A DNA stretch of 64,000 bases. Source: Acidimicrobiia bacterium (GTDB lineage: Bacteria > Actinomycetota > Acidimicrobiia > Spongiisociales > ZC4RG35). The first letter of the stretch is position 1. Every line of letters starts with the position of its first letter. The position numbers and the translations under genes are program-made. This document shows positions 1-64,000 of the stretch, in pieces. The notes under the pieces were generated by a model. That model was not told the DNA's origin. It saw nothing but the letters and a program-made list of their open reading frames with translations, and made no database searches. The DNA is taken from NCBI GenBank assembly GCA_036525795.1, contig DATCZS010000112.1, forward strand, positions 8,635 through 72,634. The letters are read 5' to 3'.

Positions 1-24
1 CCGCTGCACTCTCAACTCCACATC

Positions 25-267
25 ATGCCCCAGTCGAAACGCCGCAAGCCAAAGAACCTCACCGCCACCCCGCCGAGCAGTCCGGCTGCCGCCGAGCACA
101 AACGGGATCCCTCGCCGACCTGGTACGTCGTGTTGATGGCCGGGCTGATGGTGGTGGGCGTGCTGCTGGTGCTGGCGCGTTTCATCTTCAGCCTCGATCA
201 GTTGATGCTCATCGCCGGTCTCGCGTTGATCGCGGCCGGATTCATGATGACGACCAACTACCACTGA
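25..267 (+). CDS. crgA: cell division membrane protein CrgA
   Basis: 80 aa, starts MPQSKRRKPK, two predicted TM helices, ends ...NYH; architecture matches Mycobacterium CrgA; ori-proximal position as in M. tuberculosis. Confidence 0.75.
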   Translation: MPQSKRRKPKNLTATPPSSPAAAEHKRDPSPTWYVVLMAGLMVVGVLLVLARFIFSLDQLMLIAGLALIAAGFMMTTNYH

Positions 268-410
268 GCGTCCGTCCGGGACATCGGCCGCCAGCAGTCA
301 GCTCTCAGCCGTGAGTCGTCGGCGATCAGCCATGAGCCCCTGGTATCGGGTCTCGGCCATGGCAACGACCCCGTCGGCCGCATTACACCCGTGTAGTTCC
401 CCCCAACCTT

Positions 411-426
411 TTCCACACGTGTGGAA
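411..426. terminator. perfect 16-bp palindrome TTCCACACGTGTGGAA (hairpin) between convergent genes; possible bidirectional terminator
   Basis: read directly from sequence; flanking AACCTT/AAGGTT extend the stem; no U-tract (usual in high-GC genomes). Confidence 0.3.
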
Positions 427-474
427 GGTTTCGCGGTCTCCCGATCGCTGAGAGCCGAGATCTCCGGCCCCCGT

Positions 475-720
475 TCACGGCCGCCAGACGTGAATCATCT
501 CCTCCCTGCAGTGCTTGGGGGCCGCCTCCTCGGTGACGTTCTTGACGGTCATCGTCACCTCCGTGCCGCAGATCGTGCACCGGAAGTGCTGTTCGGTCGC
601 CACGACGTCCGCGGGATCCACTTCGGGCGGCGGGGTCGACAGCATGGCGATGAACCAGGTGGCCACCCGCCAGATGACGAGTGCCATGACGATGGCAATG
701 GCGATGTTGAGAAAACCCAT
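475..720 (-). CDS. small membrane protein with C-terminal zinc-ribbon-like motif (CTICGTEV...HC); hypothetical
   Basis: ORF 475..747; probable start at MGFLNIAIAIV (one TM helix), then CxxC...HC motif; no family recognised. Confidence 0.4.
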   Translation of the reverse strand: MGFLNIAIAIVMALVIWRVATWFIAMLSTPPPEVDPADVVATEQHFRCTICGTEVTMTVKNVTEEAAPKHCREEMIHVWRP

Positions 721-856
721 ATGACGCGATCGGCGTTCAGCGATCAACCGTCAGCATACGGCTCGCCTGCAGTTCGGTGAATGCCGGCCGCCGTTCCGGC
801 CGAAGGTTGCCGGCCGAAGGTTGCCGGCCGAAGGCTCGAGGATCCGCCCCTTCTGC

Positions 857-2023
857 TCAGATCCTCTCGATGATGGTTCCGTTGGCCATCCCGCCGCCCT
901 CACACATCGACTGCAGGCCGTAGCGGCCGCCGGTGCGAACCAGTTCGTGGACCAGGGTGGTCATGAGCCGGGCGCCGGACGCTCCCAACGGATGGCCGAG
1001 GGCAACCGCCCCGCCGTTGACGTTGGTGCGACCCCACAGCGCCATCGGGTCGGAACCACCGTGCTCGGCACGCCAGGCAGCCGTCACGGCGGCGAACGCC
1101 TCGTTGATCTCGAAGAGGTCGATCTCGTCGACGGTGAGGCCGGCGCGCTCGAGGGCCTTCGAGGTTGCGGGAATCGGACCGGTGAGCATGGTCACCGGGT
1201 CGACCCCGGCAAGCGAGAACGACACGAACCGGGCCATCGGAGTCAACCCGAGCTCATCTGCGGTGTCCTCGTTCATGATGAGGATGGCCGCCGCCCCGTC
1301 GGAGATCTGCGAGGAGTTGCCCGCCGTGACCACCCCGTCGGCTTTGAAGGCCGGCTGCAGGGCCGCCAACTGCTCGAGGCTCGTCTCGAAGCGGATTCCC
1401 TCGTCTGTGGTCATCGTCGTTCCGTCCGGCAGTTCGACCGGCACGATCTGGGTGTCGAACCGACCCTCCTCGGTGGCCCGGGCCGCCCGCCGGTGTGATT
1501 CGAGTGACAGCTCATCGAGTTCCGCCCGGCTCAGACCCCACTTGTCTGCGATCATCTCGGCCGAGACTCCCTGGGGAACGAGACCCCCGGCATAGCGGTC
1601 CATCACCAGCGGCCCGAAGGGCATACCCGGTCCTTGCTGGGCGGTGATCCCCATCGGAACACGTGTCATGGACTCGACGCCCGCCGCGATCACCACGTCG
1701 TACGCTCCCGCCATCACACCCTGGGCGGCGAAGTGGGCCGACTGCTGGGACGAGCCGCATTGCCGGTCGATGGTGGTACCGACCACGTCCTCGGGAAAGC
1801 CGGCGGCGAGGGCGGCGTTCCGGCCGACGTTGAGGCCCTGCTCCCCCGTCTGCATCACACATCCCATGATCACGTCTTCCACCGACCCGGGATCGATGCC
1901 GTTGCGCTCGACGAGGGCCTTGAGTGGAATCGAAGCCAGGTCCACCGGGTGGATGTCTTTGAGCTTCCCGTTCCGACGGCCCACCGGCGTGCGGGCCGCA
2001 TCGACGATGACGGCGTTCGGCAT
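857..2023 (-). CDS. acetyl-CoA C-acetyltransferase (thiolase)
   Basis: 388 aa; N-term MPNAVIVDAARTPVGRRNG; thiolase motifs incl. catalytic Cys region (QCGSSQQ) and C-terminal CEGGGMANG. Confidence 0.9.
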   Translation of the reverse strand: MPNAVIVDAARTPVGRRNGKLKDIHPVDLASIPLKALVERNGIDPGSVEDVIMGCVMQTGEQGLNVGRNAALAAGFPEDVVGTTIDRQCGSSQQSAHFAAQGVMAGAYDVVIAAGVESMTRVPMGITAQQGPGMPFGPLVMDRYAGGLVPQGVSAEMIADKWGLSRAELDELSLESHRRAARATEEGRFDTQIVPVELPDGTTMTTDEGIRFETSLEQLAALQPAFKADGVVTAGNSSQISDGAAAILIMNEDTADELGLTPMARFVSFSLAGVDPVTMLTGPIPATSKALERAGLTVDEIDLFEINEAFAAVTAAWRAEHGGSDPMALWGRTNVNGGAVALGHPLGASGARLMTTLVHELVRTGGRYGLQSMCEGGGMANGTIIERI

Positions 2024-2409
2024 GTGTGCTCCCTGTGGCGGTCGACCCGACGAAGTCCGGTCGATGTGCGCAGTGTAGGGCGGCGCCCCCGCCCGGCATC
2101 AGGCGGATCACCCTCTGTGACTAGTCCTCATGGCATCGCGCGGAACCACCCACAGGGCGATGCGTGGCTGCCGATAACGGTCGGGAACGCCAGGGGGAGC
2201 ACACCATGACCACGCCTTTCACGATCGGATCCGTGTCTGTTCGAGAGTTTCTCGCGTCGATGACGGCTGCGTCCCGAGAAGAGGGCGATGCCCCGGACGA
2301 GGAACCGGCCGTTCGACCGGCCGCCTGAACTCGCTTCCCGACCGGCCGCCACCCGGACCGGTCGAAGGGGCCTATCCCCCTGCCGAGTGATGTCCTCTTC
2401 GTCCCCGAG

Positions 2410-2482
2410 TGGAGCTGACGGGATTTGAACCCGTGACCCCCTGCTTGCAAAGCAGGTGCTCTGCCAACTGAGCTACAGCCCC
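2410..2482 (-). tRNA. tRNA-Ala (anticodon TGC)
   Basis: reverse complement reads GGGGCTGTAGCTCAGTTGGCAGAGCACCTGCTTTGCAAGCAGGGGGTCACGGGTTCAAATCCCGTCAGCTCCA; anticodon loop CTTTGCAAG; CCA not encoded. Confidence 0.9.
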
Positions 2483-2631
2483 AGAGAAGGCGCCGCTCTC
2501 CTCGGGGTTGCCGCCATCGCCAGGCGAGGGACGGCTCCGTCGGAAATCGACCACCAGAGGATATCCGATGACGGAGGTGGGGCCACAACCCCGGCCTTCC
2601 GCTACCCACACCACCGACGTATCGTCTGCGC

Positions 2632-4743
2632 ATGACGGACAGCCGCGTGATCGTCGCAGACGACGACGGACGGGAACCGGCCCCACCCCTCTCTCCCCCG
2701 CCTCCCGACTCAAGGGCGGGACTCGGTGCCCTGGTGGCGGCAGCGGTGGTGATCGTGGGACTGGTGCTCGTCGGAACCGCACCGGACCCCGAACCCGACC
2801 AGACCGGTGGGCTCGGGGCACCCACCGCGGCCGAGCAGCCCGTGGTGACCGCACCTCCCGCGGTGGTGCCCGAGATCGCCCTGGGCTGGAGGCGCCTCGA
2901 CCTGCCGGGGAGAGGCACCGTCGTCGAACTCGCCCACGGTGGAGGCGGTTGGATGGCTCTCTCCCACGGCGAGCAGTCGACCGTGGCGACGTCGACGGAC
3001 GGGCGGATCTGGGTGACCCGCTCCTTCCCCGGACCTCTCGACGGAGACGTGCTCGGCATGGTGACGTCCACCCGCCACGTGGTGGTCGACACCGGCGCAG
3101 GGACCGGCGGCGCCACCCGCTCGTGGGTCTCCACAGACGGCGGCGTGACCTGGGACACGGCCCTGTTCCCACCCGGCTACGTGCGGATCACATCGCTGGT
3201 CTCTGCCGGAGACCGCATCGTGGCCGGCGGGGCGGTGTCCACCGATCCCCGGGACGTCGTCGAGGAGGGATCCGCCACCACGGCGATGGCGTGGCACTAC
3301 ACCGACGGCCGGTGGGTTCCCCTTGCGTTCTCCAGCCCGCCGGGCGCCTTCAGCAGCGTCGAGGCCCTGGTGACGACATCGGACGGGGTCATGGCCTTCG
3401 GGCGGGTCGACGAGGGTCCGGCCGCCTGGCGGCTGGAGGGGCTGACGCTGGCCCGGGTGTCCGTCTCGGTCCCTCGCGCCGTCGAGGAAAGCTCCTTTTC
3501 CGCCGTGACCCGGTCGATGGACGGGTGGTGGCTGGCAGAGTTCCGGTCCAGGTCGAGCGCGTCCTATGCCACGTCCAGCGACCTCACCCAATGGGATCTG
3601 CTCGGGGCGGGACTCGACGGTTCACGGAGCACCTCGGTCGCCGCGACCGGCCTCGGCATCGTCGGTGTGGGCGAAGACGATCAGCAGTTCCGTCTGGTCG
3701 ACGGCTCGGGGATCCAGGAGGTCCGGTACCGCTATCCGGACACCTTCACGGGCTTCGATCCGGACCGGCACACATCGGTGGTGGCCTCCGATGGAGACCT
3801 GATCGTGATGGGAGGCGGAACCTACTCGCCGGCCCTGTGGCTGCGTGGTCTCACCGGCGGACGGGTCGGGGTCACGGCCGAGCCTTCCACCCGAGAGGGA
3901 CGGTGGCGGCTGGCAGGGTCGTTCGGATCGGGCTTCTGGGATCCGGATCCCCGCCCGTTCCGGGTCGTGCGGTGGGAAGGTGGGTATGCGGTCGCCACCC
4001 CGCAGGCCGTGTGGCACACCACCGACCTCATCGGGGTCGCCGCGACTCGCGAAGACATCGTGCCCGAGCGCCTGATCGCGACGCGTCAAGGACTGCTTGC
4101 AGTCGATTCCGGGGCAGCGCTCCTCGGCTCGGACGGCTCGGGAGGGTGGGAACCGGAGAACCTGGGCTTTGCGGTCGGCGGCGTCACCGAGACCCCCTCA
4201 TCGGTGATCGCCTACGGGTGGACCGACCGGGGCGAGGCCGTACTCGCCGTTCGCCCTGACGGCGGATCCTGGGAGATCGTGACACCCGACTCCTCGTCCA
4301 CGATCTACCCCGTCGCCGCCGCCGCCGGTCTCGTCTTCGGATTCGACGCCGAGCGTTCGGCTGAAGACGGAGGCAGGTTCAGCTCCGACGGGGTGACCTG
4401 GGAGCCGATCGAACTCGACGCACTCCGCGGACTCGAGAGCGGTACCCCGTTCGTGATCGTGGAGCGCTCCCGGGCCTCGACCACCATCCAGCTCCTCGAC
4501 GAACAGGCGCCGTTGGTGGTTCCTTCCATCGATCCGGTCGAGGTCGTGAGAGTGGGCGAGATCGTGCGGGTACGGGGGTCGGACGGGCTGTGGGAGACCT
4601 CCGATGCAGGAACCACCTGGATCACCTACCCCATCGGCCTCGAGCAGCGGCTCATCGGGCCTCTGCGCCTTGCGCCGACCGAGGAACCGATCGTCCTCCT
4701 GGCGGCGCGTGACTCCTACCGCATCCTTGTCTTCGAACGGTGA
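2632..4743 (+). CDS. membrane-anchored BNR/Asp-box repeat (beta-propeller) protein, unknown function
   Basis: 703 aa; N-terminal TM helix (LGALVAAAVVIVGLVLVG); repeated S-x-D-x-G-x-T-W motifs (STDGGVTWD, SSDGVTWEP, TSDAGTTWI). Confidence 0.65.
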   Translation: MTDSRVIVADDDGREPAPPLSPPPPDSRAGLGALVAAAVVIVGLVLVGTAPDPEPDQTGGLGAPTAAEQPVVTAPPAVVPEIALGWRRLDLPGRGTVVELAHGGGGWMALSHGEQSTVATSTDGRIWVTRSFPGPLDGDVLGMVTSTRHVVVDTGAGTGGATRSWVSTDGGVTWDTALFPPGYVRITSLVSAGDRIVAGGAVSTDPRDVVEEGSATTAMAWHYTDGRWVPLAFSSPPGAFSSVEALVTTSDGVMAFGRVDEGPAAWRLEGLTLARVSVSVPRAVEESSFSAVTRSMDGWWLAEFRSRSSASYATSSDLTQWDLLGAGLDGSRSTSVAATGLGIVGVGEDDQQFRLVDGSGIQEVRYRYPDTFTGFDPDRHTSVVASDGDLIVMGGGTYSPALWLRGLTGGRVGVTAEPSTREGRWRLAGSFGSGFWDPDPRPFRVVRWEGGYAVATPQAVWHTTDLIGVAATREDIVPERLIATRQGLLAVDSGAALLGSDGSGGWEPENLGFAVGGVTETPSSVIAYGWTDRGEAVLAVRPDGGSWEIVTPDSSSTIYPVAAAAGLVFGFDAERSAEDGGRFSSDGVTWEPIELDALRGLESGTPFVIVERSRASTTIQLLDEQAPLVVPSIDPVEVVRVGEIVRVRGSDGLWETSDAGTTWITYPIGLEQRLIGPLRLAPTEEPIVLLAARDSYRILVFER

Positions 4744-4767
4744 TCTCCCTGCGCACCGGCCCGGCCG

Positions 4768-5535
4768 TCAGCCGGCGCGGCCGATGCCGCCGCGTACGAC
4801 GACGTCTCCCTCGATGATCTGCGCCCTCAGGTCGTCGGCCTCACGACCGGGCATCAGCCCGAGTTCGGCCATGACCGCCCCGTAGTCGTCGAGCGCCTTG
4901 AGCGCATCGACCCTTCTCCCCTGCTCGAGCAGCGAGCGGGCGAGCAACTTCCACAGATGCTCACGGTACGGGTCGTCTGCGAGCGCCGACCGCAGCCTGC
5001 CGACGGCACGGATCTGATCGCCGAGTGCGACATCGCACTCCAACTCCAACTCGACCGCAGTCCGCCGCAACTCCTCCAGCCGGAGCGCCTCCACACGAAA
5101 CGGATCCTCGTCTGCCATCTCCCCATACGGTGTTCCCCGCCACAGCGAGAGCGCGTCCAGCAGCAGTCTGCGGGCGGCCTCCGGGTCGGTGTGGACGGCC
5201 TCCGCCGCCTGAAGCACAGCCCTCTCGAAAGCGCATGCGTCGATGTCCTCGCAGGTCGCCACCAGCGTGTAGCTGTGGTCGGTGGCTCGCAACCAGTCCT
5301 CCCCGAGAAGGGCGCGCAGGCGCGAGATGTGAGATTGGAGCGCGTTCATCCCGGTGGCGGGAACCCCTTCCGGCCACACCACATCGAGGAGCCGGTCGAT
5401 CGACACCGCGTGGTTCACCGAGAGCACGAGAACGGCGAGCAGCGCCTGAGTTCGTCGACCGGCAACCGGCACGACAGCCTCCCCGTCGTCGATGGCGGGC
5501 GGTCCCAACATCAGGATTCGAGTGCGCGGCGGCAT
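4768..5535 (-). CDS. SARP-family (AfsR/DnrI/RedD-like) transcriptional regulator: OmpR-type winged helix plus BTAD domain
   Basis: ILMLGPPAIDDGEAVVPVAGRRTQALLAVLVL...IDRLLDVVWPEG... then TPR-like BTAD region; start placed at MPPRTRILMLGPP (ORF extends to 5562). Confidence 0.8.
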   Translation of the reverse strand: MPPRTRILMLGPPAIDDGEAVVPVAGRRTQALLAVLVLSVNHAVSIDRLLDVVWPEGVPATGMNALQSHISRLRALLGEDWLRATDHSYTLVATCEDIDACAFERAVLQAAEAVHTDPEAARRLLLDALSLWRGTPYGEMADEDPFRVEALRLEELRRTAVELELECDVALGDQIRAVGRLRSALADDPYREHLWKLLARSLLEQGRRVDALKALDDYGAVMAELGLMPGREADDLRAQIIEGDVVVRGGIGRAG

Positions 5536-5734
5536 CACAAACACCGACTGACCACACCTCACGGTACGCCCAGGGGCAATCCCGATCCAGAGTCCAACGT
5601 CAGCGTCCGCGCCGGGTCAGCAGCACATCCCGTCCGGGTATGCGCCCCATCCGATCCGCCACCGGCCGACTGGCGTTCCGGGCGCGACCGTGAGGGAGAA
5701 GGAACACAGTCCGAGAGACCCAAGGAGGTGGATC

Positions 5735-6268
5735 GTGACACTGGACACCGGCCTGAGAGCCGGCGAGTCGGCCGGCACCGAAGCCGGGGTACGCGAACGG
5801 GAGGTGCTTCCCAGAGTGCGGCAGCCGGTCGTGCGCTGGATCGAGTTCCTGGCGTTCATGGGGTTGGTGGTCGTGGCGGCCGTAGGCCTCTGGCTCATCG
5901 TGGGCAACGACGCAACCGACGGCAGCTTCGAGGCCGCCGAAGAGATGCGTTTCGAACGAATCGGCCAGGCCGCGGCGGTGATCACCGCCCAGCAGTTGGC
6001 CCGGCTGGAAGACGCGGTCACGCCCTCCGTCGGAGCCCCCTTCGAGATGGCCGAAATGGCCCGCTTCGAGCGGATCGCCGAGGCGGCCGGCGCCCCGACG
6101 CTCTTGAGCGACGGCTCCTCTTCCTATGCCGAGTCGCTGCGGCTCAACCTGCTTCGGCCCACAGGCGGAATTCATCTCGACGGGTTCGACGTCGCCGAGA
6201 TGCTGCGCTTCTCCCGCATCGGCGGCTATGCGCAGGCGATCACCCTCGACGAGTTCGTGGAGCCGTGA
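5735..6268 (+). CDS. hypothetical single-TM protein with RFERIG/RFSRIGGYA repeats (paralog A)
   Basis: GTG at 5735 preceded by AAGGAGGT with 6-nt spacer; TM helix FLAFMGLVVVAAVGLWLIV; repeats EEMRFERIGQAAAV / EMARFERIAEAAG / EMLRFSRIGGYAQAITLDEF; about 45% identical to the next gene. Confidence 0.6.
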   Translation: MTLDTGLRAGESAGTEAGVREREVLPRVRQPVVRWIEFLAFMGLVVVAAVGLWLIVGNDATDGSFEAAEEMRFERIGQAAAVITAQQLARLEDAVTPSVGAPFEMAEMARFERIAEAAGAPTLLSDGSSSYAESLRLNLLRPTGGIHLDGFDVAEMLRFSRIGGYAQAITLDEFVEP

Positions 6269-6286
6269 GAGAAACCGAGGTGAGAC

Positions 6287-6859
6287 ATGACATCGACGAT
6301 TGACCGGGGGAAGACAAGGGAAGGCCTCGACTGGGGGAGGGCGCCTCCGAGAACCCATCCTCAGGCCGTCAGGCGGATCGAGCTCCTGGTGTTCATGGGA
6401 CTCGTTGCCGTGGCGGCGGTCGCCCTGTGGCTGATGGCGGGTGATGACACGACCGACGGCAGCTTCGAGATCGCCGAGCAGATGCGGTTCGAACGGATCG
6501 GCCAGCAGGCGGCGGTGGTGGACGTCGAGGACTTCGCCTCATTGGAGGACGGGGTGGCCGCCACGATGGACCACAGCTTCGACCGCGCCGAGCTGGAGCG
6601 TTTCTCCCGTATCGGCGGCTACGCGCCGGCGATCACGCTGAACGAGTTCGCCGCACTGGAGGATCACGCCTTTGTCGCCCCGACGCATGGCGAACTCCAA
6701 GGACTCGCCGACATCTACACCGGCGACTCCTTCGGCTCCATGCCGATGGACTACTGGCAGAACCTGGCGCTCCAGGAGTTGGCCGACATCTACACCGGCG
6801 ACTCCTTCGGCTCCATGCCGATGGACTACTGGCAGGCCCACACGTCGCCGGTTGAGTGA
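6287..6859 (+). CDS. hypothetical single-TM protein with RFERIG/RFSRIGGYA repeats (paralog B) carrying an internal exact duplication
   Basis: ATG 6287 after GAGGTGA; collinear with paralog A; C-terminal exact duplicate LADIYTGDSFGSMPMDYWQ x2. Confidence 0.65.
   Translation: MTSTIDRGKTREGLDWGRAPPRTHPQAVRRIELLVFMGLVAVAAVALWLMAGDDTTDGSFEIAEQMRFERIGQQAAVVDVEDFASLEDGVAATMDHSFDRAELERFSRIGGYAPAITLNEFAALEDHAFVAPTHGELQGLADIYTGDSFGSMPMDYWQNLALQELADIYTGDSFGSMPMDYWQAHTSPVE
6707..6835 (+). repeat. two identical 54-nt direct repeats (6707-6760 and 6782-6835) separated by 21 nt, inside paralog B
   Basis: read directly: gccgacatctacaccggcgactccttcggctccatgccgatggactactggcag occurs twice. Confidence 0.9.
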
Positions 6860-6866
6860 GGCGCAG

Positions 6867-6914
6867 CCAACACTCTCACCGGAGTGACTGCCAACACTCT
6901 CACCGGAGTGACTG
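6867..6914 (+). repeat. perfect 24-nt tandem repeat x2 (ccaacactctcaccggagtgactg) immediately after the paralog B stop
   Basis: read directly from sequence. Confidence 0.9.
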
Positions 6915-6916
6915 GG

Positions 6917-6949
6917 ATCAGGCGTGGCCTCGGGGGTTCTACGCCTGAT
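6917..6949 (+). terminator. hairpin ATCAGGCGT-N15-ACGCCTGAT, putative intrinsic terminator of the paralog pair
   Basis: 9-bp perfect stem, 15-nt loop; no U-tract. Confidence 0.4.
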
Positions 6950-7029
6950 CGTCGAGCACGACGGTACCTGTCCGCCTTGCCCCGCTTCCTCCATCATCGG
7001 TACACTCGCCCCCTGCGCGACCGCGCATC

Positions 7030-7105
7030 CGGGCCCATAGCTCAGTTCGGTTAGAGCGCTGCCCTGATAAGGCAGAGGTCCCTGGTTCAAATCCAGGTGG
7101 GCCCA
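7030..7105 (+). tRNA. tRNA-Ile (anticodon GAT)
   Basis: GGGCCCATAGCTCAGTTCGGTTAGAGCGCTGCCCTGATAAGGCAGAGGTCCCTGGTTCAAATCCAGGTGGGCCCA; 7-bp acceptor stem; lone tRNA as at the Mycobacterium ori region. Confidence 0.9.
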
Positions 7106-7166
7106 CCCCCGACAGTCTCTGCTGGTTCAGGGACTTCCCGCTTCCTGGCTTGGGGCCCGCCCCCCA

Positions 7167-7967
7167 TCACTCGGCTGCGAACAGCCTGATCGGCTCAGGA
7201 AAGCCCTTGAGGTCGATCTCGCCGACGTCGAGGAAGCTGACGCCCTTGCCGATCGCCAGGTCCCGGACAGTGCCCGCGACGAGGGTCTGTCCGCCCGCAG
7301 CATGCGCGCAGATGCGAGCAGCCAGGTTCACCGAAGCCCCGTAGATATCGGAGGATTCCTCGACCGGCTCGCCGGCCGAGATCCCGATCTTGATGCGGAG
7401 GTTCCCGATGTCCTCGCATCTTCGGTGCATCTGTGTCGCCGCCCCGAGTGCCTTGATGACAGAAGCGAACGATGCAAGCACACCGTCACCGGTGTGCTTG
7501 ACCTCCGAGCCGGAAAACTCGGCGAGGCAGGCCCGCACGATCTCGTCGTGGCGTCTGACTGCCTCGACGGCGGCAACGTCCCCATGCTCGGTGCTGATGG
7601 AGGTCGAACCCTCGATGTCGGTGAACATGATCGCCCGCAGACCGGTGTCGAGTTTGCCGTCATCGAGCAGGACCCGGTCTCCCTTGTCGGTAGCCATCCC
7701 GCCGAGGAATGCCGACATCGTGGGGGCATCGAGCTCGATGACGTTGTGGGGCATGAGTCCGTGTGACGCCTTGTGGCACGCCCTGAGGGACTCGGCATCC
7801 GGGGCCTCGGCGAGGCAGAAGGACTTTCCGTCTGGAGCGTTGAGCCAGTACGAGACCCACCTGACTCCGAACGCGTCCTGCATCTCGAGATCTGCGCGGT
7901 GGGCCGCCGCGATCTCTTCGGGCGTCGCGTCGCCGAGGCCGGGGTGGACGTCCATGAACATCGGCAT
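7167..7967 (-). CDS. DUF4242-like N-terminal domain fused to a class III adenylate/guanylate cyclase catalytic domain
   Basis: N-term MPMFMDVHPGLGDATPEEIAAAH... (SCO4226/DUF4242-like); C-term cyclase motifs FTDIEGSTSI, EVKHTGDGVLASF, DIYGASVNLAARI. Confidence 0.8.
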   Translation of the reverse strand: MPMFMDVHPGLGDATPEEIAAAHRADLEMQDAFGVRWVSYWLNAPDGKSFCLAEAPDAESLRACHKASHGLMPHNVIELDAPTMSAFLGGMATDKGDRVLLDDGKLDTGLRAIMFTDIEGSTSISTEHGDVAAVEAVRRHDEIVRACLAEFSGSEVKHTGDGVLASFASVIKALGAATQMHRRCEDIGNLRIKIGISAGEPVEESSDIYGASVNLAARICAHAAGGQTLVAGTVRDLAIGKGVSFLDVGEIDLKGFPEPIRLFAAE

Positions 7968-8273
7968 TCGGGCAGTCTATGAGCGTGGAGCCTCGGATGT
8001 TGGGGTGACCGTCTGGATCAAGACACCCAGATAGGGGAATCCTCCGCGAACACCTGACGATCCAGCCGAATACCCTGTCATCGTCGACCCGTCCAGGTCT
8101 TCGCAGATGGGGAATCATTCCGTGGTTCGCCTCCGGCCGGGCCGCTTCGTCTCCTGCGCCGGTTCCCCGGTGCGCGGCGGCGCCCGGGATTTCGTTGCCC
8201 CCTGGCGGCGGCCGGCGCTCCGCCACCCCCTTTCGACTAGGTCTTCGGTCCCGGTACGCTCACCCCGATCGAC

Positions 8274-9059
8274 ATGCCGTCCAGGAGTCCGAAGATGCCG
8301 TCCGCGCGCACATTGTTGGCTCTCGCCTTGGTCCTGGCCTCGTGCGCCTCCCCCGATCCGGTCCAGCCGTCTCCGACCTCGGCGGACATTCCCGACCAGG
8401 ACGGGGCGGGGACCGACGCACATGACGAGCAGTCCGGGGGCCACACCCCCGATGACATGCAATCCCTCGAGTGGGACGGCGGGGCTCTTCCCGAACTCTC
8501 CATCTCCGTGACCGGTGACAGCGCCCAGGGTTGGACCGTGGCGACGTCGATCACCAACTTCACCCTCACCGGCTCGGATGCGTCCGATCACGTACGCGGG
8601 CAGGGTCACGCCCACATCTGGGTCGACGGGCGGGTGTTCACGATGATCACGGAGCCGACCGTCGTGATCCCGATCCTCGACCCGGGCACCCACGAGATCA
8701 TGGTCACGCTCAGTTCGAACGATCACCTGGACTACGTTCACGACGGGGAGCCATTGATGGCCCGGACCATCGTCGAGGTGGCCGGTATCGAGGACGACCA
8801 CCCGATCTTCACTATCGAGATCGCAGGCGGGACTGTGACCGTCGACGACGACAGGCCCCGGGTGAACATCGGCGACGAGGTGGAGCTGCGTATCACGTCC
8901 GACGTGACCGACGAGGTACACGTCCACGGCTATGACGTCACCGGTGCGCTCCAGCCGGGTGTCGAGGCCATCATGCGCTTCACAGCTGACGTGCCCGGCA
9001 TCTTCGAGATCGAACTCGAGTCTTCCGGGCTTCACCTGTTCGACCTCCAGGTCGGCTGA
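8274..9059 (+). CDS. lipoprotein with C-terminal cupredoxin-like domain; hypothetical
   Basis: signal peptide plus lipobox LVLASCAS; beta-rich C-terminal region (ELRITSDVTDEVHVHGYDV...IFEIELESSG); family uncertain. Confidence 0.5.
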   Translation: MPSRSPKMPSARTLLALALVLASCASPDPVQPSPTSADIPDQDGAGTDAHDEQSGGHTPDDMQSLEWDGGALPELSISVTGDSAQGWTVATSITNFTLTGSDASDHVRGQGHAHIWVDGRVFTMITEPTVVIPILDPGTHEIMVTLSSNDHLDYVHDGEPLMARTIVEVAGIEDDHPIFTIEIAGGTVTVDDDRPRVNIGDEVELRITSDVTDEVHVHGYDVTGALQPGVEAIMRFTADVPGIFEIELESSGLHLFDLQVG

Positions 9060-9158
9060 CCTCTCGGCCAGGTCACCTCTCTCTTCCGGGTCGGAACGCT
9101 CTGGGAACCCCCGCCGGAATGCGGTACGTCAAAGGTGTGAGCCCAAGGAGGTTGAGAC

Positions 9159-9887
9159 ATGCGCCGTATCGCAACCGTGACGATTGTCCTCGGGTTGGTC
9201 GTGGCGGCGTGTGGCGACAGCGCCGGCACGGTCCTCCAGCCCGCGGCGAACGAAGGAGCGGTCATGCCCAATACCATCTCCGTTTCCGGGACCGGTGAGG
9301 TCGCGGGCACTCCGGACACGCTCATCGTCGACCTGGGCGTGGCGGTGCTCCGCCCGAATGTCGGAAGGGCGACTTCGGACGCCGCCACCCTGCTCGAGGC
9401 GGTGATCAGTGCGGTGAAAGCCACCGGGGTGGCAGAACGCGACATCCAGACCACCAACTACGCGATCTGGCCCGAGTACGACTACCGCAACGACGCTCAG
9501 ACGCTGCGCGGGTACCGGGTCACGAACACCATCTCGATCAAGATCCGTGACCTCGACGGCGCCGGAGCGACCATCGACGCCGCAACCGCCGCCGGCGGCG
9601 ACGACGCCGTCGTCAACGGCATCCGTTTCGACATCGAAGAAAACGGGGCCCTCATCACCGCCGCCCGGGAAGCGGCCTGGAACGATGCCCTGTCAAAGGC
9701 CGAACAACTGGCGGGCCTGGCAGGGGTCGGACTGGGACAGGCGTTGTCGATCACCGAGTCGACGTCTTCGACTCCGCCGCCGGTGTTCAGAGCCGAGGCG
9801 CTCGACGCGGGCGCGGCCACCCCGATCCAGCCAGGCGAGCAGGTGGTGTCGGTGACGGTGCAAGTGAGCTTCACCATCGAGGGCTGA
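9159..9887 (+). CDS. SIMPL-domain (DUF541) secreted/lipoprotein, 26 kDa periplasmic immunogenic-protein family
   Basis: lipobox VVAACGD; SIMPL signature ISVSGTGEVAGTPDTLIVDLGV... Confidence 0.8.
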   Translation: MRRIATVTIVLGLVVAACGDSAGTVLQPAANEGAVMPNTISVSGTGEVAGTPDTLIVDLGVAVLRPNVGRATSDAATLLEAVISAVKATGVAERDIQTTNYAIWPEYDYRNDAQTLRGYRVTNTISIKIRDLDGAGATIDAATAAGGDDAVVNGIRFDIEENGALITAAREAAWNDALSKAEQLAGLAGVGLGQALSITESTSSTPPPVFRAEALDAGAATPIQPGEQVVSVTVQVSFTIEG

Positions 9888-9904
9888 GCGGGACGCTCCC
9901 CCGA

Positions 9905-10540
9905 GTGGCTAGCGTCGTTTCGGTGTTCACCGTGGTCGTCGCCGCCGCCGAAGAGTTGGGGGGTCGAGCCGCCTCGGCGCTCCTCGGCCATCCCGCCGTC
10001 GAGACGGTCGGAGTCGTCGACCGGGACCCACCCAAGTCGTGGGGCAACCGTGCACGTCGCGTGGCGGGCCCCTCGGGTTTCGACGTGGGAATCGGCGTCG
10101 ACGGCGCCGGCGTGAGGGTCTTTCGCCGGGCCCCGCTTGGCGGCGGCATCGGGTGGGCGTCGCCGGCCGGGTTGGCCATGGCGGCAAGGTCCCGGGTCGA
10201 GGGTCCTGCCACCTGTGCGGTCACCGTCCCGGGAAGGCCACTGTCCGACGGCGAGGCGTTCGCATTCCCTCCCCCGATCGGGTGGTCGCGGGGTGTGGTG
10301 GGCCCGGAGGACGTCTACGAGTGCCCTGTGGAGGGACCACATGCCGGGGCATTGGCGCGGGGCCGATCCGGGGAAACGGTCGCGACGTCCGACGATGCGC
10401 TCTTCCTCAACGCGATCTGCCTGGCGGCCGGTGCGGTCGTGGCGGCCGAGCGGCCAGGCATCGCATCGGTGTGGGAAGCCGCAGAGGACTACCTGGCGGC
10501 GTGCGAGGCCCTGGGGGTCGTTCTGGCTGCGTCCGGCTGA
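9905..10540 (+). CDS. hypothetical protein (GTG start)
   Basis: third-codon positions strongly G/C in this frame, unlike the overlapping antisense ORF 9497..10342; no recognised domain. Confidence 0.35.
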   Translation: MASVVSVFTVVVAAAEELGGRAASALLGHPAVETVGVVDRDPPKSWGNRARRVAGPSGFDVGIGVDGAGVRVFRRAPLGGGIGWASPAGLAMAARSRVEGPATCAVTVPGRPLSDGEAFAFPPPIGWSRGVVGPEDVYECPVEGPHAGALARGRSGETVATSDDALFLNAICLAAGAVVAAERPGIASVWEAAEDYLAACEALGVVLAASG

Positions 10541-10553
10541 AGGCGGGGCCGTC

Positions 10554-11027
10554 TCACGAACTGGGAATGGCCGGGTGTTCCTCGGTCGGAACGTCGAGCC
10601 TGCCGCCCGACGCAGGTGCGGGCGCCGGGGCCACGAAGCGGGGCGAGGGCGCCGGCTGATCGAGCACCTCTTCGAGCACCACGACCTCGATCCCTCCGAC
10701 CACGTCGGAGATCAGGTTGTACATCACGGCAAGCAGCGTGGTCATGCCGCATCCGAGAACCGCCCACGCGATCGACCCGAACACCGCCAGCCGAAGGAAC
10801 GACTCGGTGTTGGCAAACGGCTCCGAACCCTCCTCGAGCAGCGTGATCGACACCAGGAAGTCGGTGATCCGCTGAGGGATGTCGGCGGCGTCCACCACCG
10901 ACCAGAACATCACCAACCCCAGCACCAGACCGAGCGCCAGGATGAACCACAAGATGGCCGACACCTTGAACACCGTCCAGGCGTCGATCTTTCGGATGAT
11001 GCGCCGCACGCGCCGTACCTGGGCCAT
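10554..11027 (-). CDS. DUF3566 transmembrane protein (Rv0007-like), conserved downstream of gyrA
   Basis: MAQVRRVRRIIRKIDAWTVFKVSAILWFILALGLVLGLVMFW...; position next to gyrA as in Mycobacterium. Confidence 0.7.
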   Translation of the reverse strand: MAQVRRVRRIIRKIDAWTVFKVSAILWFILALGLVLGLVMFWSVVDAADIPQRITDFLVSITLLEEGSEPFANTESFLRLAVFGSIAWAVLGCGMTTLLAVMYNLISDVVGGIEVVVLEEVLDQPAPSPRFVAPAPAPASGGRLDVPTEEHPAIPSS

Positions 11028-11108
11028 GGCGCCCTCCGTCTCGTGTGGTGATTCAGTGTATGGGAACCCGAAGCGAAGGTCGAACGTTCACCGGACCCCC
11101 GGCGCAGG

Positions 11109-13574
<2,466 letters not shown>

Positions 13575-13607
13575 ATCGCTGCTCGCATGCTCTCGACGAT
13601 GGCCCGC

Positions 13608-15542
<1,935 letters not shown>

Positions 15543-15635
15543 TCAGGGCTGGGTGAGGGGAATTCACGTGTTGTAATTCTAGTCCTCTCGGGTGGCTGTC
15601 CCAAGCTCGTCGAGGGACCGCTCGCCCCACCTCCA

Positions 15636-15947
15636 TCACGCTTCTCGCGGTCTCCGAGCCGGGGGTCTGACCCTGATCTCGGTGACGACTCCGGGGCCCA
15701 GTTCCGCCTCCAGTCGATGCAGCAGGCTGGTGATTCCATATCGCAGGATCGCCACCGCTTGAGGGGCCACCGCCTCCACCACCAGCACACCCCGGTTGAG
15801 CGACACGGGTGTCGACTGCCGATCCCACGGGGAGCCGGCGAAGCGTTCCCACCCTTGCTCGATTCGTTGCCACACCGCCGGATCCGCCACCCCGAGGTTC
15901 GACATCAGCCTCCGGAGCAGGTCTCCGAGCCGGGCCGGGTCGTTCAT
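15636..15947 (-). CDS. dciA: DUF721 protein (Rv0004/DciA-like, putative replicative helicase operator)
   Basis: conserved position between recF and gyrB; MNDPARLGDLLRRLMSNLGV...; start placed at the ATG right after the recF stop (ORF extends to 15980). Confidence 0.55.
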   Translation of the reverse strand: MNDPARLGDLLRRLMSNLGVADPAVWQRIEQGWERFAGSPWDRQSTPVSLNRGVLVVEAVAPQAVAILRYGITSLLHRLEAELGPGVVTEIRVRPPARRPREA

Positions 15948-17041
15948 GCCGCCACCACCTTCCCGGCCTCCACCGACCACACCGATCCTTGCAGCGGCAC
16001 GTCACCCGGGTGAGCGGTCGTCACGATGGTCTGCGCGCGCGGCAGGGCATTGGTGAGGGCGGTTCCCCGTCCCGGATCGAGCTCGCTGTACACATCGTCG
16101 AGCAGCAGAACAGGGGCCGCTCCGGTGGATTCGGTGATGGCCCGGTGCGCCGCCAGGCGCAGAGCCAGCGCCACCGTGCGCTGTTCTCCCTGGCTGGCGT
16201 GATGCCGGGCGTCGTGACCGCCGAGAACCAGCACCGGTTCGTCGCGATGTGGACCGGCCGTCGTCACTCGGCGATCACGATCCTCGCGGCGGCGTTCCTC
16301 GAGTGTTCGCCGCAGCCGGTCGGTGAGTTCGGAGACCGGAACGGACGGATCGAGCGCTCCTCCCCAGGCCGAGTGGTACTCGACTCCGACGCCGACCTCC
16401 GACTCGGACACCCGTCTGTGCGCCTCCTCGAGGTGGGCGAGAATGGCAGCCAGAGCCCGCGCCCGCCTCCCCATCACGCGTCCCCCGGCCATCGCCATTC
16501 GCTCATCCCACACCGACAACGTGACCTCGTCGCCTGATCCCTGTTTGAGGAAGGCATTGCGCTGGCGAACCGCCCGCTCGAACTCGCTCTGCTCGACGTG
16601 CGCCGCCGGCCACAATTGCACCGCCACGTCGTCGATGAACTCTCGTCTCAACGCCGGGCCGCGCTTGACGATGTCGAGGTCTTCGGGGAGGAATGCGACG
16701 ATCCTCACGTGTCCCAGGAGATCCGACGATCTGACAAGGCGCTGACGATTGACCATCGACCGCCTCCCCCCGCGTCGTCGGATCTCGATCTCGATCAGCG
16801 AGGTGGCGTCTGCGGACACCACCGAGGATCTCACGAAGGCCGACTCGTGCCCGAATGCCACCAGGGCTTCGTCCGGGGCCCCTCGAAACGATTTGAGCGC
16901 TGCAACATACGACACTGCCTCCAGCAGGTTCGTCTTGCCCGCACCGTTTCTCCCGACGAGCACGTTCACGTCCTCGCTGGGGTGCCACTCCAGCTCGCCG
17001 TACGAGCGGAAGCCGGCCAGCGACAGCCACTCGATGTGCAC
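15944..17041 (-). CDS. recF: DNA replication and repair protein RecF
   Basis: MHIEWLSLAGFRSYGELEW...VLVGRNGAGKTNLLEAV (Walker A); 365 aa. Confidence 0.95.
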   Translation of the reverse strand: MHIEWLSLAGFRSYGELEWHPSEDVNVLVGRNGAGKTNLLEAVSYVAALKSFRGAPDEALVAFGHESAFVRSSVVSADATSLIEIEIRRRGGRRSMVNRQRLVRSSDLLGHVRIVAFLPEDLDIVKRGPALRREFIDDVAVQLWPAAHVEQSEFERAVRQRNAFLKQGSGDEVTLSVWDERMAMAGGRVMGRRARALAAILAHLEEAHRRVSESEVGVGVEYHSAWGGALDPSVPVSELTDRLRRTLEERRREDRDRRVTTAGPHRDEPVLVLGGHDARHHASQGEQRTVALALRLAAHRAITESTGAAPVLLLDDVYSELDPGRGTALTNALPRAQTIVTTAHPGDVPLQGSVWSVEAGKVVAA

Positions 17042-17047
17042 CGGCGA

Positions 17048-18130
17048 TCAGACCCGGACCGGCATCAACAGGTAGATGAAACTCGAATCGTCGACGGCCG
17101 ACAGGACGCTCGGCTTCAACCCGTCGATGACCTGGATCTTGACCTCGTCGCCGCTCACGGCGTTGACCCCATCGGCCAGATAGCGGGGGTTGAAAGCGAT
17201 CTGCACCTCGGACTGCTCCCCCGCGTAGGCCCCGGAGAGGTGCTCCGCCTCGGCGCCCACGTCCTGGCGGTTGACCGCGATCTCCACGCCGCCATCGGAC
17301 AACCTCAGGCGCACCGGGATGTGGTCCTCCGCCACGAGCGACACTCTGCCCAGCGCCTCCAACAGTCCTTCTTTCGACACGACCACCTGGTTGGGATAGG
17401 CCTCGGGGAGCAAGGTCTGATACTTGGGGAAGGTGCCCTCGATCATCCTCAGCCGGAGCGTTCCCCTGTGCGATGCGAACACTCCCTCTCTCCCTTCGAG
17501 GTCGACTCGCACCTTGGTGGAACCGATGGTCCGGGGGAGCTCCTTCAACCCGCGGGCAGGGATCAGCCCGGATTCTTCGATACCGACTCCCGCCAGGTCG
17601 CGCACCGCCAGCCGGTACGAGTCGGTGGCGACCAACCTGACCCCGTCCTCGCGTGACTCGAAGAGCACCCCCGTGAGGATCGGCCTGGCGGCGTCGCCGG
17701 AGGCGGCCACCGCCACCTGGGACACCGCGGCCGCCAGCGCCTCACCGTCGACTTCGGTTCCGCCCACGGGACGCTCCTCGGACGCAGGGAAGTCGTCCAC
17801 CGCCAGCTGTCGCAACGTGAACCGAGGGCCCTTTCCGACGATCTCGACATCTCCGTCCTCGGTTCCGATCGTCACCTGCCCGGACGGCATCCTCCTGACC
17901 GCCTGCTCGAGCAACCGACCGGGGATGACGGCCCTGCCTTCCTCGAGGGTCTCGACCTCCGCCTGTGTACGCACCGTCATCTCGAGGTCGGTTCCCGTCA
18001 CCTTGAGGGTCGAGCCACTCACCTCGCACAACAGGCCTTGCAGAACGGGCAGGGCAGACCGGGCTCCGACAGCCCGATTGGCACGAGAGAACACATCTCC
18101 CAGATCGTCTCGCTCGGCTCTGATTCTCAC
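17048..18130 (-). CDS. dnaN: DNA polymerase III beta sliding clamp
   Basis: GTG start; MRIRAERDDLGDVFSRANRAVG...; 360 aa, three-domain clamp pattern. Confidence 0.95.
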   Translation of the reverse strand: MRIRAERDDLGDVFSRANRAVGARSALPVLQGLLCEVSGSTLKVTGTDLEMTVRTQAEVETLEEGRAVIPGRLLEQAVRRMPSGQVTIGTEDGDVEIVGKGPRFTLRQLAVDDFPASEERPVGGTEVDGEALAAAVSQVAVAASGDAARPILTGVLFESREDGVRLVATDSYRLAVRDLAGVGIEESGLIPARGLKELPRTIGSTKVRVDLEGREGVFASHRGTLRLRMIEGTFPKYQTLLPEAYPNQVVVSKEGLLEALGRVSLVAEDHIPVRLRLSDGGVEIAVNRQDVGAEAEHLSGAYAGEQSEVQIAFNPRYLADGVNAVSGDEVKIQVIDGLKPSVLSAVDDSSFIYLLMPVRV

Positions 18131-18315
18131 AAGGGGTTTCCCTTCTTCGTCTTCTGTCTTTTGATATTCAACTCAGTAGTCGTAGTAGGCGTTGTGGATT
18201 GTGGATGATTCTGCAGATCTCCAACCGTGACGGGCGATCCCGGGCTTTTCGCGATGTGGATCTCTCCGGGTGTATTCCACAGGCGTTCGCTCCGACGCCA
18301 CGGGGTGTGGATGAG
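18131..18315. promoter_or_regulatory. putative oriC: DnaA-box cluster plus AT-rich unwinding element in the dnaN-dnaA spacer
   Basis: five TGTGGAT/ATCCACA-type boxes (18193, 18200 in tandem, 18255, 18275 reversed, 18306) and a locally AT-rich stretch 18150-18190 (cttctgtcttttgatattcaactcagtagtcgtagtagg). Confidence 0.6.
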
Positions 18316-19713
18316 TCAGGACGTTCTCCTCAGGCTCTGGGACAAGTCGGAGACCCGATCGAAGACGTCGCGATCGCTCTGCATCAGCTGCTGGACCTTC
18401 TCGATGGCGTACATCACCGTGGTGTGATCGCGGCCCCCGAACATCGCTCCGATCTTGGGCAGCGAGAGATCGGTCAGGTCGCGGCAGAGATACATCGCCA
18501 CCTGCCGGCACTGAACGAGCGGTTGCCGGCGACTGGGTCCGGTGACCTCGTCCAGGCTGAACCCGTATGCCTCGGCGGAGGCCCGGATGATCTCCGGGGC
18601 TGCCACCGCCTTGGCTTCGTGACCGGGAAGCAGATCCTGGAGCACCCGTTCGGCGACGTGGACGTCGATGGGCTCTCCCGTGAGCGAGGCAAAGGCCGTC
18701 ACCCGGGTGAGGGCACCTTCGAGCTCACGGATGTTGTCAGAGACGAGCCCGGCGATGAAGGCGAGGACGTCTGGGGGAACCTCCAGCGGAGCGAAGTCGG
18801 CGTTTCTGTTGAGGATCGCCAAGCGGGTCTCGATGTCCGGAGGCTGGATGTCGGTCAGGAGACCCCACTCGAAGCGACTTCGCAGCCGGTCTTCGAGGGT
18901 CGAGAGGTTCCGCGGATGACGATCCGAGCTGATGACCATCTGCTTGCCCGATTCGTACAGCGTGTTGAAGGTGTGGAAGAACTCCTCGAGGATCTGTTCC
19001 TTGCTCTCGAAGAACTGAACGTCGTCGAGCAAGAGGATGTCCGTGGTCCGGTATCTCGTCTTGAACTCGTCCATGCGCTTGCGCCGGATGGAGTCGATGA
19101 AGTCGTTGAAGAACGCCTCGGATGAGATGTAGCGGACGGTGAGACCCGGATAGAGCTCGAGGGCGTGATGCCCGATCGCGTTCAGGAGGTGGGTCTTGCC
19201 GAGACCGGCCCCGCCGTAGATGAACAGAGGGTTGTAGTGGTTTCCCGGTTGCTCGGCCACCGCCATGGCCGCGGCCCAGGCGAAGCGATTCGACTGGCCG
19301 ACCACGAAGCTCTCGAACCGGTACTTGCGCACCAGCCGGGCGGCGGCCTCCGGGCTGGGGAGGGCATCGCCGGCGGCTGGCTCTGGCTCATCTGGCAGAG
19401 AAGGCTGCGGGCGGATCGGGCCGGGATGGAGTTCTTCCTGGAGCGGCTCGCCGCTCGTCAGTCTGAGCTCGAGATGGGTCCCGAACGCGGTGGAGAAGGC
19501 CTCTTCGACGGCATCTCCGTGTTTGGCCATCACCCAACGCAGGTGGAAGTCCGACGGCGCGACGAGCGTCAAGCCCTCGTCGTCCATGTGACCTTCCAGC
19601 CGCGCGAGCCAGGTCTGCCATGCTCCCGGGCTCACACGAGCCCGCAATACATCGCGAAAGCGCGACCACCGATCGTCGGTGGGGTGAGGGTGCGGCAACA
19701 GTCCTCCTCCCAT
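18316..19713 (-). CDS. dnaA: chromosomal replication initiator DnaA
   Basis: AAA+ GLGKTHLLNAIG, C-terminal DNA-binding domain; longest ORF reaches 19788, but an inverted DnaA-box pair lies inside codons 8-14, so the ATG at 19713 (MGGGLLPHPHPTDDRWSRF) is preferred. Confidence 0.9.
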   Translation of the reverse strand: MGGGLLPHPHPTDDRWSRFRDVLRARVSPGAWQTWLARLEGHMDDEGLTLVAPSDFHLRWVMAKHGDAVEEAFSTAFGTHLELRLTSGEPLQEELHPGPIRPQPSLPDEPEPAAGDALPSPEAAARLVRKYRFESFVVGQSNRFAWAAAMAVAEQPGNHYNPLFIYGGAGLGKTHLLNAIGHHALELYPGLTVRYISSEAFFNDFIDSIRRKRMDEFKTRYRTTDILLLDDVQFFESKEQILEEFFHTFNTLYESGKQMVISSDRHPRNLSTLEDRLRSRFEWGLLTDIQPPDIETRLAILNRNADFAPLEVPPDVLAFIAGLVSDNIRELEGALTRVTAFASLTGEPIDVHVAERVLQDLLPGHEAKAVAAPEIIRASAEAYGFSLDEVTGPSRRQPLVQCRQVAMYLCRDLTDLSLPKIGAMFGGRDHTTVMYAIEKVQQLMQSDRDVFDRVSDLSQSLRRTS

Positions 19714-19746
19714 TTCGCTGCCATGCGGACCCGATCTCCACAGGCT

Positions 19747-19765
19747 CCTCCACACTTGTGGATAA
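19747..19765. promoter_or_regulatory. inverted DnaA-box pair (TCCACA-CT-TGTGGATAA; perfect TTATCCACA on the minus strand) at the dnaA 5' end
   Basis: read directly; consistent with dnaA autoregulation. Confidence 0.5.
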
Positions 19766-20135
19766 GCCAGACCGGGTTCGCTCTGCACACTGTCGTTCAG
19801 TTGTCGGAGCGCGTCGAACGACGGGTCCCGAAGGGGGGAAGTGACCCGATCTACGGCGTCCGACCGGCAATATAGGGAGCTCGCTTGCCGGCGTTCAAGA
19901 ACGCGGAAACCGCGACTGGACGGCCGGTCGACGGCGTCGCGATCCCGGAAATACCCTGCTGATCATTGAGGATTTCCACGTCGGGCCCCCCGGCGGGATC
20001 GGTGGGTTTGGGCGGTGACTGGTTGTCGGGTTTTTTCGCGAGCTAGCTCGGGTGTTCGCGAGTCGGCCCCGGCTTTGACAGTACGCCCCGACGGTCCGTA
20101 GCCTATTGCGGTCAATCCCGAGCAGACAGCCAATC

Positions 20136-20270
20136 ATGAAACGTACGTATCAACCCAAAGTCCGTCGGCGCAAGCGGCGGCATGGATTCCGGCACCGAAT
20201 GCACACCAGGGCCGGGCGGGCCGTTCTCAAGGCCCGCCGGGACAAGGGTCGCAAGCGGTTGGCTGCCTGA
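20136..20270 (+). CDS. rpmH: 50S ribosomal protein L34
   Basis: [44 protein letters not shown]; 44 aa; absent from the ORF track because of its length. Confidence 0.92.
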
Positions 20271-20318
20271 CCCATCACCCGGATCCCCACCCTCCGTACC
20301 CCGCGACACTTCCGCCGG

Positions 20319-20594
20319 GTGTTCGACACGGGAACCAGACGCCGCAGGGGCGGCATCACCGTGGTCAGTGCCCCGCCGGTATCGTCCGGGGGGGCGGTAG
20401 GGTTTGTGATCAGCCGTTCTTCCGGGAAGGCGGTGGTCAGGAACCGGATCAAGCGTCGCCTGCGGGCGGCGGTCCGAGAGATACCGGAGTTCCTCGAGCA
20501 GGATCGCGTTGTGATCGCCACCGGAGCGATCGCCACGGTCCCGTTCGAAACGCTGGTGCAGTGGCTTTTGGCGGCGATATCCCATGACGAGTGA
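20319..20594 (+). CDS. rnpA: ribonuclease P protein component (N-terminus uncertain)
   Basis: GTG at 20319; conserved RnpA-like residues ([16 protein letters not shown]) continue in frame upstream to the rpmH stop with no canonical start codon. Confidence 0.75.
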
Positions 20595-20841
20595 AGAGAC
20601 ACAGACTGCGAGACCGAGTGCACGACCGTTCGTGTTCTTGATTCGCGCCTACCAGAAATTGGTAAGTCCTTCGCTTGGCAAGAACTGTCGATTCACCCCC
20701 ACCTGCTCGACGTACGCCGCCGAGGCGATGGGCCGCTTCGGCCCGGTGCGGGGTGGGTGGATGGCCGCCAAGCGGATCGGTCGTTGCCACCCTCTGGGCC
20801 CTTCCGGCTATGACCCCGTTCCGTCGACTCTGGAGCACTGA
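20584..20841 (+). CDS. yidD: membrane protein insertion efficiency factor YidD
   Basis: 85 aa; [35 protein letters not shown] signature. Confidence 0.85.
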
Positions 20842-20844
20842 CGT

Positions 20845-21744
20845 ATGGGTGCGTTGTTCAGCGGTATTCAAAATGTGTTGGCGTCGGTTCTGGCGTTCTG
20901 GTACGACCTGGTGCCGTCCTTTGGGCTTGCCATCATCTTCCTGGTCATCCTCGTCAACATCCTGCTCTTCCCTTTGACGCTGCGTCAGACCAGGGCCACC
21001 CGGGCGTTTCAGGAGATCCAGCCTGAGATCAAGCGGATCCAGAAAGAACTCAAGGAAGATCCCGAGGCGATGCAGAAGGAACTGGTGCGGGTTCAGCGGG
21101 AGTCGGGTGCCTCGGCCGGTGGGTGTCTCCTCCCCCTCGTCGTCCAGTTCCCGATCTGGCTGGCGTTGTTCCGGGTGCTCACCAACATCTCCAACGTGGC
21201 GCGCGACGTCCCCGACACGACCCCGGTACTCCCCGAAGGCTCGGCGCTGCTCGATGCGGTTCGCGACCACAACATCGGTTTTCTGGGAATGGACCTCAGC
21301 CTCAACATGAGCGACGGTATCCGGAGTGGACTGGTGGCGGCGATCCCCTTCGTGGCGATGCTGGCGCTGATGGTGGCAAGCCAGTATTTCCAGCAGTGGC
21401 ACGCCCAGCGCGGCAACCACCCGCGAACCGATCTCACCGCCCAGCAACGTCAGCAGCAGCAGACCCAGCAGGTGATCACCCGGGTGATGCCCCTCTTCAT
21501 CGGCTTCATCTCGTGGAACTTCCCTGCCGGCCTCGTCGTGTACTGGACCACGTCCAACCTGTTTCGACTGGGCCAGCAGTTCGTCATCTTCGCCATTGAT
21601 GGCCGCCCCACCCCGCCGCCTGCCGGCGGTGACGGGCCACCCCGCAAGGGCGGAGACGGATCGCCGGATGACGAGGATTCATCCACCAAGAGACCGAAGC
21701 CCCAACCGCGCTCGGTCAAGAAGACGCGTCGGAGGAGGAAGTAG
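20845..21744 (+). CDS. yidC: membrane protein insertase YidC
   Basis: 299 aa; YidC/Oxa1 TM core (LFPLTLRQTRATRAFQEIQPEIKRIQ...), basic C-terminal tail. Confidence 0.9.
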   Translation: MGALFSGIQNVLASVLAFWYDLVPSFGLAIIFLVILVNILLFPLTLRQTRATRAFQEIQPEIKRIQKELKEDPEAMQKELVRVQRESGASAGGCLLPLVVQFPIWLALFRVLTNISNVARDVPDTTPVLPEGSALLDAVRDHNIGFLGMDLSLNMSDGIRSGLVAAIPFVAMLALMVASQYFQQWHAQRGNHPRTDLTAQQRQQQQTQQVITRVMPLFIGFISWNFPAGLVVYWTTSNLFRLGQQFVIFAIDGRPTPPPAGGDGPPRKGGDGSPDDEDSSTKRPKPQPRSVKKTRRRRK

Positions 21745-21746
21745 CC

Positions 21747-22634
21747 GTGGAGTGGGTCGAAGTCCGGGGAAAGACGATCGAGGTAGCGGTCAGCGCCGCG
21801 CTCGGCGAACTGGGCTTGGAGAGCCCGGAGCAGGCCGACGTGGAGATTCTGCAGGAACCAGAACGGGGATTCCTGGGGATGGGCGGACGCGACGCCATCG
21901 TTCGGGTCAAGCCGCGCGGCCAGCGCAAGCGTCGTCGTCGGCGCAAGCGGGGTGGCGGCGACAATGGAGAACAGCGGAATCGCCCGGCGGAGGGCGGGTC
22001 CGACCAGGCCAAGACAGGAGAACGGGCCCGGAAGGGCTCTCGTCAGCCCGCCTCCGCCGACAAACGCCCCAGCCCGCCCGAACCGCGCGGCGGTGAGCGG
22101 TCGCGCCGGGGCGAGTCACGGAGTGATCGACCGAAGAAGGAGACACCCAAGATGGAGATCGAGGAGCAGGCCCCACTGGTTGAGTCCTTCCTTACCGGTT
22201 TGGTCGACGCCTTTGGGTTGGAGGGCGAGGTATCGGTCCGCGTGGACGACGAGGTCATCGTGGCCGACGTTCGCGGCGCCCAGACCGAAGCGATGGTCGG
22301 CCCGAGGGGCCGTACCATCGAGGCAATTCACGAGTTGACCAAGACGGTTCTGCAGCGCCAGACGCAGTCTTCTGCTCGGCTCCGGCTGGACATCGCCGGC
22401 TACGGTGAGCGCCGGCGGCAGGCCCTGTCGATCTATGCGGATCAGCTGATCAACCAGGTGGCGGGTGAAGGCGGGGAGGTGGTGCTCGAGCCCATGAGTG
22501 CCAGCGATCGCAAGGTGATTCACGACGCCGTGGCGGCGCGACAGGGAGTACGGTCGTACTCGGAGGGCGAAGCCCCCCGTCGCTACGTGGTGATTGCCGC
22601 CACCGAGCCCTCGGGGGTCAGCGAAGAGGAATGA
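21747..22634 (+). CDS. jag: Jag/KhpB-like RNA-binding protein (Jag_N, KH, R3H)
   Basis: GTG start; MEWVEVRGKTIEVAVSAALGELG...; basic low-complexity linker; C-terminal R3H (DRKVIHDAVAARQGVRSYSEGE). Confidence 0.85.
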   Translation: MEWVEVRGKTIEVAVSAALGELGLESPEQADVEILQEPERGFLGMGGRDAIVRVKPRGQRKRRRRRKRGGGDNGEQRNRPAEGGSDQAKTGERARKGSRQPASADKRPSPPEPRGGERSRRGESRSDRPKKETPKMEIEEQAPLVESFLTGLVDAFGLEGEVSVRVDDEVIVADVRGAQTEAMVGPRGRTIEAIHELTKTVLQRQTQSSARLRLDIAGYGERRRQALSIYADQLINQVAGEGGEVVLEPMSASDRKVIHDAVAARQGVRSYSEGEAPRRYVVIAATEPSGVSEEE

Positions 22635-22718
22635 CCCGTCCAGCGGTGACGGTGTGCCAGGAGCCGGGCCCGAGGGCCCGGCTCCTGGCGTTGGGGCAGG
22701 TCTCGGCCGGCGGGCACT

Positions 22719-22732
22719 GTTCCACGTGGAAC
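22719..22732. other. parS-like palindrome GTTCCACGTGGAAC (copy 1)
   Basis: 14-bp perfect palindrome; differs from consensus parS GTTTCACGTGAAAC by one symmetric substitution; ori-proximal, between jag and rsmG. Confidence 0.5.
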
Positions 22733-22755
22733 GTGGGGTCGGTTCGATCGGCGTG

Positions 22756-22769
22756 GTTCCACGTGGAAC
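22756..22769. other. parS-like palindrome GTTCCACGTGGAAC (copy 2)
   Basis: identical to copy 1, 37 bp downstream. Confidence 0.5.
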
Positions 22770-22787
22770 CAGTACTGTGGGGGAACG

Positions 22788-23381
22788 ATGGATGCGGTGC
22801 AACGGGCGGCCGAGTGGGCCGGACTCGCCCTCGATGACGACATGGTCCACCTCCTGGGCCGCTTCGAGGAGTGGTTGCGCGACGAGGCGGTTCCGGCCGG
22901 TGCCCTCGGGCCGGCGGAAGTCGACCGAATCGGCCGGCGTCACGTGGCGGACTCCTTGTGCTTCGCCTCTGCCTGGCGGGGCCTGCCCCCCGAACGGTTG
23001 GCAGACGTCGGTAGTGGCGCAGGGCTTCCCGGTCTCCCCCTCGCCATCACCCACCCCCGGGTCCCGGTCACGCTGATCGAACGCGCCGGACGGAGGGTGA
23101 CGCTGCTGCGCCGCGCCATCCGGGTGCTGGGGTTGGACAACGTCGACGTCGTCTCCGACGATCTCGATCGAGTCGAGTCCCGTTGGCCGGTGGTGGTCAG
23201 TCGGGCAACGATCCCCTGGTCCCAGGCAGACCGTCTCATCCGGTTGCTGGAGCGTCCAGGGACGTTGGTGCTCGGTGGCTCTCACCTGGCGCGTCCGCAG
23301 GTGACCGGGTTCCAGGTGATCGACATCCCACCGGAGATCCTTGCTTCCCCGGCGTGGCTCCTTACAATGGCCCGGCCGTGA
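22788..23381 (+). CDS. rsmG: 16S rRNA (guanine527-N7)-methyltransferase RsmG (GidB)
   Basis: 197 aa; SAM-binding DVGSGAGLPGLPLAI; conserved position before parA. Confidence 0.9.
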   Translation: MDAVQRAAEWAGLALDDDMVHLLGRFEEWLRDEAVPAGALGPAEVDRIGRRHVADSLCFASAWRGLPPERLADVGSGAGLPGLPLAITHPRVPVTLIERAGRRVTLLRRAIRVLGLDNVDVVSDDLDRVESRWPVVVSRATIPWSQADRLIRLLERPGTLVLGGSHLARPQVTGFQVIDIPPEILASPAWLLTMARP

Positions 23382-24160
23382 CCGCCACAATCGTTGCCAT
23401 CGCCAATCAGAAGGGTGGGGTCGGTAAGTCGACCACCGCCATCAATCTCGGAGCAGGTCTCGCCAGCGCCGGACGCAAGGTATTGCTCGTCGATCTCGAC
23501 CCGCAGGGGAACGCCACGTCGGGGATCGGGGTGGATCGATCGGGGATCACGGTGTCGGTGTACGACGTGTTGCTCAAGCAGACCCCGATCGAGGATGCGC
23601 TCGAACCCACCGCCGTTCGTGATCTGCTGGTCGTGCCGGCCACCATCGACCTGGCCGGTGCCGAGATCGAATTGGTCTCCGTTCTCAGCCGGGAGCAGCG
23701 ACTGAAGACCGCGCTGAGCGCCATCGGGGCGGATTTCGACTACATCATCGTCGACTGTCCTCCATCGCTCGGCCTGCTCACCGTGAACGCCTTCACCGCC
23801 GCCGACGAGTTGCTCATACCGATCCAGTGCGAGTACTACGCCCTCGAAGGCTTGTCTCAACTCCTGCGCAACGTGGAACTCGTCCGCAGCAACCTCAATC
23901 CCAAGCTCTCGGTCGGTGGGGTGGTGCTCACCATGTACGACGGCCGCACCCGATTGGCCAAAGAGGTCTCGGCCCAGGTGCGGGCTCATTTCGGGGACGC
24001 CACGTATCGGGCGGTCATTCCCCGTTCGGTCCGGCTGTCCGAGGCACCTTCGTACGGGGAGCCGATCGAGTCGTTCGATCCGATGAGCAGGGGTGGAATC
24101 GCCTACCGGGAGCTGTCCCGGGAGTTTCTGCGACGGCACGAAGGAGACGACATCAGATGA
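23378..24160 (+). CDS. parA: chromosome partitioning ATPase ParA (Soj)
   Basis: GTG start overlapping the rsmG stop (GTGA); deviant Walker A IANQKGGVGKSTTAINL. Confidence 0.9.
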   Translation: MTATIVAIANQKGGVGKSTTAINLGAGLASAGRKVLLVDLDPQGNATSGIGVDRSGITVSVYDVLLKQTPIEDALEPTAVRDLLVVPATIDLAGAEIELVSVLSREQRLKTALSAIGADFDYIIVDCPPSLGLLTVNAFTAADELLIPIQCEYYALEGLSQLLRNVELVRSNLNPKLSVGGVVLTMYDGRTRLAKEVSAQVRAHFGDATYRAVIPRSVRLSEAPSYGEPIESFDPMSRGGIAYRELSREFLRRHEGDDIR

Positions 24161-24999
24161 ATGCTCGACGTGGTGGCCTGGGCCGGGGGTTGGACGCCTT
24201 GATACCGGCGGGGCCGGCCACCGGGGCGTTCCGGATGATCGAAATCGCCGACATCGCTCCCAACCCGCAGCAGCCGCGGGCCCGATTCGACGACGAGGCG
24301 ATCGCCACCCTGGCCGATTCGATCGCAGAACTGGGCATCCTCCAACCGCTGATCGTCACCGAGCTGGAGGACGGGGGCTATGCCCTGGTGGCGGGAGAAC
24401 GTCGCTGGCGAGCAGCCAAGCGGGCCGGACTGACCGAGGTCCCGGCCATGGTCCGAACCGTCGACGACGAACGGTCGCTGACCGAAGCGTTGGTGGAGAA
24501 TCTCCAGCGGCAGGATCTCACCCCCATGGAGGAAGCCGCCGCCTACAACCAACTCCTGGAAGATTTTGGATTGACACACGAAGAGGTGGGGCGCCGGGTG
24601 GGGAAGAGCCGGGCGACGGTGACCAACACCCTGCGTTTGCTCCAACTCCCGGCCAGCATTCAGGGAATGGTCGACCGGGGAGAACTCGCGTTCGGACACG
24701 CTCGTGCCCTGGTGGCGCTCGAGGACCGCACGTACGCCGAGCACATCGCCGGGCGGGCGGTGGAGGAGGGATGGAGCGTGCGTCAGGTGGAAGAGGCGGT
24801 GCGGGTGCGAACCCAGCCGGCGCCTCCACCACCGGTGGTGCGCGAGGTCCGCCCGGTCGAGATCATCGAGTTGGAGCAGCGCCTGACCGACCGCCTGCAG
24901 TCGAAGGTCAAGATCGCCTACCGATCCAACAAAGGGAAGATAGAGATCCGATTTACGTCACTTGACGATTTAGAACGGATCTACCGGACGTTCTTCTGA
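24157..24999 (+). CDS. parB: chromosome partitioning protein ParB (Spo0J)
   Basis: ATG overlapping the parA stop (ATGA); MNARRGGLGRGLDALIP, ParB box GERRWRAA, HTH region. Confidence 0.9.
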   Translation: MNARRGGLGRGLDALIPAGPATGAFRMIEIADIAPNPQQPRARFDDEAIATLADSIAELGILQPLIVTELEDGGYALVAGERRWRAAKRAGLTEVPAMVRTVDDERSLTEALVENLQRQDLTPMEEAAAYNQLLEDFGLTHEEVGRRVGKSRATVTNTLRLLQLPASIQGMVDRGELAFGHARALVALEDRTYAEHIAGRAVEEGWSVRQVEEAVRVRTQPAPPPPVVREVRPVEIIELEQRLTDRLQSKVKIAYRSNKGKIEIRFTSLDDLERIYRTFF

Positions 25000-25057
25000 G
25001 CTGAGTCCTGAGTCCTGAGTCCTGAGTCGGCCGGGGGAGTGGCGCCGGCGGAGAGCC

Positions 25058-25104
25058 ATCCACACGTGTGGAAACATCTGGGTAGAACTACATCGACGTA
25101 GTTC
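25058..25104. terminator. two hairpins between convergent parB and the amidase gene: palindrome TCCACACGTGTGGAA (25059-25073) and GAACTAC-N6-GTAGTTC (25085-25104)
   Basis: read directly; first element shares its 16-bp core with 411-426. Confidence 0.35.
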
Positions 25105-25197
25105 ACGGCCAGTCCGCTGCCTGGACGCTCGGCGCTTGCCATACCGTGTCGGATCCAATGCGTCCCTCTGGGGACTCGAGACTTGCGACTGGATCTC

Positions 25198-26157
25198 TCA
25201 GCTCGGGTTGCTGGCAAATTCTTCCAGAATTTGGATCACCTTGCGGCCGAGGGCATCGTCGATGTCGTGGCGGTGGATGACCACGGCGGGAGCCCTCGTC
25301 TCTCGGAGGATGGCCGTGGCGCGGCCCTCCGACGCGCCGCCCAGTTGGGCCGAGAGATGGGCGGCGAGACTCCGGCCCACCTCGCTCTCTCCCGTCTGCG
25401 CCGAGAAGAAGTAGACCGAGTCGTCTTCCTCCACGCCGAGCTCGAAGGAGATCACGAGGTCGGCAGCATTGCGATTGGAGCGCCGGGCGCGTACCCGCTC
25501 CGGCAACACCTCGTCGGCGCTGCGGGAGATGAGCGGAATACCCCCGCGCTCCTGCAGTTCGATCGCGGCAGCGTTGGCGGCGCCCCATGCCCTGCCCGCC
25601 TCATCGGGGGTGCGGCTGGCGGCGTCGAGCAGCACCCGCGTCCCGACCAGGCCGCCGCCGAGTGATCTGAGCCACTCGCGTTCGCGCACCATCTGCCTCC
25701 CGGCCCGGATCGGACCGCGCGACACGAGGCGGATCTCGGTGATCACCTCCGGCCCTGCCATCCCGTCTTCGGCCAGTCCCCGGTTGCGCTGGAAGTCGAG
25801 GATGGCCCGTTCGGTGTCGGGACCGAAGATGGCGTCCGGCTTGCCTGCGTCGAATCCGAGGCTGTTGAGCCGTGACTGCAACTCGCCGACGTCTTCTCCG
25901 CGAAGCATTGGACGGCGGAGATAGAGCAGCCGGTCGCCGAGGCGGTAGCCGGCTTCGTAGAGCGAGCGCCAGGTCTCGGGGCCGACGATGGCGTCGGGCG
26001 TGAGTCCGCGGGCGCGCTGGAACTCGATGACAGCGGATCGGGTGGTGTCTCCGTACTCACCGCGCGGGTCGGCTTCGCAGCTGAAGCCCAACGCGGAAAG
26101 CCGATCCTGGATGTCTCGGACCGGCTCTCCGGAATCACCGAGACGGTAGAGCCGCAT
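25198..26157 (-). CDS. cwlM: N-acetylmuramoyl-L-alanine amidase with two N-terminal peptidoglycan-binding domains (CwlM-like)
   Basis: two PG_binding_1-like repeats (GEPVRDIQDRLSALGF...; GEDVGELQSRLNSLGF...) plus Amidase_3 C-terminal region; position after trxB-trxA as for Rv3915. Confidence 0.8.
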   Translation of the reverse strand: MRLYRLGDSGEPVRDIQDRLSALGFSCEADPRGEYGDTTRSAVIEFQRARGLTPDAIVGPETWRSLYEAGYRLGDRLLYLRRPMLRGEDVGELQSRLNSLGFDAGKPDAIFGPDTERAILDFQRNRGLAEDGMAGPEVITEIRLVSRGPIRAGRQMVREREWLRSLGGGLVGTRVLLDAASRTPDEAGRAWGAANAAAIELQERGGIPLISRSADEVLPERVRARRSNRNAADLVISFELGVEEDDSVYFFSAQTGESEVGRSLAAHLSAQLGGASEGRATAILRETRAPAVVIHRHDIDDALGRKVIQILEEFASNPS

Positions 26158-26184
26158 GGCTCCATCGTCTCACAACGGCGGTGT

Positions 26185-26511
26185 TCAGGCGAGGTACTCG
26201 GAGAGCTCTTGCACCAACTGGTGCTTTGGGCGGGCTCCGACGATGCGCTTCTTCTCGACCCCGTCCTTGAACAGGATCAGCGTGGGGATGCTCATCACGT
26301 CGAACGAGGCGGGAGCCTGAGGGTTCTCGTCGATGTTGAGCTTGCCGATGGTGAGGCTGTCCGAGTGCTCTGCGGCGATCTCTTCCAGCACGGGCGCAAC
26401 CATGCGACACGGTCCGCACCACTCGGCCCAGAAGTCGACGAGGATCGGTCGATCACTGCCGATCGCTTCTTGGAACGTGGTGTCGGTGAGCGTGGTCAGG
26501 TTGTCTGCCAT
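26185..26511 (-). CDS. trxA: thioredoxin
   Basis: start at MADNLTTLTD; WCGPC active site; 108 aa. Confidence 0.92.
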   Translation of the reverse strand: MADNLTTLTDTTFQEAIGSDRPILVDFWAEWCGPCRMVAPVLEEIAAEHSDSLTIGKLNIDENPQAPASFDVMSIPTLILFKDGVEKKRIVGARPKHQLVQELSEYLA

Positions 26512-26560
26512 GAGTTCTCCTATGATCCTGTTCCCGGTCCCAACCGCGTCGAGGCGCTGT

Positions 26561-27487
26561 TCATTCCAGCTCGGCCAGGAAGTGCTGGGCGTCGAGCGCC
26601 GCCTGACATCCGGATCCGGCGGCGGTGATGGCCTGGCGGTAGACCTTATCGGCCACGTCCCCGGCGGCAAAGACCCCTTCGATCGATGTGGCGGTGGTTG
26701 GTCCGGAGTGGATGACGTATCCGGTCTTGTCGAGGTCGATCTGACCGCCGAAGATCTCGGTGTTCGGCCGGTGACCGATGGCGACGAAGACCCCGTCCGT
26801 TCGAACCGGGCGTTGCTCGCCGTTGGTCGTGTCCTCCAATACGGCGCCGGTGACCTCGTCCTCGCCGAGGATCTCGACCACCCGGGCGTTCCAGATGACG
26901 TCGATCTTCGGGTGGTCCAGGGCCCGTGCGGCCATGATCGCCGAAGCCCTGAACTCGTCGCGCCGGTGCACGATCGTCACCTTGGAGGCGAACTTCGTCA
27001 GGAACAGCGCCTCCTCCATCGCGGAGTCCCCGCCCCCGACCACGATCAGCTCCTTGTCCCGGAAGAAGAAGCCGTCACAGGTGGCACACGCCGACACCCC
27101 GCGCCCGGTGAGCCGCTCCTCGCCCGGGACCCCCAGCCACACGGCGGACGCACCTGTCGCGATGATGACGCTCTTCGCCCGGTACTGGTCGGCGCCGACG
27201 TTCACCGTGAACGGACGCTGGGAGAAGTCCACCTCGGTGACGTCGGTGGTGACGAGGCGGGCACCGAAGTGATCCGCCTGCTTGCGAAACCGGTCCATGA
27301 GTTCGGGGCCCATGATCCCGTCGGGAAAGCCCGGGTAGTTCTCCACGTCGGTGGTGATCATCAGCTGCCCGCCAGACTGGCTGCCCTCGAACACGAGAGG
27401 TTCGAGATCGGCCCGTGCTGCGTAGAGGGCTGCGGTGTACCCGGCCGGGCCGCTGCCGATGATGATGACGTTCTCGACGGTGTTCAT
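26561..27487 (-). CDS. trxB: thioredoxin-disulfide reductase
   Basis: [25 protein letters not shown]; redox CATCDG; 308 aa. Confidence 0.95.
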
Positions 27488-27771
27488 GCCTGATCCTCGG
27501 GTTCGGAAATGCGCTTCCGCCAGGCAAACACCCCGCCGGCTGCGAATAGTCCCGCCAGGACCCCGTACGCCCCCGCGTCGGTGAGAGGGACGGCGAGGGC
27601 TCCGTGGAGGGTCATGAAGAGGAACACCAGCGCCATCAGGGCCAGCACCGAGAGGGGCAGGGCGAGGGAGAGGATGGTGAGCGCCTTCGCCGCCCGATCG
27701 ACGGTGAGCGATCGGACTTTGAGGGCGAAGTTCTCGAGGAGGTCGGCAAAACGGGCCGCGAAGTCGTCCAT
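27484..27771 (-). CDS. small two-TM membrane protein (holin-X/DUF-like), hypothetical
   Basis: start at [15 protein letters not shown]; two hydrophobic helices; overlaps the trxB start by 4 nt. Confidence 0.45.
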
Positions 27772-27805
27772 GTTCACGATGGTAGTGACCGGGGACGCCG
27801 AGAGG

Positions 27806-28606
27806 TCAGCCGAGATCGGCCGGCTCACAGGTGTCGGTCCACAACGCCCTGGGAGTCGGGTCGCCGTCGAAGACGACGGCGATCGGTCTTCCGTCGACCT
27901 CGGCCACCAGGACGAGAGGAGTGAGGGGATCGAGCTCGCACCGTGCCAGCAGGAGGGAGCGCTCCTTCGCCGATTCGTCGGCCAGGTCCTCGGACGGCGC
28001 GACCGTCGTTCCGTCGCCCACTGCGAGGGAGGAATCGACCTGGCCAGAGAGGCGCTCCTCGATCGCACGGTTCAACGTGGCCATGTCGACTGCGCCCAGG
28101 TCGACCGTCTGGGGACTCGCCACCGGCGCCGCCGCCGCCGCGGTGTCTGCGCCCGCCAGTTCGGCGGCCTCGCTGCCGGCCTCCATGGTGGCATCGGAGG
28201 CGGCCGCCTCGGTCGCCAACTCCTCACCGGCGAGACTGTCCTGAGCGGTTGGCCCCATCCGGCCGAGCACCCCTACCAGGCCGACGCCGACGACGGCGAC
28301 TGCGGCCACCGCCGCCACTCGCAACCCGACGCGTTCCCACCATCCGCGGGATCGGAATTCGACCACCCGCACGTCCGATGGGGCGCCGTCTCCCACCGCA
28401 GCGAGCACCTCTCGATGCAGCCGGGCTCGCTCGAGGTCGTTCAGCGAGACCGGCGGAAGATCGCGAAGCGCAGCCAGCGCCGCCTGCTGCGCGATGAACT
28501 CGGCGGCGCAGAGGGCGCACGACGACACGAGCCGTTCCGCCTCCCCTGTGTCCGAAAGGGAGCCGTCGGCGTACGAAGCGATCAGATCGAGATCGTGGTC
28601 ATGCAT
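27806..28606 (-). CDS. anti-sigma factor (membrane-spanning, Cys-containing N-terminal domain)
   Basis: MHDHDLDLIASYADGSLSD...CALCAAEF (zinc-finger anti-sigma-like), central TM helix, Ala-rich extracytoplasmic region; overlaps the sigma gene stop by 8 nt. Confidence 0.7.
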   Translation of the reverse strand: MHDHDLDLIASYADGSLSDTGEAERLVSSCALCAAEFIAQQAALAALRDLPPVSLNDLERARLHREVLAAVGDGAPSDVRVVEFRSRGWWERVGLRVAAVAAVAVVGVGLVGVLGRMGPTAQDSLAGEELATEAAASDATMEAGSEAAELAGADTAAAAAPVASPQTVDLGAVDMATLNRAIEERLSGQVDSSLAVGDGTTVAPSEDLADESAKERSLLLARCELDPLTPLVLVAEVDGRPIAVVFDGDPTPRALWTDTCEPADLG

Positions 28607-29174
28607 CTTCGGTCCTTGGACGCGCCGGAGGGGGGTTCAGGTTCCCGAGTTGTTCGGCGAGCAGCCGGCGAGCGCGAAATACCCTCGATTTCACGGTTCC
28701 GACGGGCACCCCGAGGATCTCGGCGACGTCGGCGAGGGGAAGCCCGTGGGCGTCGGCCAGGATCACCGCCGCCCGGAATTCTTCGGGGATGCGGCCGAGC
28801 GCAGCAGCGATGTCACCCCTGACGTCGATCGCGTCGAGGGCGTCGTCGGTGGAGTGATCGGCGGGGTCGTGATGCTCCGGCAGGGGGTCGGCGGCGCGCC
28901 GGCGTGCCTTGCGCTGGAGGTCGAAGCACGTGTTCGTCGCCACGCGGTACAGCCATGTGCTCAGCGCCGACTCACCCCGAAACCGGTCCGCCTTGCGGAA
29001 CAGCGTGATGAATGTCTCCTGGGTGGCGTCGAGTGCGAGATCGCGATTCCCCATGAGGCGCAGACACACGGCGAAGACCATGTCCTCGTGCCGGCGCATG
29101 AGCTCTGTGAAGGCAGCCCGATCGCCCGCTGCCACCCGAGCGACCAGCTCCTGATCGGAGACGAGATCGCTCAT
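28599..29174 (-). CDS. ECF (sigma-70 family) RNA polymerase sigma factor, SigM-like by synteny
   Basis: regions 2 and 4 (ETFITLFRKADRFRGESALSTWLYRVATN...; VAEILGVPVGTVKSRVFRAR). Confidence 0.9.
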   Translation of the reverse strand: MSDLVSDQELVARVAAGDRAAFTELMRRHEDMVFAVCLRLMGNRDLALDATQETFITLFRKADRFRGESALSTWLYRVATNTCFDLQRKARRRAADPLPEHHDPADHSTDDALDAIDVRGDIAAALGRIPEEFRAAVILADAHGLPLADVAEILGVPVGTVKSRVFRARRLLAEQLGNLNPPPARPRTEDA

Positions 29175-30499
29175 GCCCGGAAGCGTACCTCGGCGATCTG
29201 GGCGGAGTGGTCTTCATCGCCCTGCCTCGGCAGGTCGGTCAGCCACACCACCCAGCTGCCGCCGGGACGGAGAGGAAGCTGGTGCGACGCGAATCCCCCC
29301 GCAGACCGGGCGCGCACGACGACATCCCAGGTCGCAGGGTCCGGAGTCTCGGAGGTCGACCACGCCACCTGATAGGCGACCCCCGGGGTGAATCCGCTCA
29401 GCTGGATCTGGGTGGGGGACCCGTCGACCCGGAACACGATGCCCACCCCCGGCTTCAGAAGAGAGAGCGGGTCGCGATAGGTCTCCGTGCGCCAGAAGGT
29501 CGACGAGTCGCCGTCGGTCAGTTCCGGGAGGCGCTGGTCGTTCTCGCCTCCGCCACCGAACGGATCCACCGTCGCCTCGGCGACGGCGTCGAGAAGGGCG
29601 GTGGCGGGGACGGGGCCGACGACCGGCCCGCTCGGCGGGGCTGTGGTGGTCGATGCCACCGAGGATGGGGGAGTCGACGCCTGGGTGCTCTCCGGGAGCC
29701 GCAGCGCGCTGTCCGCCCCTGCGAGCAGGAGCCGGCCCAGGCCGATCAGTCCGAGGGCGACGAGGACGAGGGCGGCGGCGAGGATCATGAACCGGCGCGA
29801 CCATCCACCCGACTCGACCGCGGGAGGGCTGGGGGAGGGGGTGGCGAGCAGTTCTTCGGCCAGGACCCGCGCCGACACGGTGCCCGACTGCGCCGCCCGG
29901 AGGATCGCGTCCACGGACGGGTGCAGGCCGTCGACGATCTCGGAGGGTCCGGGGCCACCGGCGGGGGCACCGGTGAGCGCCTCCTCGAGGACCCGGCCGA
30001 GCGCCGCCACGTCGTCCGCCGGCGCGACGGATGCGCGGTCGGTCCGTCTTCCGAACGCCCCCAGCTTCGCCGGATGTGCGATGGCGTAGAAGATCGCCCC
30101 GGCATCGATCTTTCCGTGGACCACGCCGTTCTCGTGGAGGCCGGAGAGCGCAGAGGCGAGTCCGGCCGCATTGGGGAGGAACTCGAAGACATCGATCGTG
30201 TCCCTCGACTCGAGGCGGTCGGCGAGGGTCATGCCGCCTCCCCAGTCGGTCACGGCGAATGCCCCGTCGGGGATCTCGCCTGCGGTGAACACCGATGCCA
30301 GATGGGGGTGATTCACCCGGGCCGCCGACCGAACCGCCTCCAGGAACTCGGTGCGGCGCCCGGAACTCGAGTCGGGTCCGAGCAGGCGGATCAACACCGG
30401 GCGGTCGAGCGACTCGTCTGTGCCGAGCCACTCCTCGATGTCGCCGTCGCGGCCGAGGCGGATCTCCAGGCGGTAGCGATCGGGAATGGGAGGCGGCAT
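29171..30499 (-). CDS. pseudokinase - TM - extracellular domain protein resembling the C-terminal module of mycobacterial MviN (no MurJ domain)
   Basis: degenerate kinase fold (no GxGxxG, VLIRLL in place of VAIKVL, no HRD); TM FMILAAALVLVALGLIGL; extracellular domain with DGDSSTFWRTE; stop overlaps the sigma start. Confidence 0.7.
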   Translation of the reverse strand: MPPPIPDRYRLEIRLGRDGDIEEWLGTDESLDRPVLIRLLGPDSSSGRRTEFLEAVRSAARVNHPHLASVFTAGEIPDGAFAVTDWGGGMTLADRLESRDTIDVFEFLPNAAGLASALSGLHENGVVHGKIDAGAIFYAIAHPAKLGAFGRRTDRASVAPADDVAALGRVLEEALTGAPAGGPGPSEIVDGLHPSVDAILRAAQSGTVSARVLAEELLATPSPSPPAVESGGWSRRFMILAAALVLVALGLIGLGRLLLAGADSALRLPESTQASTPPSSVASTTTAPPSGPVVGPVPATALLDAVAEATVDPFGGGGENDQRLPELTDGDSSTFWRTETYRDPLSLLKPGVGIVFRVDGSPTQIQLSGFTPGVAYQVAWSTSETPDPATWDVVVRARSAGGFASHQLPLRPGGSWVVWLTDLPRQGDEDHSAQIAEVRFRA

Positions 30500-30503
30500 C
30501 GCG

Positions 30504-31334
30504 TCACGCCAACCGGTAGGCCACCCCCAGCGTGCCGGGACCGGAGTGGGTTCCGACCACCGGGCCGAGCTGGGAGACGATGGGGGTGCGGCCGGGAAGG
30601 ACACCGGCGATCGATTCAACGAACGGCTCGACGTCGGCGGCGTCTCCGTGGAGGACGGCCACCTCGACGATCCGGTCGGCGCGATCGCGCACGTGGGCAT
30701 TGAGGGCGTGCTTGGCCTTGGATCTGGTTCGGACCCTCCCCGCCGCGTTGACCACCCCGTCCTCGACCGCGATCAGCGGCTTGATGTCGAGCAGCGAGCC
30801 GACAAGCGCCTGCGCACCGCCGATCCGCCCTCCCCGCTTCAGGAACTCGAGTGTCTGCAGCGCTGCCAGGACGTGTGTCCCGTCTGCGGCGTCCACCGCC
30901 GCCGCCACGACCGCGGCGAGGTCGCCCCCGGCGGAAGCCGCCCGGGCTGCAGCGAGCACCGGGAGGCCGAGTCCCATGGACACCGTCCGCGAGTCGAGGA
31001 CCTTGATCGGGTATCCGAGCTGTTCGGCCGCGATCACAGCGGATTGGTAGGTCCCTGACAGTTGACCCGAGAGCGTCAGGGCGACGACGCCTGTGGCCCC
31101 GCCTTCGAAGAGGTTCTGGAAGGCCTGGAGGAAGCTACCGGCGCTGGGGGCGGCGGTCTCGGGAAGCTGGTCGGACGACCGCAGTTTCCTCCAGAAGTCT
31201 CCGGGTCCGAGGTCGCGGCCGTCGACGTACTCGTCTGATCCGAACCGGATCGTGAGAGGGACCACCTCGAGGCCGTACTGGTCCACCAGCGCCGGTGGGA
31301 GGTCGCACGACGAGTCGGTGACGATGCGAATCAC
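30504..31334 (-). CDS. DegV family fatty-acid-binding protein
   Basis: GTG start; IRIVTDSSCDLPPALVDQYGLEVVPL...; 277 aa. Confidence 0.85.
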   Translation of the reverse strand: MIRIVTDSSCDLPPALVDQYGLEVVPLTIRFGSDEYVDGRDLGPGDFWRKLRSSDQLPETAAPSAGSFLQAFQNLFEGGATGVVALTLSGQLSGTYQSAVIAAEQLGYPIKVLDSRTVSMGLGLPVLAAARAASAGGDLAAVVAAAVDAADGTHVLAALQTLEFLKRGGRIGGAQALVGSLLDIKPLIAVEDGVVNAAGRVRTRSKAKHALNAHVRDRADRIVEVAVLHGDAADVEPFVESIAGVLPGRTPIVSQLGPVVGTHSGPGTLGVAYRLA

Positions 31335-32074
31335 GGGTGCGGGTCCTGTGTGGATCGACGGTAGAGGGTGAGCCCGTTTGGCAGAGAGATGAATCCCTCC
31401 GAGCGATACAGGGCGGCGGCTGAGTGGTTGTCCATCTGGGTGTTGAGAAGCATGGTACGGGCTCCTGCGCTCCTGGCCCACGTCATGGATCGGCGCAGCA
31501 GGTCGCGGCCGATGCCCCGACCCTGCCACCTGGGATCGACGGCGATGCGTTGCAGATACGACGTATGGATGGCGACCCCGATGATGGCGAAGGCCACCTG
31601 CTCTGCGTTGTCGCCTTCCGCGACGAGGAGCATGGAGCGCGGGGTGGCGGTCATGGCGTCCTCCAGCCCGACCCGCCCCATCCGCCAGATGCCGTCGAAC
31701 GCGTCGCGGTCCAACCGGGCGGCCCGGTGGAGATCCGCAGTCGTTCCCTCCCTGGCCTCCCGTTCTGCCGCGGGCACCGGCGCCCCCAGGTCGCGTTCCA
31801 TCATCGCCAGCCTGCGGTCCGGCGAGAACCCCGCCGCGCGCCACATGCCGGCGGACGTCGCAGGCAGCGGGGGAGACCAGACCGCCGGTGCTCCCTCCTC
31901 GGCCGCCCAGTGCACGCATCGATCCAGGAACTCGACGCTGCCGCGTTCGACACGCAGCACCACGTCTTCGCTCTCGTCGTTGAGGCGGCGGCACACGCCC
32001 TTCCACCAACCCGAGCGCAGCGCCACCGGCCCCGGCCAGTCGCCCCGGCTGGTGATTCGCTTCCCTGAAGTCAT
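31331..32074 (-). CDS. GNAT family N-acetyltransferase
   Basis: C-terminal acetyl-CoA binding motif QRIAVDPRWQGRGIGRDLL; stop overlaps the DegV start (GTGA). Confidence 0.7.
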   Translation of the reverse strand: MTSGKRITSRGDWPGPVALRSGWWKGVCRRLNDESEDVVLRVERGSVEFLDRCVHWAAEEGAPAVWSPPLPATSAGMWRAAGFSPDRRLAMMERDLGAPVPAAEREAREGTTADLHRAARLDRDAFDGIWRMGRVGLEDAMTATPRSMLLVAEGDNAEQVAFAIIGVAIHTSYLQRIAVDPRWQGRGIGRDLLRRSMTWARSAGARTMLLNTQMDNHSAAALYRSEGFISLPNGLTLYRRSTQDPHP

Positions 32075-32076
32075 CG

Positions 32077-33120
32077 GTGGGCCGTCACGGGTGGCAAAGT
32101 AGCGGGGTGGAGCTCGTGTATGTCACCCATCCGTCGTTTGCCCTGCACGACACAGGCTCGTGGCATCCAGAGCGTCCTGCCCGCCTCGAGGCGGTCGACC
32201 GGGGGGTGCGCCTCGCAGGTGTGCCCATCCGCCGGATCGAGGCTCCGGTGGTCGACCGGGCGGTGCTCGAACGGGTCCACACCCATTCCTACATCGAGGC
32301 GATCGAGCGCTTCTGTGCAGAGGGAGGGGGGGCTCTCGACCCCGACACGGTGGCTTCGACCGGCTCGTGGGAGGCGGCGGTCCGCGCCGCGGGGGCGGGT
32401 CCGGCGGCGGTGGAGATCCTGCGGCATTCCCCCGAGGAGACGTCGGCCTTCCTGGCAGTGCGTCCACCCGGCCACCACGCCCAGGCGGCGCGTCCGATGG
32501 GTTTCTGTCTGTTCAACAACGTGATGGTGACCGCCCGGATGCTGGCGGACGGCGGAACGCGGGTGGCGATCGTCGACTGGGACGTGCATCACGGAAACGG
32601 CACCCAGGACATGCTCGTCGACGACCCGGCACTGATGTACGTCTCGATCCACCAGCACCCCTTCTATCCACTCACCGGAGCCGTCGACGAACGCGGGGTC
32701 GGTCCCGGCGAAGGGACCGTGATCAATGCGCCGATTCCGGCGGGAACCGGCGGTGACGCGTACCAGGCGCTGTTCGACCGGGTGGTCGTCCCTGTGCTCC
32801 GCCAGTTCGACCCGGACTGGATCCTGGTGTCTTCGGGATATGACGCCCACGAGGAAGACCCTCTGGCGGAGATCAGGCTGGTGTCGGCCGACTACAGGAT
32901 GATGGCCCAGAGACTTCGCTCGGTCGTTCCTCCCAACCGGATCGTCGTCTTTCTCGAAGGGGGCTATCACCTCACCGCCATCGCCGCCTCGGTGTCGCAC
33001 ACGATCGGAGGCCTGGCGGGTGAGGACGTCGAGTACGCCCCGCGGCTCTCCCCTCCCTCCTCCTGGGCAGTGGTCGAGCAGGTGGTGGCCGAGACCGGCC
33101 GGCGGTGGGACGTCGGCTGA
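32077..33120 (+). CDS. histone deacetylase-family (AcuC/AphA-like) deacetylase
   Basis: DWDVHHGNGTQDM; 347 aa; alternative GTG start at 32107 (VELVYVTHP). Confidence 0.85.
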   Translation: MGRHGWQSSGVELVYVTHPSFALHDTGSWHPERPARLEAVDRGVRLAGVPIRRIEAPVVDRAVLERVHTHSYIEAIERFCAEGGGALDPDTVASTGSWEAAVRAAGAGPAAVEILRHSPEETSAFLAVRPPGHHAQAARPMGFCLFNNVMVTARMLADGGTRVAIVDWDVHHGNGTQDMLVDDPALMYVSIHQHPFYPLTGAVDERGVGPGEGTVINAPIPAGTGGDAYQALFDRVVVPVLRQFDPDWILVSSGYDAHEEDPLAEIRLVSADYRMMAQRLRSVVPPNRIVVFLEGGYHLTAIAASVSHTIGGLAGEDVEYAPRLSPPSSWAVVEQVVAETGRRWDVG

Positions 33121-33199
33121 CGGAATTTCGACCCTCAAGGCGTGCCGTTCCCGTTCCGATAGGTCGTCTCAAGTTCAACGACCCCGGGAGTCGCCACAC

Positions 33200-34282
33200 A
33201 TGGAAATCTCGCTCGAAGCGCTCCTCAAGCGCGCAGTCGAATCGAACGCCTCCGACATTCACATGAAGGTCGGCTCTCCTCCCACTATTCGCATCGACGG
33301 CGAACTGAGGCGGCTGGCCGACGTGGACGTCCTCAAGCCCGGTGACACCGAGGCGATGGCGCAGTCGATATTCAGCCAGAAGGCGGCCAATCAGTTCAAG
33401 GAGACAGGCGAGGCGGACTTCGCCTACGGCCGACACGACCTCGGGCGGTTCCGGGTGGCGGCGTTCCGCCAGCGGGGCTCGGTCAGCCTCGTGATGCGCC
33501 GGGTGATGCCGGGGGTCCCCCAGTTGGACCGGCTCGGACTCCCTCCCGTCGCACGCAAGATCGCCGGGGAGGAGCGCGGGTTGGTGCTGGTCACCGGACC
33601 GTCGGGGTCGGGCCGCAGCACGACGGTGGCGGCCATCGTCGAGTACATCAATCAGAACCGTCCGGTTTCGATCATGACGGCGGAGGATCCGATCGAGGTG
33701 CTCTTCCCGGACAAGATGGCGGTGGTGGCCCAGCGCGAGGTCGGCGTCGACACTCCCTCCTACGCGGACGCAATCCGCAAGGCCATGCGCCAGGACGCAG
33801 ACGTCATCATGGTGTCCGAGATCAGCGACGCCGAGACCGCCATGGCGGCGGTGGCGGCGGCGGAGACGGGGCATCTGGTGGTGGCGGCGATGCACACCGG
33901 AGACCCGGTGTCCACCATCGATCGGCTGATCGGGTTGTTCCCCCGGCCCTTGCAGGAGACCGCCCGGCTTCAGGTCTCCCACCTCATGCGCGGAGTGATC
34001 TCCCAGCGGCTCGTCGAGACCACCGAGGCGACCGGCCGGGTGCTGGCCACCGAGATCCTGACCGGAAACGCCAAGGTTCAGGAGTTGATCGCAAGCGATG
34101 CTCCTCGGGAGGCGCTCCTCGACGTGATCAAGGAGAGCGAGTTCTTCGGAATGCAGTCATTCGACCAGGCGCTGCTCGGGCTCGTGAAGCAGAAGCGCGT
34201 GTCCGTGTCGGGGGCGCTGGCCTTCGTTCGCAACACCCACGAGTTCCGGGCTCGCGCCTTGGAGGCGGGCGTCGACGTGTGA
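33200..34282 (+). CDS. PilT-like (type IV pilus retraction / secretion ATPase family) protein with Walker A Lys to Arg
   Basis: MEISLEALLKRAVESNASDIHMKVGSPPTIRIDGEL; Walker A reads VTGPSGSGRSTT (Arg where PilT has Lys); Asp/His boxes present; no other pilus genes nearby. Confidence 0.8.
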   Translation: MEISLEALLKRAVESNASDIHMKVGSPPTIRIDGELRRLADVDVLKPGDTEAMAQSIFSQKAANQFKETGEADFAYGRHDLGRFRVAAFRQRGSVSLVMRRVMPGVPQLDRLGLPPVARKIAGEERGLVLVTGPSGSGRSTTVAAIVEYINQNRPVSIMTAEDPIEVLFPDKMAVVAQREVGVDTPSYADAIRKAMRQDADVIMVSEISDAETAMAAVAAAETGHLVVAAMHTGDPVSTIDRLIGLFPRPLQETARLQVSHLMRGVISQRLVETTEATGRVLATEILTGNAKVQELIASDAPREALLDVIKESEFFGMQSFDQALLGLVKQKRVSVSGALAFVRNTHEFRARALEAGVDV

Positions 34283-34340
34283 CATCCCACCACGCCGATC
34301 CTTCCGGGTTCGGCGGCACCGGTCACTACTGTCGACCGCG

Positions 34341-35810
34341 ATGATTCCCGAACGTCTGCGCTGGCTGTTCGACGGCGGCAGCGTCGCATCCCAACTCGGC
34401 GCGTTGTTCGACGGCACCGGCCACAGCCTCTACCTGGTGGGCGGGTCCGTCCGCGATGCCCTGCTCGGCCGTTCTCACGACGATCTCGACTTCACCACCG
34501 ATGCGCGTCCCGATCGCATCCGCGAGATCGTGGCCGATTGGGCCGACTCGGTCTACACCGTCGGTGAGGCGTTCGGGACGATCGGAGTCCGCAAGGGTTC
34601 CGACCTCTTCGAGATCACCACGTTTCGTTCTGATGTGTATCGCGAGGAGAGTCGCAAGCCTCAGGTGACCTTCTCGGACTCGATCGAGGAGGATCTGCGC
34701 AGGCGCGACTTCACGATCAACGCGGTGGCGATCGCCCTGCCGGGTGCCGAGACGATCGATCCGTACGGGGGTCTCCTCGACATGGCCAACGCCGTGCTTC
34801 GCACGCCTGCCGATCCGCACCTGTCCTTCTCAGACGACCCTCTCCGGATGCTCCGGCTGTTTCGGTTCCAGGCCACCCTCGGCTTCGAACCGGATCCGGC
34901 GGCGGTGGCCGCGGTGGGGGAGATGTCCGATCGGCTCTCGATCGTCTCGGCAGAGCGCATCCGCGACGAGTTCTCGAAACTCGTCACGGCTCCCGATCCG
35001 GGCCCGGCCCTCGCCGCGCTGGTCGAAGCCGGTCTCAGCGACCAGTTCCTGCCCGAGTTGTCCCGGCTCGCCATGGAACAAGACCCGGTTCATCGCCACA
35101 AGGACGTCCTCGCCCACACGATCGCCGTGATGCAGAAGGCCAGCCCCAGCCTCCGGCTCCGCCTGGCGGCGCTCCTCCACGACGTCGGCAAGCCGGACAC
35201 CCGGGAGTTCGGACCGAAAGGCGTGAGCTTCCATCACCACGAGGTGGTGGGAGCCCGCATGGCGCGCGACCGGCTGCGGGCGTTGCGCTATCCGAAAGAC
35301 GTGGTGCGCGACGTTCAGCAACTGGTGTTCCTGCACCTGCGACCCCACACGCTCAAGATGGGCTGGACCGATTCCGCCGTGCGCCGCTACGTGCGCGATG
35401 CCGGCGATCTGCTGGCGGATCTGAACGAACTGGTGCGCTGTGACGTCACCACTGCCAATGAGCGCCGGGCGGTGACCATCCAGAGGAGGATCGACGAACT
35501 CGAGGTCCGCATCGACGAGCTGGCCCGTCAGGAGGAGATCGAGCGCCTGCGCCCGCCGATCGACGGCAACGAGGTCATGACCTATCTCGGCATCCCGCCC
35601 GGGCCGATGATCGGCCGGGTGATGCACCTCCTCCTCGAGCGCCGCATCGACGAGGGGCCCTTCTCCCCCGCCGAGGCGTACGACATGGTCCGCGTCTGGG
35701 CCATCGGGCAGGGTCTCGACGACCCCGGCCCGGCTCCGGTGGGGAGCGATCGGGATCCGGCGGGGAGCGAGGCGGATGAGGACCGACGAGGGGTACCGCC
35801 GGGCGAGTGA
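34341..35810 (+). CDS. cca: CCA tRNA nucleotidyltransferase / poly(A) polymerase with HD domain
   Basis: LYLVGGSVRDALLGRSHDDLDFTT; HD domain; 489 aa; pcnA-like position. Confidence 0.85.
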   Translation: MIPERLRWLFDGGSVASQLGALFDGTGHSLYLVGGSVRDALLGRSHDDLDFTTDARPDRIREIVADWADSVYTVGEAFGTIGVRKGSDLFEITTFRSDVYREESRKPQVTFSDSIEEDLRRRDFTINAVAIALPGAETIDPYGGLLDMANAVLRTPADPHLSFSDDPLRMLRLFRFQATLGFEPDPAAVAAVGEMSDRLSIVSAERIRDEFSKLVTAPDPGPALAALVEAGLSDQFLPELSRLAMEQDPVHRHKDVLAHTIAVMQKASPSLRLRLAALLHDVGKPDTREFGPKGVSFHHHEVVGARMARDRLRALRYPKDVVRDVQQLVFLHLRPHTLKMGWTDSAVRRYVRDAGDLLADLNELVRCDVTTANERRAVTIQRRIDELEVRIDELARQEEIERLRPPIDGNEVMTYLGIPPGPMIGRVMHLLLERRIDEGPFSPAEAYDMVRVWAIGQGLDDPGPAPVGSDRDPAGSEADEDRRGVPPGE

Positions 35811-35831
35811 CGGCGGCCACCGGTTGATCGC

Positions 35832-35849
35832 TATGCGCATATGCGTATA
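35832..35849. promoter_or_regulatory. putative ArgR operator (ARG box) TATGCGCATATGCGTATA, 18-bp imperfect palindrome, 13 bp upstream of argC
   Basis: 16/18 symmetric; the same 22-nt motif tcgctatgcgcatatgcgtata recurs upstream of argR at 42406-42427. Confidence 0.55.
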
Positions 35850-35861
35850 CTGCCGGCACTC

Positions 35862-36899
35862 ATGACAGTCCGTCTCTCTGCCGCGGTACTCGGGGCGTCG
35901 GGTTATGCCGGCGGCGAGGTCGTGCGTCTTCTCGACGACCACCCGGTGTTCGATGTCGTCCACCTGGGAGCCCACAGTCTCTCCGGGAGGCGGCTGGGCG
36001 AGGTGCATCCCCACCTCGCCGGCGGGGACCGGGTGCTGAGCTCACAGGAGCCGGACGCCGTCCCCGAGGTGGATGTGGTGTTCCTCGCACTCCCTCATGG
36101 CGCCTCGTGGGAGATCGGCCACGCACTCGCCGAGCGGGGGTGCACCGTCGTCGACCTCGGAAGCGACTACCGCCTGGACACCGACGCCCGCTACCGGGAT
36201 GCGTACGGCTCTGCCCATCCGCTCCCCGACCAGCTCGGATCGTGGCGCTATGGACTGCCGGAGCTCTTCGACCTCGCGGGGGCCGATCGGATCGCCGCCC
36301 CCGGGTGCTATCCGACCGCCGTGGTGCTCTGTTTCGCCCCGCTGCTGGCGGCCGGGTTGGTGCAGGAGGGAGCGGTGGTGGTGGCCGACTGTCTGTCCGG
36401 CGTCTCGGGTGCGGGGCGGGGAGTGAAGGAGTCGCTGCTCTTCGGCGCCATCGACGAGGGAGTTCAGGCATACAAGGTCACCGAGCACCGGCACCGGCCC
36501 GAGATCGAAATGGCGCTCGGAGCCGCCAGCGGGAGGGAGCCGAAGGTGGTCTTCACGCCGCATCTCGTTCCGATGCTGCGCGGTGAACTGGCGACCGTCA
36601 CCGCCCCCCTCGCCCGGCTCGACCTCGACGCCAGGGACGCCAGGGGGATCCTCGCCGACGCGTACGCCGGGAGACCGTTCGTCGAGATCATCGACACCCC
36701 CCCTCAGACCCGATGGGCGGTGTCGTCCAACCGGGCCTTCCTGACCGCATTCGTCGATCACCACGCCGGCGTGATCATCGCCCAGGGAGCCATCGACAAC
36801 CTCGTGAAGGGGGCGGCCGGACAGGCCGTGCAGGCGGCCAACATCGCGTTCGGACTTCCCGAGGAGACCGGGTTGCCGCTGGCGGGGTGGATGCCGTGA
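35862..36899 (+). CDS. argC: N-acetyl-gamma-glutamyl-phosphate reductase
   Basis: MTVRLSAAVLGASGYAGGEVVRLL...; catalytic Cys region; ORF's first ATG (35841) lies inside the ARG box, so 35862 is preferred. Confidence 0.9.
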   Translation: MTVRLSAAVLGASGYAGGEVVRLLDDHPVFDVVHLGAHSLSGRRLGEVHPHLAGGDRVLSSQEPDAVPEVDVVFLALPHGASWEIGHALAERGCTVVDLGSDYRLDTDARYRDAYGSAHPLPDQLGSWRYGLPELFDLAGADRIAAPGCYPTAVVLCFAPLLAAGLVQEGAVVVADCLSGVSGAGRGVKESLLFGAIDEGVQAYKVTEHRHRPEIEMALGAASGREPKVVFTPHLVPMLRGELATVTAPLARLDLDARDARGILADAYAGRPFVEIIDTPPQTRWAVSSNRAFLTAFVDHHAGVIIAQGAIDNLVKGAAGQAVQAANIAFGLPEETGLPLAGWMP

Positions 36900-38059
36900 T
36901 CGGGGGAGTGACTGCTCCGGCCGGATTCTCCGCCAATGCCCTGCCGGCGGGCATCAAGAGTTCGGGTGATCTCGACCTGATGGCGCTCGTGGCCGACGAG
37001 ACGGTGCCCGCGGCGGCGGTGTTCACCACCTCGCGAACGGCGGCCGCCCCTGTGCTCCTCAGCAGGGACAGGATCGCCGGCGGGCGGACGCGGGGGGTGA
37101 TCGTCAACTCCGGCATCGCCAATGCGTCCACCGGACGCCGCGGCATGGAGGACGCCGAGTCCATGGCGGCCGCCCTCGCCCGCGAGGTCGGTGTCCCCGA
37201 GCGCGAGATCCTCGTGTGCTCGACGGGCACGATCGGCAACCGGCTTCCCATCTCGGACGTGGTCGACGCCGTGCCGGGGTTGGTGTCTGGGTTGGGCCGT
37301 ACGCCGGACCACGCCTACGCCGCAGCCCGGGGGATCATGACCTCCGACTCGGTCCCCAAGCAGTTCTCCGCCGAGGTCGGCGGGTACACGATCGGGGGGA
37401 TGGCGAAGGGAGCGGGGATGGTGCGCCCCGACCTGGCCACCATGCTGGCCTTTCTGACGACCGACGCGGTCGTGTCCCCCGACGTCGCAGCCGGGGCGCT
37501 GCGCAGAGCGGCCGATGTCACCTTCAACGCCTTGAACATCGATGGCTGTCAGTCCACCAACGACACGGTGCTGCTGATGTGTTCGGGTCTGTCGGGGGTC
37601 GAGCCGGATCCCGCATCCTTCGCAGACGCGCTGGGGGCGGCGTGCGGGGACCTGGCCGCCCAGATGGCCAGGGACGCCGAGGGTGCCTCCCGCGTGGTGA
37701 TCCTCGACGTCTCGGGCGCCCCGGACGAAGCCACCGCCCGCCGGCTGGGAATGGCGATCGCCGACTCGGCGCTGGTCAGGTCCTCGTTCTACGGGGCGGA
37801 TCCGAACTGGGGAAGGCTGGTGGCGGCGATGGGAACGGCGGGCGTCGAGATCGACGGAGACGCCATCGAGATCGCCTACGACGGCACCGTCATCGCGTCT
37901 CGGGGGGTGGCCGTGCCGGTGGACGAGGACGCCCTCAGTTCCCGGATGACGGGGGACTTCACGATCGGGATCACGGTTGGATCAGGTCCCGGCCGGGCCG
38001 CAGTGACCACCACCGATCTCACCCCCGAGTACGTTCGCTTCAACGGAGAACGCTCATGA
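36896..38059 (+). CDS. argJ: bifunctional ornithine acetyltransferase / N-acetylglutamate synthase
   Basis: GTG start overlapping the argC stop; VIGGVTAPAGFSANALPAGIK...; autoproteolytic ATML-like site (LATMLAFLTTDA). Confidence 0.9.
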   Translation: MIGGVTAPAGFSANALPAGIKSSGDLDLMALVADETVPAAAVFTTSRTAAAPVLLSRDRIAGGRTRGVIVNSGIANASTGRRGMEDAESMAAALAREVGVPEREILVCSTGTIGNRLPISDVVDAVPGLVSGLGRTPDHAYAAARGIMTSDSVPKQFSAEVGGYTIGGMAKGAGMVRPDLATMLAFLTTDAVVSPDVAAGALRRAADVTFNALNIDGCQSTNDTVLLMCSGLSGVEPDPASFADALGAACGDLAAQMARDAEGASRVVILDVSGAPDEATARRLGMAIADSALVRSSFYGADPNWGRLVAAMGTAGVEIDGDAIEIAYDGTVIASRGVAVPVDEDALSSRMTGDFTIGITVGSGPGRAAVTTTDLTPEYVRFNGERS

Positions 38060-38961
38060 CCGTCGGACACGGGGCCCCTCGCCCCGCCAAGGCCCGCATC
38101 GCCAATTCGATGGGCAAGGCATCCATCCTGATGGAGGCGCTTCCCTACATCCAGCGCTTCCGCACCCATGTGGTGGTGGTCAAGTACGGCGGTTCCACCA
38201 TGGAGGACCCGGCGCTCCGCACCAGCTTCGCCGGCGACATCACACTGCTGGCGACCGTGGGGATCCACCCGGTGATCGTTCACGGCGGCGGCCCCCAGAT
38301 CGACGAGGCGATGGCCAGAGAAGGCATCGAGCCCCGGTGGATCGACGGGTTGCGGGTCACAGACGCAGCCACCATGCGCGTCGTCCAGCGCGTCCTGGTC
38401 GGCGAAGTCAACGCCGACATCGTCCGGCTCCTGGCGGGTCACGGGGCCCATGCCATCGGGATCAACGGACTCGATGCCAACCTGCTGACGGCCGTCCCCC
38501 GCGACGAGCGCCTCGGATTCGTCGGTGACATCGAGCGCGTGAACGGAGACGTGGTTCGGAGGCTGCTGGGCGACGGCCTGGTCCCGGTGATCGCCCCGAT
38601 CGCCCGCGGCGCCGACGGGGAGATCTACAACATCAACGCAGACACGGCGGCGGCGGCCATCGCCACCGCCCTCGGCGCCCGCAAGCTGGTCTACCTGACG
38701 GATGTGGAGGGGGTCTATGCCGATCCTGCCAGCCCGGACTCGCTGATCGCCCGCATGGACGTCACCCGGCTCTGGCAGCTCCTCGAGACGATGAGCGGGG
38801 GAATGCTTCCGAAGCTGCAGTCGGTCGCGGGGGCTCTCGACGGCGGCGTCACCCGCGCCCACATCCTCGACGGCCGCGTCCAGCACGCGCTGCTCCTCGA
38901 GATGTTCACCCGGGAGGGGGTCGGAACGATGATCACCCAGGACGGAGATGATCGACCGTGA
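38056..38961 (+). CDS. argB: acetylglutamate kinase
   Basis: ATG overlapping the argJ stop; VVVKYGGSTM...; 301 aa. Confidence 0.9.
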   Translation: MTVGHGAPRPAKARIANSMGKASILMEALPYIQRFRTHVVVVKYGGSTMEDPALRTSFAGDITLLATVGIHPVIVHGGGPQIDEAMAREGIEPRWIDGLRVTDAATMRVVQRVLVGEVNADIVRLLAGHGAHAIGINGLDANLLTAVPRDERLGFVGDIERVNGDVVRRLLGDGLVPVIAPIARGADGEIYNINADTAAAAIATALGARKLVYLTDVEGVYADPASPDSLIARMDVTRLWQLLETMSGGMLPKLQSVAGALDGGVTRAHILDGRVQHALLLEMFTREGVGTMITQDGDDRP

Positions 38962-40124
38962 GTTCGATCATCGAGCGAGAGCACCGGGCGGTGATGCAGA
39001 CCTATGGGCGAACCCCGGTGGTGTTCGTCGAAGGCCGGGGATCCTGGCTCTTCGACGAACACCGGAAGAGGTACCTGGACTGTCTGACAGGCCTGGCCGT
39101 GGTCTCTGTTGGTCACGCCAACCCGAGGGTGGCCGAGGCGGTCAGCGAGCAGATGCGCAGGCTCGTCCACGTCTCCAACCTCTACTACACCGAGCCGATG
39201 GTGCAGTTGGCCGAGAAGCTCCGCAGCCGCTCCGGTCTCGATCGCATCTTCTTCGCCAACTGCGGGGCAACCGCCAACGAGGCGGCGATCAAGCTGGCCA
39301 GGCGGTGGGGTCAGACGACGAAGGGGGATCACTGCTACGAGATCGTGTCGCTGAACGACTCGTTCCACGGCAGGAGTCTGGCGACGCTGGCCGCCACCGG
39401 ACAGCCCGCCAAACAGGCCACCTTCCAGCCGCTGCCGCCCGGGTTTCGCCAGGTTCCCGGCGGAGACCTCGCGGCGATGGAGGAAGCCGTGAACGCCTCG
39501 ACCGCAGCGGTGATGGTGGAGACGACACAGGGGGAGGGAGGCGTCGTACCTCTGTCGGCCGGGTATCTGACGGCGCTCCGGGCGCTGTGCGACGAGCGAC
39601 AGGTGCTGTTGATCGTCGACGACGTCCAGGCAGGCATGGGGCGAACCGGGTCGTGGTTCTCGTGGCAGCAGCTGGGATTCGCCCCGGATATCGCCACAGT
39701 GGCCAAGGCGCTCGCCAACGGCCTGCCGATCGGTGCTGCCATGGCCGGCGAAGCCGTGGCGGAAGCGTTCCGGCCGGGAGACCACGCCACGACCTTCGGG
39801 GGAGGCCCGGTGGTCTGCGCCGCCGCCAACGCCGTGTTCGCCGAGATGGAGGATCGCGACGTCCTCGCCAATGTCGCCGCCCGGAGCGAGCAGTTGCGGG
39901 CCGGCCTGGAGTCGCTGGCCGGGGTGGCGTCGGTGCGGGGACGTGGACTGCTGTGTGCGGCGGTGCTCGAGGATGATCGTGCCGCAGAAGTCGCGGCGAC
40001 GGCCCTGGCAGCCGGTCTGATCGTCAATGCCGTCCGTCCGGACGCCGTCCGTTTCGCCCCGCCCCTCACCATCACCGAGGACGAGGTCGCCACGGCAGTC
40101 GGTCTGTTCGGGGATTCGCTCTGA
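38958..40124 (+). CDS. argD: acetylornithine aminotransferase
   Basis: GTG overlapping the argB stop; class III PLP aminotransferase motifs (LIVDDVQAGMGRTG). Confidence 0.9.
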   Translation: MSSIIEREHRAVMQTYGRTPVVFVEGRGSWLFDEHRKRYLDCLTGLAVVSVGHANPRVAEAVSEQMRRLVHVSNLYYTEPMVQLAEKLRSRSGLDRIFFANCGATANEAAIKLARRWGQTTKGDHCYEIVSLNDSFHGRSLATLAATGQPAKQATFQPLPPGFRQVPGGDLAAMEEAVNASTAAVMVETTQGEGGVVPLSAGYLTALRALCDERQVLLIVDDVQAGMGRTGSWFSWQQLGFAPDIATVAKALANGLPIGAAMAGEAVAEAFRPGDHATTFGGGPVVCAAANAVFAEMEDRDVLANVAARSEQLRAGLESLAGVASVRGRGLLCAAVLEDDRAAEVAATALAAGLIVNAVRPDAVRFAPPLTITEDEVATAVGLFGDSL

Positions 40125-40272
40125 CCGTCGGGGGTCCGAGCCGTCGTCGGTGACGGCCCAGGCCTCGGCGTGCTCACACCTCGAACGCCGGCATGGATAC
40201 GTCGCCTCGCCCTTCGTCACCCGGTGTGACGGCGCGCCTCACGGGTGAGTCGAAGCGGGCGAACGGTGGCGA

Positions 40273-40695
40273 TCAGCCGGTGAGGCGCTCGTTGCTCGCC
40301 GCCCGCTCCTCGGCGATCGATCTCAGTTCCGCCGCGACTTTGGGGTGCTTTTCGACCAGACCGGCGAAGGCCCTTCCGCTCATCACGAGCATCTTCGATG
40401 CGGCGGACGTGACCACGGTCGCGGTTCTCTTCCCCTTCTTCAGCAACGCCATCTCGCCGAGCACGGCTCCCGGTCCCACCTCGCCGACCTTCTCGCCCCC
40501 GATGACCACGTCGGCGGCCCCCTCGACGATGATCATGAGCTCGTAGGGGAACGATCCCTCGGTCATCAGTGTCGTCCCTGCCGCCATCTCCACGTCGTCG
40601 ATGAACGGGGCGAGAGCCCGCAGCTTGCGGTCCCCGAGCTGCGCGAACAGGGCGCTCGTCATCATCCGGTCGATCTTCGGGTCCCTCTTCCGCAT
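40273..40695 (-). CDS. cyclic nucleotide-binding domain protein (standalone cNMP-binding)
   Basis: FPYELMIIVEGAADVVIGG...GPGAVLGEMALL...RTATVVTSAASKMLVM; about 140 aa; no DNA-binding domain evident. Confidence 0.75.
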   Translation of the reverse strand: MRKRDPKIDRMMTSALFAQLGDRKLRALAPFIDDVEMAAGTTLMTEGSFPYELMIIVEGAADVVIGGEKVGEVGPGAVLGEMALLKKGKRTATVVTSAASKMLVMSGRAFAGLVEKHPKVAAELRSIAEERAASNERLTG

Positions 40696-40819
40696 CTCTG
40701 TGCCTCCGCAATGGTCGTGCGCGGTCGCTGACACTAGGGCGCGGATGCCGGCTCCAGTGCCGGAATGCACCGGATTTCCACGGAGCCGGGCTCCGGCCGC
40801 CTCCCACTACGCTCGGCTC

Positions 40820-41401
40820 ATGACGCTGCCTACCTCCTCTGCGGCCGAATTCGTGGTCATCCAGGACGGATCGGCGCGACCCAATGTCCGGTCCTCCGTG
40901 TCGCTGATCCGCGACGGTGAACACCTGATCGTCGTCGATCCGGGGATGGCTCCCTCGCAGAGAGCGATCCTCGGACCACTGGCGCGTCTCGGAGTGGAGC
41001 CGGCTCAGGTCACCGACGTGATCATCAGCCACCATCACCCAGACCACACGGTCAACGTCGGCCTCTTCGGCGAGGCCAAGGTCCACGACCACTGGGCGAC
41101 CTACCACTTCGACCAGTGGCGTTCCCGGTCCGCCGAGGGGTTCTCGGTGTCTCCTTCGGTGGTGTTGTGGGAGACGCCCGGTCATACGCCCCAGGACATC
41201 AGCACGCTGGTGGGCACCCCTGACGGCCTCGTGGTGTGCACCCACCTCTGGTGGTTCGCCGAGGGCCCGGAGGACGACCCCCTGGCGGCCGACAGCGGTG
41301 CACTCCACGCCGGGCGCGCCCGGGTGCTCGCCGCCCATCCGGCGATGATCGTCCCCGGGCACGGGCCTGCATTCGAACCGACCGGATCGACCCCCCGTTG
41401 A
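40820..41401 (+). CDS. MBL-fold metallo-hydrolase
   Basis: HHHPDH motif, later HGPAF; start at MTLPTSSAAEF. Confidence 0.7.
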   Translation: MTLPTSSAAEFVVIQDGSARPNVRSSVSLIRDGEHLIVVDPGMAPSQRAILGPLARLGVEPAQVTDVIISHHHPDHTVNVGLFGEAKVHDHWATYHFDQWRSRSAEGFSVSPSVVLWETPGHTPQDISTLVGTPDGLVVCTHLWWFAEGPEDDPLAADSGALHAGRARVLAAHPAMIVPGHGPAFEPTGSTPR

Positions 41402-41436
41402 CTCCGTATTCCGGTCTCACCGTGCGCGGACGGGCG

Positions 41437-42375
41437 ATGCGTCTGCGGCGGTTGGTGGACGAGGCCTTGGTCGAGTACGCCATCGAACCGGTTCGGGTTC
41501 GGTTGCTCACCAACGACTTCAACGGCATCTTCCGGGTCGACACCGCCGATGGTGACAGGGTGGTGGTGCGGGTGGTGCTCCCCTCCGGAGGCCACCAACC
41601 CCATCAGGTCGCAGCCCAGGCGATGTTCGCCGAGGCGGTGGCCGGTGGCACCGATCTCCTGGTGCCAGTCCCGATTCGCAACAGGCGGGGCGACCTGGTC
41701 ACGGTCGCCTCCGCCCCCGGTGTACCGGAGCCCCGCATGTGCCTGGTGACCTCGTGGGTGCCAGGGGTGGACCTGGCGGAGCGGATGTCGACAGGAAACT
41801 GGGAGAGGCTCGGTCGGCTGATGGCCAGACTCCACACGTTCGCAGAGTCGTGGTCGCCGCCGGATGGGTTCGAGACCATCACCTACGACCGGGTGGTCCA
41901 TTTCGGTGAGCCGGTGGTGTTGTTCGAACCCCAGGCCGAGGCGGTGCTCTCCACCGAGCAGCAACGGGTCCTCGAACGGGCGATCGACAGGATCGACGCT
42001 CGGATCGCCTCGCTCTCCGGTCCGCGGATCGTCACCCACGGCGACCTGCACCAGTGGAACGTGAAGGTGGATCGCACCAGGCTTCACCCGATCGACTTCG
42101 AGGACCTGCAGTGGGCCCATCCACTCCAGGACGTGGCGACCACGTTCTATTACCTCCGCAGGCGAGACGATCGCTCGGAGTTGGCCGGGGCGTTTCGGCG
42201 GGGATACGCCGAGACTCGCCCGTGGGTCGAGGAGGAGGCGGGCGAGGTGGCGGCCCATGTGGTTGCCAGGGGAATCGACCTGGTCAACTTCGTGATCTGG
42301 TGTCCCGAGGAGGATGCGGGCGAGTACCGCGAACTGATCGACGGTGTGGTGGAGGCGGCGAGGGGACTGGGGTGA
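41437..42375 (+). CDS. phosphotransferase enzyme family (APH-like) kinase
   Basis: Brenner-like motif HGDLHQWNV, downstream DFEDL; 312 aa. Confidence 0.75.
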   Translation: MRLRRLVDEALVEYAIEPVRVRLLTNDFNGIFRVDTADGDRVVVRVVLPSGGHQPHQVAAQAMFAEAVAGGTDLLVPVPIRNRRGDLVTVASAPGVPEPRMCLVTSWVPGVDLAERMSTGNWERLGRLMARLHTFAESWSPPDGFETITYDRVVHFGEPVVLFEPQAEAVLSTEQQRVLERAIDRIDARIASLSGPRIVTHGDLHQWNVKVDRTRLHPIDFEDLQWAHPLQDVATTFYYLRRRDDRSELAGAFRRGYAETRPWVEEEAGEVAAHVVARGIDLVNFVIWCPEEDAGEYRELIDGVVEAARGLG

Positions 42376-42409
42376 CCGGACCGAGGGCCAGGGTCACGGC
42401 TTGAGTCGC

Positions 42410-42427
42410 TATGCGCATATGCGTATA
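42410..42427. promoter_or_regulatory. putative ArgR operator (ARG box) TATGCGCATATGCGTATA upstream of / overlapping the argR start
   Basis: identical 18-mer to the site upstream of argC. Confidence 0.55.
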
Positions 42428-42895
42428 ATGCCGTCTTCGCCCATGTCGACCACCGCCGCCCGCCGCCGCATCATTCGCAGCCTGATCCTCGAGCGCTCGA
42501 TCGGGAGTCAGGCAGAACTGGTCGAGATCCTGGGCGAGAAGGGGCACGAAGTGACCCAGGCCACCGTGTCGAGAGATCTCCACGTGATCGGTGCCGTCAA
42601 GCACGACGGCGATCACTACGTGCTCGGCGGTCGATCCGACCCGGACGAGGCGATCGCCTACCTGGCCCGCACGGTCGACGAGTTCGTCGAGTCGATCCAG
42701 GCGAGCGGCAATCTCGTCGTGCTGCGCACCCCACCCGGGGCCGCCCAGGTGGTGGCGGCCGCCATCGACGGCGCCCGCCTTCCGGAGGTGGTCGGCACGG
42801 TCGCCGGCGACGACACCATCCTGGTGATCGCATCCGAGCGCGCCTCCGGGCGGGCACTCGCATCCAGACTCGAAGACACAGGAGCCAATCCATGA
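42428..42895 (+). CDS. argR: arginine repressor ArgR
   Basis: winged helix ([25 protein letters not shown]) plus C-terminal oligomerisation/arginine-binding domain (GDDTILVI); alternative starts at 42419 or 42443. Confidence 0.85.
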
Positions 42896-44097
42896 AGGTG
42901 GTACTCGCCTACTCCGGCGGCCTCGACACGTCGGTCATCCTCACCTGGCTGAAGGAGGAGTACGACGCGGACGTCATCGCCTACACCGCCGACATCGGTC
43001 AGGGGGAGGAGGTGGCCGAGGCGAAGGCGAAAGCCATCGCCACAGGCGCCTCGCAGGCCATCGTCGAGGACCTCACTCCCGAATTCGTGTCTGAGGCGGT
43101 GTTCCCCGCCATACGGGCGAACGCCGTGTACGAGAACTACTACCTGCTCGGGACGTCGCTCGCCCGCCCCATCATCACCAGGGGAATGATGCGGGTGGCG
43201 AGAGAGCACGGAGCGGACGCCATCGCCCACGGCGCCACCGGCAAGGGGAACGACCAGGTTCGGTTCGAGCTCTCCGCCTACGCCATCGACCCGGACATCC
43301 GGGTGATCGCCCCTTGGCGGGAGTGGAAGCTGCGCGGCCGGGCCGATTGTGTCTCATACGCCCAGGCGCGGGGGATCCCGGTGCCGGTCACCAAGGAGAA
43401 GCCCTATTCGATGGACGCCAACCTGCTCCACATCTCCTACGAGGGCGGGGTGCTGGAGGATCCGTGGGAGGGGCCTCCGCCCGGCATGTTCCGGATGACG
43501 AAGGACCCCGAGGACGCTCCGGACGAGGCGCAGTCGGTGACCGTCACCTTCGAGAGGGGAAACCCGGTCGCCCTCGACGGCCAGGAGCTGTCACCCGTCG
43601 ATCTGCTCACGAGGGCCAACCAGATCGCCGGCGCCCACGGGGTGGGACGGGTGGACATCGTGGAGAACCGCTTCGTGGGGATGAAGAGCCGGGGCGTCTA
43701 CGAGACCCCGGGAGGGACCCTTCTCCATCATGCCCACCGGGCGGTGGAGTCGATCACCCTCGACCGCGAGGTGGCCCATCTCCGCGACGAGCTGGTGCCC
43801 CGCTATGCCGAGATGGTCTACAACGGGTTCTGGTTCGCTCCCGAGCGGGAGGCTCTCCAGAAGTTCATGGACGACATCCAGAGGCGGGTCAACGGCGAGG
43901 CGCGCCTCAAGCTCTACAAGGGCAACTGCACGATCGAGGGACGCCGGTCCGCCAAGCACGCCCTGTACGACCACCGCACCGTCACCTTCGAAGAGGACGA
44001 GGGCGTGTACGACCAGGCAGACGCCGCCGGGTTCATCCGTCTGAACGCCCTGCGTCTGCGCCGCCTGGCCGAAAACAGGTTGGGAGAAGGAGAGTGA
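42892..44097 (+). CDS. argG: argininosuccinate synthase
   Basis: [17 protein letters not shown]; 401 aa. Confidence 0.95.
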
Positions 44098-44155
44098 GCG
44101 TGCGGCTCGTGACCCTGGACCCGGGATTCGGGACCGGAACTGGGCCGGAGGCGCC

Positions 44156-45514
44156 GTGACTCTCTGGGGCGGCCGGTTCGACGAAGGGCCCAGCGAGCTT
44201 CTGTGGGACTACACCGTGTCGGTCGCCGACCGTCGGCTGCTGGTGGACGACGTGGAGGGGTCCATCGCCCATGTGGGGATGCTCGCCAAGGTGGGAATCC
44301 TCGCGGCACAGGAATACGAGGACATCATCGCCGGGCTCAGACGGATCCAGGCCGACGCCCTCGACGGGACCTTCGAGTTCCTCGACACGGACGAAGACGT
44401 CCATTCGGCGGTCGAGCGGCGCCTGATCGAGCTGGTGGGCGAGGTGGGCAAGAAGCTGCACACCGGGCGGTCCCGCAACGACCAGATCGCCCTCGACATC
44501 CGCCTCTACCTCCGCAGGGCCGCCCGGGATCGGGTCGAGCAGCTGTCGTCGTTCGGGCTGACGCTGGTGCGGCTCGCCGGCGAGCACGCCACCACCATCG
44601 TTCCCTCCTACACCCACCTGCAGCAGGCGCAGGCCGTCCCGCTCGGCCACCATCTTCTCGCCTACGCCTGGATGGCCCAACGCGACCGGCTGCGGTTCAA
44701 GGACCTCATCGACCGGCTCGGGGTGTCTCCGCTCGGGGCGGGGGCATCGGGGGGTTCGAGCCTGCCGCTCGATCCGGTCGAGTCCGCCACCCGGCTCGGC
44801 TTCGGGGTGGTCTTCGCCAATTCGATGGACGCCGTGGCTTCCCGGGATCTCGTGGCCGAATACGCCTGGTGCTGTGCCCAGGCGATGGTCCATGCCTCCC
44901 GCCTGGCGGAGGAGCTGGTGCTGTGGGCCACCTCCGAGTTCGGCTGGGTCACGTTCGGCGACGACTACACCACCGGCAGCTCGGCGCTGCCCCAGAAGAA
45001 GAACCCGGACATCGCCGAGCTGGCGAGGGGCAAGTCGGCCGGTGCGATCGGCGAGCTGATGGCACTGCTCACGTTGCAGAAGGGTCTGCCGCTCACCTAC
45101 AACCGGGACCTGCAGGAGGACAAGGAACACGTCTTCCGGGCCGACGACACGCTGGCCGGCACGCTGGCCGCGCTCACCGGGATGCTGGAGTCGGCCGAGT
45201 TCCATCCGCCGGAGCCTTCACCATGGGTGACCGCCCTGGACCTGGCCGAGGCGCTGGTGTCCCGGGGCGTCCCGTTCCGGGAGGCCCACGGGGCGGTGGG
45301 CCGCCTGGTCACCGCCCTGCTCGCCGACGGGCGCGATCTCGGTCAGGCCACCGAGGCCGACCTGCTGAACGCCGACGATCGCTTCGAGCGCGAGGATCTC
45401 GTCCGGATCGACGTCCGCGATTCGGTCGACCGCCGGATCACGATGGGCGGCGGCTCGGTCGAGTCCGTCCACCAACAGATCGACGCCCTCCGCGCCCTCC
45501 TCACCTGGGACTGA
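44156..45514 (+). CDS. argH: argininosuccinate lyase
   Basis: GTG start; LWGGRFDEGPSELLWDYT; fumarate-lyase signature GSSALPQKKNPD. Confidence 0.95.
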   Translation: MTLWGGRFDEGPSELLWDYTVSVADRRLLVDDVEGSIAHVGMLAKVGILAAQEYEDIIAGLRRIQADALDGTFEFLDTDEDVHSAVERRLIELVGEVGKKLHTGRSRNDQIALDIRLYLRRAARDRVEQLSSFGLTLVRLAGEHATTIVPSYTHLQQAQAVPLGHHLLAYAWMAQRDRLRFKDLIDRLGVSPLGAGASGGSSLPLDPVESATRLGFGVVFANSMDAVASRDLVAEYAWCCAQAMVHASRLAEELVLWATSEFGWVTFGDDYTTGSSALPQKKNPDIAELARGKSAGAIGELMALLTLQKGLPLTYNRDLQEDKEHVFRADDTLAGTLAALTGMLESAEFHPPEPSPWVTALDLAEALVSRGVPFREAHGAVGRLVTALLADGRDLGQATEADLLNADDRFEREDLVRIDVRDSVDRRITMGGGSVESVHQQIDALRALLTWD

Positions 45515-45551
45515 CACACAGTCCCGACGCAGCTGGGGGTGGGGGTGATGG

Positions 45552-45593
45552 TCCCCCACGTAGGTGGGGGAAGGTCCCTGCGAGCCCGCAGGG
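45552..45593 (+). terminator. two consecutive GC-rich hairpins after argH (TCCCCCAC-GTAG-GTGGGGGA; CCCTGCG-AGCC-CGCAGGG)
   Basis: read directly; 38-80 nt after the argH stop. Confidence 0.4.
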
Positions 45594-45769
45594 CTCGGTG
45601 GTAGGGGGATCGGTCCCACCCACCAGGCGGTACCGTGACCACATCCGTGTGGTGGCTTGGGGCGCGGGCGCGACATCCCGTGCAGCCGGCGTGTGAGCCA
45701 TGGACACACCAGCCATGACCACTGACCGGTTGGCCACGGCGCCGCAGGCGCCGGAGTACCATCGCCGCG

Positions 45770-46615
45770 GTGGACCGCGAAACCCTCATCAGGACCATCA
45801 CCTCCGAGGTGCTCGCCCAGCTCGCCCCGGGCGAATGCGAGAACTGCGGAGGTACCTGCGCCGCCCACAGCCCGGACAAGGTGCGGTCGATGGTGGCGAA
45901 CGGCGCCGGTCGGGTCTCCTATCGCGGCCATGGTCCTGCCGTCCCCTCCGACCTGGCCGGATTCATCGATCACACCCTGCTCAAGCCGGACGCGTCGTCT
46001 GCGGACATCGATCGGCTCTGCTCCGAAGCGGTCGAGCACGACTTCGCCGCCGTCTGTGTCAATCCCGCCTGGGTGAGGCGCGCCGCCGAGAAGGTGAAGG
46101 GATCGAGGGTTCGGGTGGCGTCGGTGGTGGGGTTTCCCTTCGGTGCGACCTACCCCGAGATCAAGGCGATGGAGGCCCGCCGGGTGCTGCGTGACGGCGC
46201 CCGCGAGGTGGACATGGTGATCAACATCGGGGCGCTCAGGTCCGGCGACCACGACCTGGTGCGGGATGACGTCGCCAGGGTGTCCGACGCCTGTCACGAG
46301 GTGGGGGCGCTCAACAAAGTGATCATCGAGACCGCCCTCCTCACCGACGAGGAGAAGGTGGTGGCCTGCCATCTGGCCAAGGAGGGGCGGGCCGACTTCG
46401 TCAAGACCTCTACCGGCTTCGGCGGCGGCGGCGCCACGGTTCGCGACGTGCTCCTGATGCGGGAGACGGTCGGCCCCAAGCTGGGAGTGAAGGCCTCGGG
46501 AGGCGTTCGAGACAAGAGCGCCGCAATGGAGATGATCGCCGCCGGGGCCACCAGAATCGGGGCGTCCGCCTCGGTGGCAATCGTGTCTGGAGGGACCTCG
46601 AATGAACGGTATTGA
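45770..46615 (+). CDS. deoC: deoxyribose-phosphate aldolase with ~60-aa N-terminal extension resembling a BMC encapsulation peptide
   Basis: GTG start; extension [16 protein letters not shown] (amphipathic, PduP/PduD EP-like) plus Cys-containing linker [13 protein letters not shown]; DeoC core IDHTLLKP...Schiff-base Lys in [10 protein letters not shown]. Confidence 0.85.
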
Positions 46616-47225
46616 CCTCAGGGCGTTCGCCTTTCTCGACAGCCTTCAGCCGCAGTACGCCGCGTTCATCGGCACCACCGCCCAGGGCTTCCTGCCACTG
46701 GCCTACGAGGCGTCCCTGTTCGTCGAGATCTCGCCCGGAATAGAGATCAATCGGCTCACGGACGTCGCGCTCAAGGCGACAACGGTCAAGCCGGGAATGC
46801 AGATCGTCGAGCGGGTCTTCGGCCTGCTCGAGATCCACTCGCCGGACCAGGCGGAGACCCGGGCAGCCGGGGCGGCCATCCTTGCCGAGATCGACCACGT
46901 CGAGAACGACCGGCGCAAGCCCAAGATCCTGTCGAGCCAGATCGTCCGCCGCGTCGACGACCACCAGGCCCAGCTCATCAACCGGATGCGCCACGGGCAG
47001 ATGCTGATTCCCGGTCAGACGCTGTACGTGCTCGAGTGCGAGCCGGCCGCATACGCCGCCCTCGCCGCCAATGAGGCGGAGAAGGCTGCCAACATCAACG
47101 TGCTCGAGGTACGGGCGTTCGGCGCGGTCGGCCGGGTGTACCTCGGTGGCGAAGAGCGCGACATCGACGTCGGCTGGCGAGCGGCGGTCGCGGCACTCGA
47201 AGGTCTGGAAGGACGAGAAGACTGA
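46602..47225 (+). CDS. BMC shell protein, permuted tandem-domain type (EutL/PduB-like BMC-T)
   Basis: 207 aa; two permuted BMC halves ([25 protein letters not shown] resembles EutL [23 protein letters not shown]); RBS GGAGGG; overlaps deoC by 14 nt. Confidence 0.7.
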
Positions 47226-47250
47226 GACAGGCGAAGGAGAGGAGGCCGTC

Positions 47251-47541
47251 ATGGCCGATGCACTTGGAATGATCGAAGCCAGGAGCTTCGCGGCGATGGT
47301 CGAGGCGGCCGACGCAATGGTCAAGGCGGCCAAGGTCGAGTTGGTGAGCTACGAGAAGACCGGCGGTGGGTACACGACCGCCATCGTGCGCGGCGACGTC
47401 GCCGCCGTGAAGGCGGCGGTCGAGGCCGGGATCCGCGGCGCCGAGCGGGTGGGCGAAGTCGTCGCCAGCCATGTCATCGCCCGTCCCCACGCCAACATCG
47501 ACGAGGTGCTTCCGCTGGGCCGGCAGGGCGAGGGCGAGTAG
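47251..47541 (+). CDS. BMC-H hexameric shell protein (PduA/EutM-like)
   Basis: MADALGMIEARSFAAMVEAADAMVKAAKVELVSYEKTGGGYTTAIVRGDVAAVKAAVEAG...HVIARPH; strong RBS GAAGGAGAGGAGG. Confidence 0.92.
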   Translation: MADALGMIEARSFAAMVEAADAMVKAAKVELVSYEKTGGGYTTAIVRGDVAAVKAAVEAGIRGAERVGEVVASHVIARPHANIDEVLPLGRQGEGE

Positions 47542-47547
47542 TCCGCC

Positions 47548-47835
47548 GTGCTGCTGGGACGGGTCGTCGGGACGGTGGTGGCGAGCCGCAAGGAGGCGCG
47601 GCTGGCTGGGCTCACGTTCCTGCTGCTCCGCCAGGTCGACGTCGAGGGAGCCGAGACGGGCGCATATGTCGTCGCCGCAGACGCCGTCGGGGCGGGGGTC
47701 GACGAGATCGTCATGTACGCCACCGGCAGTTCCGCACGTCAGACCACCCAGACGGACGCCCGTCCCTGCGACGCCGTCGTGATGGCCATCGTGGACACAT
47801 GGGAGGTCGGCGGTGACGTCAAGTACCAGAAGTAG
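47548..47835 (+). CDS. BMC-P pentameric vertex protein (EutN/CcmL family), copy 1
   Basis: GTG start; [27 protein letters not shown]...[24 protein letters not shown]. Confidence 0.85.
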
Positions 47836-47838
47836 CCC

Positions 47839-49296
47839 GTGACGACGATCTCCTCGGACCAGATAGCCCGGATCATCGAGACGGTCGATCGGCGGCTGGG
47901 AGAGGTGGCGTCGAGCCCGCGACCGGCCGAGGCGTCTCGAGTCCGGGGCGAGGAGGGGCTCGAGCCGCTCGGGGACGGGATCCATCGGACCATCTCCGAT
48001 GCGGTGGCCGCAGCCAGGCGCGCCCAGGGCGAGTACTCGAAGCTGGGGCTGGCAGCGCGGCACAGGGTGGTCGAGTCGATCCGGAGCTCGATGCTCTCCC
48101 ACGCCGAGGATCTCGCCCTCCGGGCCCACACCGAAACGGGCCTGGGGAGGTACGAGGACAAGGTCAAGAAGAACCGACTGGTCACGACCAAGGCGCCGGG
48201 ACCCGAAGACCTCGAGCCGCAGGCCCAGACCGGGGACGAGGGGATGGTGCTCATCGAGTGGGCCCCGGTGGGGCTGGTCGGCGCCATCACCCCCACCACC
48301 AACCCGACGTCGACGATCATCAACAACACGATCTCGGTGGTCTCGGCGGGGAACGCCGTCGTCTTCAACGTCCACCCGAACGCCAAGCGGGTCTCTGCCT
48401 ACAACATCAAGCTCTTGAACCAGGCGATCACCGCCGCAGGCGGGCCGGCGGATCTCGTCACCGGCATTCCGATGCCCACCATCGAGTCGGCCAAGGAGCT
48501 GATGCATCACCCGGACATACGGGTGCTGCTGGTGACCGGCGGCCCTGGCGTCGTCAGCGAGGCGTTGAAGACCGACAAGCGGGCGGTGGCGGCCGGTCCG
48601 GGCAACCCGCCGGTGGTCGTGGACGAGACCGCCGACCTGGAACGGGCGGCGGCCCACATCGTGGCGGGGGCCTCGTTCGACAACAACATCATCTGCACAG
48701 ACGAGAAGGAGGTGATCGTTGTCGCCTCGGCGGCCGAGCGCCTCGTCCGGTCGATGGAGCGGGCCGGTGCGTACGTGCTCAAAGAGCATGAGCTCCGCCG
48801 TCTTGAGCGGGTGATCTTCACCGAGCTGGGTCCGCCGGGAAAGCCCGGTCACATCAACCCGGCCTGGATCGGCCAGAACGCATCGAAGATCCTCGCGGAG
48901 ATCGGCGTCACCGTGGGAGATGAGCTGCGGTTGATCGTGGCGGAGGTCCCGATCGAACACAGTCTGGTGTGGACCGAGCAGATGATGCCGGTGCTGCCGG
49001 TCGCCCGGGTGCCGAACGTCGACGCCGCCATCGAGTTGGCGGTCAGAGCAGAGCACGGATTCCGCCACACGGCCGGCATCCACTCCACCAACGTCGACAC
49101 CATCACCCGGATGGCTCAGGCGATGAACTGCTCGATCTTCGTCTCGAACGGTTCGTTCTTCGCCGGTCTGGGTGAGGGCGGGGAGGGCTATTCCTCGTTC
49201 TCCATCGCCAGCCCCACCGGAGACGGCCTCACCCGTCCCCGGACCTTCAGCCGGCCCCGCCGGGTCACCATGGTCGGATCGCTGAGGGTGGTGTGA
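47839..49296 (+). CDS. CoA-acylating aldehyde dehydrogenase (PduP/EutE-like) with N-terminal encapsulation peptide
   Basis: GTG start; EP SDQIARIIETVDRRL; ALDH core incl. catalytic Cys in FDNNIICTDEKE; 485 aa. Confidence 0.9.
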   Translation: MTTISSDQIARIIETVDRRLGEVASSPRPAEASRVRGEEGLEPLGDGIHRTISDAVAAARRAQGEYSKLGLAARHRVVESIRSSMLSHAEDLALRAHTETGLGRYEDKVKKNRLVTTKAPGPEDLEPQAQTGDEGMVLIEWAPVGLVGAITPTTNPTSTIINNTISVVSAGNAVVFNVHPNAKRVSAYNIKLLNQAITAAGGPADLVTGIPMPTIESAKELMHHPDIRVLLVTGGPGVVSEALKTDKRAVAAGPGNPPVVVDETADLERAAAHIVAGASFDNNIICTDEKEVIVVASAAERLVRSMERAGAYVLKEHELRRLERVIFTELGPPGKPGHINPAWIGQNASKILAEIGVTVGDELRLIVAEVPIEHSLVWTEQMMPVLPVARVPNVDAAIELAVRAEHGFRHTAGIHSTNVDTITRMAQAMNCSIFVSNGSFFAGLGEGGEGYSSFSIASPTGDGLTRPRTFSRPRRVTMVGSLRVV

Positions 49297-49874
49297 TGCG
49301 CCCGGCGCTCGCCATCATCGAGTTCGACTCCATCGCGGTAGGGATCGAGGCCGGGGATGCCATGGCCAAGAGGGCGGTGGTCGACCACCTGCGGGCCGGA
49401 ACGGTTCATCCCGGGCGCTACCTGGTGCTGATCGCCGGGCCGGTGGGCGAGGTCGAGGAGGCGTTCGCCGCCGGGCGCATGGTCGGTCAGGGTTCGATCT
49501 CCGATTCGATGCTGCTGGCAGACATCGACCAGCGGGTGGTCGACGGACTGGTGGGGGTGCGGGCGGTCGGAGCCGGCGAGGCCATCGGCGTCGTCGAGAC
49601 CCGTTCCGTCCCGGCGATCATCGAGGCGGCAGACGCCGGCGTGAAGGGCGCAGAGGTGACCCTCAGAGAGGTGCATCTCGCCGACGGACTGGGGGGCAAG
49701 GGCTATCTGCTGTTCAGTGGCCCCGTCTCGGAGGTGGAGGTCGCCGTCGACCTGGCCGTGGAGCGCGCCGGGGAGCGGCTCGTGGCGTCGAGGGTCATCT
49801 CCCAGATCCACGACGAGATGGATGAGAATCTGATCGACGCCCGCCGTTTCGCCGACCGGACGAGACCGTCGTGA
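49293..49874 (+). CDS. BMC-T tandem-domain shell protein (PduT-like)
   Basis: 193 aa; two BMC domains (LAIIEFDSIAVGIEAGDAMAKRAVV... and IGVVETRSVPAIIEAADAGVKGAEVTL...); overlaps the AldDH stop. Confidence 0.75.
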   Translation: MMRPALAIIEFDSIAVGIEAGDAMAKRAVVDHLRAGTVHPGRYLVLIAGPVGEVEEAFAAGRMVGQGSISDSMLLADIDQRVVDGLVGVRAVGAGEAIGVVETRSVPAIIEAADAGVKGAEVTLREVHLADGLGGKGYLLFSGPVSEVEVAVDLAVERAGERLVASRVISQIHDEMDENLIDARRFADRTRPS

Positions 49875-50149
49875 AGCTGGCCCGGGTCATCGGGACGGTT
49901 GTTGCCACCGAGAAGACACCCCATCTGGAAGGCGTGAAGTTCCTCATCATCCAGCCCCTCACCAAGCGGCTCGAACCGTCCGGCGAGCCGGTGGTGGCCG
50001 CGGACGGAGTGGCGATGGCAGGGCCGGGGGACATGGTCTACTTCGTGGGCTCGCGCGAGGCCGCCCAGGCGATGCCCGAGCCCTTCGTTCCGGTGGATCA
50101 CGCGATCGTCGGCATCGTCGATCAGGTGGCGCACGGGGGCGCGACGTGA
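49871..50149 (+). CDS. BMC-P pentameric vertex protein, copy 2
   Basis: GTG start; MKLARVIGTVVATEKTPHLEGVKFLII...VVAADGVAMAGPGDMVYFVGSREA. Confidence 0.8.
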   Translation: MKLARVIGTVVATEKTPHLEGVKFLIIQPLTKRLEPSGEPVVAADGVAMAGPGDMVYFVGSREAAQAMPEPFVPVDHAIVGIVDQVAHGGAT

Positions 50150-50415
50150 AGCTCGCCAGGGTGTCGGGGACCGTCGTCTCCACCATCCACTCGCCGGTGT
50201 TCGCCGGGCGGCGCCTGCTGCTCTGCGACTATCTCGATGCGGGCGGCGAGGTCACAGACGACTACGTGATCGCCGTGGACGTCGTCGACGCAGGACCGGG
50301 CGAGATTGTGCTGATCATGGACGAGGGGAACGGCGCCCGCCAGATCCTGGAACAGGCGGTCGCCCCGGTGCGGGCCATGGTGGTGGGAATCGTCGACGAG
50401 GTCCAGGGCGGCTGA
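50146..50415 (+). CDS. BMC-P pentameric vertex protein, copy 3
   Basis: GTG start; MKLARVSGTVVSTIHSPVFAGRRLLLC...VIAVDVVDAGPGEIVLIMDEGNGAR. Confidence 0.8.
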   Translation: MKLARVSGTVVSTIHSPVFAGRRLLLCDYLDAGGEVTDDYVIAVDVVDAGPGEIVLIMDEGNGARQILEQAVAPVRAMVVGIVDEVQGG

Positions 50416-50509
50416 ACCGGACATCGGCCGGGGGCCGCGCCGGCACGACTCCCTCCGGGCCGGATGCGTCGACGACCTCGTCCGGGATGCGAGATCTGCC
50501 GACCGGGGG

Positions 50510-51460
50510 TCACAGGAAGACGACGACCAGCGGGTAGGTGGCCAGAAGCAACAGGCCCTGCCAACGGTCGAGCCGGTCGCCGACCACGGCGAGGAAACCG
50601 GCGAGCAGAGACACTCCGAGCATGGCGAGGAGGGGCCCGTGGAAGTCCTCGGTGAACGCACCGTTGCCGACGATGCCCGCAACGCCTCCGACGCCGAGCG
50701 CATTGAAGAGGTTCGACCCGAGCACATTCCCGAGGACGAGATCGTTCTCGTTGCGCCGGGCGGCGGCGAGGGCGGTCGCCAGTTCCGGCAGCGATGTCCC
50801 GATGGCGACCAGCGTGAGGCCGATCACCGCTTCTGAGATCCCGAGCTCCTGGGCGATCTCCTCGGCACCGGTGACCAACAGCCGCGCACCGAGCAGCGTG
50901 AGCCCGAGCGACGCCATCCCCAGGCCCACCTCCAGGCCGGGGCGGACGGCCTCGCTGCCTGTCAGATCGTCGACTTCGGCCGCCACGTCTCCGTTGCCCC
51001 CCATCCGGGACCAGTAGGTCATCAGCCCGAGGGCCAGGAACAGCGACGATCCGAGGACCACCCCTTCGACGACCCCGAGCCGGTTGTTCCACGCCAGACC
51101 GACCAGGAGCACCGACCCGAGGAACATCAGCCTTCCCTCGCGTTTGAGAACGAGGCGCTGGCCGACGATCGGCGAGAGGATGACGCTCGTGCCGAGGACC
51201 AGCGAGAGATTGGCGACGTTCGATCCGACGATGTTGCCGAGCGCCAGATCCATTCCCGCCGGCCGGGCGGCGGCCAGCCCGGAGACCAGCATCTCGGGGA
51301 GAGACGTGCCGAGGCCGACCACCACCGCTCCGATGAGGATGGGAGACAGCCCCCACAGCCGCGACAATCGGGCTGCGGCGAGGACGAGCCGATCCGCGGC
51401 GAAGGTGAGCAGGAGCAGCCCGGCCAGGACCTGGACGACGGCGACAGCTGAGATGGACAT
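50510..51460 (-). CDS. Ca2+/Na+ antiporter (CaCA / YrbG family)
   Basis: two alpha-repeats GTSLPEM / GTSLPEL; about 10 TM helices. Confidence 0.85.
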   Translation of the reverse strand: MSISAVAVVQVLAGLLLLTFAADRLVLAAARLSRLWGLSPILIGAVVVGLGTSLPEMLVSGLAAARPAGMDLALGNIVGSNVANLSLVLGTSVILSPIVGQRLVLKREGRLMFLGSVLLVGLAWNNRLGVVEGVVLGSSLFLALGLMTYWSRMGGNGDVAAEVDDLTGSEAVRPGLEVGLGMASLGLTLLGARLLVTGAEEIAQELGISEAVIGLTLVAIGTSLPELATALAAARRNENDLVLGNVLGSNLFNALGVGGVAGIVGNGAFTEDFHGPLLAMLGVSLLAGFLAVVGDRLDRWQGLLLLATYPLVVVFL

Positions 51461-51543
51461 TTGGCCCTCACGCTAGAGGCACACGCCGCAGGGGCACAGC
51501 CGGTGGGGAGGCCGCCGTCGACGATGTCGGGTAGCGTCATCCG

Positions 51544-52398
51544 GTGATGGCGCTCCCAAAACGATTCGTCGATGTCCTCGGCGCCCGTATGGCATACGTG
51601 GAGGCCGGCCAGGGCAGGCCGATCGTGTTCCTGCACGGAAACCCGACGTCGTCCTACCTGTGGCGCCGGGTCATTCCAGAGCTCGCCGGCAGTGGAAGGT
51701 GCATCGCCCCGGATCTGATCGGCATGGGCGACTCGGACAAGGTCGGCGGCACCTACCGTTTCGTCGATCACCGTCGGTATCTCGATGCGCTGCTCGAGGC
51801 GCTCGATGTGAGCGAGGACGTGGTCCTCGTCGGCCACGATTGGGGTGGTGCGCTGGCCTTCGACTGGGCCAACCGGCACCGGAGTGCCGTCGCCGGCATC
51901 GCCTACATGGAGACGATCGTGGCACCTCTGTGGTGGGAAGACTGGCCGCAGGCGGCGGCGGGGATCTTCCAGGCGATGAGATCGGACGCAGGGGAAGAGA
52001 TCGTCCTCGACAAGAACGTGTTCGTGGAGCGGATCCTCCCTGCGTCGGTGCTCGAACCGCTCGACGAGGAGACGATGGCCGAATACCGGAGGCCCTTTCT
52101 CGCCGCCGGCGAGGTTCGACGCCCGACACTCACCTGGCCCAGAGAGATCCCGATCGGTGGCGAACCGGCGGATGTCGCCGGGATCGTGGCCGACTACGCC
52201 GCCTGGCTCGCATCGTCACCGGTGCCGAAGCTGTTCGTCGACGCGGATCCGGGCTCGATCCTGGTGGGGCGCCAGCGCCGGGCCTGCGAGGCATGGGCCA
52301 ATCAGTCGAAGGTGACCGTGCGCGGCTCCCACTTCGTACAGGAGGACTCAGGGCCCGAAATCGGTCGGGCTGTCGCCTCGTGGCTGTCGTCTCTCTGA
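51544..52398 (+). CDS. haloalkane dehalogenase-like alpha/beta hydrolase
   Basis: FLHGNPTSSYLWRRVIPEL signature, HDWGG nucleophile elbow. Confidence 0.8.
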   Translation: MMALPKRFVDVLGARMAYVEAGQGRPIVFLHGNPTSSYLWRRVIPELAGSGRCIAPDLIGMGDSDKVGGTYRFVDHRRYLDALLEALDVSEDVVLVGHDWGGALAFDWANRHRSAVAGIAYMETIVAPLWWEDWPQAAAGIFQAMRSDAGEEIVLDKNVFVERILPASVLEPLDEETMAEYRRPFLAAGEVRRPTLTWPREIPIGGEPADVAGIVADYAAWLASSPVPKLFVDADPGSILVGRQRRACEAWANQSKVTVRGSHFVQEDSGPEIGRAVASWLSSL

Positions 52399-52408
52399 TC
52401 GGGCGCAG

Positions 52409-53332
52409 ATGATCCTCGTCGCGCTGCCCGCCCTCACATTCGCCGTTGTGACGGTGCTGGGGTTCTTCGGCGGCTGGTGGTGGCCCCTGGACCTCCTCGC
52501 CAGCTTCCGCGCGCAGTACGCGGTGACGTTGACGGTGCTGGGCCTGGTGCTCGTCCTGGCGCGATGGAGGCGAACCGGCGCTGTCGTGTTGGTGGCGGCG
52601 CTGGCCAACGCCGCAGTCGTGGTCCCCCTGTACTTCGCCCCGACCATCGACGGGGTGCGGAGCGGGGAACGGCTGCTGGTGATGTCGTTCAACGTGAAGG
52701 CGGATGTGTCACTGTTCGAGCCACTGGCCGCGCTGATCAGACGCACCGATCCGGATGTGGTGTTCCTTCACGAGGCGACCCCGGGATGGGAAGAGCGCAT
52801 GGCGGAGACCGATCTCGGATACCTGGTCGTTCCCACCCGCAACGCCGGAGTTCGCTTCGGGACACTGGTGCTCGCCCCGGCCGACGCCCGGGTGGAGGGA
52901 TTCGGCTTTGCCGAGGCGGAGCCGCGTGCGGTCGAGGTGTCGATCGAAACCGGCCTCGGCCCCCTGACCCTCCTCGGCATCCACCCGCTCTCGCCGACGG
53001 ACGAGCGGAGGGCCGACCTGCGCGATGCCCAACTCTCCTACGCCGCCGACTGGGCGAGGGCGACGCAGGGGCGGGTGGTGGTGGTCGGCGACTTCAATGT
53101 GACTCCCTGGTCGGCCGCCTTCGGGCGGCTGGTGCGCTCCTCCGGGCTCGCCAACTCCCAGCGCGGCTTCGGCGTGCAGTCGAGCTTTCCGGCCAATCTC
53201 AATCCGGTGTTGCGCGTCCCGATAGACCACCTGCTCTATTCGGACGGCCTCGCCGTGATCGACCGCCGGCTGGGACCGTCCCTGGGGTCGGATCACTACC
53301 CGCTGTTCGTCGAACTGGCGTTGGTCCGTTGA
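52409..53332 (+). CDS. endonuclease/exonuclease/phosphatase (EEP) family membrane protein
   Basis: N-terminal TM segments; EEP motifs VVVVGDFNVTPWS, GSDHYPLFVEL. Confidence 0.7.
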   Translation: MILVALPALTFAVVTVLGFFGGWWWPLDLLASFRAQYAVTLTVLGLVLVLARWRRTGAVVLVAALANAAVVVPLYFAPTIDGVRSGERLLVMSFNVKADVSLFEPLAALIRRTDPDVVFLHEATPGWEERMAETDLGYLVVPTRNAGVRFGTLVLAPADARVEGFGFAEAEPRAVEVSIETGLGPLTLLGIHPLSPTDERRADLRDAQLSYAADWARATQGRVVVVGDFNVTPWSAAFGRLVRSSGLANSQRGFGVQSSFPANLNPVLRVPIDHLLYSDGLAVIDRRLGPSLGSDHYPLFVELALVR

Positions 53333-53372
53333 AGATGTGTCAAACTCAGGGCCGTGACACCCGAGAGTTCAG

Positions 53373-54824
53373 ATGCCCGACCGATTTCGTGACCACCGTT
53401 CCGCGCTGGCGGAGAGAATCGGCGACGGAGGGATCGCCGTGGTTCCGGCCGCCACCGAGTCGGTGCGCAACGACGATGTCCACCACCCGTTTCGCCAGGA
53501 CTCGGACTTCCACTACCTGACCGGGTTCGCGGAGCCGGATGCAGTCGCCGTGCTCACGCCGGGTCACCCGGACGGCGAGTTCCACCTCTTCGTCCATCCG
53601 CGGGACCGCGAGACCGAGATCTGGAACGGGTACCGGGAAGGCGTGGAAGGTGCGCTCACCCATCACCAGGCGGACTCCGCACATACGCTCTCCGAACTCG
53701 ACGTGGTTCTCCCGCGGCTGATGATCGGGCGCGACACGCTTCACTATCGGCTGGGCAATCCCACCCATGACGATCGCATCACCCGGCTTCTCGCCACGGC
53801 CCGGGCGCACCGCGACCGCTACGGGAAGACGGTGCCGTCCTCGGTGGGCGATGTCAGCGTGCTGCTCGCCGATCTCCGTCTGCGCAAGAGCCCTGCCGAG
53901 GTAGAGAGCCTCGAGGTCGCCTGCGAGATCTCCGCGGAGGGTCACCGCGAGGCGATGCGGTTCTGCCGCCCCGGGATGTACGAGTACCAGGTGCAGGCGG
54001 CCATGGAGTACGTCTGGCGCGAGGCGGGCTCGGCGCGGAACGGCTACCCGTCCATCGTCGCCTCCGGCCCCAACGCCATCATCCTGCACTACACCGACAA
54101 CGACCGGATGATCGAGTCTGGTGATCTGGTGTTGATCGACGCCGCTGCCGAGATCGACATGTACTCCTCGGACATCACCAGAACCTTTCCGTCCAACGGC
54201 CGCTACACCGCCGCGCAGCGGGCCGTGTACGACGTCGTGCTCGCCGCACAGCGTGCGGGGATCAGGGCGTCCCGGCCGGGGGCCACCCTCGATGACGTGC
54301 ACCGGGCATCTCTCGGGGTGCTGATCGACGGGATGGTCGATCTGGGCCTCCTCCCGGCCGCCGCCGACGACGCCCTCGAGATGCACCTCTACCGGGAGTT
54401 CTTCATGCACGGCACCTCGCACTGGCTCGGGCTCGACGTCCACGATGCCGGGTCGTCGCGCATCGGCGGGGAGCACCGCCGGCTCGAACCGGGGATGTGC
54501 TTCACGGTGGAGCCGGGTCTGTACATCGGGGCCGAACGTCCCGAGGTCGAGTTCACGATGCTTCCCCACGACCTCGACAGCTGGATCGAGCGGCGGGTGA
54601 TGCTCGGGTCGGAGGCGGCCAAGAAGGCGGAGCAGGCCGAGCGCAGCGACGCGCCGAAGGTCATGCACGAGATTCCGCCGGAGTTGCTGGGGATCGGCGT
54701 TCGAATCGAAGACGACATCCTCATCACCGAGGACGGCCACCGCAATCTCTCGGCGCTGGTGCCGGCCGACCCGGACAAGATCGAGCACCTGTGCGCCGAG
54801 GGCAGCTGGCTCCATCGGGAATAG
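53373..54824 (+). CDS. pepP: Xaa-Pro aminopeptidase (M24B, aminopeptidase P)
   Basis: N-terminal AMP_N domain (FRQDSDFHYLTGF), M24 metal ligands (HGTSHWLGLDVHD). Confidence 0.9.
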   Translation: MPDRFRDHRSALAERIGDGGIAVVPAATESVRNDDVHHPFRQDSDFHYLTGFAEPDAVAVLTPGHPDGEFHLFVHPRDRETEIWNGYREGVEGALTHHQADSAHTLSELDVVLPRLMIGRDTLHYRLGNPTHDDRITRLLATARAHRDRYGKTVPSSVGDVSVLLADLRLRKSPAEVESLEVACEISAEGHREAMRFCRPGMYEYQVQAAMEYVWREAGSARNGYPSIVASGPNAIILHYTDNDRMIESGDLVLIDAAAEIDMYSSDITRTFPSNGRYTAAQRAVYDVVLAAQRAGIRASRPGATLDDVHRASLGVLIDGMVDLGLLPAAADDALEMHLYREFFMHGTSHWLGLDVHDAGSSRIGGEHRRLEPGMCFTVEPGLYIGAERPEVEFTMLPHDLDSWIERRVMLGSEAAKKAEQAERSDAPKVMHEIPPELLGIGVRIEDDILITEDGHRNLSALVPADPDKIEHLCAEGSWLHRE

Positions 54825-54879
54825 TCGGTTTCCGACACCGGCGTCGGAGTGCCCGGGTCCCCCCGGGATCCCACCACCG

Positions 54880-55737
54880 TCACGGCGCGGTCGTCCGCCG
54901 ATTCATCCAGCCGAGGGCGGCGAGCACCAGCGCCGCCCCGAACCACCCCAGGGCGTCCGGGCGCTCGCCGACGATCGCCACCCCGAGCACGAAGGCGGTG
55001 ACCGGCTCGGCGAGCGACAGCGTGGCCACGGTGGCCACCGGGGTCGAGACCAGTCCGGAACCGAACAGCACGTAGGCGAGCGCCGTCGCCGCCAGTCCCA
55101 GCCAGAGCGCCGTCAGCGCCCCCGCCCCCGTCCTCACCCAGGCCAGATCGGCCCAGATCAGCAGGGGGCTCAGAACGAGCGCGCCTCCCCCGAACCCGAT
55201 GGCCATCGCCGTCGAGGCGGCCACGACTGCCACCAGGCGCTCGGCGGCCACCGCGTACACCGCATAGGAGGCGCCGGCGGCGAGCGCGAGCATCACGCCA
55301 CCGACCGCGACGACGTCTGGTGTGGAGATGAAGACCACTCCCGCAATGGCCACCACCGTGGACACCACCCACCGTCTGTCGGGGATGCGGCCGGTGAGCA
55401 TCCACACGAGCAGCCCGGTCAGCGGAGGGGCGCTCCCGATCGCCACCACCGTTCCCAGGGCCACCCCGGTGGTCCGGACCGCCGCGAAGAAGCTCGCCTG
55501 GTAGAGCGCCACGCCGATCGCCATGGCAACCGCCCATCGCAGCGGGACCGAGCGGACGCCCCGGAACCCGCCCGTCAGGGCGGCGATCCCGACGAGCGCG
55601 ACGGCCCCGACGGCCAGCCGCACCGCTCCGACGCTCAGCGGCGATGCGCCGGGGGCGCCCAGCTCCTGGGCGGTTCCCGTCGATCCCCACAGCACGGCTG
55701 CCAGGAGGACCAGTGCTGTTCCTCGACCTCGATGCAT
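54880..55737 (-). CDS. EamA/DMT-family transporter
   Basis: 10-TM pattern, VLWGSTGTA motif. Confidence 0.75.
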   Translation of the reverse strand: MHRGRGTALVLLAAVLWGSTGTAQELGAPGASPLSVGAVRLAVGAVALVGIAALTGGFRGVRSVPLRWAVAMAIGVALYQASFFAAVRTTGVALGTVVAIGSAPPLTGLLVWMLTGRIPDRRWVVSTVVAIAGVVFISTPDVVAVGGVMLALAAGASYAVYAVAAERLVAVVAASTAMAIGFGGGALVLSPLLIWADLAWVRTGAGALTALWLGLAATALAYVLFGSGLVSTPVATVATLSLAEPVTAFVLGVAIVGERPDALGWFGAALVLAALGWMNRRTTAP

Positions 55738-55806
55738 GCGCCGATGATCGCAGAGGGGAGCCGTGCGCCTGCTGTCCGATTGGAGCGACCCTCGTCGGTG
55801 ATCGGG

Positions 55807-57774
55807 TCAGGTACCGGCCTCCGACCGGAGGGCGGCGAGGAATCGACGGACGCGTTCGGGGTCCGACGTCCGCGGCATCGGCGGAAGCGACCGGAGGATC
55901 AGTCGTCCGTACCGCTCGGTCGCCAGCCTTCGGTCGAGAACGGCGACCACCCCTCGATCGGTCTCGCTCCGGATGAGCCGCCCCACCCCCTGGGCGAGCA
56001 GCGTGGCCGCCCGGGGCAGGTCGACTGCGCCGAAGGCGGAGCCCCCGCGCGCCTCTACCGCCTCCCGCTGCGCCTGATGGAGGGGGTCGTCTGGCCGGGC
56101 GAACGGCAGCCGGTCGATCACCACGAGAGACAGCGAGGGGCCCGGGACGTCGATTCCCTCCCAGAAGCCCATCGTGGCCACCAGCGTGGCGGTCTCGTCC
56201 TGCGCGAACGACTCGAGCAGCTTCTTCTTGGGAAGATCGCCCTGGGCGAGAACCCGGAACGGGGGTGTTCCGAGCGCCTCAGACACCCGTTCGATCATCG
56301 CATGGCTGGTCGTGAGGATGAGGGCCCTGCCGCCGGCCTGGAGGGTCAACTCGGCCGCCTGTGCGGCGGCCTCCTCGGGCCACGTCGCCTCCCGCGGGTG
56401 AGGGAGCCCGGCGGCGACGTAGAGCAGGGTCTGGGCCCCGTAGTCGAAGCCGCCTTCGACCCGCAGTGCCCGGTACGTGCGCTCGACCGGCTCGTCGACG
56501 TCCTCCGCCAGCGGATCCTCCTCCCCCGAGCCCTCGACGAACCCGAGGCGCTGGGCGATGGGTGCGAAGGATCCGCTCAGGCGGAGCGTGGCGCTCGTCA
56601 GCACGGCCGGAAGGCGCACGAGCAGTGTGCGCGCCAGAGGCTGGTCGACCTCGATTGGCGCGATCCGGATGACGGGCCTGTCCGGTTCGGCCCAGGCGAC
56701 GTGTCCGGCAGGGAGCTTGGCTGCCAGGGCGAAGTCCCCGGCCACGTGGCCGCCCTGTGTGGTGACCCGGGCGATGGCGCCTGCGCCCGGGTGGCCCTCT
56801 TCCACCGTGGGGAGCGCCTTCAACACCGTGCTCACCGCCTTGGCGGACCGGGAGATGATCTCGCCCACCGCACCTTCACCCGGATCCACTCGCTCGGCGG
56901 GGAGCGCGCGAAACAGGGTGGCCATGTCCTCGGCACAGGTCCGCACGACGGCGAGAGGGTCGGATCCCGAGCGGCCTTGCTCGACCAGACGGTGGGCGTT
57001 GTTGGCAAAGGCGATCAGACGGCCCGGCGAGACATCGACACCGAACGCGCTCGACAGAGCACCCTCCAGACGGTGCGCCTCGTCGATCACGACGGCATCG
57101 TGCTCGGGAAGGATGCGGCCGCCGGATGCCAGGTGGAGCCCGTACAGGTGGTGGTTGGTCACGATCACGTCTGCCGATCTGGCGCGCTCGAACGCGGCCT
57201 CCGCGAAACAGCGGTGTCCGGCGGGGCAACGGGCCGCGCCCGGGCACTCCATCCCGGAGACGGACACCTGCTGCCACGTCGTGTCCGGTATCTCCGAGTC
57301 GAGGTCTCCCCGTTCCCCGGTGGGGTGATCCGAGGCCCATCCGGCGATGGCGGCGACCGTGGCGAAGTCGTCGTCGGGAAAGAGGGTTGTGTCGAGGGGA
57401 CGGTCGAGGCCGTCGCCGAATCGCTCGATCAGCTTGGCCATGCACACGTAGCTCTGCCTGCCCTTCACGATCGACCAGGTCAGGTCGCGCTTCAGGTGCT
57501 GGGAGAGGAAGGGGAGGTCGACCGTTGCCAGCTGGTCCTGCAGCGTCTTGGTGGCGGTCGCCACCACCGTGCGCTTCCCGGAGACGATGGCAGGCACCAG
57601 ATAGGCGAGAGACTTGCCGATTCCCGTCCCGGCCTCCACGAGCAGGTGGCGCCGGTGCTCGAAGGCGTCCGCGACGGCCTCGGCCATCTGCTCCTGACCC
57701 GGCCGACGCTCGGCTCCTGGCTTGGCTGCGAGAACGCGCCGGAGGGCGGCGAGGGCATCACGGGAGCCGGACAC
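55807..57774 (-). CDS. dinG: ATP-dependent DinG/Rad3-like helicase
   Basis: DEAD_2 motifs EAGTGIGKSLAYLVPA, VIDEAH; C-terminal helicase domain; start uncertain (ORF extends to 57882, overlapping the upstream gene). Confidence 0.85.
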   Translation of the reverse strand: MSGSRDALAALRRVLAAKPGAERRPGQEQMAEAVADAFEHRRHLLVEAGTGIGKSLAYLVPAIVSGKRTVVATATKTLQDQLATVDLPFLSQHLKRDLTWSIVKGRQSYVCMAKLIERFGDGLDRPLDTTLFPDDDFATVAAIAGWASDHPTGERGDLDSEIPDTTWQQVSVSGMECPGAARCPAGHRCFAEAAFERARSADVIVTNHHLYGLHLASGGRILPEHDAVVIDEAHRLEGALSSAFGVDVSPGRLIAFANNAHRLVEQGRSGSDPLAVVRTCAEDMATLFRALPAERVDPGEGAVGEIISRSAKAVSTVLKALPTVEEGHPGAGAIARVTTQGGHVAGDFALAAKLPAGHVAWAEPDRPVIRIAPIEVDQPLARTLLVRLPAVLTSATLRLSGSFAPIAQRLGFVEGSGEEDPLAEDVDEPVERTYRALRVEGGFDYGAQTLLYVAAGLPHPREATWPEEAAAQAAELTLQAGGRALILTTSHAMIERVSEALGTPPFRVLAQGDLPKKKLLESFAQDETATLVATMGFWEGIDVPGPSLSLVVIDRLPFARPDDPLHQAQREAVEARGGSAFGAVDLPRAATLLAQGVGRLIRSETDRGVVAVLDRRLATERYGRLILRSLPPMPRTSDPERVRRFLAALRSEAGT

Positions 57775-57844
57775 AGCGGGAGTGTAGGAAGGCGGGGGGT
57801 CGCCGGCGGTCGGCGACGGTCCGCTGCAGGCCCCCGGGAGCGGA

Positions 57845-58516
57845 TCAGGCGGCGTTGGGCACGACGTGGAGAAGGATGGCAACGAAGTGCACGGCGCTGG
57901 CCGCCACCACCATCACATGGAACAGCTCGTGGGAGGAGAACACCCCGGGGAACAACTGCGGCCGTCCCGTGAGCATGAACACCATCCCGATGGTGTACAG
58001 CAGGCCACCGACGGCGATCAGGATCACGGCGGACACGCCCAGGCGGTTCCCGATCTGCCACATGGGTATGACCGCCGCCCAGCCCATGACCGATTGGATC
58101 GTCACCGACAACCCGAGGCGGACCTGTTTCTGGGCGAACTTGAGGATGATCCCCACGGTGGCGGCGGTCCACACCGCGGTCAGGCTGGCCGATCGCCACG
58201 CTCCTTCGAGCGCCACTGCGGCGAACGGGGTGTAGGTCCCGGCGACCACGAGGAAGATGTTGGAATGGTCGAGGCGGCGCATGCGCAGCTTCCAGGTGTC
58301 AGACCAGGGCACCGAGTGGTAGAGGCTCGACGTCGTGTAGAGCACCACCAGGCTCCCTGCGTACACCGCCAATGCCACCCCGGTGGAGAGTCCGCCAGGG
58401 TTCAAGGCGAGCAAGGCGACCAGCCCGGCCAGTGACACGATCGCCGCCGTGCCGTGCAGGAATCCCCGCACGGGATTCTGCATCCTTCCGAGGGTGACCC
58501 GTTGCACGAGGCTCAT
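57845..58516 (-). CDS. hemolysin III / PAQR family membrane protein
   Basis: 7-TM; conserved His motifs (SLYHS...; SSHELFH); start at MSLVQRV. Confidence 0.8.
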   Translation of the reverse strand: MSLVQRVTLGRMQNPVRGFLHGTAAIVSLAGLVALLALNPGGLSTGVALAVYAGSLVVLYTTSSLYHSVPWSDTWKLRMRRLDHSNIFLVVAGTYTPFAAVALEGAWRSASLTAVWTAATVGIILKFAQKQVRLGLSVTIQSVMGWAAVIPMWQIGNRLGVSAVILIAVGGLLYTIGMVFMLTGRPQLFPGVFSSHELFHVMVVAASAVHFVAILLHVVPNAA

Positions 58517-58601
58517 CCTATCGGGGCCCGGCGCCAAGGCTTCCGCCTCGGCTCTCCGAACGCCGCCCGGTCGTCGGTAGCATGGTCCACGGAGGAAGCC
58601 G

Positions 58602-59375
58602 ATGGCTCGACCCCCCGACATCCTGTACCGCCTCTACGAGGACCGGCTGCTCAAGTCGCTCGACCGCGACAGGTTCCCGCGTCACGTCGCAATCATCCTC
58701 GACGGGCATCGCCGGTACGCCCGCAGCGAAGGCCTTCCCAGCTACTCGGTCAGCTACCGCGCCGGGATGGCCCGCTTCGAGGAGTTCCTGACCTGGGCGG
58801 AGGACCTCGACATCCCGGCGATCACCGGATGGCTGCTGAGCCGGGAGAACCTCGACCGGCCTGCGGGAGAGCTCGACCCGTATTTCGACGTGCTGGTCGA
58901 ACTGTTCGGCCGTCTGCCGGAGTTGTGCGATCGCTACGACATCCGGCTCCGTTTCGTGGGAAGCCTCGATCTGCTCCCGCAGCGGGTGGTGGCGGCCGCC
59001 AAGCGGGCGGAGGAGGCTCGGCCCTCAGGCACCCGCTGGCTGACGATCGCTCTCGGATACGGTGGCCGCCAGGAGATCGTGGATGCCGCCCGCGATCTCG
59101 TCGGCTCGCTGGTGGAGGAGGGCATCCCCGCCGATCAACTCGCCGATCGCATCGATGCCGAGTCCCTGGCGTCGAAGATGTACTCGCCCCACCTCCCCGA
59201 CCCCGATCTCCTCATTCGGACGTCGGGAGAGTCCCGGGTGTCTGGCTTTCTGCTCTGGCAGTCCGCGTATACGGAGTTCGTCTTCGTCGACGTCTTCTGG
59301 CCTGCGTTCCGCCGGGTCGACTTCCTCCGGGCCCTGCGCGACTACACCCGCCGCGATCGCCGGTTCGGCAGGTGA
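58602..59375 (+). CDS. cis-prenyltransferase (UppS family; Z-farnesyl diphosphate synthase-like)
   Basis: HVAIILDGHRRYAR; TSGESRVSGFLLWQSAYTEF. Confidence 0.85.
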   Translation: MARPPDILYRLYEDRLLKSLDRDRFPRHVAIILDGHRRYARSEGLPSYSVSYRAGMARFEEFLTWAEDLDIPAITGWLLSRENLDRPAGELDPYFDVLVELFGRLPELCDRYDIRLRFVGSLDLLPQRVVAAAKRAEEARPSGTRWLTIALGYGGRQEIVDAARDLVGSLVEEGIPADQLADRIDAESLASKMYSPHLPDPDLLIRTSGESRVSGFLLWQSAYTEFVFVDVFWPAFRRVDFLRALRDYTRRDRRFGR

Positions 59376-59451
59376 TCGTCGAGCACCGGGCGTCGGGTCA
59401 GTGCTCGTGCCCGTGCTCGTGCGACCCCTGACCGGGGTCGTCTGGTCCCAC

Positions 59452-59607
59452 TCAACAGCCGGGTTCGCCGTGGTTGCCGCAGCACGACGAGCGGCGCGCC
59501 AGCTTGATGGCGTTGTTCTTGATGACGAGACGGGTTCGTTCGAACAGGGGAAGCTCGGAGTCCCGCCAGTTGGCGAGATACTGGCTCAGTCCGGGTCTGC
59601 GTGACAT
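59452..59607 (-). CDS. small Cys-rich protein, possibly YbdD/YjiX (DUF466)-like; doubtful
   Basis: MSRRPGLSQYLANWRDSELPLFERTRLVIKNNAIKLARRSSCCGNHGEPGC; C-terminal ...RRSSCC resembles the DUF466 C-terminus; could be spurious. Confidence 0.25.
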   Translation of the reverse strand: MSRRPGLSQYLANWRDSELPLFERTRLVIKNNAIKLARRSSCCGNHGEPGC

Positions 59608-59633
59608 GACCGGAGCGTATCGTACGGAGCCAC

Positions 59634-60548
59634 ATGCCCGCCTCCGTCGATCGGCTCGATCCGTCACGTCGCTCTCGATCGGGTGCGTGGCTGGCGGCGG
59701 CCTCGGCGGTGGCATTCGCCTCGCTGGCGGTGTTCGGGCGGGAGGCATCCGCGGCGGGAATGCGGGCCGAGACGCTCCTGCAGTGGCGCTTCGGCGTGGC
59801 GGCGGCGGTCCTGGCCGCGGCCGGGATGCTCCGGCACCCCATTCCCGCCCGTCTGCGTCTCCTGTTGCTCGGCTCCGGCCTCATCTACACGGCCCAGACG
59901 TCGTTCTACTTCGCTGCGCTCGGGAGAATCACCGCCGGGACCACCGCCCTGCTCCTGTATCTCGCCCCGGTGTTCGTGGTGGTCTACGCCCGCCTCCTGG
60001 GGCGGCGGCCGTCCCGGCTCCAGATGCTGGCCGTGGCGATCGGACTGTCCGGTCTGGCCGTGATCGCCGGTCTGCCTTCCCGCGCCGATGCCGATCCGCT
60101 CGGACTGACGGCGGGAGCCGCCGCCGGGGCGACATTCGCCGGATACATCCTGGCCGGCGAGTTCGTCTTCGCCCGCGTCCCACCATTGGTGACGGCGGCG
60201 CACACCATGGTTGGAGCGGCGGTTGGGTTTCTGGCGGTGGACGTGGCGCGGGGAGGCGTCGTTGTCCTGCCGGCAGGAGCGGAGCAGTGGTGGATCGTGA
60301 CGGGCACGGTGATCTTCCCGACCCTGGTCGCCATCCCCATGCTGTTTGCCGCGGTGAGCCGGATCGGGGCCGGACCGACCGCCATCATCTCGAACGCCGA
60401 ACCGGTGGCCACCATCATCCTGGCGGCGATCTTCCTCTCCGAACCCGCTCGTCCTGTCCAGGTGCTCGGCGGGGCGTTGATCCTCACCGCCGCCTCCCTC
60501 GCCCAGCGGTCTGCGATGACGGCGCGGCCGGGACGGTCCAGGGTCTGA
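59634..60548 (+). CDS. EamA/DMT-family transporter
   Basis: 10-TM pattern with duplicated EamA halves. Confidence 0.75.
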   Translation: MPASVDRLDPSRRSRSGAWLAAASAVAFASLAVFGREASAAGMRAETLLQWRFGVAAAVLAAAGMLRHPIPARLRLLLLGSGLIYTAQTSFYFAALGRITAGTTALLLYLAPVFVVVYARLLGRRPSRLQMLAVAIGLSGLAVIAGLPSRADADPLGLTAGAAAGATFAGYILAGEFVFARVPPLVTAAHTMVGAAVGFLAVDVARGGVVVLPAGAEQWWIVTGTVIFPTLVAIPMLFAAVSRIGAGPTAIISNAEPVATIILAAIFLSEPARPVQVLGGALILTAASLAQRSAMTARPGRSRV

Positions 60549-60561
60549 GGACGGCAGGGCT

Positions 60562-62083
60562 TCAGTCCACTCCGACTCCGTCCAGATGGCCGGTGGCGAT
60601 GAGCCGGGACACCGCCTCGATGTCGACCCCGATCGGCCGATCGTCTTCCAGGGAGGGGACGACCGAGCGGATGGCAGCGTGGATCTGGCGGGTGCCGACT
60701 CCGGGTCGAAGCGGGGCGCGCTGGTCGACGCCCTGGGCGGCACACAGCAACTCGACCGCCAGCACCCGCCGCACGTTCTCGATGACCATCCACAGCTTGC
60801 GGGCGGCGCCGAATCCCATCGAGACGTGGTCTTCCTGGAGCCCGGAGGTGGGGATCGAATCGATCGAGGCCGGATGGGCCAGAACTCGCGTCTCTGCCAC
60901 CAGTGCCGCCGCCGTGTATTGGGCGAGCATGAACCCCGAGTGGAGCCCGGGTTCCTTGGCGAGGAAGGGGCTCAACCCCGACGACCGGGTGGGATCGAGC
61001 ATGCGATCGGTCCGCCGCTCGGAGATCGAGGCCAGCTCCTCCAGGGCGATGGCGAGGAAGTCGAGGGCGAAGGCGAGAGGCTGGCCGTGGAAGTTGCCTG
61101 CGGAGATCACCTCGTCGGTGTCGGCGAAGACGATCGGGTTGTCGACCACCGAGCCGAGCTCCCGCCCGAACACCTGGGCGGCGTGGGCGAGGGTGTCCCG
61201 GACCGCCCCGTGCACCTGGGGGGCGCAGCGGAGCGAGTAGGCGTCCTGGACGGCGTGGGTGAAGTCGTCGTGGTGGCTGGCCTCGATCTGGGATCCGTGC
61301 AGCAGCGACCGGATCCGCCGGGCCGATTCGGACTGGCCGGGGTGGGGGCGGAGCCGGTGGACTCGGGGGTCGTAGGGGCGGACCGATCCGAGCACCGCCT
61401 CTACCGTCAGCGCACAGGCCTGGTCGGCGACGTTCGCCAGGCGTTCCCCCTCCGCCAGGGCGAGGACTCCCATCGCCAGCATCCCCTCGGTCCCGTTGAG
61501 CAGGCTCAGCCCCTCCTTGGCCTGGAGATGCAGCGGCGCGATGCCGGTGCGGGCGAGCGCCTCTCCGGCCGGGAGCACCTCGCCCCGCATTCGAACCAGA
61601 CCCTCGCCGATGAGCGGCAGCGCCAGATGGGCGAACGGGGCGAGATCCCCGCTGGCCCCCACCGACCCCTGACCCGGGACCGTGGGGAGGATGTCGTTGC
61701 GAAGCATCGCCAGGATGGTCTCGACCACCACGGGACGGACTCCCGAGTGCCCCTGGGCCAGTGTGCGGGCACGGAGGAGCAGCATCGCCCGAACGACGCG
61801 ATCGGGGAGCAGGTCACCCACTCCGGCCGCGTGGGATCGGAGGAGTTCGTACTGGAGTTGATCCACCTGCGCCCCCGAGATGTGGGTGGTGGCGAGCGCC
61901 CCGAACCCGGTGGTGATGCCGTACACCACTCGCCCCTCGGCGATGGCGTGCTCCACAGTCGCCCGGGACGCCTGCATCCGGGCGATCGCCTCCGGCGCCA
62001 GCGCCACCTGCGCCCCCCGATCCGCGACGGCGACCACGTCCTCCCGGCTGAGCGGCCCGCCGTCGATGGTGACTTCGATCATG
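60562..62083 (-). CDS. hutH: histidine ammonia-lyase
   Basis: start MIEVTIDGGPLS (ORF continues upstream as a non-coding-looking extension); MIO-forming GSVGASGDLAPF. Confidence 0.9.
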
Positions 62084-62651
62084 TCGTCTCCTCGACAACT
62101 CGTCTGATGTGTTCTGTGAAACGGTCCTTCTGGTGGAGGTCGAACTGGCGCCATGTGGCCAGCGTCCGGGTGTCCTCGACGCGATCGACGAACAGGCCTC
62201 CATCGAGGTGGTCGAGCTCGTGTTGCGCCGTGCCGGCGGTGAGGCCGCGGAACCGGTGCTCGACGGAGACGCCGTCGCGGTCCCACGCCCGCACATGAAC
62301 CTCGATCGAACGGTGGAGGTCGCCGCGCAGGTCGGGCACAGAGAGACAGCCCTCGTTGTTCCAGTACGTCTCCTCGCTCCTCCACGCCATCACGGGGTTC
62401 ACCAGGATCGTGAGCGGATGCGCCGGCTTGTACGGGTAGCGGGGGTTGTCGGCGATCTCGATGGCGCAGATCCTGCGACCGTCCCCCACCTGATTGGCGG
62501 CGATTCCCGCTCCGCCCGCGTGTCGCATGGTCTCGACGAGGTCGTCGATGAACCGCTGGCAGGAGTCGCTCGCCAACTCGTGTCGCTCGACCGGCCTCGT
62601 GGGCCGGCGCAGCGCCGGGTCGCCGATCTCGCGTATCGGGATGACGCTCAT
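62079..62651 (-). CDS. def: peptide deformylase homolog embedded in the hut cluster
   Basis: all three Def motifs (GAGIAANQVG; EGCLSVP; QHELDHLDG); 4-nt overlaps with hutI upstream and hutH downstream. Confidence 0.8.
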   Translation of the reverse strand: MSVIPIREIGDPALRRPTRPVERHELASDSCQRFIDDLVETMRHAGGAGIAANQVGDGRRICAIEIADNPRYPYKPAHPLTILVNPVMAWRSEETYWNNEGCLSVPDLRGDLHRSIEVHVRAWDRDGVSVEHRFRGLTAGTAQHELDHLDGGLFVDRVEDTRTLATWRQFDLHQKDRFTEHIRRVVEETT

Positions 62652-63853
62652 GGCGAGCTCCATTCGTGCACGGTTCCTCCAACGACGGTGGCATGACAGA
62701 GCGGAGCCGCCAGCCAGTAGACGAGATCGATGCCGGATTCGACGTCCCACACCGCCAGGTCGGCGTCGTATCCGACGGCGATCCTGCCCCGCCGGTCGGA
62801 GGCGCCGAGTGCGGCGGCGGCGTGGGTCGTCATGCCGGCGAGTGCCTCCTCTGGGGTGAGTCCGAAGCGGTGCACGGCGAGGGCGGCAGCCAGCGGGAGC
62901 GAGGCGAGGGGAGACGACCCGGGGTTGAGATCGGTCGACACCGCCATCCTGACTCCTGCCGCCCGGAACGCCCCCACCGGCGGCCGGTGGTCGTCACCCA
63001 GGAAGAGCGAGGCCCCCGGCACCAGGACCGCGACCGTCCCCGCCTCCGCCAGTGCCCGGGCATCGGAGGCCGGGACGTGTTCGCAGTGGTCGATGCTCAA
63101 CGCTCCGATCGCCGCCGCCATCCGGGCTCCCCCCATGTCGGAGAACTGTCCTACGTGTGCCTTGGTGGCCAGACCGTGGGCGCGAGCCGCCTCCAGGCAC
63201 CGGCGCCCCTCGTCTGCGGTGAAGGCGATGTCCTCGATGAACACGTCCACTGCGTCGGCCAGACCTTCGGCGGCGGCCCGGGGGATCATCTCGTTGCACA
63301 CCAGATCGAGGTAGAGGCCGCGGTCCGAGTCGGAGGGCACGACGTGCAGGGGGAGGAGCGTGGTGGAGAGGCGCATGCCCACCTCGCCGGCCGCGGCCCG
63401 CGCCGCCGCCAGCATTCGAAGCTCGTGGTCGGTGTCGAGGCCGTATCCCGACTTGACCTCGACGGTCGTGGCCCCGTTGGCCGCCAGCCACCGCATCCGG
63501 CGGGCGGCCGAGGCCTTCAACTCGTCGAACCGGGCGGCCCGGGTGGCCGCCACCGTCGATCTGATGCCGCCCCCGGCGGCTGCCAGTTCCTGGTAGGTCG
63601 ATCCGGACAGCCTCCTCTGGAAGTCGAGTACCCGATCTCCCCCGAAGACGAGGTGGGTGTGGGGATCGATCAGTCCGGCGGTGACGAGTCTCCCCTCCGC
63701 GTCCAGTTGGCGCCGGGCTTCGGAGACATCCGGCCCCACCGACACGATCTTCCCGCCGTCCACGCCCAGCGAGCCCTGGAGGGGACGCGTCCGGGGGTCC
63801 ACCAGGATCCTTGCATTGGTCAGGGCGAGGTCGATCACGGTCTGCCGCTCCAC
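62648..63853 (-). CDS. hutI: imidazolonepropionase
   Basis: GTG start; amidohydrolase metal ligands (DPHTHLVFGG), HutI-like length of 401 aa. Confidence 0.9.
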   Translation of the reverse strand: MERQTVIDLALTNARILVDPRTRPLQGSLGVDGGKIVSVGPDVSEARRQLDAEGRLVTAGLIDPHTHLVFGGDRVLDFQRRLSGSTYQELAAAGGGIRSTVAATRAARFDELKASAARRMRWLAANGATTVEVKSGYGLDTDHELRMLAAARAAAGEVGMRLSTTLLPLHVVPSDSDRGLYLDLVCNEMIPRAAAEGLADAVDVFIEDIAFTADEGRRCLEAARAHGLATKAHVGQFSDMGGARMAAAIGALSIDHCEHVPASDARALAEAGTVAVLVPGASLFLGDDHRPPVGAFRAAGVRMAVSTDLNPGSSPLASLPLAAALAVHRFGLTPEEALAGMTTHAAAALGASDRRGRIAVGYDADLAVWDVESGIDLVYWLAAPLCHATVVGGTVHEWSSP

Positions 63854-64000
63854 AGCACGGAGATGGCCGCCTCCAGGGCCGCCGCCGCGTCTGGCGTCTC
63901 GACGTGCTCTCCGTGGGCCACGATGCGGCGGCCACCGGCCACGACGTCGGTGACGTCCGCCGCCGACGCCGTCATCGCCAACCCGGCGACGCCGTCGGTT
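63850..64000 (-). CDS. C-terminal fragment of an upstream gene (possibly amidohydrolase-family, e.g. formimino-glutamate deiminase); partial at window edge
   Basis: in-frame ...VAGGRRIVAHGEHVETPDAAAALEAAISVLWSGRP* with stop overlapping the hutI start; identity is tentative. Confidence 0.35.

What the first reader, a model, noticed from the sequence alone, without database searches (positions are those of the whole stretch)
45770..50415. Compact DeoC-signature bacterial microcompartment locus (SPU-like) directly downstream of argH
Eight tightly coupled same-strand genes with 4-14 nt overlaps or short spacers, read directly from translations. (1) DeoC aldolase whose core (IDHTLLKP ... Schiff-base Lys FVKTSTGF) is preceded by a ~60-aa extension starting with an amphipathic helix [16 protein letters not shown], very like PduP/PduD encapsulation peptides. 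(2) A permuted tandem-BMC protein of EutL/PduB type. (3) A canonical PduA-like BMC-H. (4) BMC-P. (5) A CoA-acylating AldDH with its own EP (SDQIARIIETVDRRL). (6) A PduT-like tandem BMC-T. (7, 8) Two further BMC-P. No phosphotransacylase, alcohol dehydrogenase, signature permease or regulator is present. From established knowledge of metabolosomes, this enzyme set predicts cleavage of 2-deoxyribose-5-phosphate to glyceraldehyde-3-P plus acetaldehyde, with acetaldehyde oxidised to acetyl-CoA inside the shell. This sugar-phosphate class has only been predicted from genomes, never characterised, and cofactor recycling would be unresolved. Placement in the origin-proximal core next to the arg operon of a high-GC actinobacterium is unusual.
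Basis: partly seen in the sequence, partly recalled or inferred. Interest (0 to 1): 0.85.

Follow-up and report, generated by a model that had tools for sequence, protein, structure and literature searches.

The report
Minimal sugar-phosphate microcompartment operon lacking RPI
This is a real eight-gene operon for a protein-shelled organelle that most likely breaks down the DNA sugar deoxyribose-5-phosphate; the organelle type (SPU) is already catalogued and partly characterised, and this copy is unusual mainly because it has lost the accessory isomerase-like protein found in all 56 related operons examined.

Summary
Positions 45770-50415 (+) carry eight tightly packed genes: DERA/DeoC, BMC-Tdp, BMC-H, BMC-P, CoA-acylating AldDh, BMC-Ts, BMC-P, BMC-P. 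All are confirmed by Pfam, NCBIfam and PDB searches.

Three labels need correcting:
- Gene 2 is CcmP/CsoS1D-type, not EutL/PduB-type.
- Gene 6 has the PduT fold but no cysteine, so no Fe-S pore.
- The BMC-H is closest to the Haliangium HO shell hexamer.

The SPU reading is right, but "never characterised" is outdated. SPU was named in 2014 and expanded to more than 280 loci in seven subtypes in 2021. In 2024 its DERA was assayed and the N-terminal extension described.

At least 596 species genomes encode extended-DERA relatives. In all 56 shell-linked loci among the best 80, the order is RPI-DERA-Tdp-H-P-AldDh-Ts-P-P, matching the composition described for SPU3. The window's small Acidimicrobiia clade (DERA 83-100% identical) lacks RPI and sits directly after argH, about 26 kb from dnaA. 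All eight genes are under purifying selection (dN/dS 0-0.13).

Verdict: an RPI-less variant of a known BMC type. One unreported detail is a conserved Cys4/Cys3His motif between the DERA encapsulation helix and the barrel. Interest is moderate to low.

The parts
45515..45769 (+). argH-DERA intergenic leader. It holds one copy of a GC-rich ~53-55-bp hairpin repeat (about 45537-45595), then a ~170-nt stretch that is nearly identical in the sister strain, ending in GGAG(N13)GTG.
   Evidence: Sequence read. The window and L087 differ at only 4 of about 195 aligned positions here, while dS is about 0.1 in the flanking genes. The repeat has 1 copy in the window, 2 in L087 and 6 in L096. There was no Rfam hit and no sigma-70 or terminator consensus. 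No RpiB relic was found.
45770..46615 (+). DERA (deoxyribose-5-phosphate aldolase), 281 aa, GTG start. This is the SPU signature enzyme. The catalytic barrel spans residues 61-279 with D148, K183 and the Schiff-base K212.
   Evidence: TIGR00126 at 271 bits. PDB DERA 8QPS at 270 bits over residues 61-279. D148, K183 and K212 are invariant in 18 and in 75 homologues. The AF2 barrel is mostly above pLDDT 80. dN/dS is 0.127.
45776..45823 (+). Encapsulation-peptide helix of DERA, residues 3-18 ([16 protein letters not shown]).
   Evidence: AF2 predicts a helix at residues 3-18. It matches the PduP tag at 10 of 12 positions. L6, T11, E13, V14 and L18 are invariant in the 18-sequence alignment and invariant or at least 90% conserved in the 75-sequence alignment. 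Dwyer 2024 reports the same element on all SPU DERAs.
45836..45868 (+). Cys3His motif C23-x2-C26-x3-C30-x2-H33 in the linker between the EP helix and the barrel. It is a possible metal site.
   Evidence: In the 18-sequence alignment C26, C30 and H33 are invariant and C23 is at least 90% conserved. In the 75-sequence alignment C30 is invariant and C26 and H33 are at least 90% conserved. Relatives in other phyla carry C-x2-C-x3-C-x3-C(P), and 35 of 73 species loci have at least 4 Cys within 16 residues. It is not mentioned in the SPU literature searched. AF2 confidence is below 50 here.
46602..47225 (+). BMC-Tdp (CcmP-like permuted tandem-BMC, stacking trimer with a gated pore), 207 aa. The gating pair is E70-R71.
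   Evidence: NCBIfam CcmP at 322.6 bits. PDB scores: CcmP 4HT5 279 bits, HO BMC-T3 5V76 245, HO BMC-T2 5V74 233, CsoS1D 173. The ER pair is conserved in all relatives. dN is 0 against L087. NCBI annotates it as a hypothetical protein.
47251..47541 (+). BMC-H hexamer, 96 aa. It is the only one in the locus and presumably the main facet protein.
   Evidence: PF00936 at 1e-29. The best PDB match is Haliangium ochraceum BMC-H 5DJB at 144 bits, against about 96-99 bits for PduA and 108 for EutM. dN is 0.
47548..47835 (+). BMC-P pentamer paralogue 1, 95 aa.
   Evidence: PF03319 at 5.5e-27. It is 37-40% identical to the other two BMC-P.
47839..49296 (+). CoA-acylating aldehyde dehydrogenase, 485 aa. 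It has an N-terminal EP (residues about 6-20, nt 47854-47898), a low-complexity linker, and the catalytic Cys286 in FDNNIICTDEKE.
   Evidence: PRK15398 at 612 bits. The best PDB match is the BMC AldDh 5JFL at 425 bits, with the SFDNN..C..EKE motif aligned. EP hydrophobic moment is 0.81, rank 1 of 471. dN/dS is 0.023.
49293..49874 (+). BMC-Ts tandem-BMC trimer with the PduT fold, 193 aa (192 aa from the ATG at 49296). It has no cysteine; His39 sits where PduT and MNdh-partner Ts proteins carry the CPGK cysteine.
   Evidence: PF00936 with two domains at 4e-34. PduT 3N79 at 131 bits and HO BMC-T1 5DIH at 86 bits. Zero Cys and an HPGR motif. The CPGK Fe-S motif is described. This matches the SPU3 description of 'no cysteine in the pore, no PduS'.
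49871..50149 (+). BMC-P pentamer paralogue 2, 92 aa.
   Evidence: PF03319 at 1.3e-25.
50146..50415 (+). BMC-P pentamer paralogue 3, 89 aa, the last gene of the operon. The next gene is a convergent Na/Ca exchanger.
   Evidence: PF03319 at 3.3e-23.

Best explanation
This is a functional, minimal sugar-phosphate-utilising (SPU) bacterial microcompartment operon in an uncultured Acidimicrobiia bacterium. Its composition matches the published description of subtype SPU3, and its gene order matches that of 56 related loci, except that the RPI-like gene has been lost.

Shell (inferred from homology to solved shells). One BMC-H tiles the facets. A Cys-free BMC-Ts and a CcmP-like stacked BMC-Tdp with a gated E-R pore are inserted into the facets. 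Three BMC-P paralogues cap the vertices. Together they are predicted to form an HO-like icosahedral shell.

Cargo. DERA and the CoA-acylating AldDh are recruited through their own N-terminal amphipathic helices.

Chemistry (inferred). Deoxyribose-5-phosphate from DNA or deoxynucleoside breakdown enters the shell. DERA cleaves it to glyceraldehyde-3-P, which leaves for glycolysis, and acetaldehyde. The shell retains the acetaldehyde and AldDh oxidises it to acetyl-CoA plus NADH.

Cofactors (inferred). No PTAC, AlcDH or PduS/MNdh is encoded, and the Ts pore has no Fe-S ligand. CoA/acetyl-CoA and NAD+/NADH most likely exchange through the large gated Tdp pore, as Dwyer et al. proposed for PTAC-less SPU loci.

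Shown here: gene identities, catalytic residues, EP helices, conserved synteny, loss of RPI, and purifying selection. Inferred: shell assembly, substrate, encapsulation and the cofactor route.
For: Identity of all eight genes.

Catalytic residues:
- DERA D148, K183 and K212 are invariant.
- DERA is equivalog-level to bona fide DERA (TIGR00126, 271 bits against a 117 cut-off).
- AldDh Cys286 aligns with the catalytic-Cys motif of the BMC AldDh 5JFL.

Encapsulation helices.

Same order with 48-87% identical proteins in 56 shell-linked loci from Acidimicrobiia, Chloroflexota, Thermoanaerobaculia, Planctomycetota, Myxococcota and others.

The composition matches the published SPU3 description point by point except for pfam02502.

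The SPU model and measured DERA activity on dR5P are in PMC11585597.

The RPI-less, argH-adjacent form recurs:
- on contigs from several other samples;
- in a 97% sister strain, L087;
- in NCBI MAG GCA_041563225.1 and a JGI metagenome;
- in an 83% relative, L091.

dN/dS between the window and L087 is 0.00-0.13 for all eight genes, against 0.087 for argH.

GC content matches the flanks, with no sign of recent import.

One relative (L093) has a SorC-family regulator (PF04198) directly upstream of RPI. This is the family of the dR5P-responsive B. subtilis DeoR (established knowledge).

Tdp E70-R71 is conserved in all loci.
Against: - There is no experimental evidence for this locus or for any SPU3 shell.
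- The native substrate of SPU BMCs has never been shown in vivo.
- The RPI partner has been proposed to be a packaging factor. Without it, encapsulation stoichiometry is untested.
- No dR5P-supplying genes (phosphopentomutase, nucleoside phosphorylase, deoxyribokinase), transporter or regulator lie within the 64-kb window.
- How two cofactors are recycled with only two enzymes remains unresolved.
- Subtype assignment rests on composition and on the synteny of relatives. It does not use the BMC Caller HMMs, which I could not run.
- The DERA helix has only a modest Eisenberg hydrophobic moment: 0.47 for residues 4-15 and 0.15 for 3-18.
Confidence: 0.8

Rival explanations
1. It is an ordinary SPU3 system whose RPI-like packaging protein is encoded at a satellite position elsewhere in the genome. 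The organelle would then not be RPI-less; only the operon would be.
For: Split and satellite loci are documented for SPU types. One example is SPU7, where DERA is in a satellite. Only 64 kb of a multi-Mb genome was searched. Some relatives carry a second RpiB copy 5-10 kb away on the other strand, in L041, L043 and L050. That copy is probably the housekeeping one.
Against: In 56 of 56 shell-linked relatives RPI is immediately upstream of DERA, often with overlapping stop and start codons. Fused RPI-DERA proteins exist. Separation would therefore be unusual. No pfam02502 was found in the 64-kb window.
Confidence: 0.15
2. It is a decaying remnant: a rearrangement next to argH deleted RPI and the promoter, and the remaining genes are no longer used.
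For: The breakpoint lies exactly at the 5' end of DERA. The leader is filled with a variable-copy GC-rich repeat. No promoter consensus was found.
Against: All eight ORFs are intact in every member of the clade. dN/dS is 0-0.13, and three shell genes show no amino-acid change across 6-12 synonymous changes. The architecture persists to 83% DERA identity. The last ~170 nt of the leader are more conserved than synonymous sites. A sigma-70 consensus scan is uninformative in a 68% GC actinobacterium.
Confidence: 0.03
3. The compartment handles a different aldehyde-generating substrate, or works mainly as an acetaldehyde or aldehyde trap, rather than in dR5P catabolism from DNA.
For: The native SPU substrate is unproven. 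The universal RPI-like partner is inactive on R5P and its role is enigmatic. No deo-type supply genes are nearby. DERAs are promiscuous aldolases (established knowledge).
Against: The enzyme is equivalog-level DERA with all catalytic residues. An SPU6 orthologue cleaves dR5P with Km about 0.1 (units not given in the text read). A SorC/DeoR-type regulator is adjacent in one relative.
Confidence: 0.1
4. It is a fragment of a PDU or EUT operon.
For: The EP on DERA is almost identical to the PduP tag. The Ts protein's best PDB hit is PduT.
Against: No diol dehydratase, ethanolamine lyase, PduL, PduS or other pdu/eut genes occur in the window. The signature enzyme is DERA. The Tdp/H/P set is closest to CcmP and HO-shell proteins. 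Synteny with 56 RPI-DERA loci also argues against it.
Confidence: 0.01

Closest known systems
SPU3 subtype of sugar-phosphate-utilising BMC loci (Sutter et al. 2021, Supplementary Data 2; Dwyer et al. 2024)
   Same: - AldDh and pfam01791 DERA both carry N-terminal EPs.
- There is a single BMC-H and a BMC-P triplet.
- The BMC-Tdp is CcmP-like.
- The BMC-Ts has no PduS partner and no pore cysteine.
- There is no PTAC or AlcDH.
- The subtype is reported in Actinobacteria among many phyla.
- Gene order and 48-87% protein identity match 56 loci of this composition.
   Different: - The pfam02502 RPI-like gene is absent, both as a separate gene and as an RPI-DERA fusion. It is a listed signature enzyme of SPU3 and is present in 56 of 56 relatives.
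- The locus abuts argH near oriC.
- The DERA linker carries Cys3His where many relatives carry Cys4.
SPU5 subtype (the published RPI-less SPU type)
   Same: It has no pfam02502, an AldDh with an N-terminal EP, a BMC-P triplet and one BMC-H.
   Different: - SPU5 is found in Proteobacteria, with one Chloroflexi member.
- Its BMC-Ts is PduS-associated and has a pore cysteine.
- Its BMC-Tdp is CsoS1D-like.
- It often carries a class II aldolase, and only half the loci have DERA.
- Here there is no PduS, the Ts has no Cys, and the Tdp is CcmP-like (279 against 173 bits).
SPU6 of Chloroflexi (the experimentally studied SPU system, PMC11585597)
   Same: The DERA carries a ~60-70-residue N-terminal extension and conserved D/K/K catalytic residues. 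The predicted dR5P to G3P plus acetaldehyde to acetyl-CoA chemistry is the same.
   Different: - SPU6 AldDh has a C-terminal EP and sits on another AldDh branch.
- SPU6 has RPI, which forms a 1:1 complex with DERA.
- Its Tdp belongs to a different clade.
- It has an extra EutQ-like protein.
Haliangium ochraceum (HO) BMC shell, the structurally solved model shell
   Same: The closest solved homologues of the window's BMC-H are HO proteins (5DJB, 144 bits). For the Tdp, HO proteins come second, after cyanobacterial CcmP (5V76 245 bits, 5V74 233 bits). HO BMC-T1 also matches the Ts at 86 bits. The H + Ts + Tdp + 3xP parts list is the same.
   Different: The HO main locus has a class II aldolase rather than DERA, and two Tdp paralogues. 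Its function is unknown.
PDU/EUT metabolosomes (PduP, PduT, PduA, EutN)
   Same: The aldehyde-trapping logic is shared. The acylating AldDh is of the PduP/EutE class. The EP helix is nearly identical to the PduP tag (10 of 12).
   Different: There is no B12-dependent signature enzyme, PTAC, AlcDH or PduS. The Ts lacks the Fe-S ligand. A Tdp is present, which PDU and EUT1/2 loci lack.

Membership tests
Bacterial microcompartment (metabolosome) | BMC-H/T (PF00936) and BMC-P (PF03319) shell genes are clustered with enzymes. | tested here: met
   There is one BMC-H, two tandem BMC-T and three BMC-P.
Bacterial microcompartment (metabolosome) | A CoA-acylating aldehyde dehydrogenase carries an encapsulation peptide. 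| tested here: met
   PRK15398 at 612 bits. 5JFL at 425 bits with the catalytic-Cys motif. The N-terminal helix has a hydrophobic moment of 0.81.
Bacterial microcompartment (metabolosome) | The proteins actually assemble into a closed shell that encloses the enzymes. | not testable with these tools
   This needs expression with TEM and purification. Only homology to the solved HO shell components is available.
SPU BMC (Dwyer 2024: DERA plus AldDh as the common denominators) | A pfam01791 DERA lies within the shell locus. | tested here: met
   It is the first gene of the operon. TIGR00126 scores 271 bits and D148, K183 and K212 are conserved.
SPU BMC (Dwyer 2024: DERA plus AldDh as the common denominators) | DERA carries a BMC-specific N-terminal extension of about 60-70 aa that starts with an amphipathic helix. 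| tested here: met
   The extension is 60 aa with a helix at residues 3-18. It is conserved at 97-100% query coverage in the best 120 homologues and is absent from PDB DERAs, whose alignments start at residues 51-65.
SPU BMC (Dwyer 2024: DERA plus AldDh as the common denominators) | There is a triplet of BMC-P paralogues and at least one BMC-Ts. | tested here: met
   Three BMC-P are 37-40% identical to each other and one BMC-Ts is present. Assignment to colour clades was not tested because no BMC Caller HMMs were available.
SPU BMC (Dwyer 2024: DERA plus AldDh as the common denominators) | The DERA cleaves deoxyribose-5-phosphate. | not testable with these tools
   This is inferred from equivalog-level similarity and from the SPU6 assay in PMC11585597.
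SPU3 subtype (Sutter 2021) | A pfam02502 (RpiB-like) enzyme is present, either separate or fused N-terminally to DERA. | tested here: not met
   There is no gene between argH and DERA. tblastn with SPU RPIs and E. coli RpiB finds nothing in the 64-kb window (best E 0.18). No PF02502 appears in the gene calls. RPI is present in 56 of 56 related shell-linked loci.
SPU3 subtype (Sutter 2021) | The BMC-Tdp belongs to the CcmP-like clade. | tested here: met
   CcmP scores 279 bits and CsoS1D 173 bits. The NCBIfam CcmP model scores 322.6 bits.
SPU3 subtype (Sutter 2021) | The BMC-Ts has no PduS partner and no pore cysteine. | tested here: met
   The Ts has zero Cys and HPGR in place of CPGK. No PduS is present in the window.
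SPU3 subtype (Sutter 2021) | HMM and locus-clustering assignment by BMC Caller or LoClass. | not tested
   The tool and its HMMs were not available. Assignment rests on composition and on synteny with relatives.
SPU5 subtype | The BMC-Ts is PduS-associated with a cysteine pore, and the Tdp is CsoS1D-like. | tested here: not met
   There is no PduS, the Ts is Cys-free, and the Tdp is CcmP-like.
PDU / EUT operon fragment | Diol dehydratase (PduCDE) or ethanolamine ammonia-lyase (EutBC) and associated genes are nearby. | tested here: not met
   None were found among the window genes scanned.

The most novel reading that the evidence does not exclude
The linker between the encapsulation helix and the aldolase barrel of SPU DERAs may be a small metal-binding module. 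It has four ligands: C-x2-C-x3-C-x3-C(P) in many phyla, and C-x2-C-x3-C-x2-H in this window.

If it holds an Fe-S cluster or a redox-active zinc/thiol site, it could give these minimal SPU compartments an electron outlet or a redox-gated packaging switch. These compartments have no PduS/MNdh, no Fe-S Ts pore, no PTAC and no AlcDH.

Together with the natural loss of RPI, this clade would then define the smallest self-sufficient metabolosome: two enzymes and six shell proteins in 4.6 kb.
Probability: 0.2. Interest if true: 0.65.

Novelty: new variant of a known kind. Interest (0 to 1): 0.35.

Why it matters
SPU compartments are among the most widespread bacterial organelles and are thought to recycle DNA-derived sugar, yet their assembly rules are barely known. 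The RPI-like protein has been proposed to be a catalytically dead packaging scaffold. A clade that has lost it, while keeping all eight remaining genes under strong purifying selection, is a natural test of whether it is dispensable.

The operon is also a very compact parts list for engineering: 4.6 kb, two enzymes that each carry their own tag, and a shell homologous to the solved HO shell.

The conserved Cys/His cluster in the DERA extension is a cheap, testable lead on the unsolved cofactor-recycling problem. It is not a new kind of system.

Tried and rejected
- RpiB relic in the argH-DERA spacer or elsewhere in the window.
- Riboswitch or known RNA in the 255-nt leader. Rfam gave no hit at E up to 1. 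The fold z-score of -2.4 is unremarkable for this GC content.
- Sigma-70 promoters and intrinsic terminators across the operon. None were found, which is uninformative for a high-GC actinobacterium.
- Conserved accessory genes around 56 related loci. All-vs-all clustering of flanking ORFs found no family beyond lineage-level synteny. An EamA-type transporter appeared in 10 loci, and a SorC regulator was seen in one annotated relative.
- Coupling between the DERA Cys motif and the Ts pore residue (His or Gln). There is no correlation.
- Whether the 65-aa extension occurs on other protein types. The word-index search returned no candidates. An exhaustive phmmer search of 1.84 billion representatives gave only 21 hits, all at protein N-termini and all 280 aa or shorter. 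This is consistent with DERAs and DERA fragments, with no evidence for other hosts.
- AF2 geometry of the Cys cluster.
- HGT signal. GC and skew in the locus match the flanks.
- PDU/EUT fragment idea. Rejected on gene content.

Full report
**1. What is in the sequence**

Positions 45770-50415 on the + strand hold eight ORFs. The junctions are a 14-nt overlap, spacers of 25, 6 and 3 nt, and three 4-nt overlaps.

HMM searches identify them as follows:
- DERA/DeoC: PF01791; TIGR00126 271 bits against a 117 cut-off.
- A CcmP-like tandem-BMC protein: NCBIfam CcmP 322.6 bits. It scores only 20.6 bits on PF00936, as expected for a permuted domain.
- A BMC-H.
- A BMC-P.
- A CoA-acylating aldehyde dehydrogenase: PRK15398 612 bits.
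- A tandem-BMC BMC-Ts.
- Two more BMC-P.

Independent gene calls on identical metagenomic contigs reproduce all eight genes, including the long DERA start. The window comes from an uncultured Acidimicrobiia MAG. NCBI accessions run consecutively from argH (HEY5685507) to AldDh (HEY5685512), and the Tdp is annotated as a hypothetical protein.

The window also contains gyrA, gyrB, dnaN, dnaA, yidC and rsmG at 11-23 kb. The locus therefore lies about 26 kb from dnaA. argR, argG and argH lie immediately upstream, and a convergent Na/Ca exchanger lies downstream.

**2.

- *Gene 2.* The best solved homologues are CcmP (4HT5, 279 bits), HO BMC-T3 and T2 (245 and 233 bits), then CsoS1D (173 bits). It is a BMC-Tdp, a stacking gated trimer, and not EutL/PduB. 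The E70-R71 pair aligns with the CcmP gating pair and is conserved in every relative.
- *Gene 6.* It aligns end to end with PduT (131 bits) but contains no cysteine. His39 occupies the position of the CPGK cysteine that ligates the 4Fe-4S cluster in PduT-type proteins.
- *The BMC-H.* It is much closer to the Haliangium ochraceum hexamer (144 bits) than to PduA (about 96-99 bits).
- *The AldDh.* Its closest solved homologue is the BMC AldDh 5JFL (425 bits), with the catalytic Cys286 motif conserved.
- *The DERA barrel.* Residues 61-279 score 270 bits against DERA 8QPS. D148, K183 and K212 are invariant in 75 homologues.

**3. Encapsulation peptides**

- AldDh residues 7-20 (DQIARIIETVDRRL) have the highest helical hydrophobic moment of any window in the protein (0.81, rank 1 of 471). 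A low-complexity linker follows.
- DERA residues 3-18 are predicted to be helical.
- DERA residues 4-15 share 10 of 12 positions with the experimentally used PduP tag MNTSELETLIRTILSEQL.
- The 60-residue DERA extension is coding and conserved. The best 120 database homologues are 265-293 aa and cover 93-100% of the query. PDB DERAs lack the extension.

This is the extension that Dwyer et al. 2024 describe on all SPU DERAs.

**4. What it is**

The literature already defines this system.
- SPU loci were named in 2014.
- They were expanded to more than 280 loci in 26 phyla and seven subtypes in 2021.
- They were re-curated to 206 loci in 2024, when an SPU6 DERA was purified and shown to cleave dR5P, and an RPI-DERA complex was demonstrated.
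- A 2025 preprint reconstituted an archaeal SPU-type shell.

The published SPU3 description fits the window except for one missing component, pfam02502. It lists AldDh, pfam01791 and pfam02502; N-terminal EPs on AldDh and DERA; one BMC-H; a BMC-P triplet; a CcmP-like Tdp; and a Ts without PduS or a pore cysteine. It reports the subtype in Actinobacteria among other phyla.

**5. Comparative genomics**

Among the best 80:
- 56 loci have shell genes next to DERA.
- All 56 have the order RPI-DERA-Tdp-H-P-AldDh-Ts-P-P.
- Protein identities to the window are 48-87%.

The upstream RPIs carry their own EP helix and the Cys-to-Asp active-site change reported for SPU RPIs.

The window has no RPI. argH is followed by 255 nt and then DERA. 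No RpiB-like sequence occurs anywhere in the 64 kb.

The same RPI-less, argH-adjacent arrangement is found elsewhere:
- in identical or near-identical contigs from several samples;
- in a sister strain with 97% DERA identity;
- in NCBI MAG GCA_041563225.1 and a JGI metagenome;
- in a contig with 83% DERA identity, where the argH C-terminus lies about 250 bp upstream of DERA.

The nearest RPI-containing relatives are about 74% identical. The loss therefore defines a small clade.

Between the window and the sister strain, dN/dS is 0.00 (Tdp, H, P1), 0.023 (AldDh), 0.060 (Ts), 0.074-0.088 (P3, P2) and 0.127 (DERA). For argH it is 0.087. The RPI-less operon is being maintained by selection.

**6. 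How it most likely works**

From homology to the HO shell and the SPU model, the predicted scheme is this:
- BMC-H forms the facets, Ts and stacked Tdp trimers are inserted into them, and the BMC-P paralogues cap the vertices.
- DERA and AldDh are targeted by their own helices.
- dR5P enters the shell and DERA yields G3P, which exits, and acetaldehyde.
- AldDh converts the trapped acetaldehyde to acetyl-CoA and NADH.

There is no PTAC, AlcDH or PduS/MNdh, and the Ts has no Fe-S ligand. Cofactors must therefore be exchanged rather than recycled internally. The gated ~14-Å Tdp pore is the obvious route, as Dwyer et al. argued from the co-occurrence of Tdp with PTAC-less SPU loci.

All of this is inference. 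Only the gene identities, catalytic residues, targeting helices, synteny and selection were shown here.

In one relative a SorC-family regulator sits directly upstream of RPI. That is the family of the dR5P-sensing B. subtilis DeoR (established knowledge), which is weak support for the substrate. No accessory gene is conserved across the related loci.

**7. An unreported detail**

Between the EP helix and the barrel, the window DERA has C23-x2-C26-x3-C30-x2-H33.
- In the 18-sequence alignment C26, C30 and H33 are invariant and C23 is at least 90% conserved. In the 75-sequence alignment C30 is invariant and C26 and H33 are at least 90% conserved.
- Chloroflexota and Thermoanaerobaculia relatives have C-x2-C-x3-C-x3-C.
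- Pyrinomonadaceae have C-x-C-x3-C-x3-C-P.
- One Chloroflexota relative (Candidatus Aquidulcis, L059) has the ferredoxin-like C-x2-C-x2-C-x3-C-P.

Of 73 classifiable species loci:
- 35 have at least 4 Cys within 16 residues;
- 12 have 3 Cys, of which 7 fit C-x2-C-x3-C-x2-H and three others have His residues between the first two Cys;
- 26 have two or fewer.

An Acidimicrobiia/Ilumatobacteraceae subclade has deleted the segment.

The main texts of the two SPU papers do not mention this motif, and neither does the 2021 supplement. The supplement does note Cys-rich mini-domains on other BMC cargo.

AF2 gives no confident geometry for this region. Whether it binds Zn or Fe-S, or forms disulfides, is open.

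**8. Verdict**

The finding is real and correctly identified as an SPU-type microcompartment, but that type is well catalogued and no longer uncharacterised. What is new here is modest:
- a clade-specific RPI-less SPU3-like variant under purifying selection;
- its relocation next to argH near the origin;
- a variable-copy GC-rich repeat in its leader;
- a conserved Cys/His cluster in the DERA extension.

I rate it a new variant of a known kind, with interest 0.35.

Noticed in passing
window 45836-45868 (DERA residues 23-33); relatives L007-L086: A Cys3His/Cys4 cluster is conserved in the DERA N-terminal extension across at least six phyla. One relative has ferredoxin-like CxxCxxCxxxCP spacing, and an Acidimicrobiia subclade has lost the segment. 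The SPU literature I could search does not discuss it.
   Followed up: partly
window 45537-45595; L087 5690-6000; L096 2448-2772: A GC-rich ~53-55-bp hairpin-forming unit (…GATGGTCCCCCACGTAGGTGGGGGAAGGTCCCTGCG…) lies directly after the argH stop. It varies in copy number between close relatives: 1, 2 and 6.1 copies. It occurs only once in the 64-kb window.
   Followed up: partly
window 45596-45769: The last ~170 nt before the DERA start differ at only 4 positions from the sister strain, although dS is about 0.1 in the flanking genes. Short blocks (CCACTGACC repeats and GAGTACCATCGCCG before the GTG) persist in the 83% relative. This may be a promoter, operator or 5'UTR. There was no Rfam match.
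   Followed up: partly
window 49407-49418 (Ts residues 39-42, HPGR): The BMC-Ts pore position that is Cys in PduT-type Fe-S shell proteins is His here. It is His or Gln in all relatives. Three His at a trimer pore could bind a metal or gate an anion.
   Followed up: no
L059, L063, L067, L070, L074, L076, L078-L081, L084, L086 (also L054, L065, L068, L069, L071, L072): Many Pyrinomonadaceae, Blastocatellia, Planctomycetota and Anaerolineae genomes encode an extended DERA, usually with RPI, but show no detectable homologue of the window's shell proteins or AldDh anywhere in the stored flanks (up to 10 kb each side). These may be satellite or fragmented (FRAG-type) loci.
   Followed up: no
L093 8417-9391: A SorC-family regulator (Sigma70_r4 plus Sugar-bind, PF04198) lies directly upstream of RPI in one Acidimicrobiia-like relative. 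This is the family of the dR5P-responsive DeoR of Bacillus. A NUDIX hydrolase follows the last BMC-P in the same locus.
   Followed up: no
window 52409-53332; L092 4756-5418: An Exo_endo_phos (DNase I/AP-endonuclease superfamily) protein with a hydrophobic N-terminus lies 2 kb downstream of the operon. Another EEP gene lies 4.5 kb upstream of the locus in an unrelated genomic context. This could be a link to DNA scavenging or a coincidence. It did not emerge as a conserved neighbour in clustering.
   Followed up: partly
window 11109-23381: The replication-origin gene set is present: gyrA, gyrB, dnaN and dnaA on the - strand, and yidC and rsmG on the + strand. The window therefore spans oriC.
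   Followed up: yes
window 46602-47225: The Tdp shell protein is annotated 'hypothetical protein' in the NCBI record and falls below the PF00936 gathering score. Shell-gene screens based on PF00936 alone would undercount this locus. The identical protein is seen on 74 contigs.
   Followed up: yes
window 47071-47541: The mechanical ORF list extends the BMC-H ORF 60 codons upstream, overlapping the Tdp. The conserved start is the ATG at 47251 (MADALGMIE...), as used by the independent gene calls.
   Followed up: yes

Follow-up and report, generated by a model that had tools for sequence, protein, structure and literature searches.

We analysed a stretch of 64,000 nucleotides from an Acidimicrobiia bacterium (the window), in which a gene for a protein of the peptide deformylase (PDF) family, here called Def-like, lies among genes for histidine utilization (hut). 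The local layout is as follows:

62079..62651, minus strand: Def-like gene, 190 aa, PDF fold (open reading frame, PF01327, TIGR00079, NF001159)
62648..63838, minus strand: hutI, imidazolonepropionase, 396 aa from the GTG at 63838 (TIGR01224, 405 bits; cut-off 298)
60562..62082, minus strand: hutH, histidine ammonia-lyase, 506 aa (TIGR01225, 675 bits; cut-off 539)
63835..64000, minus strand: 3' part of the formimidoylglutamate deiminase gene hutF, truncated at the window edge (tblastn with the HutF of locus L001)
62648..62651, minus strand: ATGA shared by the stop codon of hutI and the start codon of def (sequence)
62079..62082, minus strand: ATGA shared by the stop codon of def and the start codon of hutH (sequence)
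63835..63838, minus strand: GTGA shared by the stop codon of hutF and the start codon of hutI (sequence)

The Def-like reading frame runs from an ATG at 62651 to a TGA ending at 62079. PF01327 was the sole Pfam match of its product (E 3.8e-42, 144 bits; cut-off 22.8), with no match to PF05013, the HutG/FGase family, and the protein also exceeded the curated cut-offs of TIGR00079 (114 bits; cut-off 103.95) and NF001159 (143.4 bits; cut-off 125). The original prediction, made from the sequence alone, had described a complete Def-family protein with the motifs GAGIAANQVG, EGCLSVP and QHELDHLDG, joined by 4-nt overlaps to hutI and hutH; motifs, overlaps and the identities of both neighbours were all recovered, and the 'probable amidohydrolase-family gene' noted upstream turned out to be the 3' end of hutF. 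This hutF piece comprises the last 54 codons (63838-63999) and is 100% identical to residues 388-441 of the L001 HutF by tblastn. A longer hutI frame opens at 63853; gene calls on identical contigs begin at 63838, which is most likely the start of the 396-aa protein. The operon ends with hutH, and a convergent EamA gene ends at 60548. Scans for tRNA genes, Rfam families, promoters and terminators near the hut operon gave nothing relevant. Within the 64-kb window, tblastn searches revealed neither a second def (query Def) nor an M20 gene (query NF006770 protein); a weak match at 10753-10851 was rejected as a second def, as its translation is a membrane protein downstream of gyrA.

The part of the operon beyond the window was read from contigs that encode an identical Def protein and from one 95%-identical relative, all reaching past the window end. 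The original prediction had proposed looking for hutU, and this gene (TIGR01228, 664 bits) was found upstream of hutF on the identical-protein contigs, where full-length HutF scored 540 bits against NF006681 (cut-off 362) and 444 bits against TIGR02022 (cut-off 413). The 95%-identical relative added a GntR/UTRA regulator gene overlapping the hutU start, leading to a six-gene operon in the order GntR/UTRA (HutC-like) regulator, hutU, hutF, hutI, def, hutH, in which each of the five junctions is an overlap of the ATGA or GTGA type. The best NCBIfam match of the regulator was HutC, with 124 bits under the cut-off of 220. The genes hutH, hutU, hutI and hutF are co-oriented, score above their equivalog cut-offs and form one overlap-coupled unit, in which Pfam lists and a neighbour scan detected no fifth-step enzyme of a known type (PF05013 HutG/FGase or hut-associated M20). 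A housekeeping def is expressed constitutively and often adjoins fmt. The Def-like gene, in contrast, is set in a catabolic operon with a GntR/UTRA head gene, and formyltransferase domains were absent from the Pfam lists of flanking genes in the Def-type loci examined. As the operon is headed by a gene for a putative HutC-like repressor and the Def-like protein is co-translated with HutU, HutF, HutI and HutH, its synthesis would probably be confined to conditions in which the cell has histidine or urocanate.

The catalytic core of the Def-like protein and the features that mark its subfamily map to four segments:

62490..62513, minus strand: PDF motif 1, G47-A-G-I-A-A-N-Q54 (alignments)
62424..62441, minus strand: R71-Y-P-Y-K-P76 insertion (alignments, model)
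62340..62357, minus strand: Asn99 and PDF motif 2, E100-G-C-L-S104 (sequence)
62208..62237, minus strand: A139-G-T-A-Q-H-E-L-D-H148, with the subfamily A-G-T before motif 3 (alignments)

Motif 3 itself is Q143-H-E-L-D-H148. Across 37 relatives and 26 hut-linked copies, all three motifs are conserved without exception, metal-ligand and catalytic residues included, and G47, A48, G49, A51, A52 and Q54 of motif 1 are invariant throughout the subfamily. By comparison with the family, Cys102, His144 and His148 are the predicted metal ligands, Glu145 the catalytic residue and Gln54 the putative oxyanion residue. An AlphaFold2 model reached a pLDDT of 95.3 and a pTM of 0.91, and its best 50 Foldseek matches in the PDB were all PDFs with TM scores up to 0.96; catalytic residues and fold are intact, as far as sequence and predicted structure can tell. 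The R71-Y-P-Y-K-P76 segment is likewise subfamily-invariant and forms a coil with the lowest confidence of the model (pLDDT 84-87). We take the S1' pocket for methionine to be lined in E. coli by Ile44, Ile86, Leu125, Ile128 and Cys129. The aligned residues are Ala48, Asn98, Leu137, Gly140 and Thr141, so that in the alignment four of these five positions are small or polar, suggesting a remodelled pocket. Hut-linked and unlinked family members are told apart best by Asn99, present in 25 of 26 hut-linked copies versus 6 of 68 unlinked ones (Fisher p 4e-16); the hut-linked copy from a gammaproteobacterium of the Arenicellales carries Tyr99 instead.

The PDF of Leptospira interrogans (LiPDF; PDB 1SV2, 1Y6H, 1SZZ) was the best match in both sequence (phmmer E 1.4e-32, 115.9 bits) and structure (1sv2 in Foldseek: TM 0.87/0.96, rmsd 1.2 Å, 38% identity). 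It shares with the Def-like protein the three metal and catalytic motifs and, between motif 1 and the next strand, an equally long insertion that contains R-Y-P, reading R-Y-P-G-T-P in LiPDF and R-Y-P-Y-K-P here, whereas its pocket positions are Val, Phe, Trp, Ile, Val and Tyr in place of Ala48, Asn98, Asn99, Gly140, Thr141 and Ala142. LiPDF is presumably a genuine PDF outside any hut operon. Type 1A PDFs were second best in structure (Arabidopsis AtPDF1A 1ZXZ and 4JE6, human 3G5K; TM 0.82-0.84, 36-37% identity), and we take the insertion after motif 1 and a C-terminal D-[KR]-x(3,4)-R-T to be common to them and the Def-like protein. These mitochondrial, plant and human enzymes differ in acting on organellar formyl-Met peptides with a hydrophobic S1' pocket and in having no hut context. 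Arabidopsis 1A scored 96 bits and the M. tuberculosis PDF 67.7 bits in phmmer, and the low similarity to the latter fits a paralog or xenolog and not a vertically inherited actinobacterial def. The best matches in a plasmid collection were plasmid-borne Enterobacteria def genes of about 37% identity, unrelated to the subfamily.

The original prediction had also called for a look at the gene order in relatives, and here the linkage proved to be conserved. Relatives with 50-67% identity occur in hutF-containing hut clusters at about 30 independent loci from Acidimicrobiia, Solirubrobacteraceae, other Actinomycetota and, in a single case, a gammaproteobacterium of the Arenicellales. The gene order takes at least five forms (U-F-I-def-H, U-F-I-def, H-U-def-F-I, H-U-F-I-def and U-F-def-I-H); the Arenicellales locus reads F-H-def-U. 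HutF was found in every hut-linked Def locus seen and a PF05013 protein in none of the Def-type loci examined. In loci L072, L085 and L086, genes for PhyH-family dioxygenases lie between hutU and def, and such genes also occur close to the L048 cluster; they are absent from most Def-type operons including that of the window. That an FGase or M20 gene is concealed in Def-type clusters was rejected, since the genes between hutU and def code for PhyH dioxygenases, regulators of the IclR or HTH type and similar proteins. The same subfamily includes about 68 members without hut linkage, mostly myxobacterial, for which neighbour clustering gave no recurrent partner gene (best cluster 11 of about 68 loci). 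Because these members carry the A-G-T and R-Y-P-Y-K signatures too, neither signature is hut-specific.

In related operons the slot X of hutU-X-hutF-hutI is often filled by either Def or a hut-associated M20 protein (NF006770, 'allantoate amidohydrolase'), which differs from Def in its size of about 405 aa and its membership in the di-metal M20 peptidase group. The two are strictly alternative. Among 102 HutF loci, 35 had Def, 46 had M20 and none had both, even at E<1e-3, and in 80 loci picked by HutF similarity alone the slot adjoining hutF held M20 (570-632 bits) or Def. When only loci flanked by 1.4 kb or more on each side are counted, 25 have M20, 8 have Def, 7 have neither and 0 have both (Fisher p 8e-5, a value not corrected for phylogeny). 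Def-type operons emerge at no fewer than four places in the HutF tree, and tblastn with NF006770 gave no match in any Def-type locus. The flanks of the 'neither' loci contain unrelated genes, indicating that the fifth enzyme is presumably encoded elsewhere. The exclusivity proves equal function only if the M20 protein performs the N-formylglutamate step, and for the S. avermitilis M20 candidate no deformylase activity was detected (PMC3223725, Table 3, case 20). Actinobacterial pathways of the HutF type thus far have no agreed fifth enzyme.

As the product of HutF is made in this operon without a known hydrolase, the Def-like gene is a candidate for the missing step. From HutF, the conserved linkage, the exclusivity with M20 and the pocket substitutions we infer that it probably encodes a non-orthologous N-formylglutamate deformylase (EC 3.5.1.68) recruited to the hut pathway, in support of the original prediction. 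In the proposed sequence, HutH would convert histidine to urocanate, HutU urocanate to imidazolonepropionate and HutI the latter to N-formimino-L-glutamate, which HutF, by removing ammonia, would turn into N-formyl-L-glutamate; hydrolysis of the formamide bond by the Def-like enzyme would then yield formate and L-glutamate. The reaction would follow peptide deformylase chemistry: water would be activated by the metal on Cys102, His144 and His148, with Glu145 as acid/base, and the oxyanion may be stabilised by Gln54 and the amide of Leu103. The P1' pocket (Ala48, Asn98/Asn99, Gly140, Thr141), formerly hydrophobic for methionine, would take the glutamate side chain, and the free alpha-carboxylate, standing where the rest of a peptide would be, could be bound by the R71-Y-P-Y-K75 lid, through its basic or aromatic side chains, or by Arg109. 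The Def-like enzyme would thus resemble HutG of Pseudomonas-type operons (FGase, PF05013, EC 3.5.1.68) in its predicted reaction, in serving as step 5 after HutF and in being hut-encoded, but HutG belongs to an unrelated family and fold.

Alternatively, the Def-like protein could be a deformylase or amidase for a hut-related compound other than N-formyl-L-glutamate, which we regard as unlikely. One candidate would be N-formylisoglutamine, which arises when imidazolonepropionate is hydrolysed non-enzymatically or in a side reaction; others would be N-formimino-L-glutamate itself and a formylated compound made by the PhyH-type dioxygenases that accompany some of these clusters. The linkage to hut places the substrate only within the pathway, the PhyH genes in and near the hut clusters named above would suit a formylated product, and the S. 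avermitilis M20 protein of the same slot was without N-formylglutamate deformylase activity (PMC3223725). The constant presence of HutF, whose product needs a hydrolase, nevertheless argues for N-formyl-L-glutamate, PhyH genes are missing from most Def-type operons, and a hydrolase for formiminoglutamate would duplicate the work of HutF.

An ordinary PDF, housekeeping or spare, that came to lie in a hut operon by chance and acts on nascent formyl-Met peptides would agree with the scores over the PDF equivalog cut-offs, the canonical catalytic motifs and fold, the R-Y-P insertion in common with the nearest solved relative from Leptospira, and the single def of the 64-kb window. In Actinomycetota, moreover, def is not always beside fmt. 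A chance siting would, however, neither persist through five gene orders and two phyla nor anticorrelate with M20, the two never meeting in 102 loci, and it is implausible for an essential gene to stand under a HutC-like regulator and in translational coupling to catabolic genes. Together with the change of Met-pocket positions to Ala, Asn, Gly and Thr and the low similarity to the M. tuberculosis PDF, this makes an ordinary PDF very unlikely. Since the equivalog cut-offs are passed and all catalytic residues are kept, some activity on formyl-Met peptides would be compatible with the protein, and the unchanged catalytic site might point to a bifunctional or moonlighting enzyme, both PDF of the cell and N-formylglutamate deformylase. 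We give this hardly any credence, as expression tied to histidine catabolism is ill-suited to a constitutive need and the M20 enzyme takes the place of the gene in close relatives, so that the Def-like gene behaves as a dispensable part of the pathway.

The five-step pathway of histidine degradation is textbook biochemistry. Its last enzyme is without an assignment in many Actinomycetota, where the only published candidate, the M20 amidohydrolase, failed its assay (PMC3223725). In the literature searched we found no paper in which N-formylglutamate or a hut operon is connected with a peptide deformylase. If the Def-like protein is indeed the N-formylglutamate deformylase, a PDF-fold enzyme would close this pathway hole in lineages abundant in soil and water such as the Solirubrobacteraceae and Acidimicrobiia. 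To our knowledge, and going by the papers searched, the enzyme would be the first PDF family member to act on a free metabolite instead of nascent peptides. As these proteins pass the cut-offs for 'peptide deformylase' equivalogs, a systematic mis-annotation would also come to light.

A wider and rather doubtful reading is that the whole subfamily of 186-196 aa with R-Y-P-Y-K-P and A-G-T-[AFY]-Q-H-E consists of small-molecule N-formyl-amino-acid deformylases with a PDF fold and not of peptide deformylases. If true, this would cover thousands of proteins of soil Solirubrobacteraceae and Acidimicrobiia together with about 60 unlinked myxobacterial paralogs, present equivalog models would misname them systematically, the M20 'allantoate amidohydrolase' would be isofunctional by exclusivity despite the negative published assay, and the PDF fold would have its first non-ribosomal, metabolic role. 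For the hut-linked enzyme, the proposed deformylation of N-formyl-L-glutamate would, if true, amount to a natural experiment on how a small number of substitutions in the pocket can redirect a thoroughly studied enzyme that is an antibiotic target.

The original prediction described a Def-family gene coupled by 4-nt overlaps between hutI and hutH, with a probable amidohydrolase-family gene upstream, and the profile matches and both ATGA junctions agreed with this in all details. The amidohydrolase gene is the 3' end of hutF at the window edge, and the sole adjustment concerns the start of hutI, which is probably at 63838 and not at the longest-ORF start. The features are:

62651 (ATG) to 62079 (TGA), minus strand: Def-like gene, 190 aa (ORF, Pfam PF01327)
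Upstream of def, probable start 63838, minus strand: hutI (TIGR01224, 405 bits)
Downstream of def, minus strand: hutH (TIGR01225, 675 bits)
62648-62651, minus strand: ATGA stop/start overlap of hutI and def
62079-62082, minus strand: ATGA stop/start overlap of def and hutH
63838-63999, minus strand: HutF C-terminus, last 54 codons, gene cut by the window end
63835-63838, minus strand: GTGA overlap of the HutF stop with the hutI GTG start

The Def-like protein matched PF01327 with E 3.8e-42 and scored above the curated cut-offs of two NCBIfam peptide deformylase (PDF) models (TIGR00079, 114 vs 104 bits; NF001159, 143 vs 125 bits). A promoter scan found no promoter-like site inside the part of the operon lying within the window, and no second def, M20 gene or further hut genes were found in the 64 kb. 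Other features of the window are:

15944-17041, minus strand: recF
13608-15533, minus strand: gyrB
11109-13574, minus strand: gyrA
10554-11027, minus strand: small membrane protein gene
2409-2482, minus strand: tRNA-Ala(TGC), isolated
7031-7107, plus strand: tRNA-Ile(GAT), isolated

As the order of recF, gyrB, gyrA and the small membrane protein gene (10554-17041) is typical of the chromosome origin region of Actinomycetota, the hut operon lies about 45 kb from the likely oriC neighbourhood. The two tRNA genes lie on opposite strands with about 4.5 kb between them, and an Rfam search found no rRNA in the window.

An identical Def protein is encoded on more than 20 metagenome contigs reaching past the window end, with the gene order hutU (urocanase, the first gene; TIGR01228, 664-670 bits), a 441-aa amidohydrolase, hutI, def and hutH. 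The amidohydrolase is the formimidoylglutamate deiminase HutF (NF006681, 540 bits, cut-off 362; TIGR02022, 444 bits, cut-off 413). In a 95%-identical relative (80-kb contig) a GntR/UTRA regulator gene lies directly 5' of hutU, its top NCBIfam match being the histidine-utilization repressor HutC at 124 bits, below the cut-off of 220, and ATGA or GTGA overlaps join every pair of neighbours in the series regulator, hutU, hutF, hutI, def and hutH. The operon thus encodes all four known steps up to N-formyl-L-glutamate, it has no gene for either HutG/FGase (PF05013) or an M20 amidohydrolase, the families put forward for the following reaction, and the Def-like gene is its only enzyme gene lacking an assigned step.

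The homologs retrieved by protein searches ranged in identity from 95% to about 50%, among them P0017 (67%) and P0024 (61%), which also lie in hut clusters. When 80 loci of family members, one genome per species, were scanned with HutH, HutU, HutI and HutF, 16 non-redundant loci proved hut-linked, from Acidimicrobiia, Ilumatobacteraceae, Acidimicrobiaceae, Solirubrobacteraceae, other Actinomycetota and one Arenicellales gammaproteobacterium. Linkage is kept in these relatives and gene orders vary (U-F-I-def-H, U-F-I-def, H-U-def-F-I, H-U-F-I-def, def-F-I, U-def-F and F-H-def-U, with letters for hutU, hutF, hutI and hutH). An independent HutF-based metagenome survey added 10-12 hut-linked loci, including the order U-F-def-I-H, and long soil contigs of an abundant Solirubrobacteraceae clade supplied another two; HutF was found at every hut-linked Def locus. 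The remaining 68 members of the family came almost entirely from Myxococcota and showed neither hut linkage nor a recurrent neighbour.

Among 80 metagenome loci picked solely for encoding a HutF relative (43-53% identity to HutF of this organism), many had about 1.25 kb of sequence between hutU and hutF, followed by hutI. The gap gene is an M20 hydrolase (NF006770, named 'allantoate amidohydrolase', 570-632 bits), which is the arrangement of Streptomyces, and in other loci a 0.57-kb Def-like gene fills exactly this slot. All 102 HutF-bearing loci comprised 35 with Def and 46 with M20, while none carried the two together, even at E<1e-3; where hutF had 1.4 kb or more of flank on each side, 25 loci had M20, 8 had Def, 7 had neither and none had both (Fisher one-sided p 8.4e-5, a value that ignores phylogenetic non-independence). 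Def-type operons fall at no fewer than four places in a simple neighbour-joining tree built from HutF, one of them, from Solirubrobacteraceae (L035), being nested among M20-type operons, which suggests repeated replacement. In a scan of Def-type loci, none of the genes lying within or next to the hut series was an FGase or M20; they encode PhyH dioxygenases, regulators of the IclR or HTH type and unrelated products.

Several related clusters hold unusual genes. In several Acidimicrobiia hut operons (L072 6208-6990, L086 6208-6990, L085 2476-3200), hutU is followed by a PhyH-family (phytanoyl-CoA dioxygenase-like) gene before the Def-like gene, and another such gene (L048 2920-3747) adjoins the Arenicellales cluster (PF05721 throughout, E 1e-24 to 1e-27); oxygenases of this kind are not known to take part in histidine breakdown. 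The Arenicellales cluster itself (L048 382-10186) has the order hutF-hutH-def-hutU, and its flanks carry genes for a further aromatic ammonia-lyase, an ornithine cyclodeaminase/mu-crystallin protein and a HalD-like 2OG oxygenase. A search of the 14.5-kb locus turned up no hutI, and the cluster may represent a modified pathway. At L145 2148-4097, a crude ORF call gave one 649-aa ORF between hutU and hutF with histidinol dehydrogenase (TIGR00069, 418 bits) and a C-terminus like imidazoleglycerol-phosphate dehydratase, placing histidine biosynthesis domains within a degradation cluster. A single 812-aa hutF-hutI product on a long-read soil contig (L176 8576-11014) may be a genuine fusion or may result from a frameshift error, the latter being favoured because the adjoining hutH and hutU are fragmented. 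A trimethylamine methyltransferase-like gene (L162 5194-6735; TIGR02369, 310 bits, cut-off 525) separates hutU from the Def-like gene in one further locus.

All metal ligands and catalytic residues (Gln54, Cys102, His144, Glu145 and His148, together with Gly-x-Gly in motif 1) were invariant in 37 relatives and in 26/26 hut-linked copies. The best PDB matches of the AlphaFold2 model (pLDDT 95.3, pTM 0.91) were PDFs, namely that of Leptospira interrogans (TM 0.87/0.96, rmsd 1.2 A, 38% identity), plant/human type 1A and type 1B, and sequence scores followed the same order (Leptospira 116 bits, Arabidopsis 1A 96, E. coli 86). Annotated def genes also occur on about 100 plasmids, most of them conjugative and from E. 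coli or Klebsiella (e.g. CP088772.1 167874-168347; about 37% identical to the query); these are accessory deformylases on mobile elements, unrelated to the subfamily of the present protein. Two signatures mark the subfamily: an invariant R71-Y-P-Y-K-P76 insertion, a coil and the least confident region of the model, with which the R-Y-P-G-T-P loop of the Leptospira PDF aligns, and A139-G-T ahead of Q-H-E-x-D-H. Myxococcota paralogs (about 68 loci, L011-L092, e.g. L011 8001-8576, L026 and L088; Polyangia, Nannocystis, Sandaracinus, Sorangium) carry both signatures and Tyr/Phe99, and because of such unlinked relatives the signatures by themselves are no proof of hut function. The best separator is position 99, immediately N-terminal to motif 2, with Asn in 25/26 hut-linked vs 6/68 unlinked members, 60/68 of the latter having Tyr/Phe (Fisher p 4e-16); position 111 also differs (Asp/Asn/Glu vs mostly hydrophobic residues). 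Among the hut-linked copies the outlier is that of Arenicellales, with Tyr99, and simple neighbour-joining trees cluster it with myxobacterial-type sequences. Ala48, Asn98, Gly140 and Thr141 align with E. coli Ile44, Ile86, Ile128 and Cys129, presumably the walls of the Met-binding S1' pocket.

In the proposed mechanism, unchanged PDF chemistry would be applied to N-formyl-L-glutamate: the metal would bind the formyl oxygen, Glu145 would activate water, and Gln54 and the Leu103 backbone amide would hold the oxyanion. The glutamate side chain would enter an enlarged, more polar P1' pocket, and the free alpha-carboxylate, where a peptide would go on, might be held by Arg109, Asn99 or lid-loop Tyr74/Lys75; we infer these roles from the alignment.

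A plain peptide deformylase, despite the profile and structural matches, is unlikely: the Def/M20 anticorrelation is predicted by a role shared with M20 and not by a chance-placed housekeeping def, and a vertically inherited actinobacterial def does not fit, judged by sequence, because the M. tuberculosis PDF scores just 68 bits. A separate def and fmt would be expected elsewhere in genomes that carry the cluster. No paper found in a literature search links peptide deformylase to N-formylglutamate or hut operons. The M20 protein of Streptomyces avermitilis had no detectable deformylase activity (Gerdes et al., PMC3223725), a result with two sides, marking the fifth hut step as an open problem in Actinomycetota and also weakening the argument that the replacement of M20 must be a formylglutamate deformylase. 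The main rival, action on another hut-related formyl or formimino compound, is rather improbable; a dual-function enzyme is possible but quite improbable.

From the operon, the conserved linkage and the M20 exclusivity, the Def-like protein is therefore probably an N-formylglutamate deformylase, as originally proposed, so that a PDF-fold hydrolase would stand in for the terminal hut enzyme as its non-orthologous replacement; this is the best-supported explanation, as a prediction from sequence and context. Its novelty lies in the new pairing of a known pathway with a known fold, and the Def-like hut gene is widespread and, on this reading, mis-annotated.
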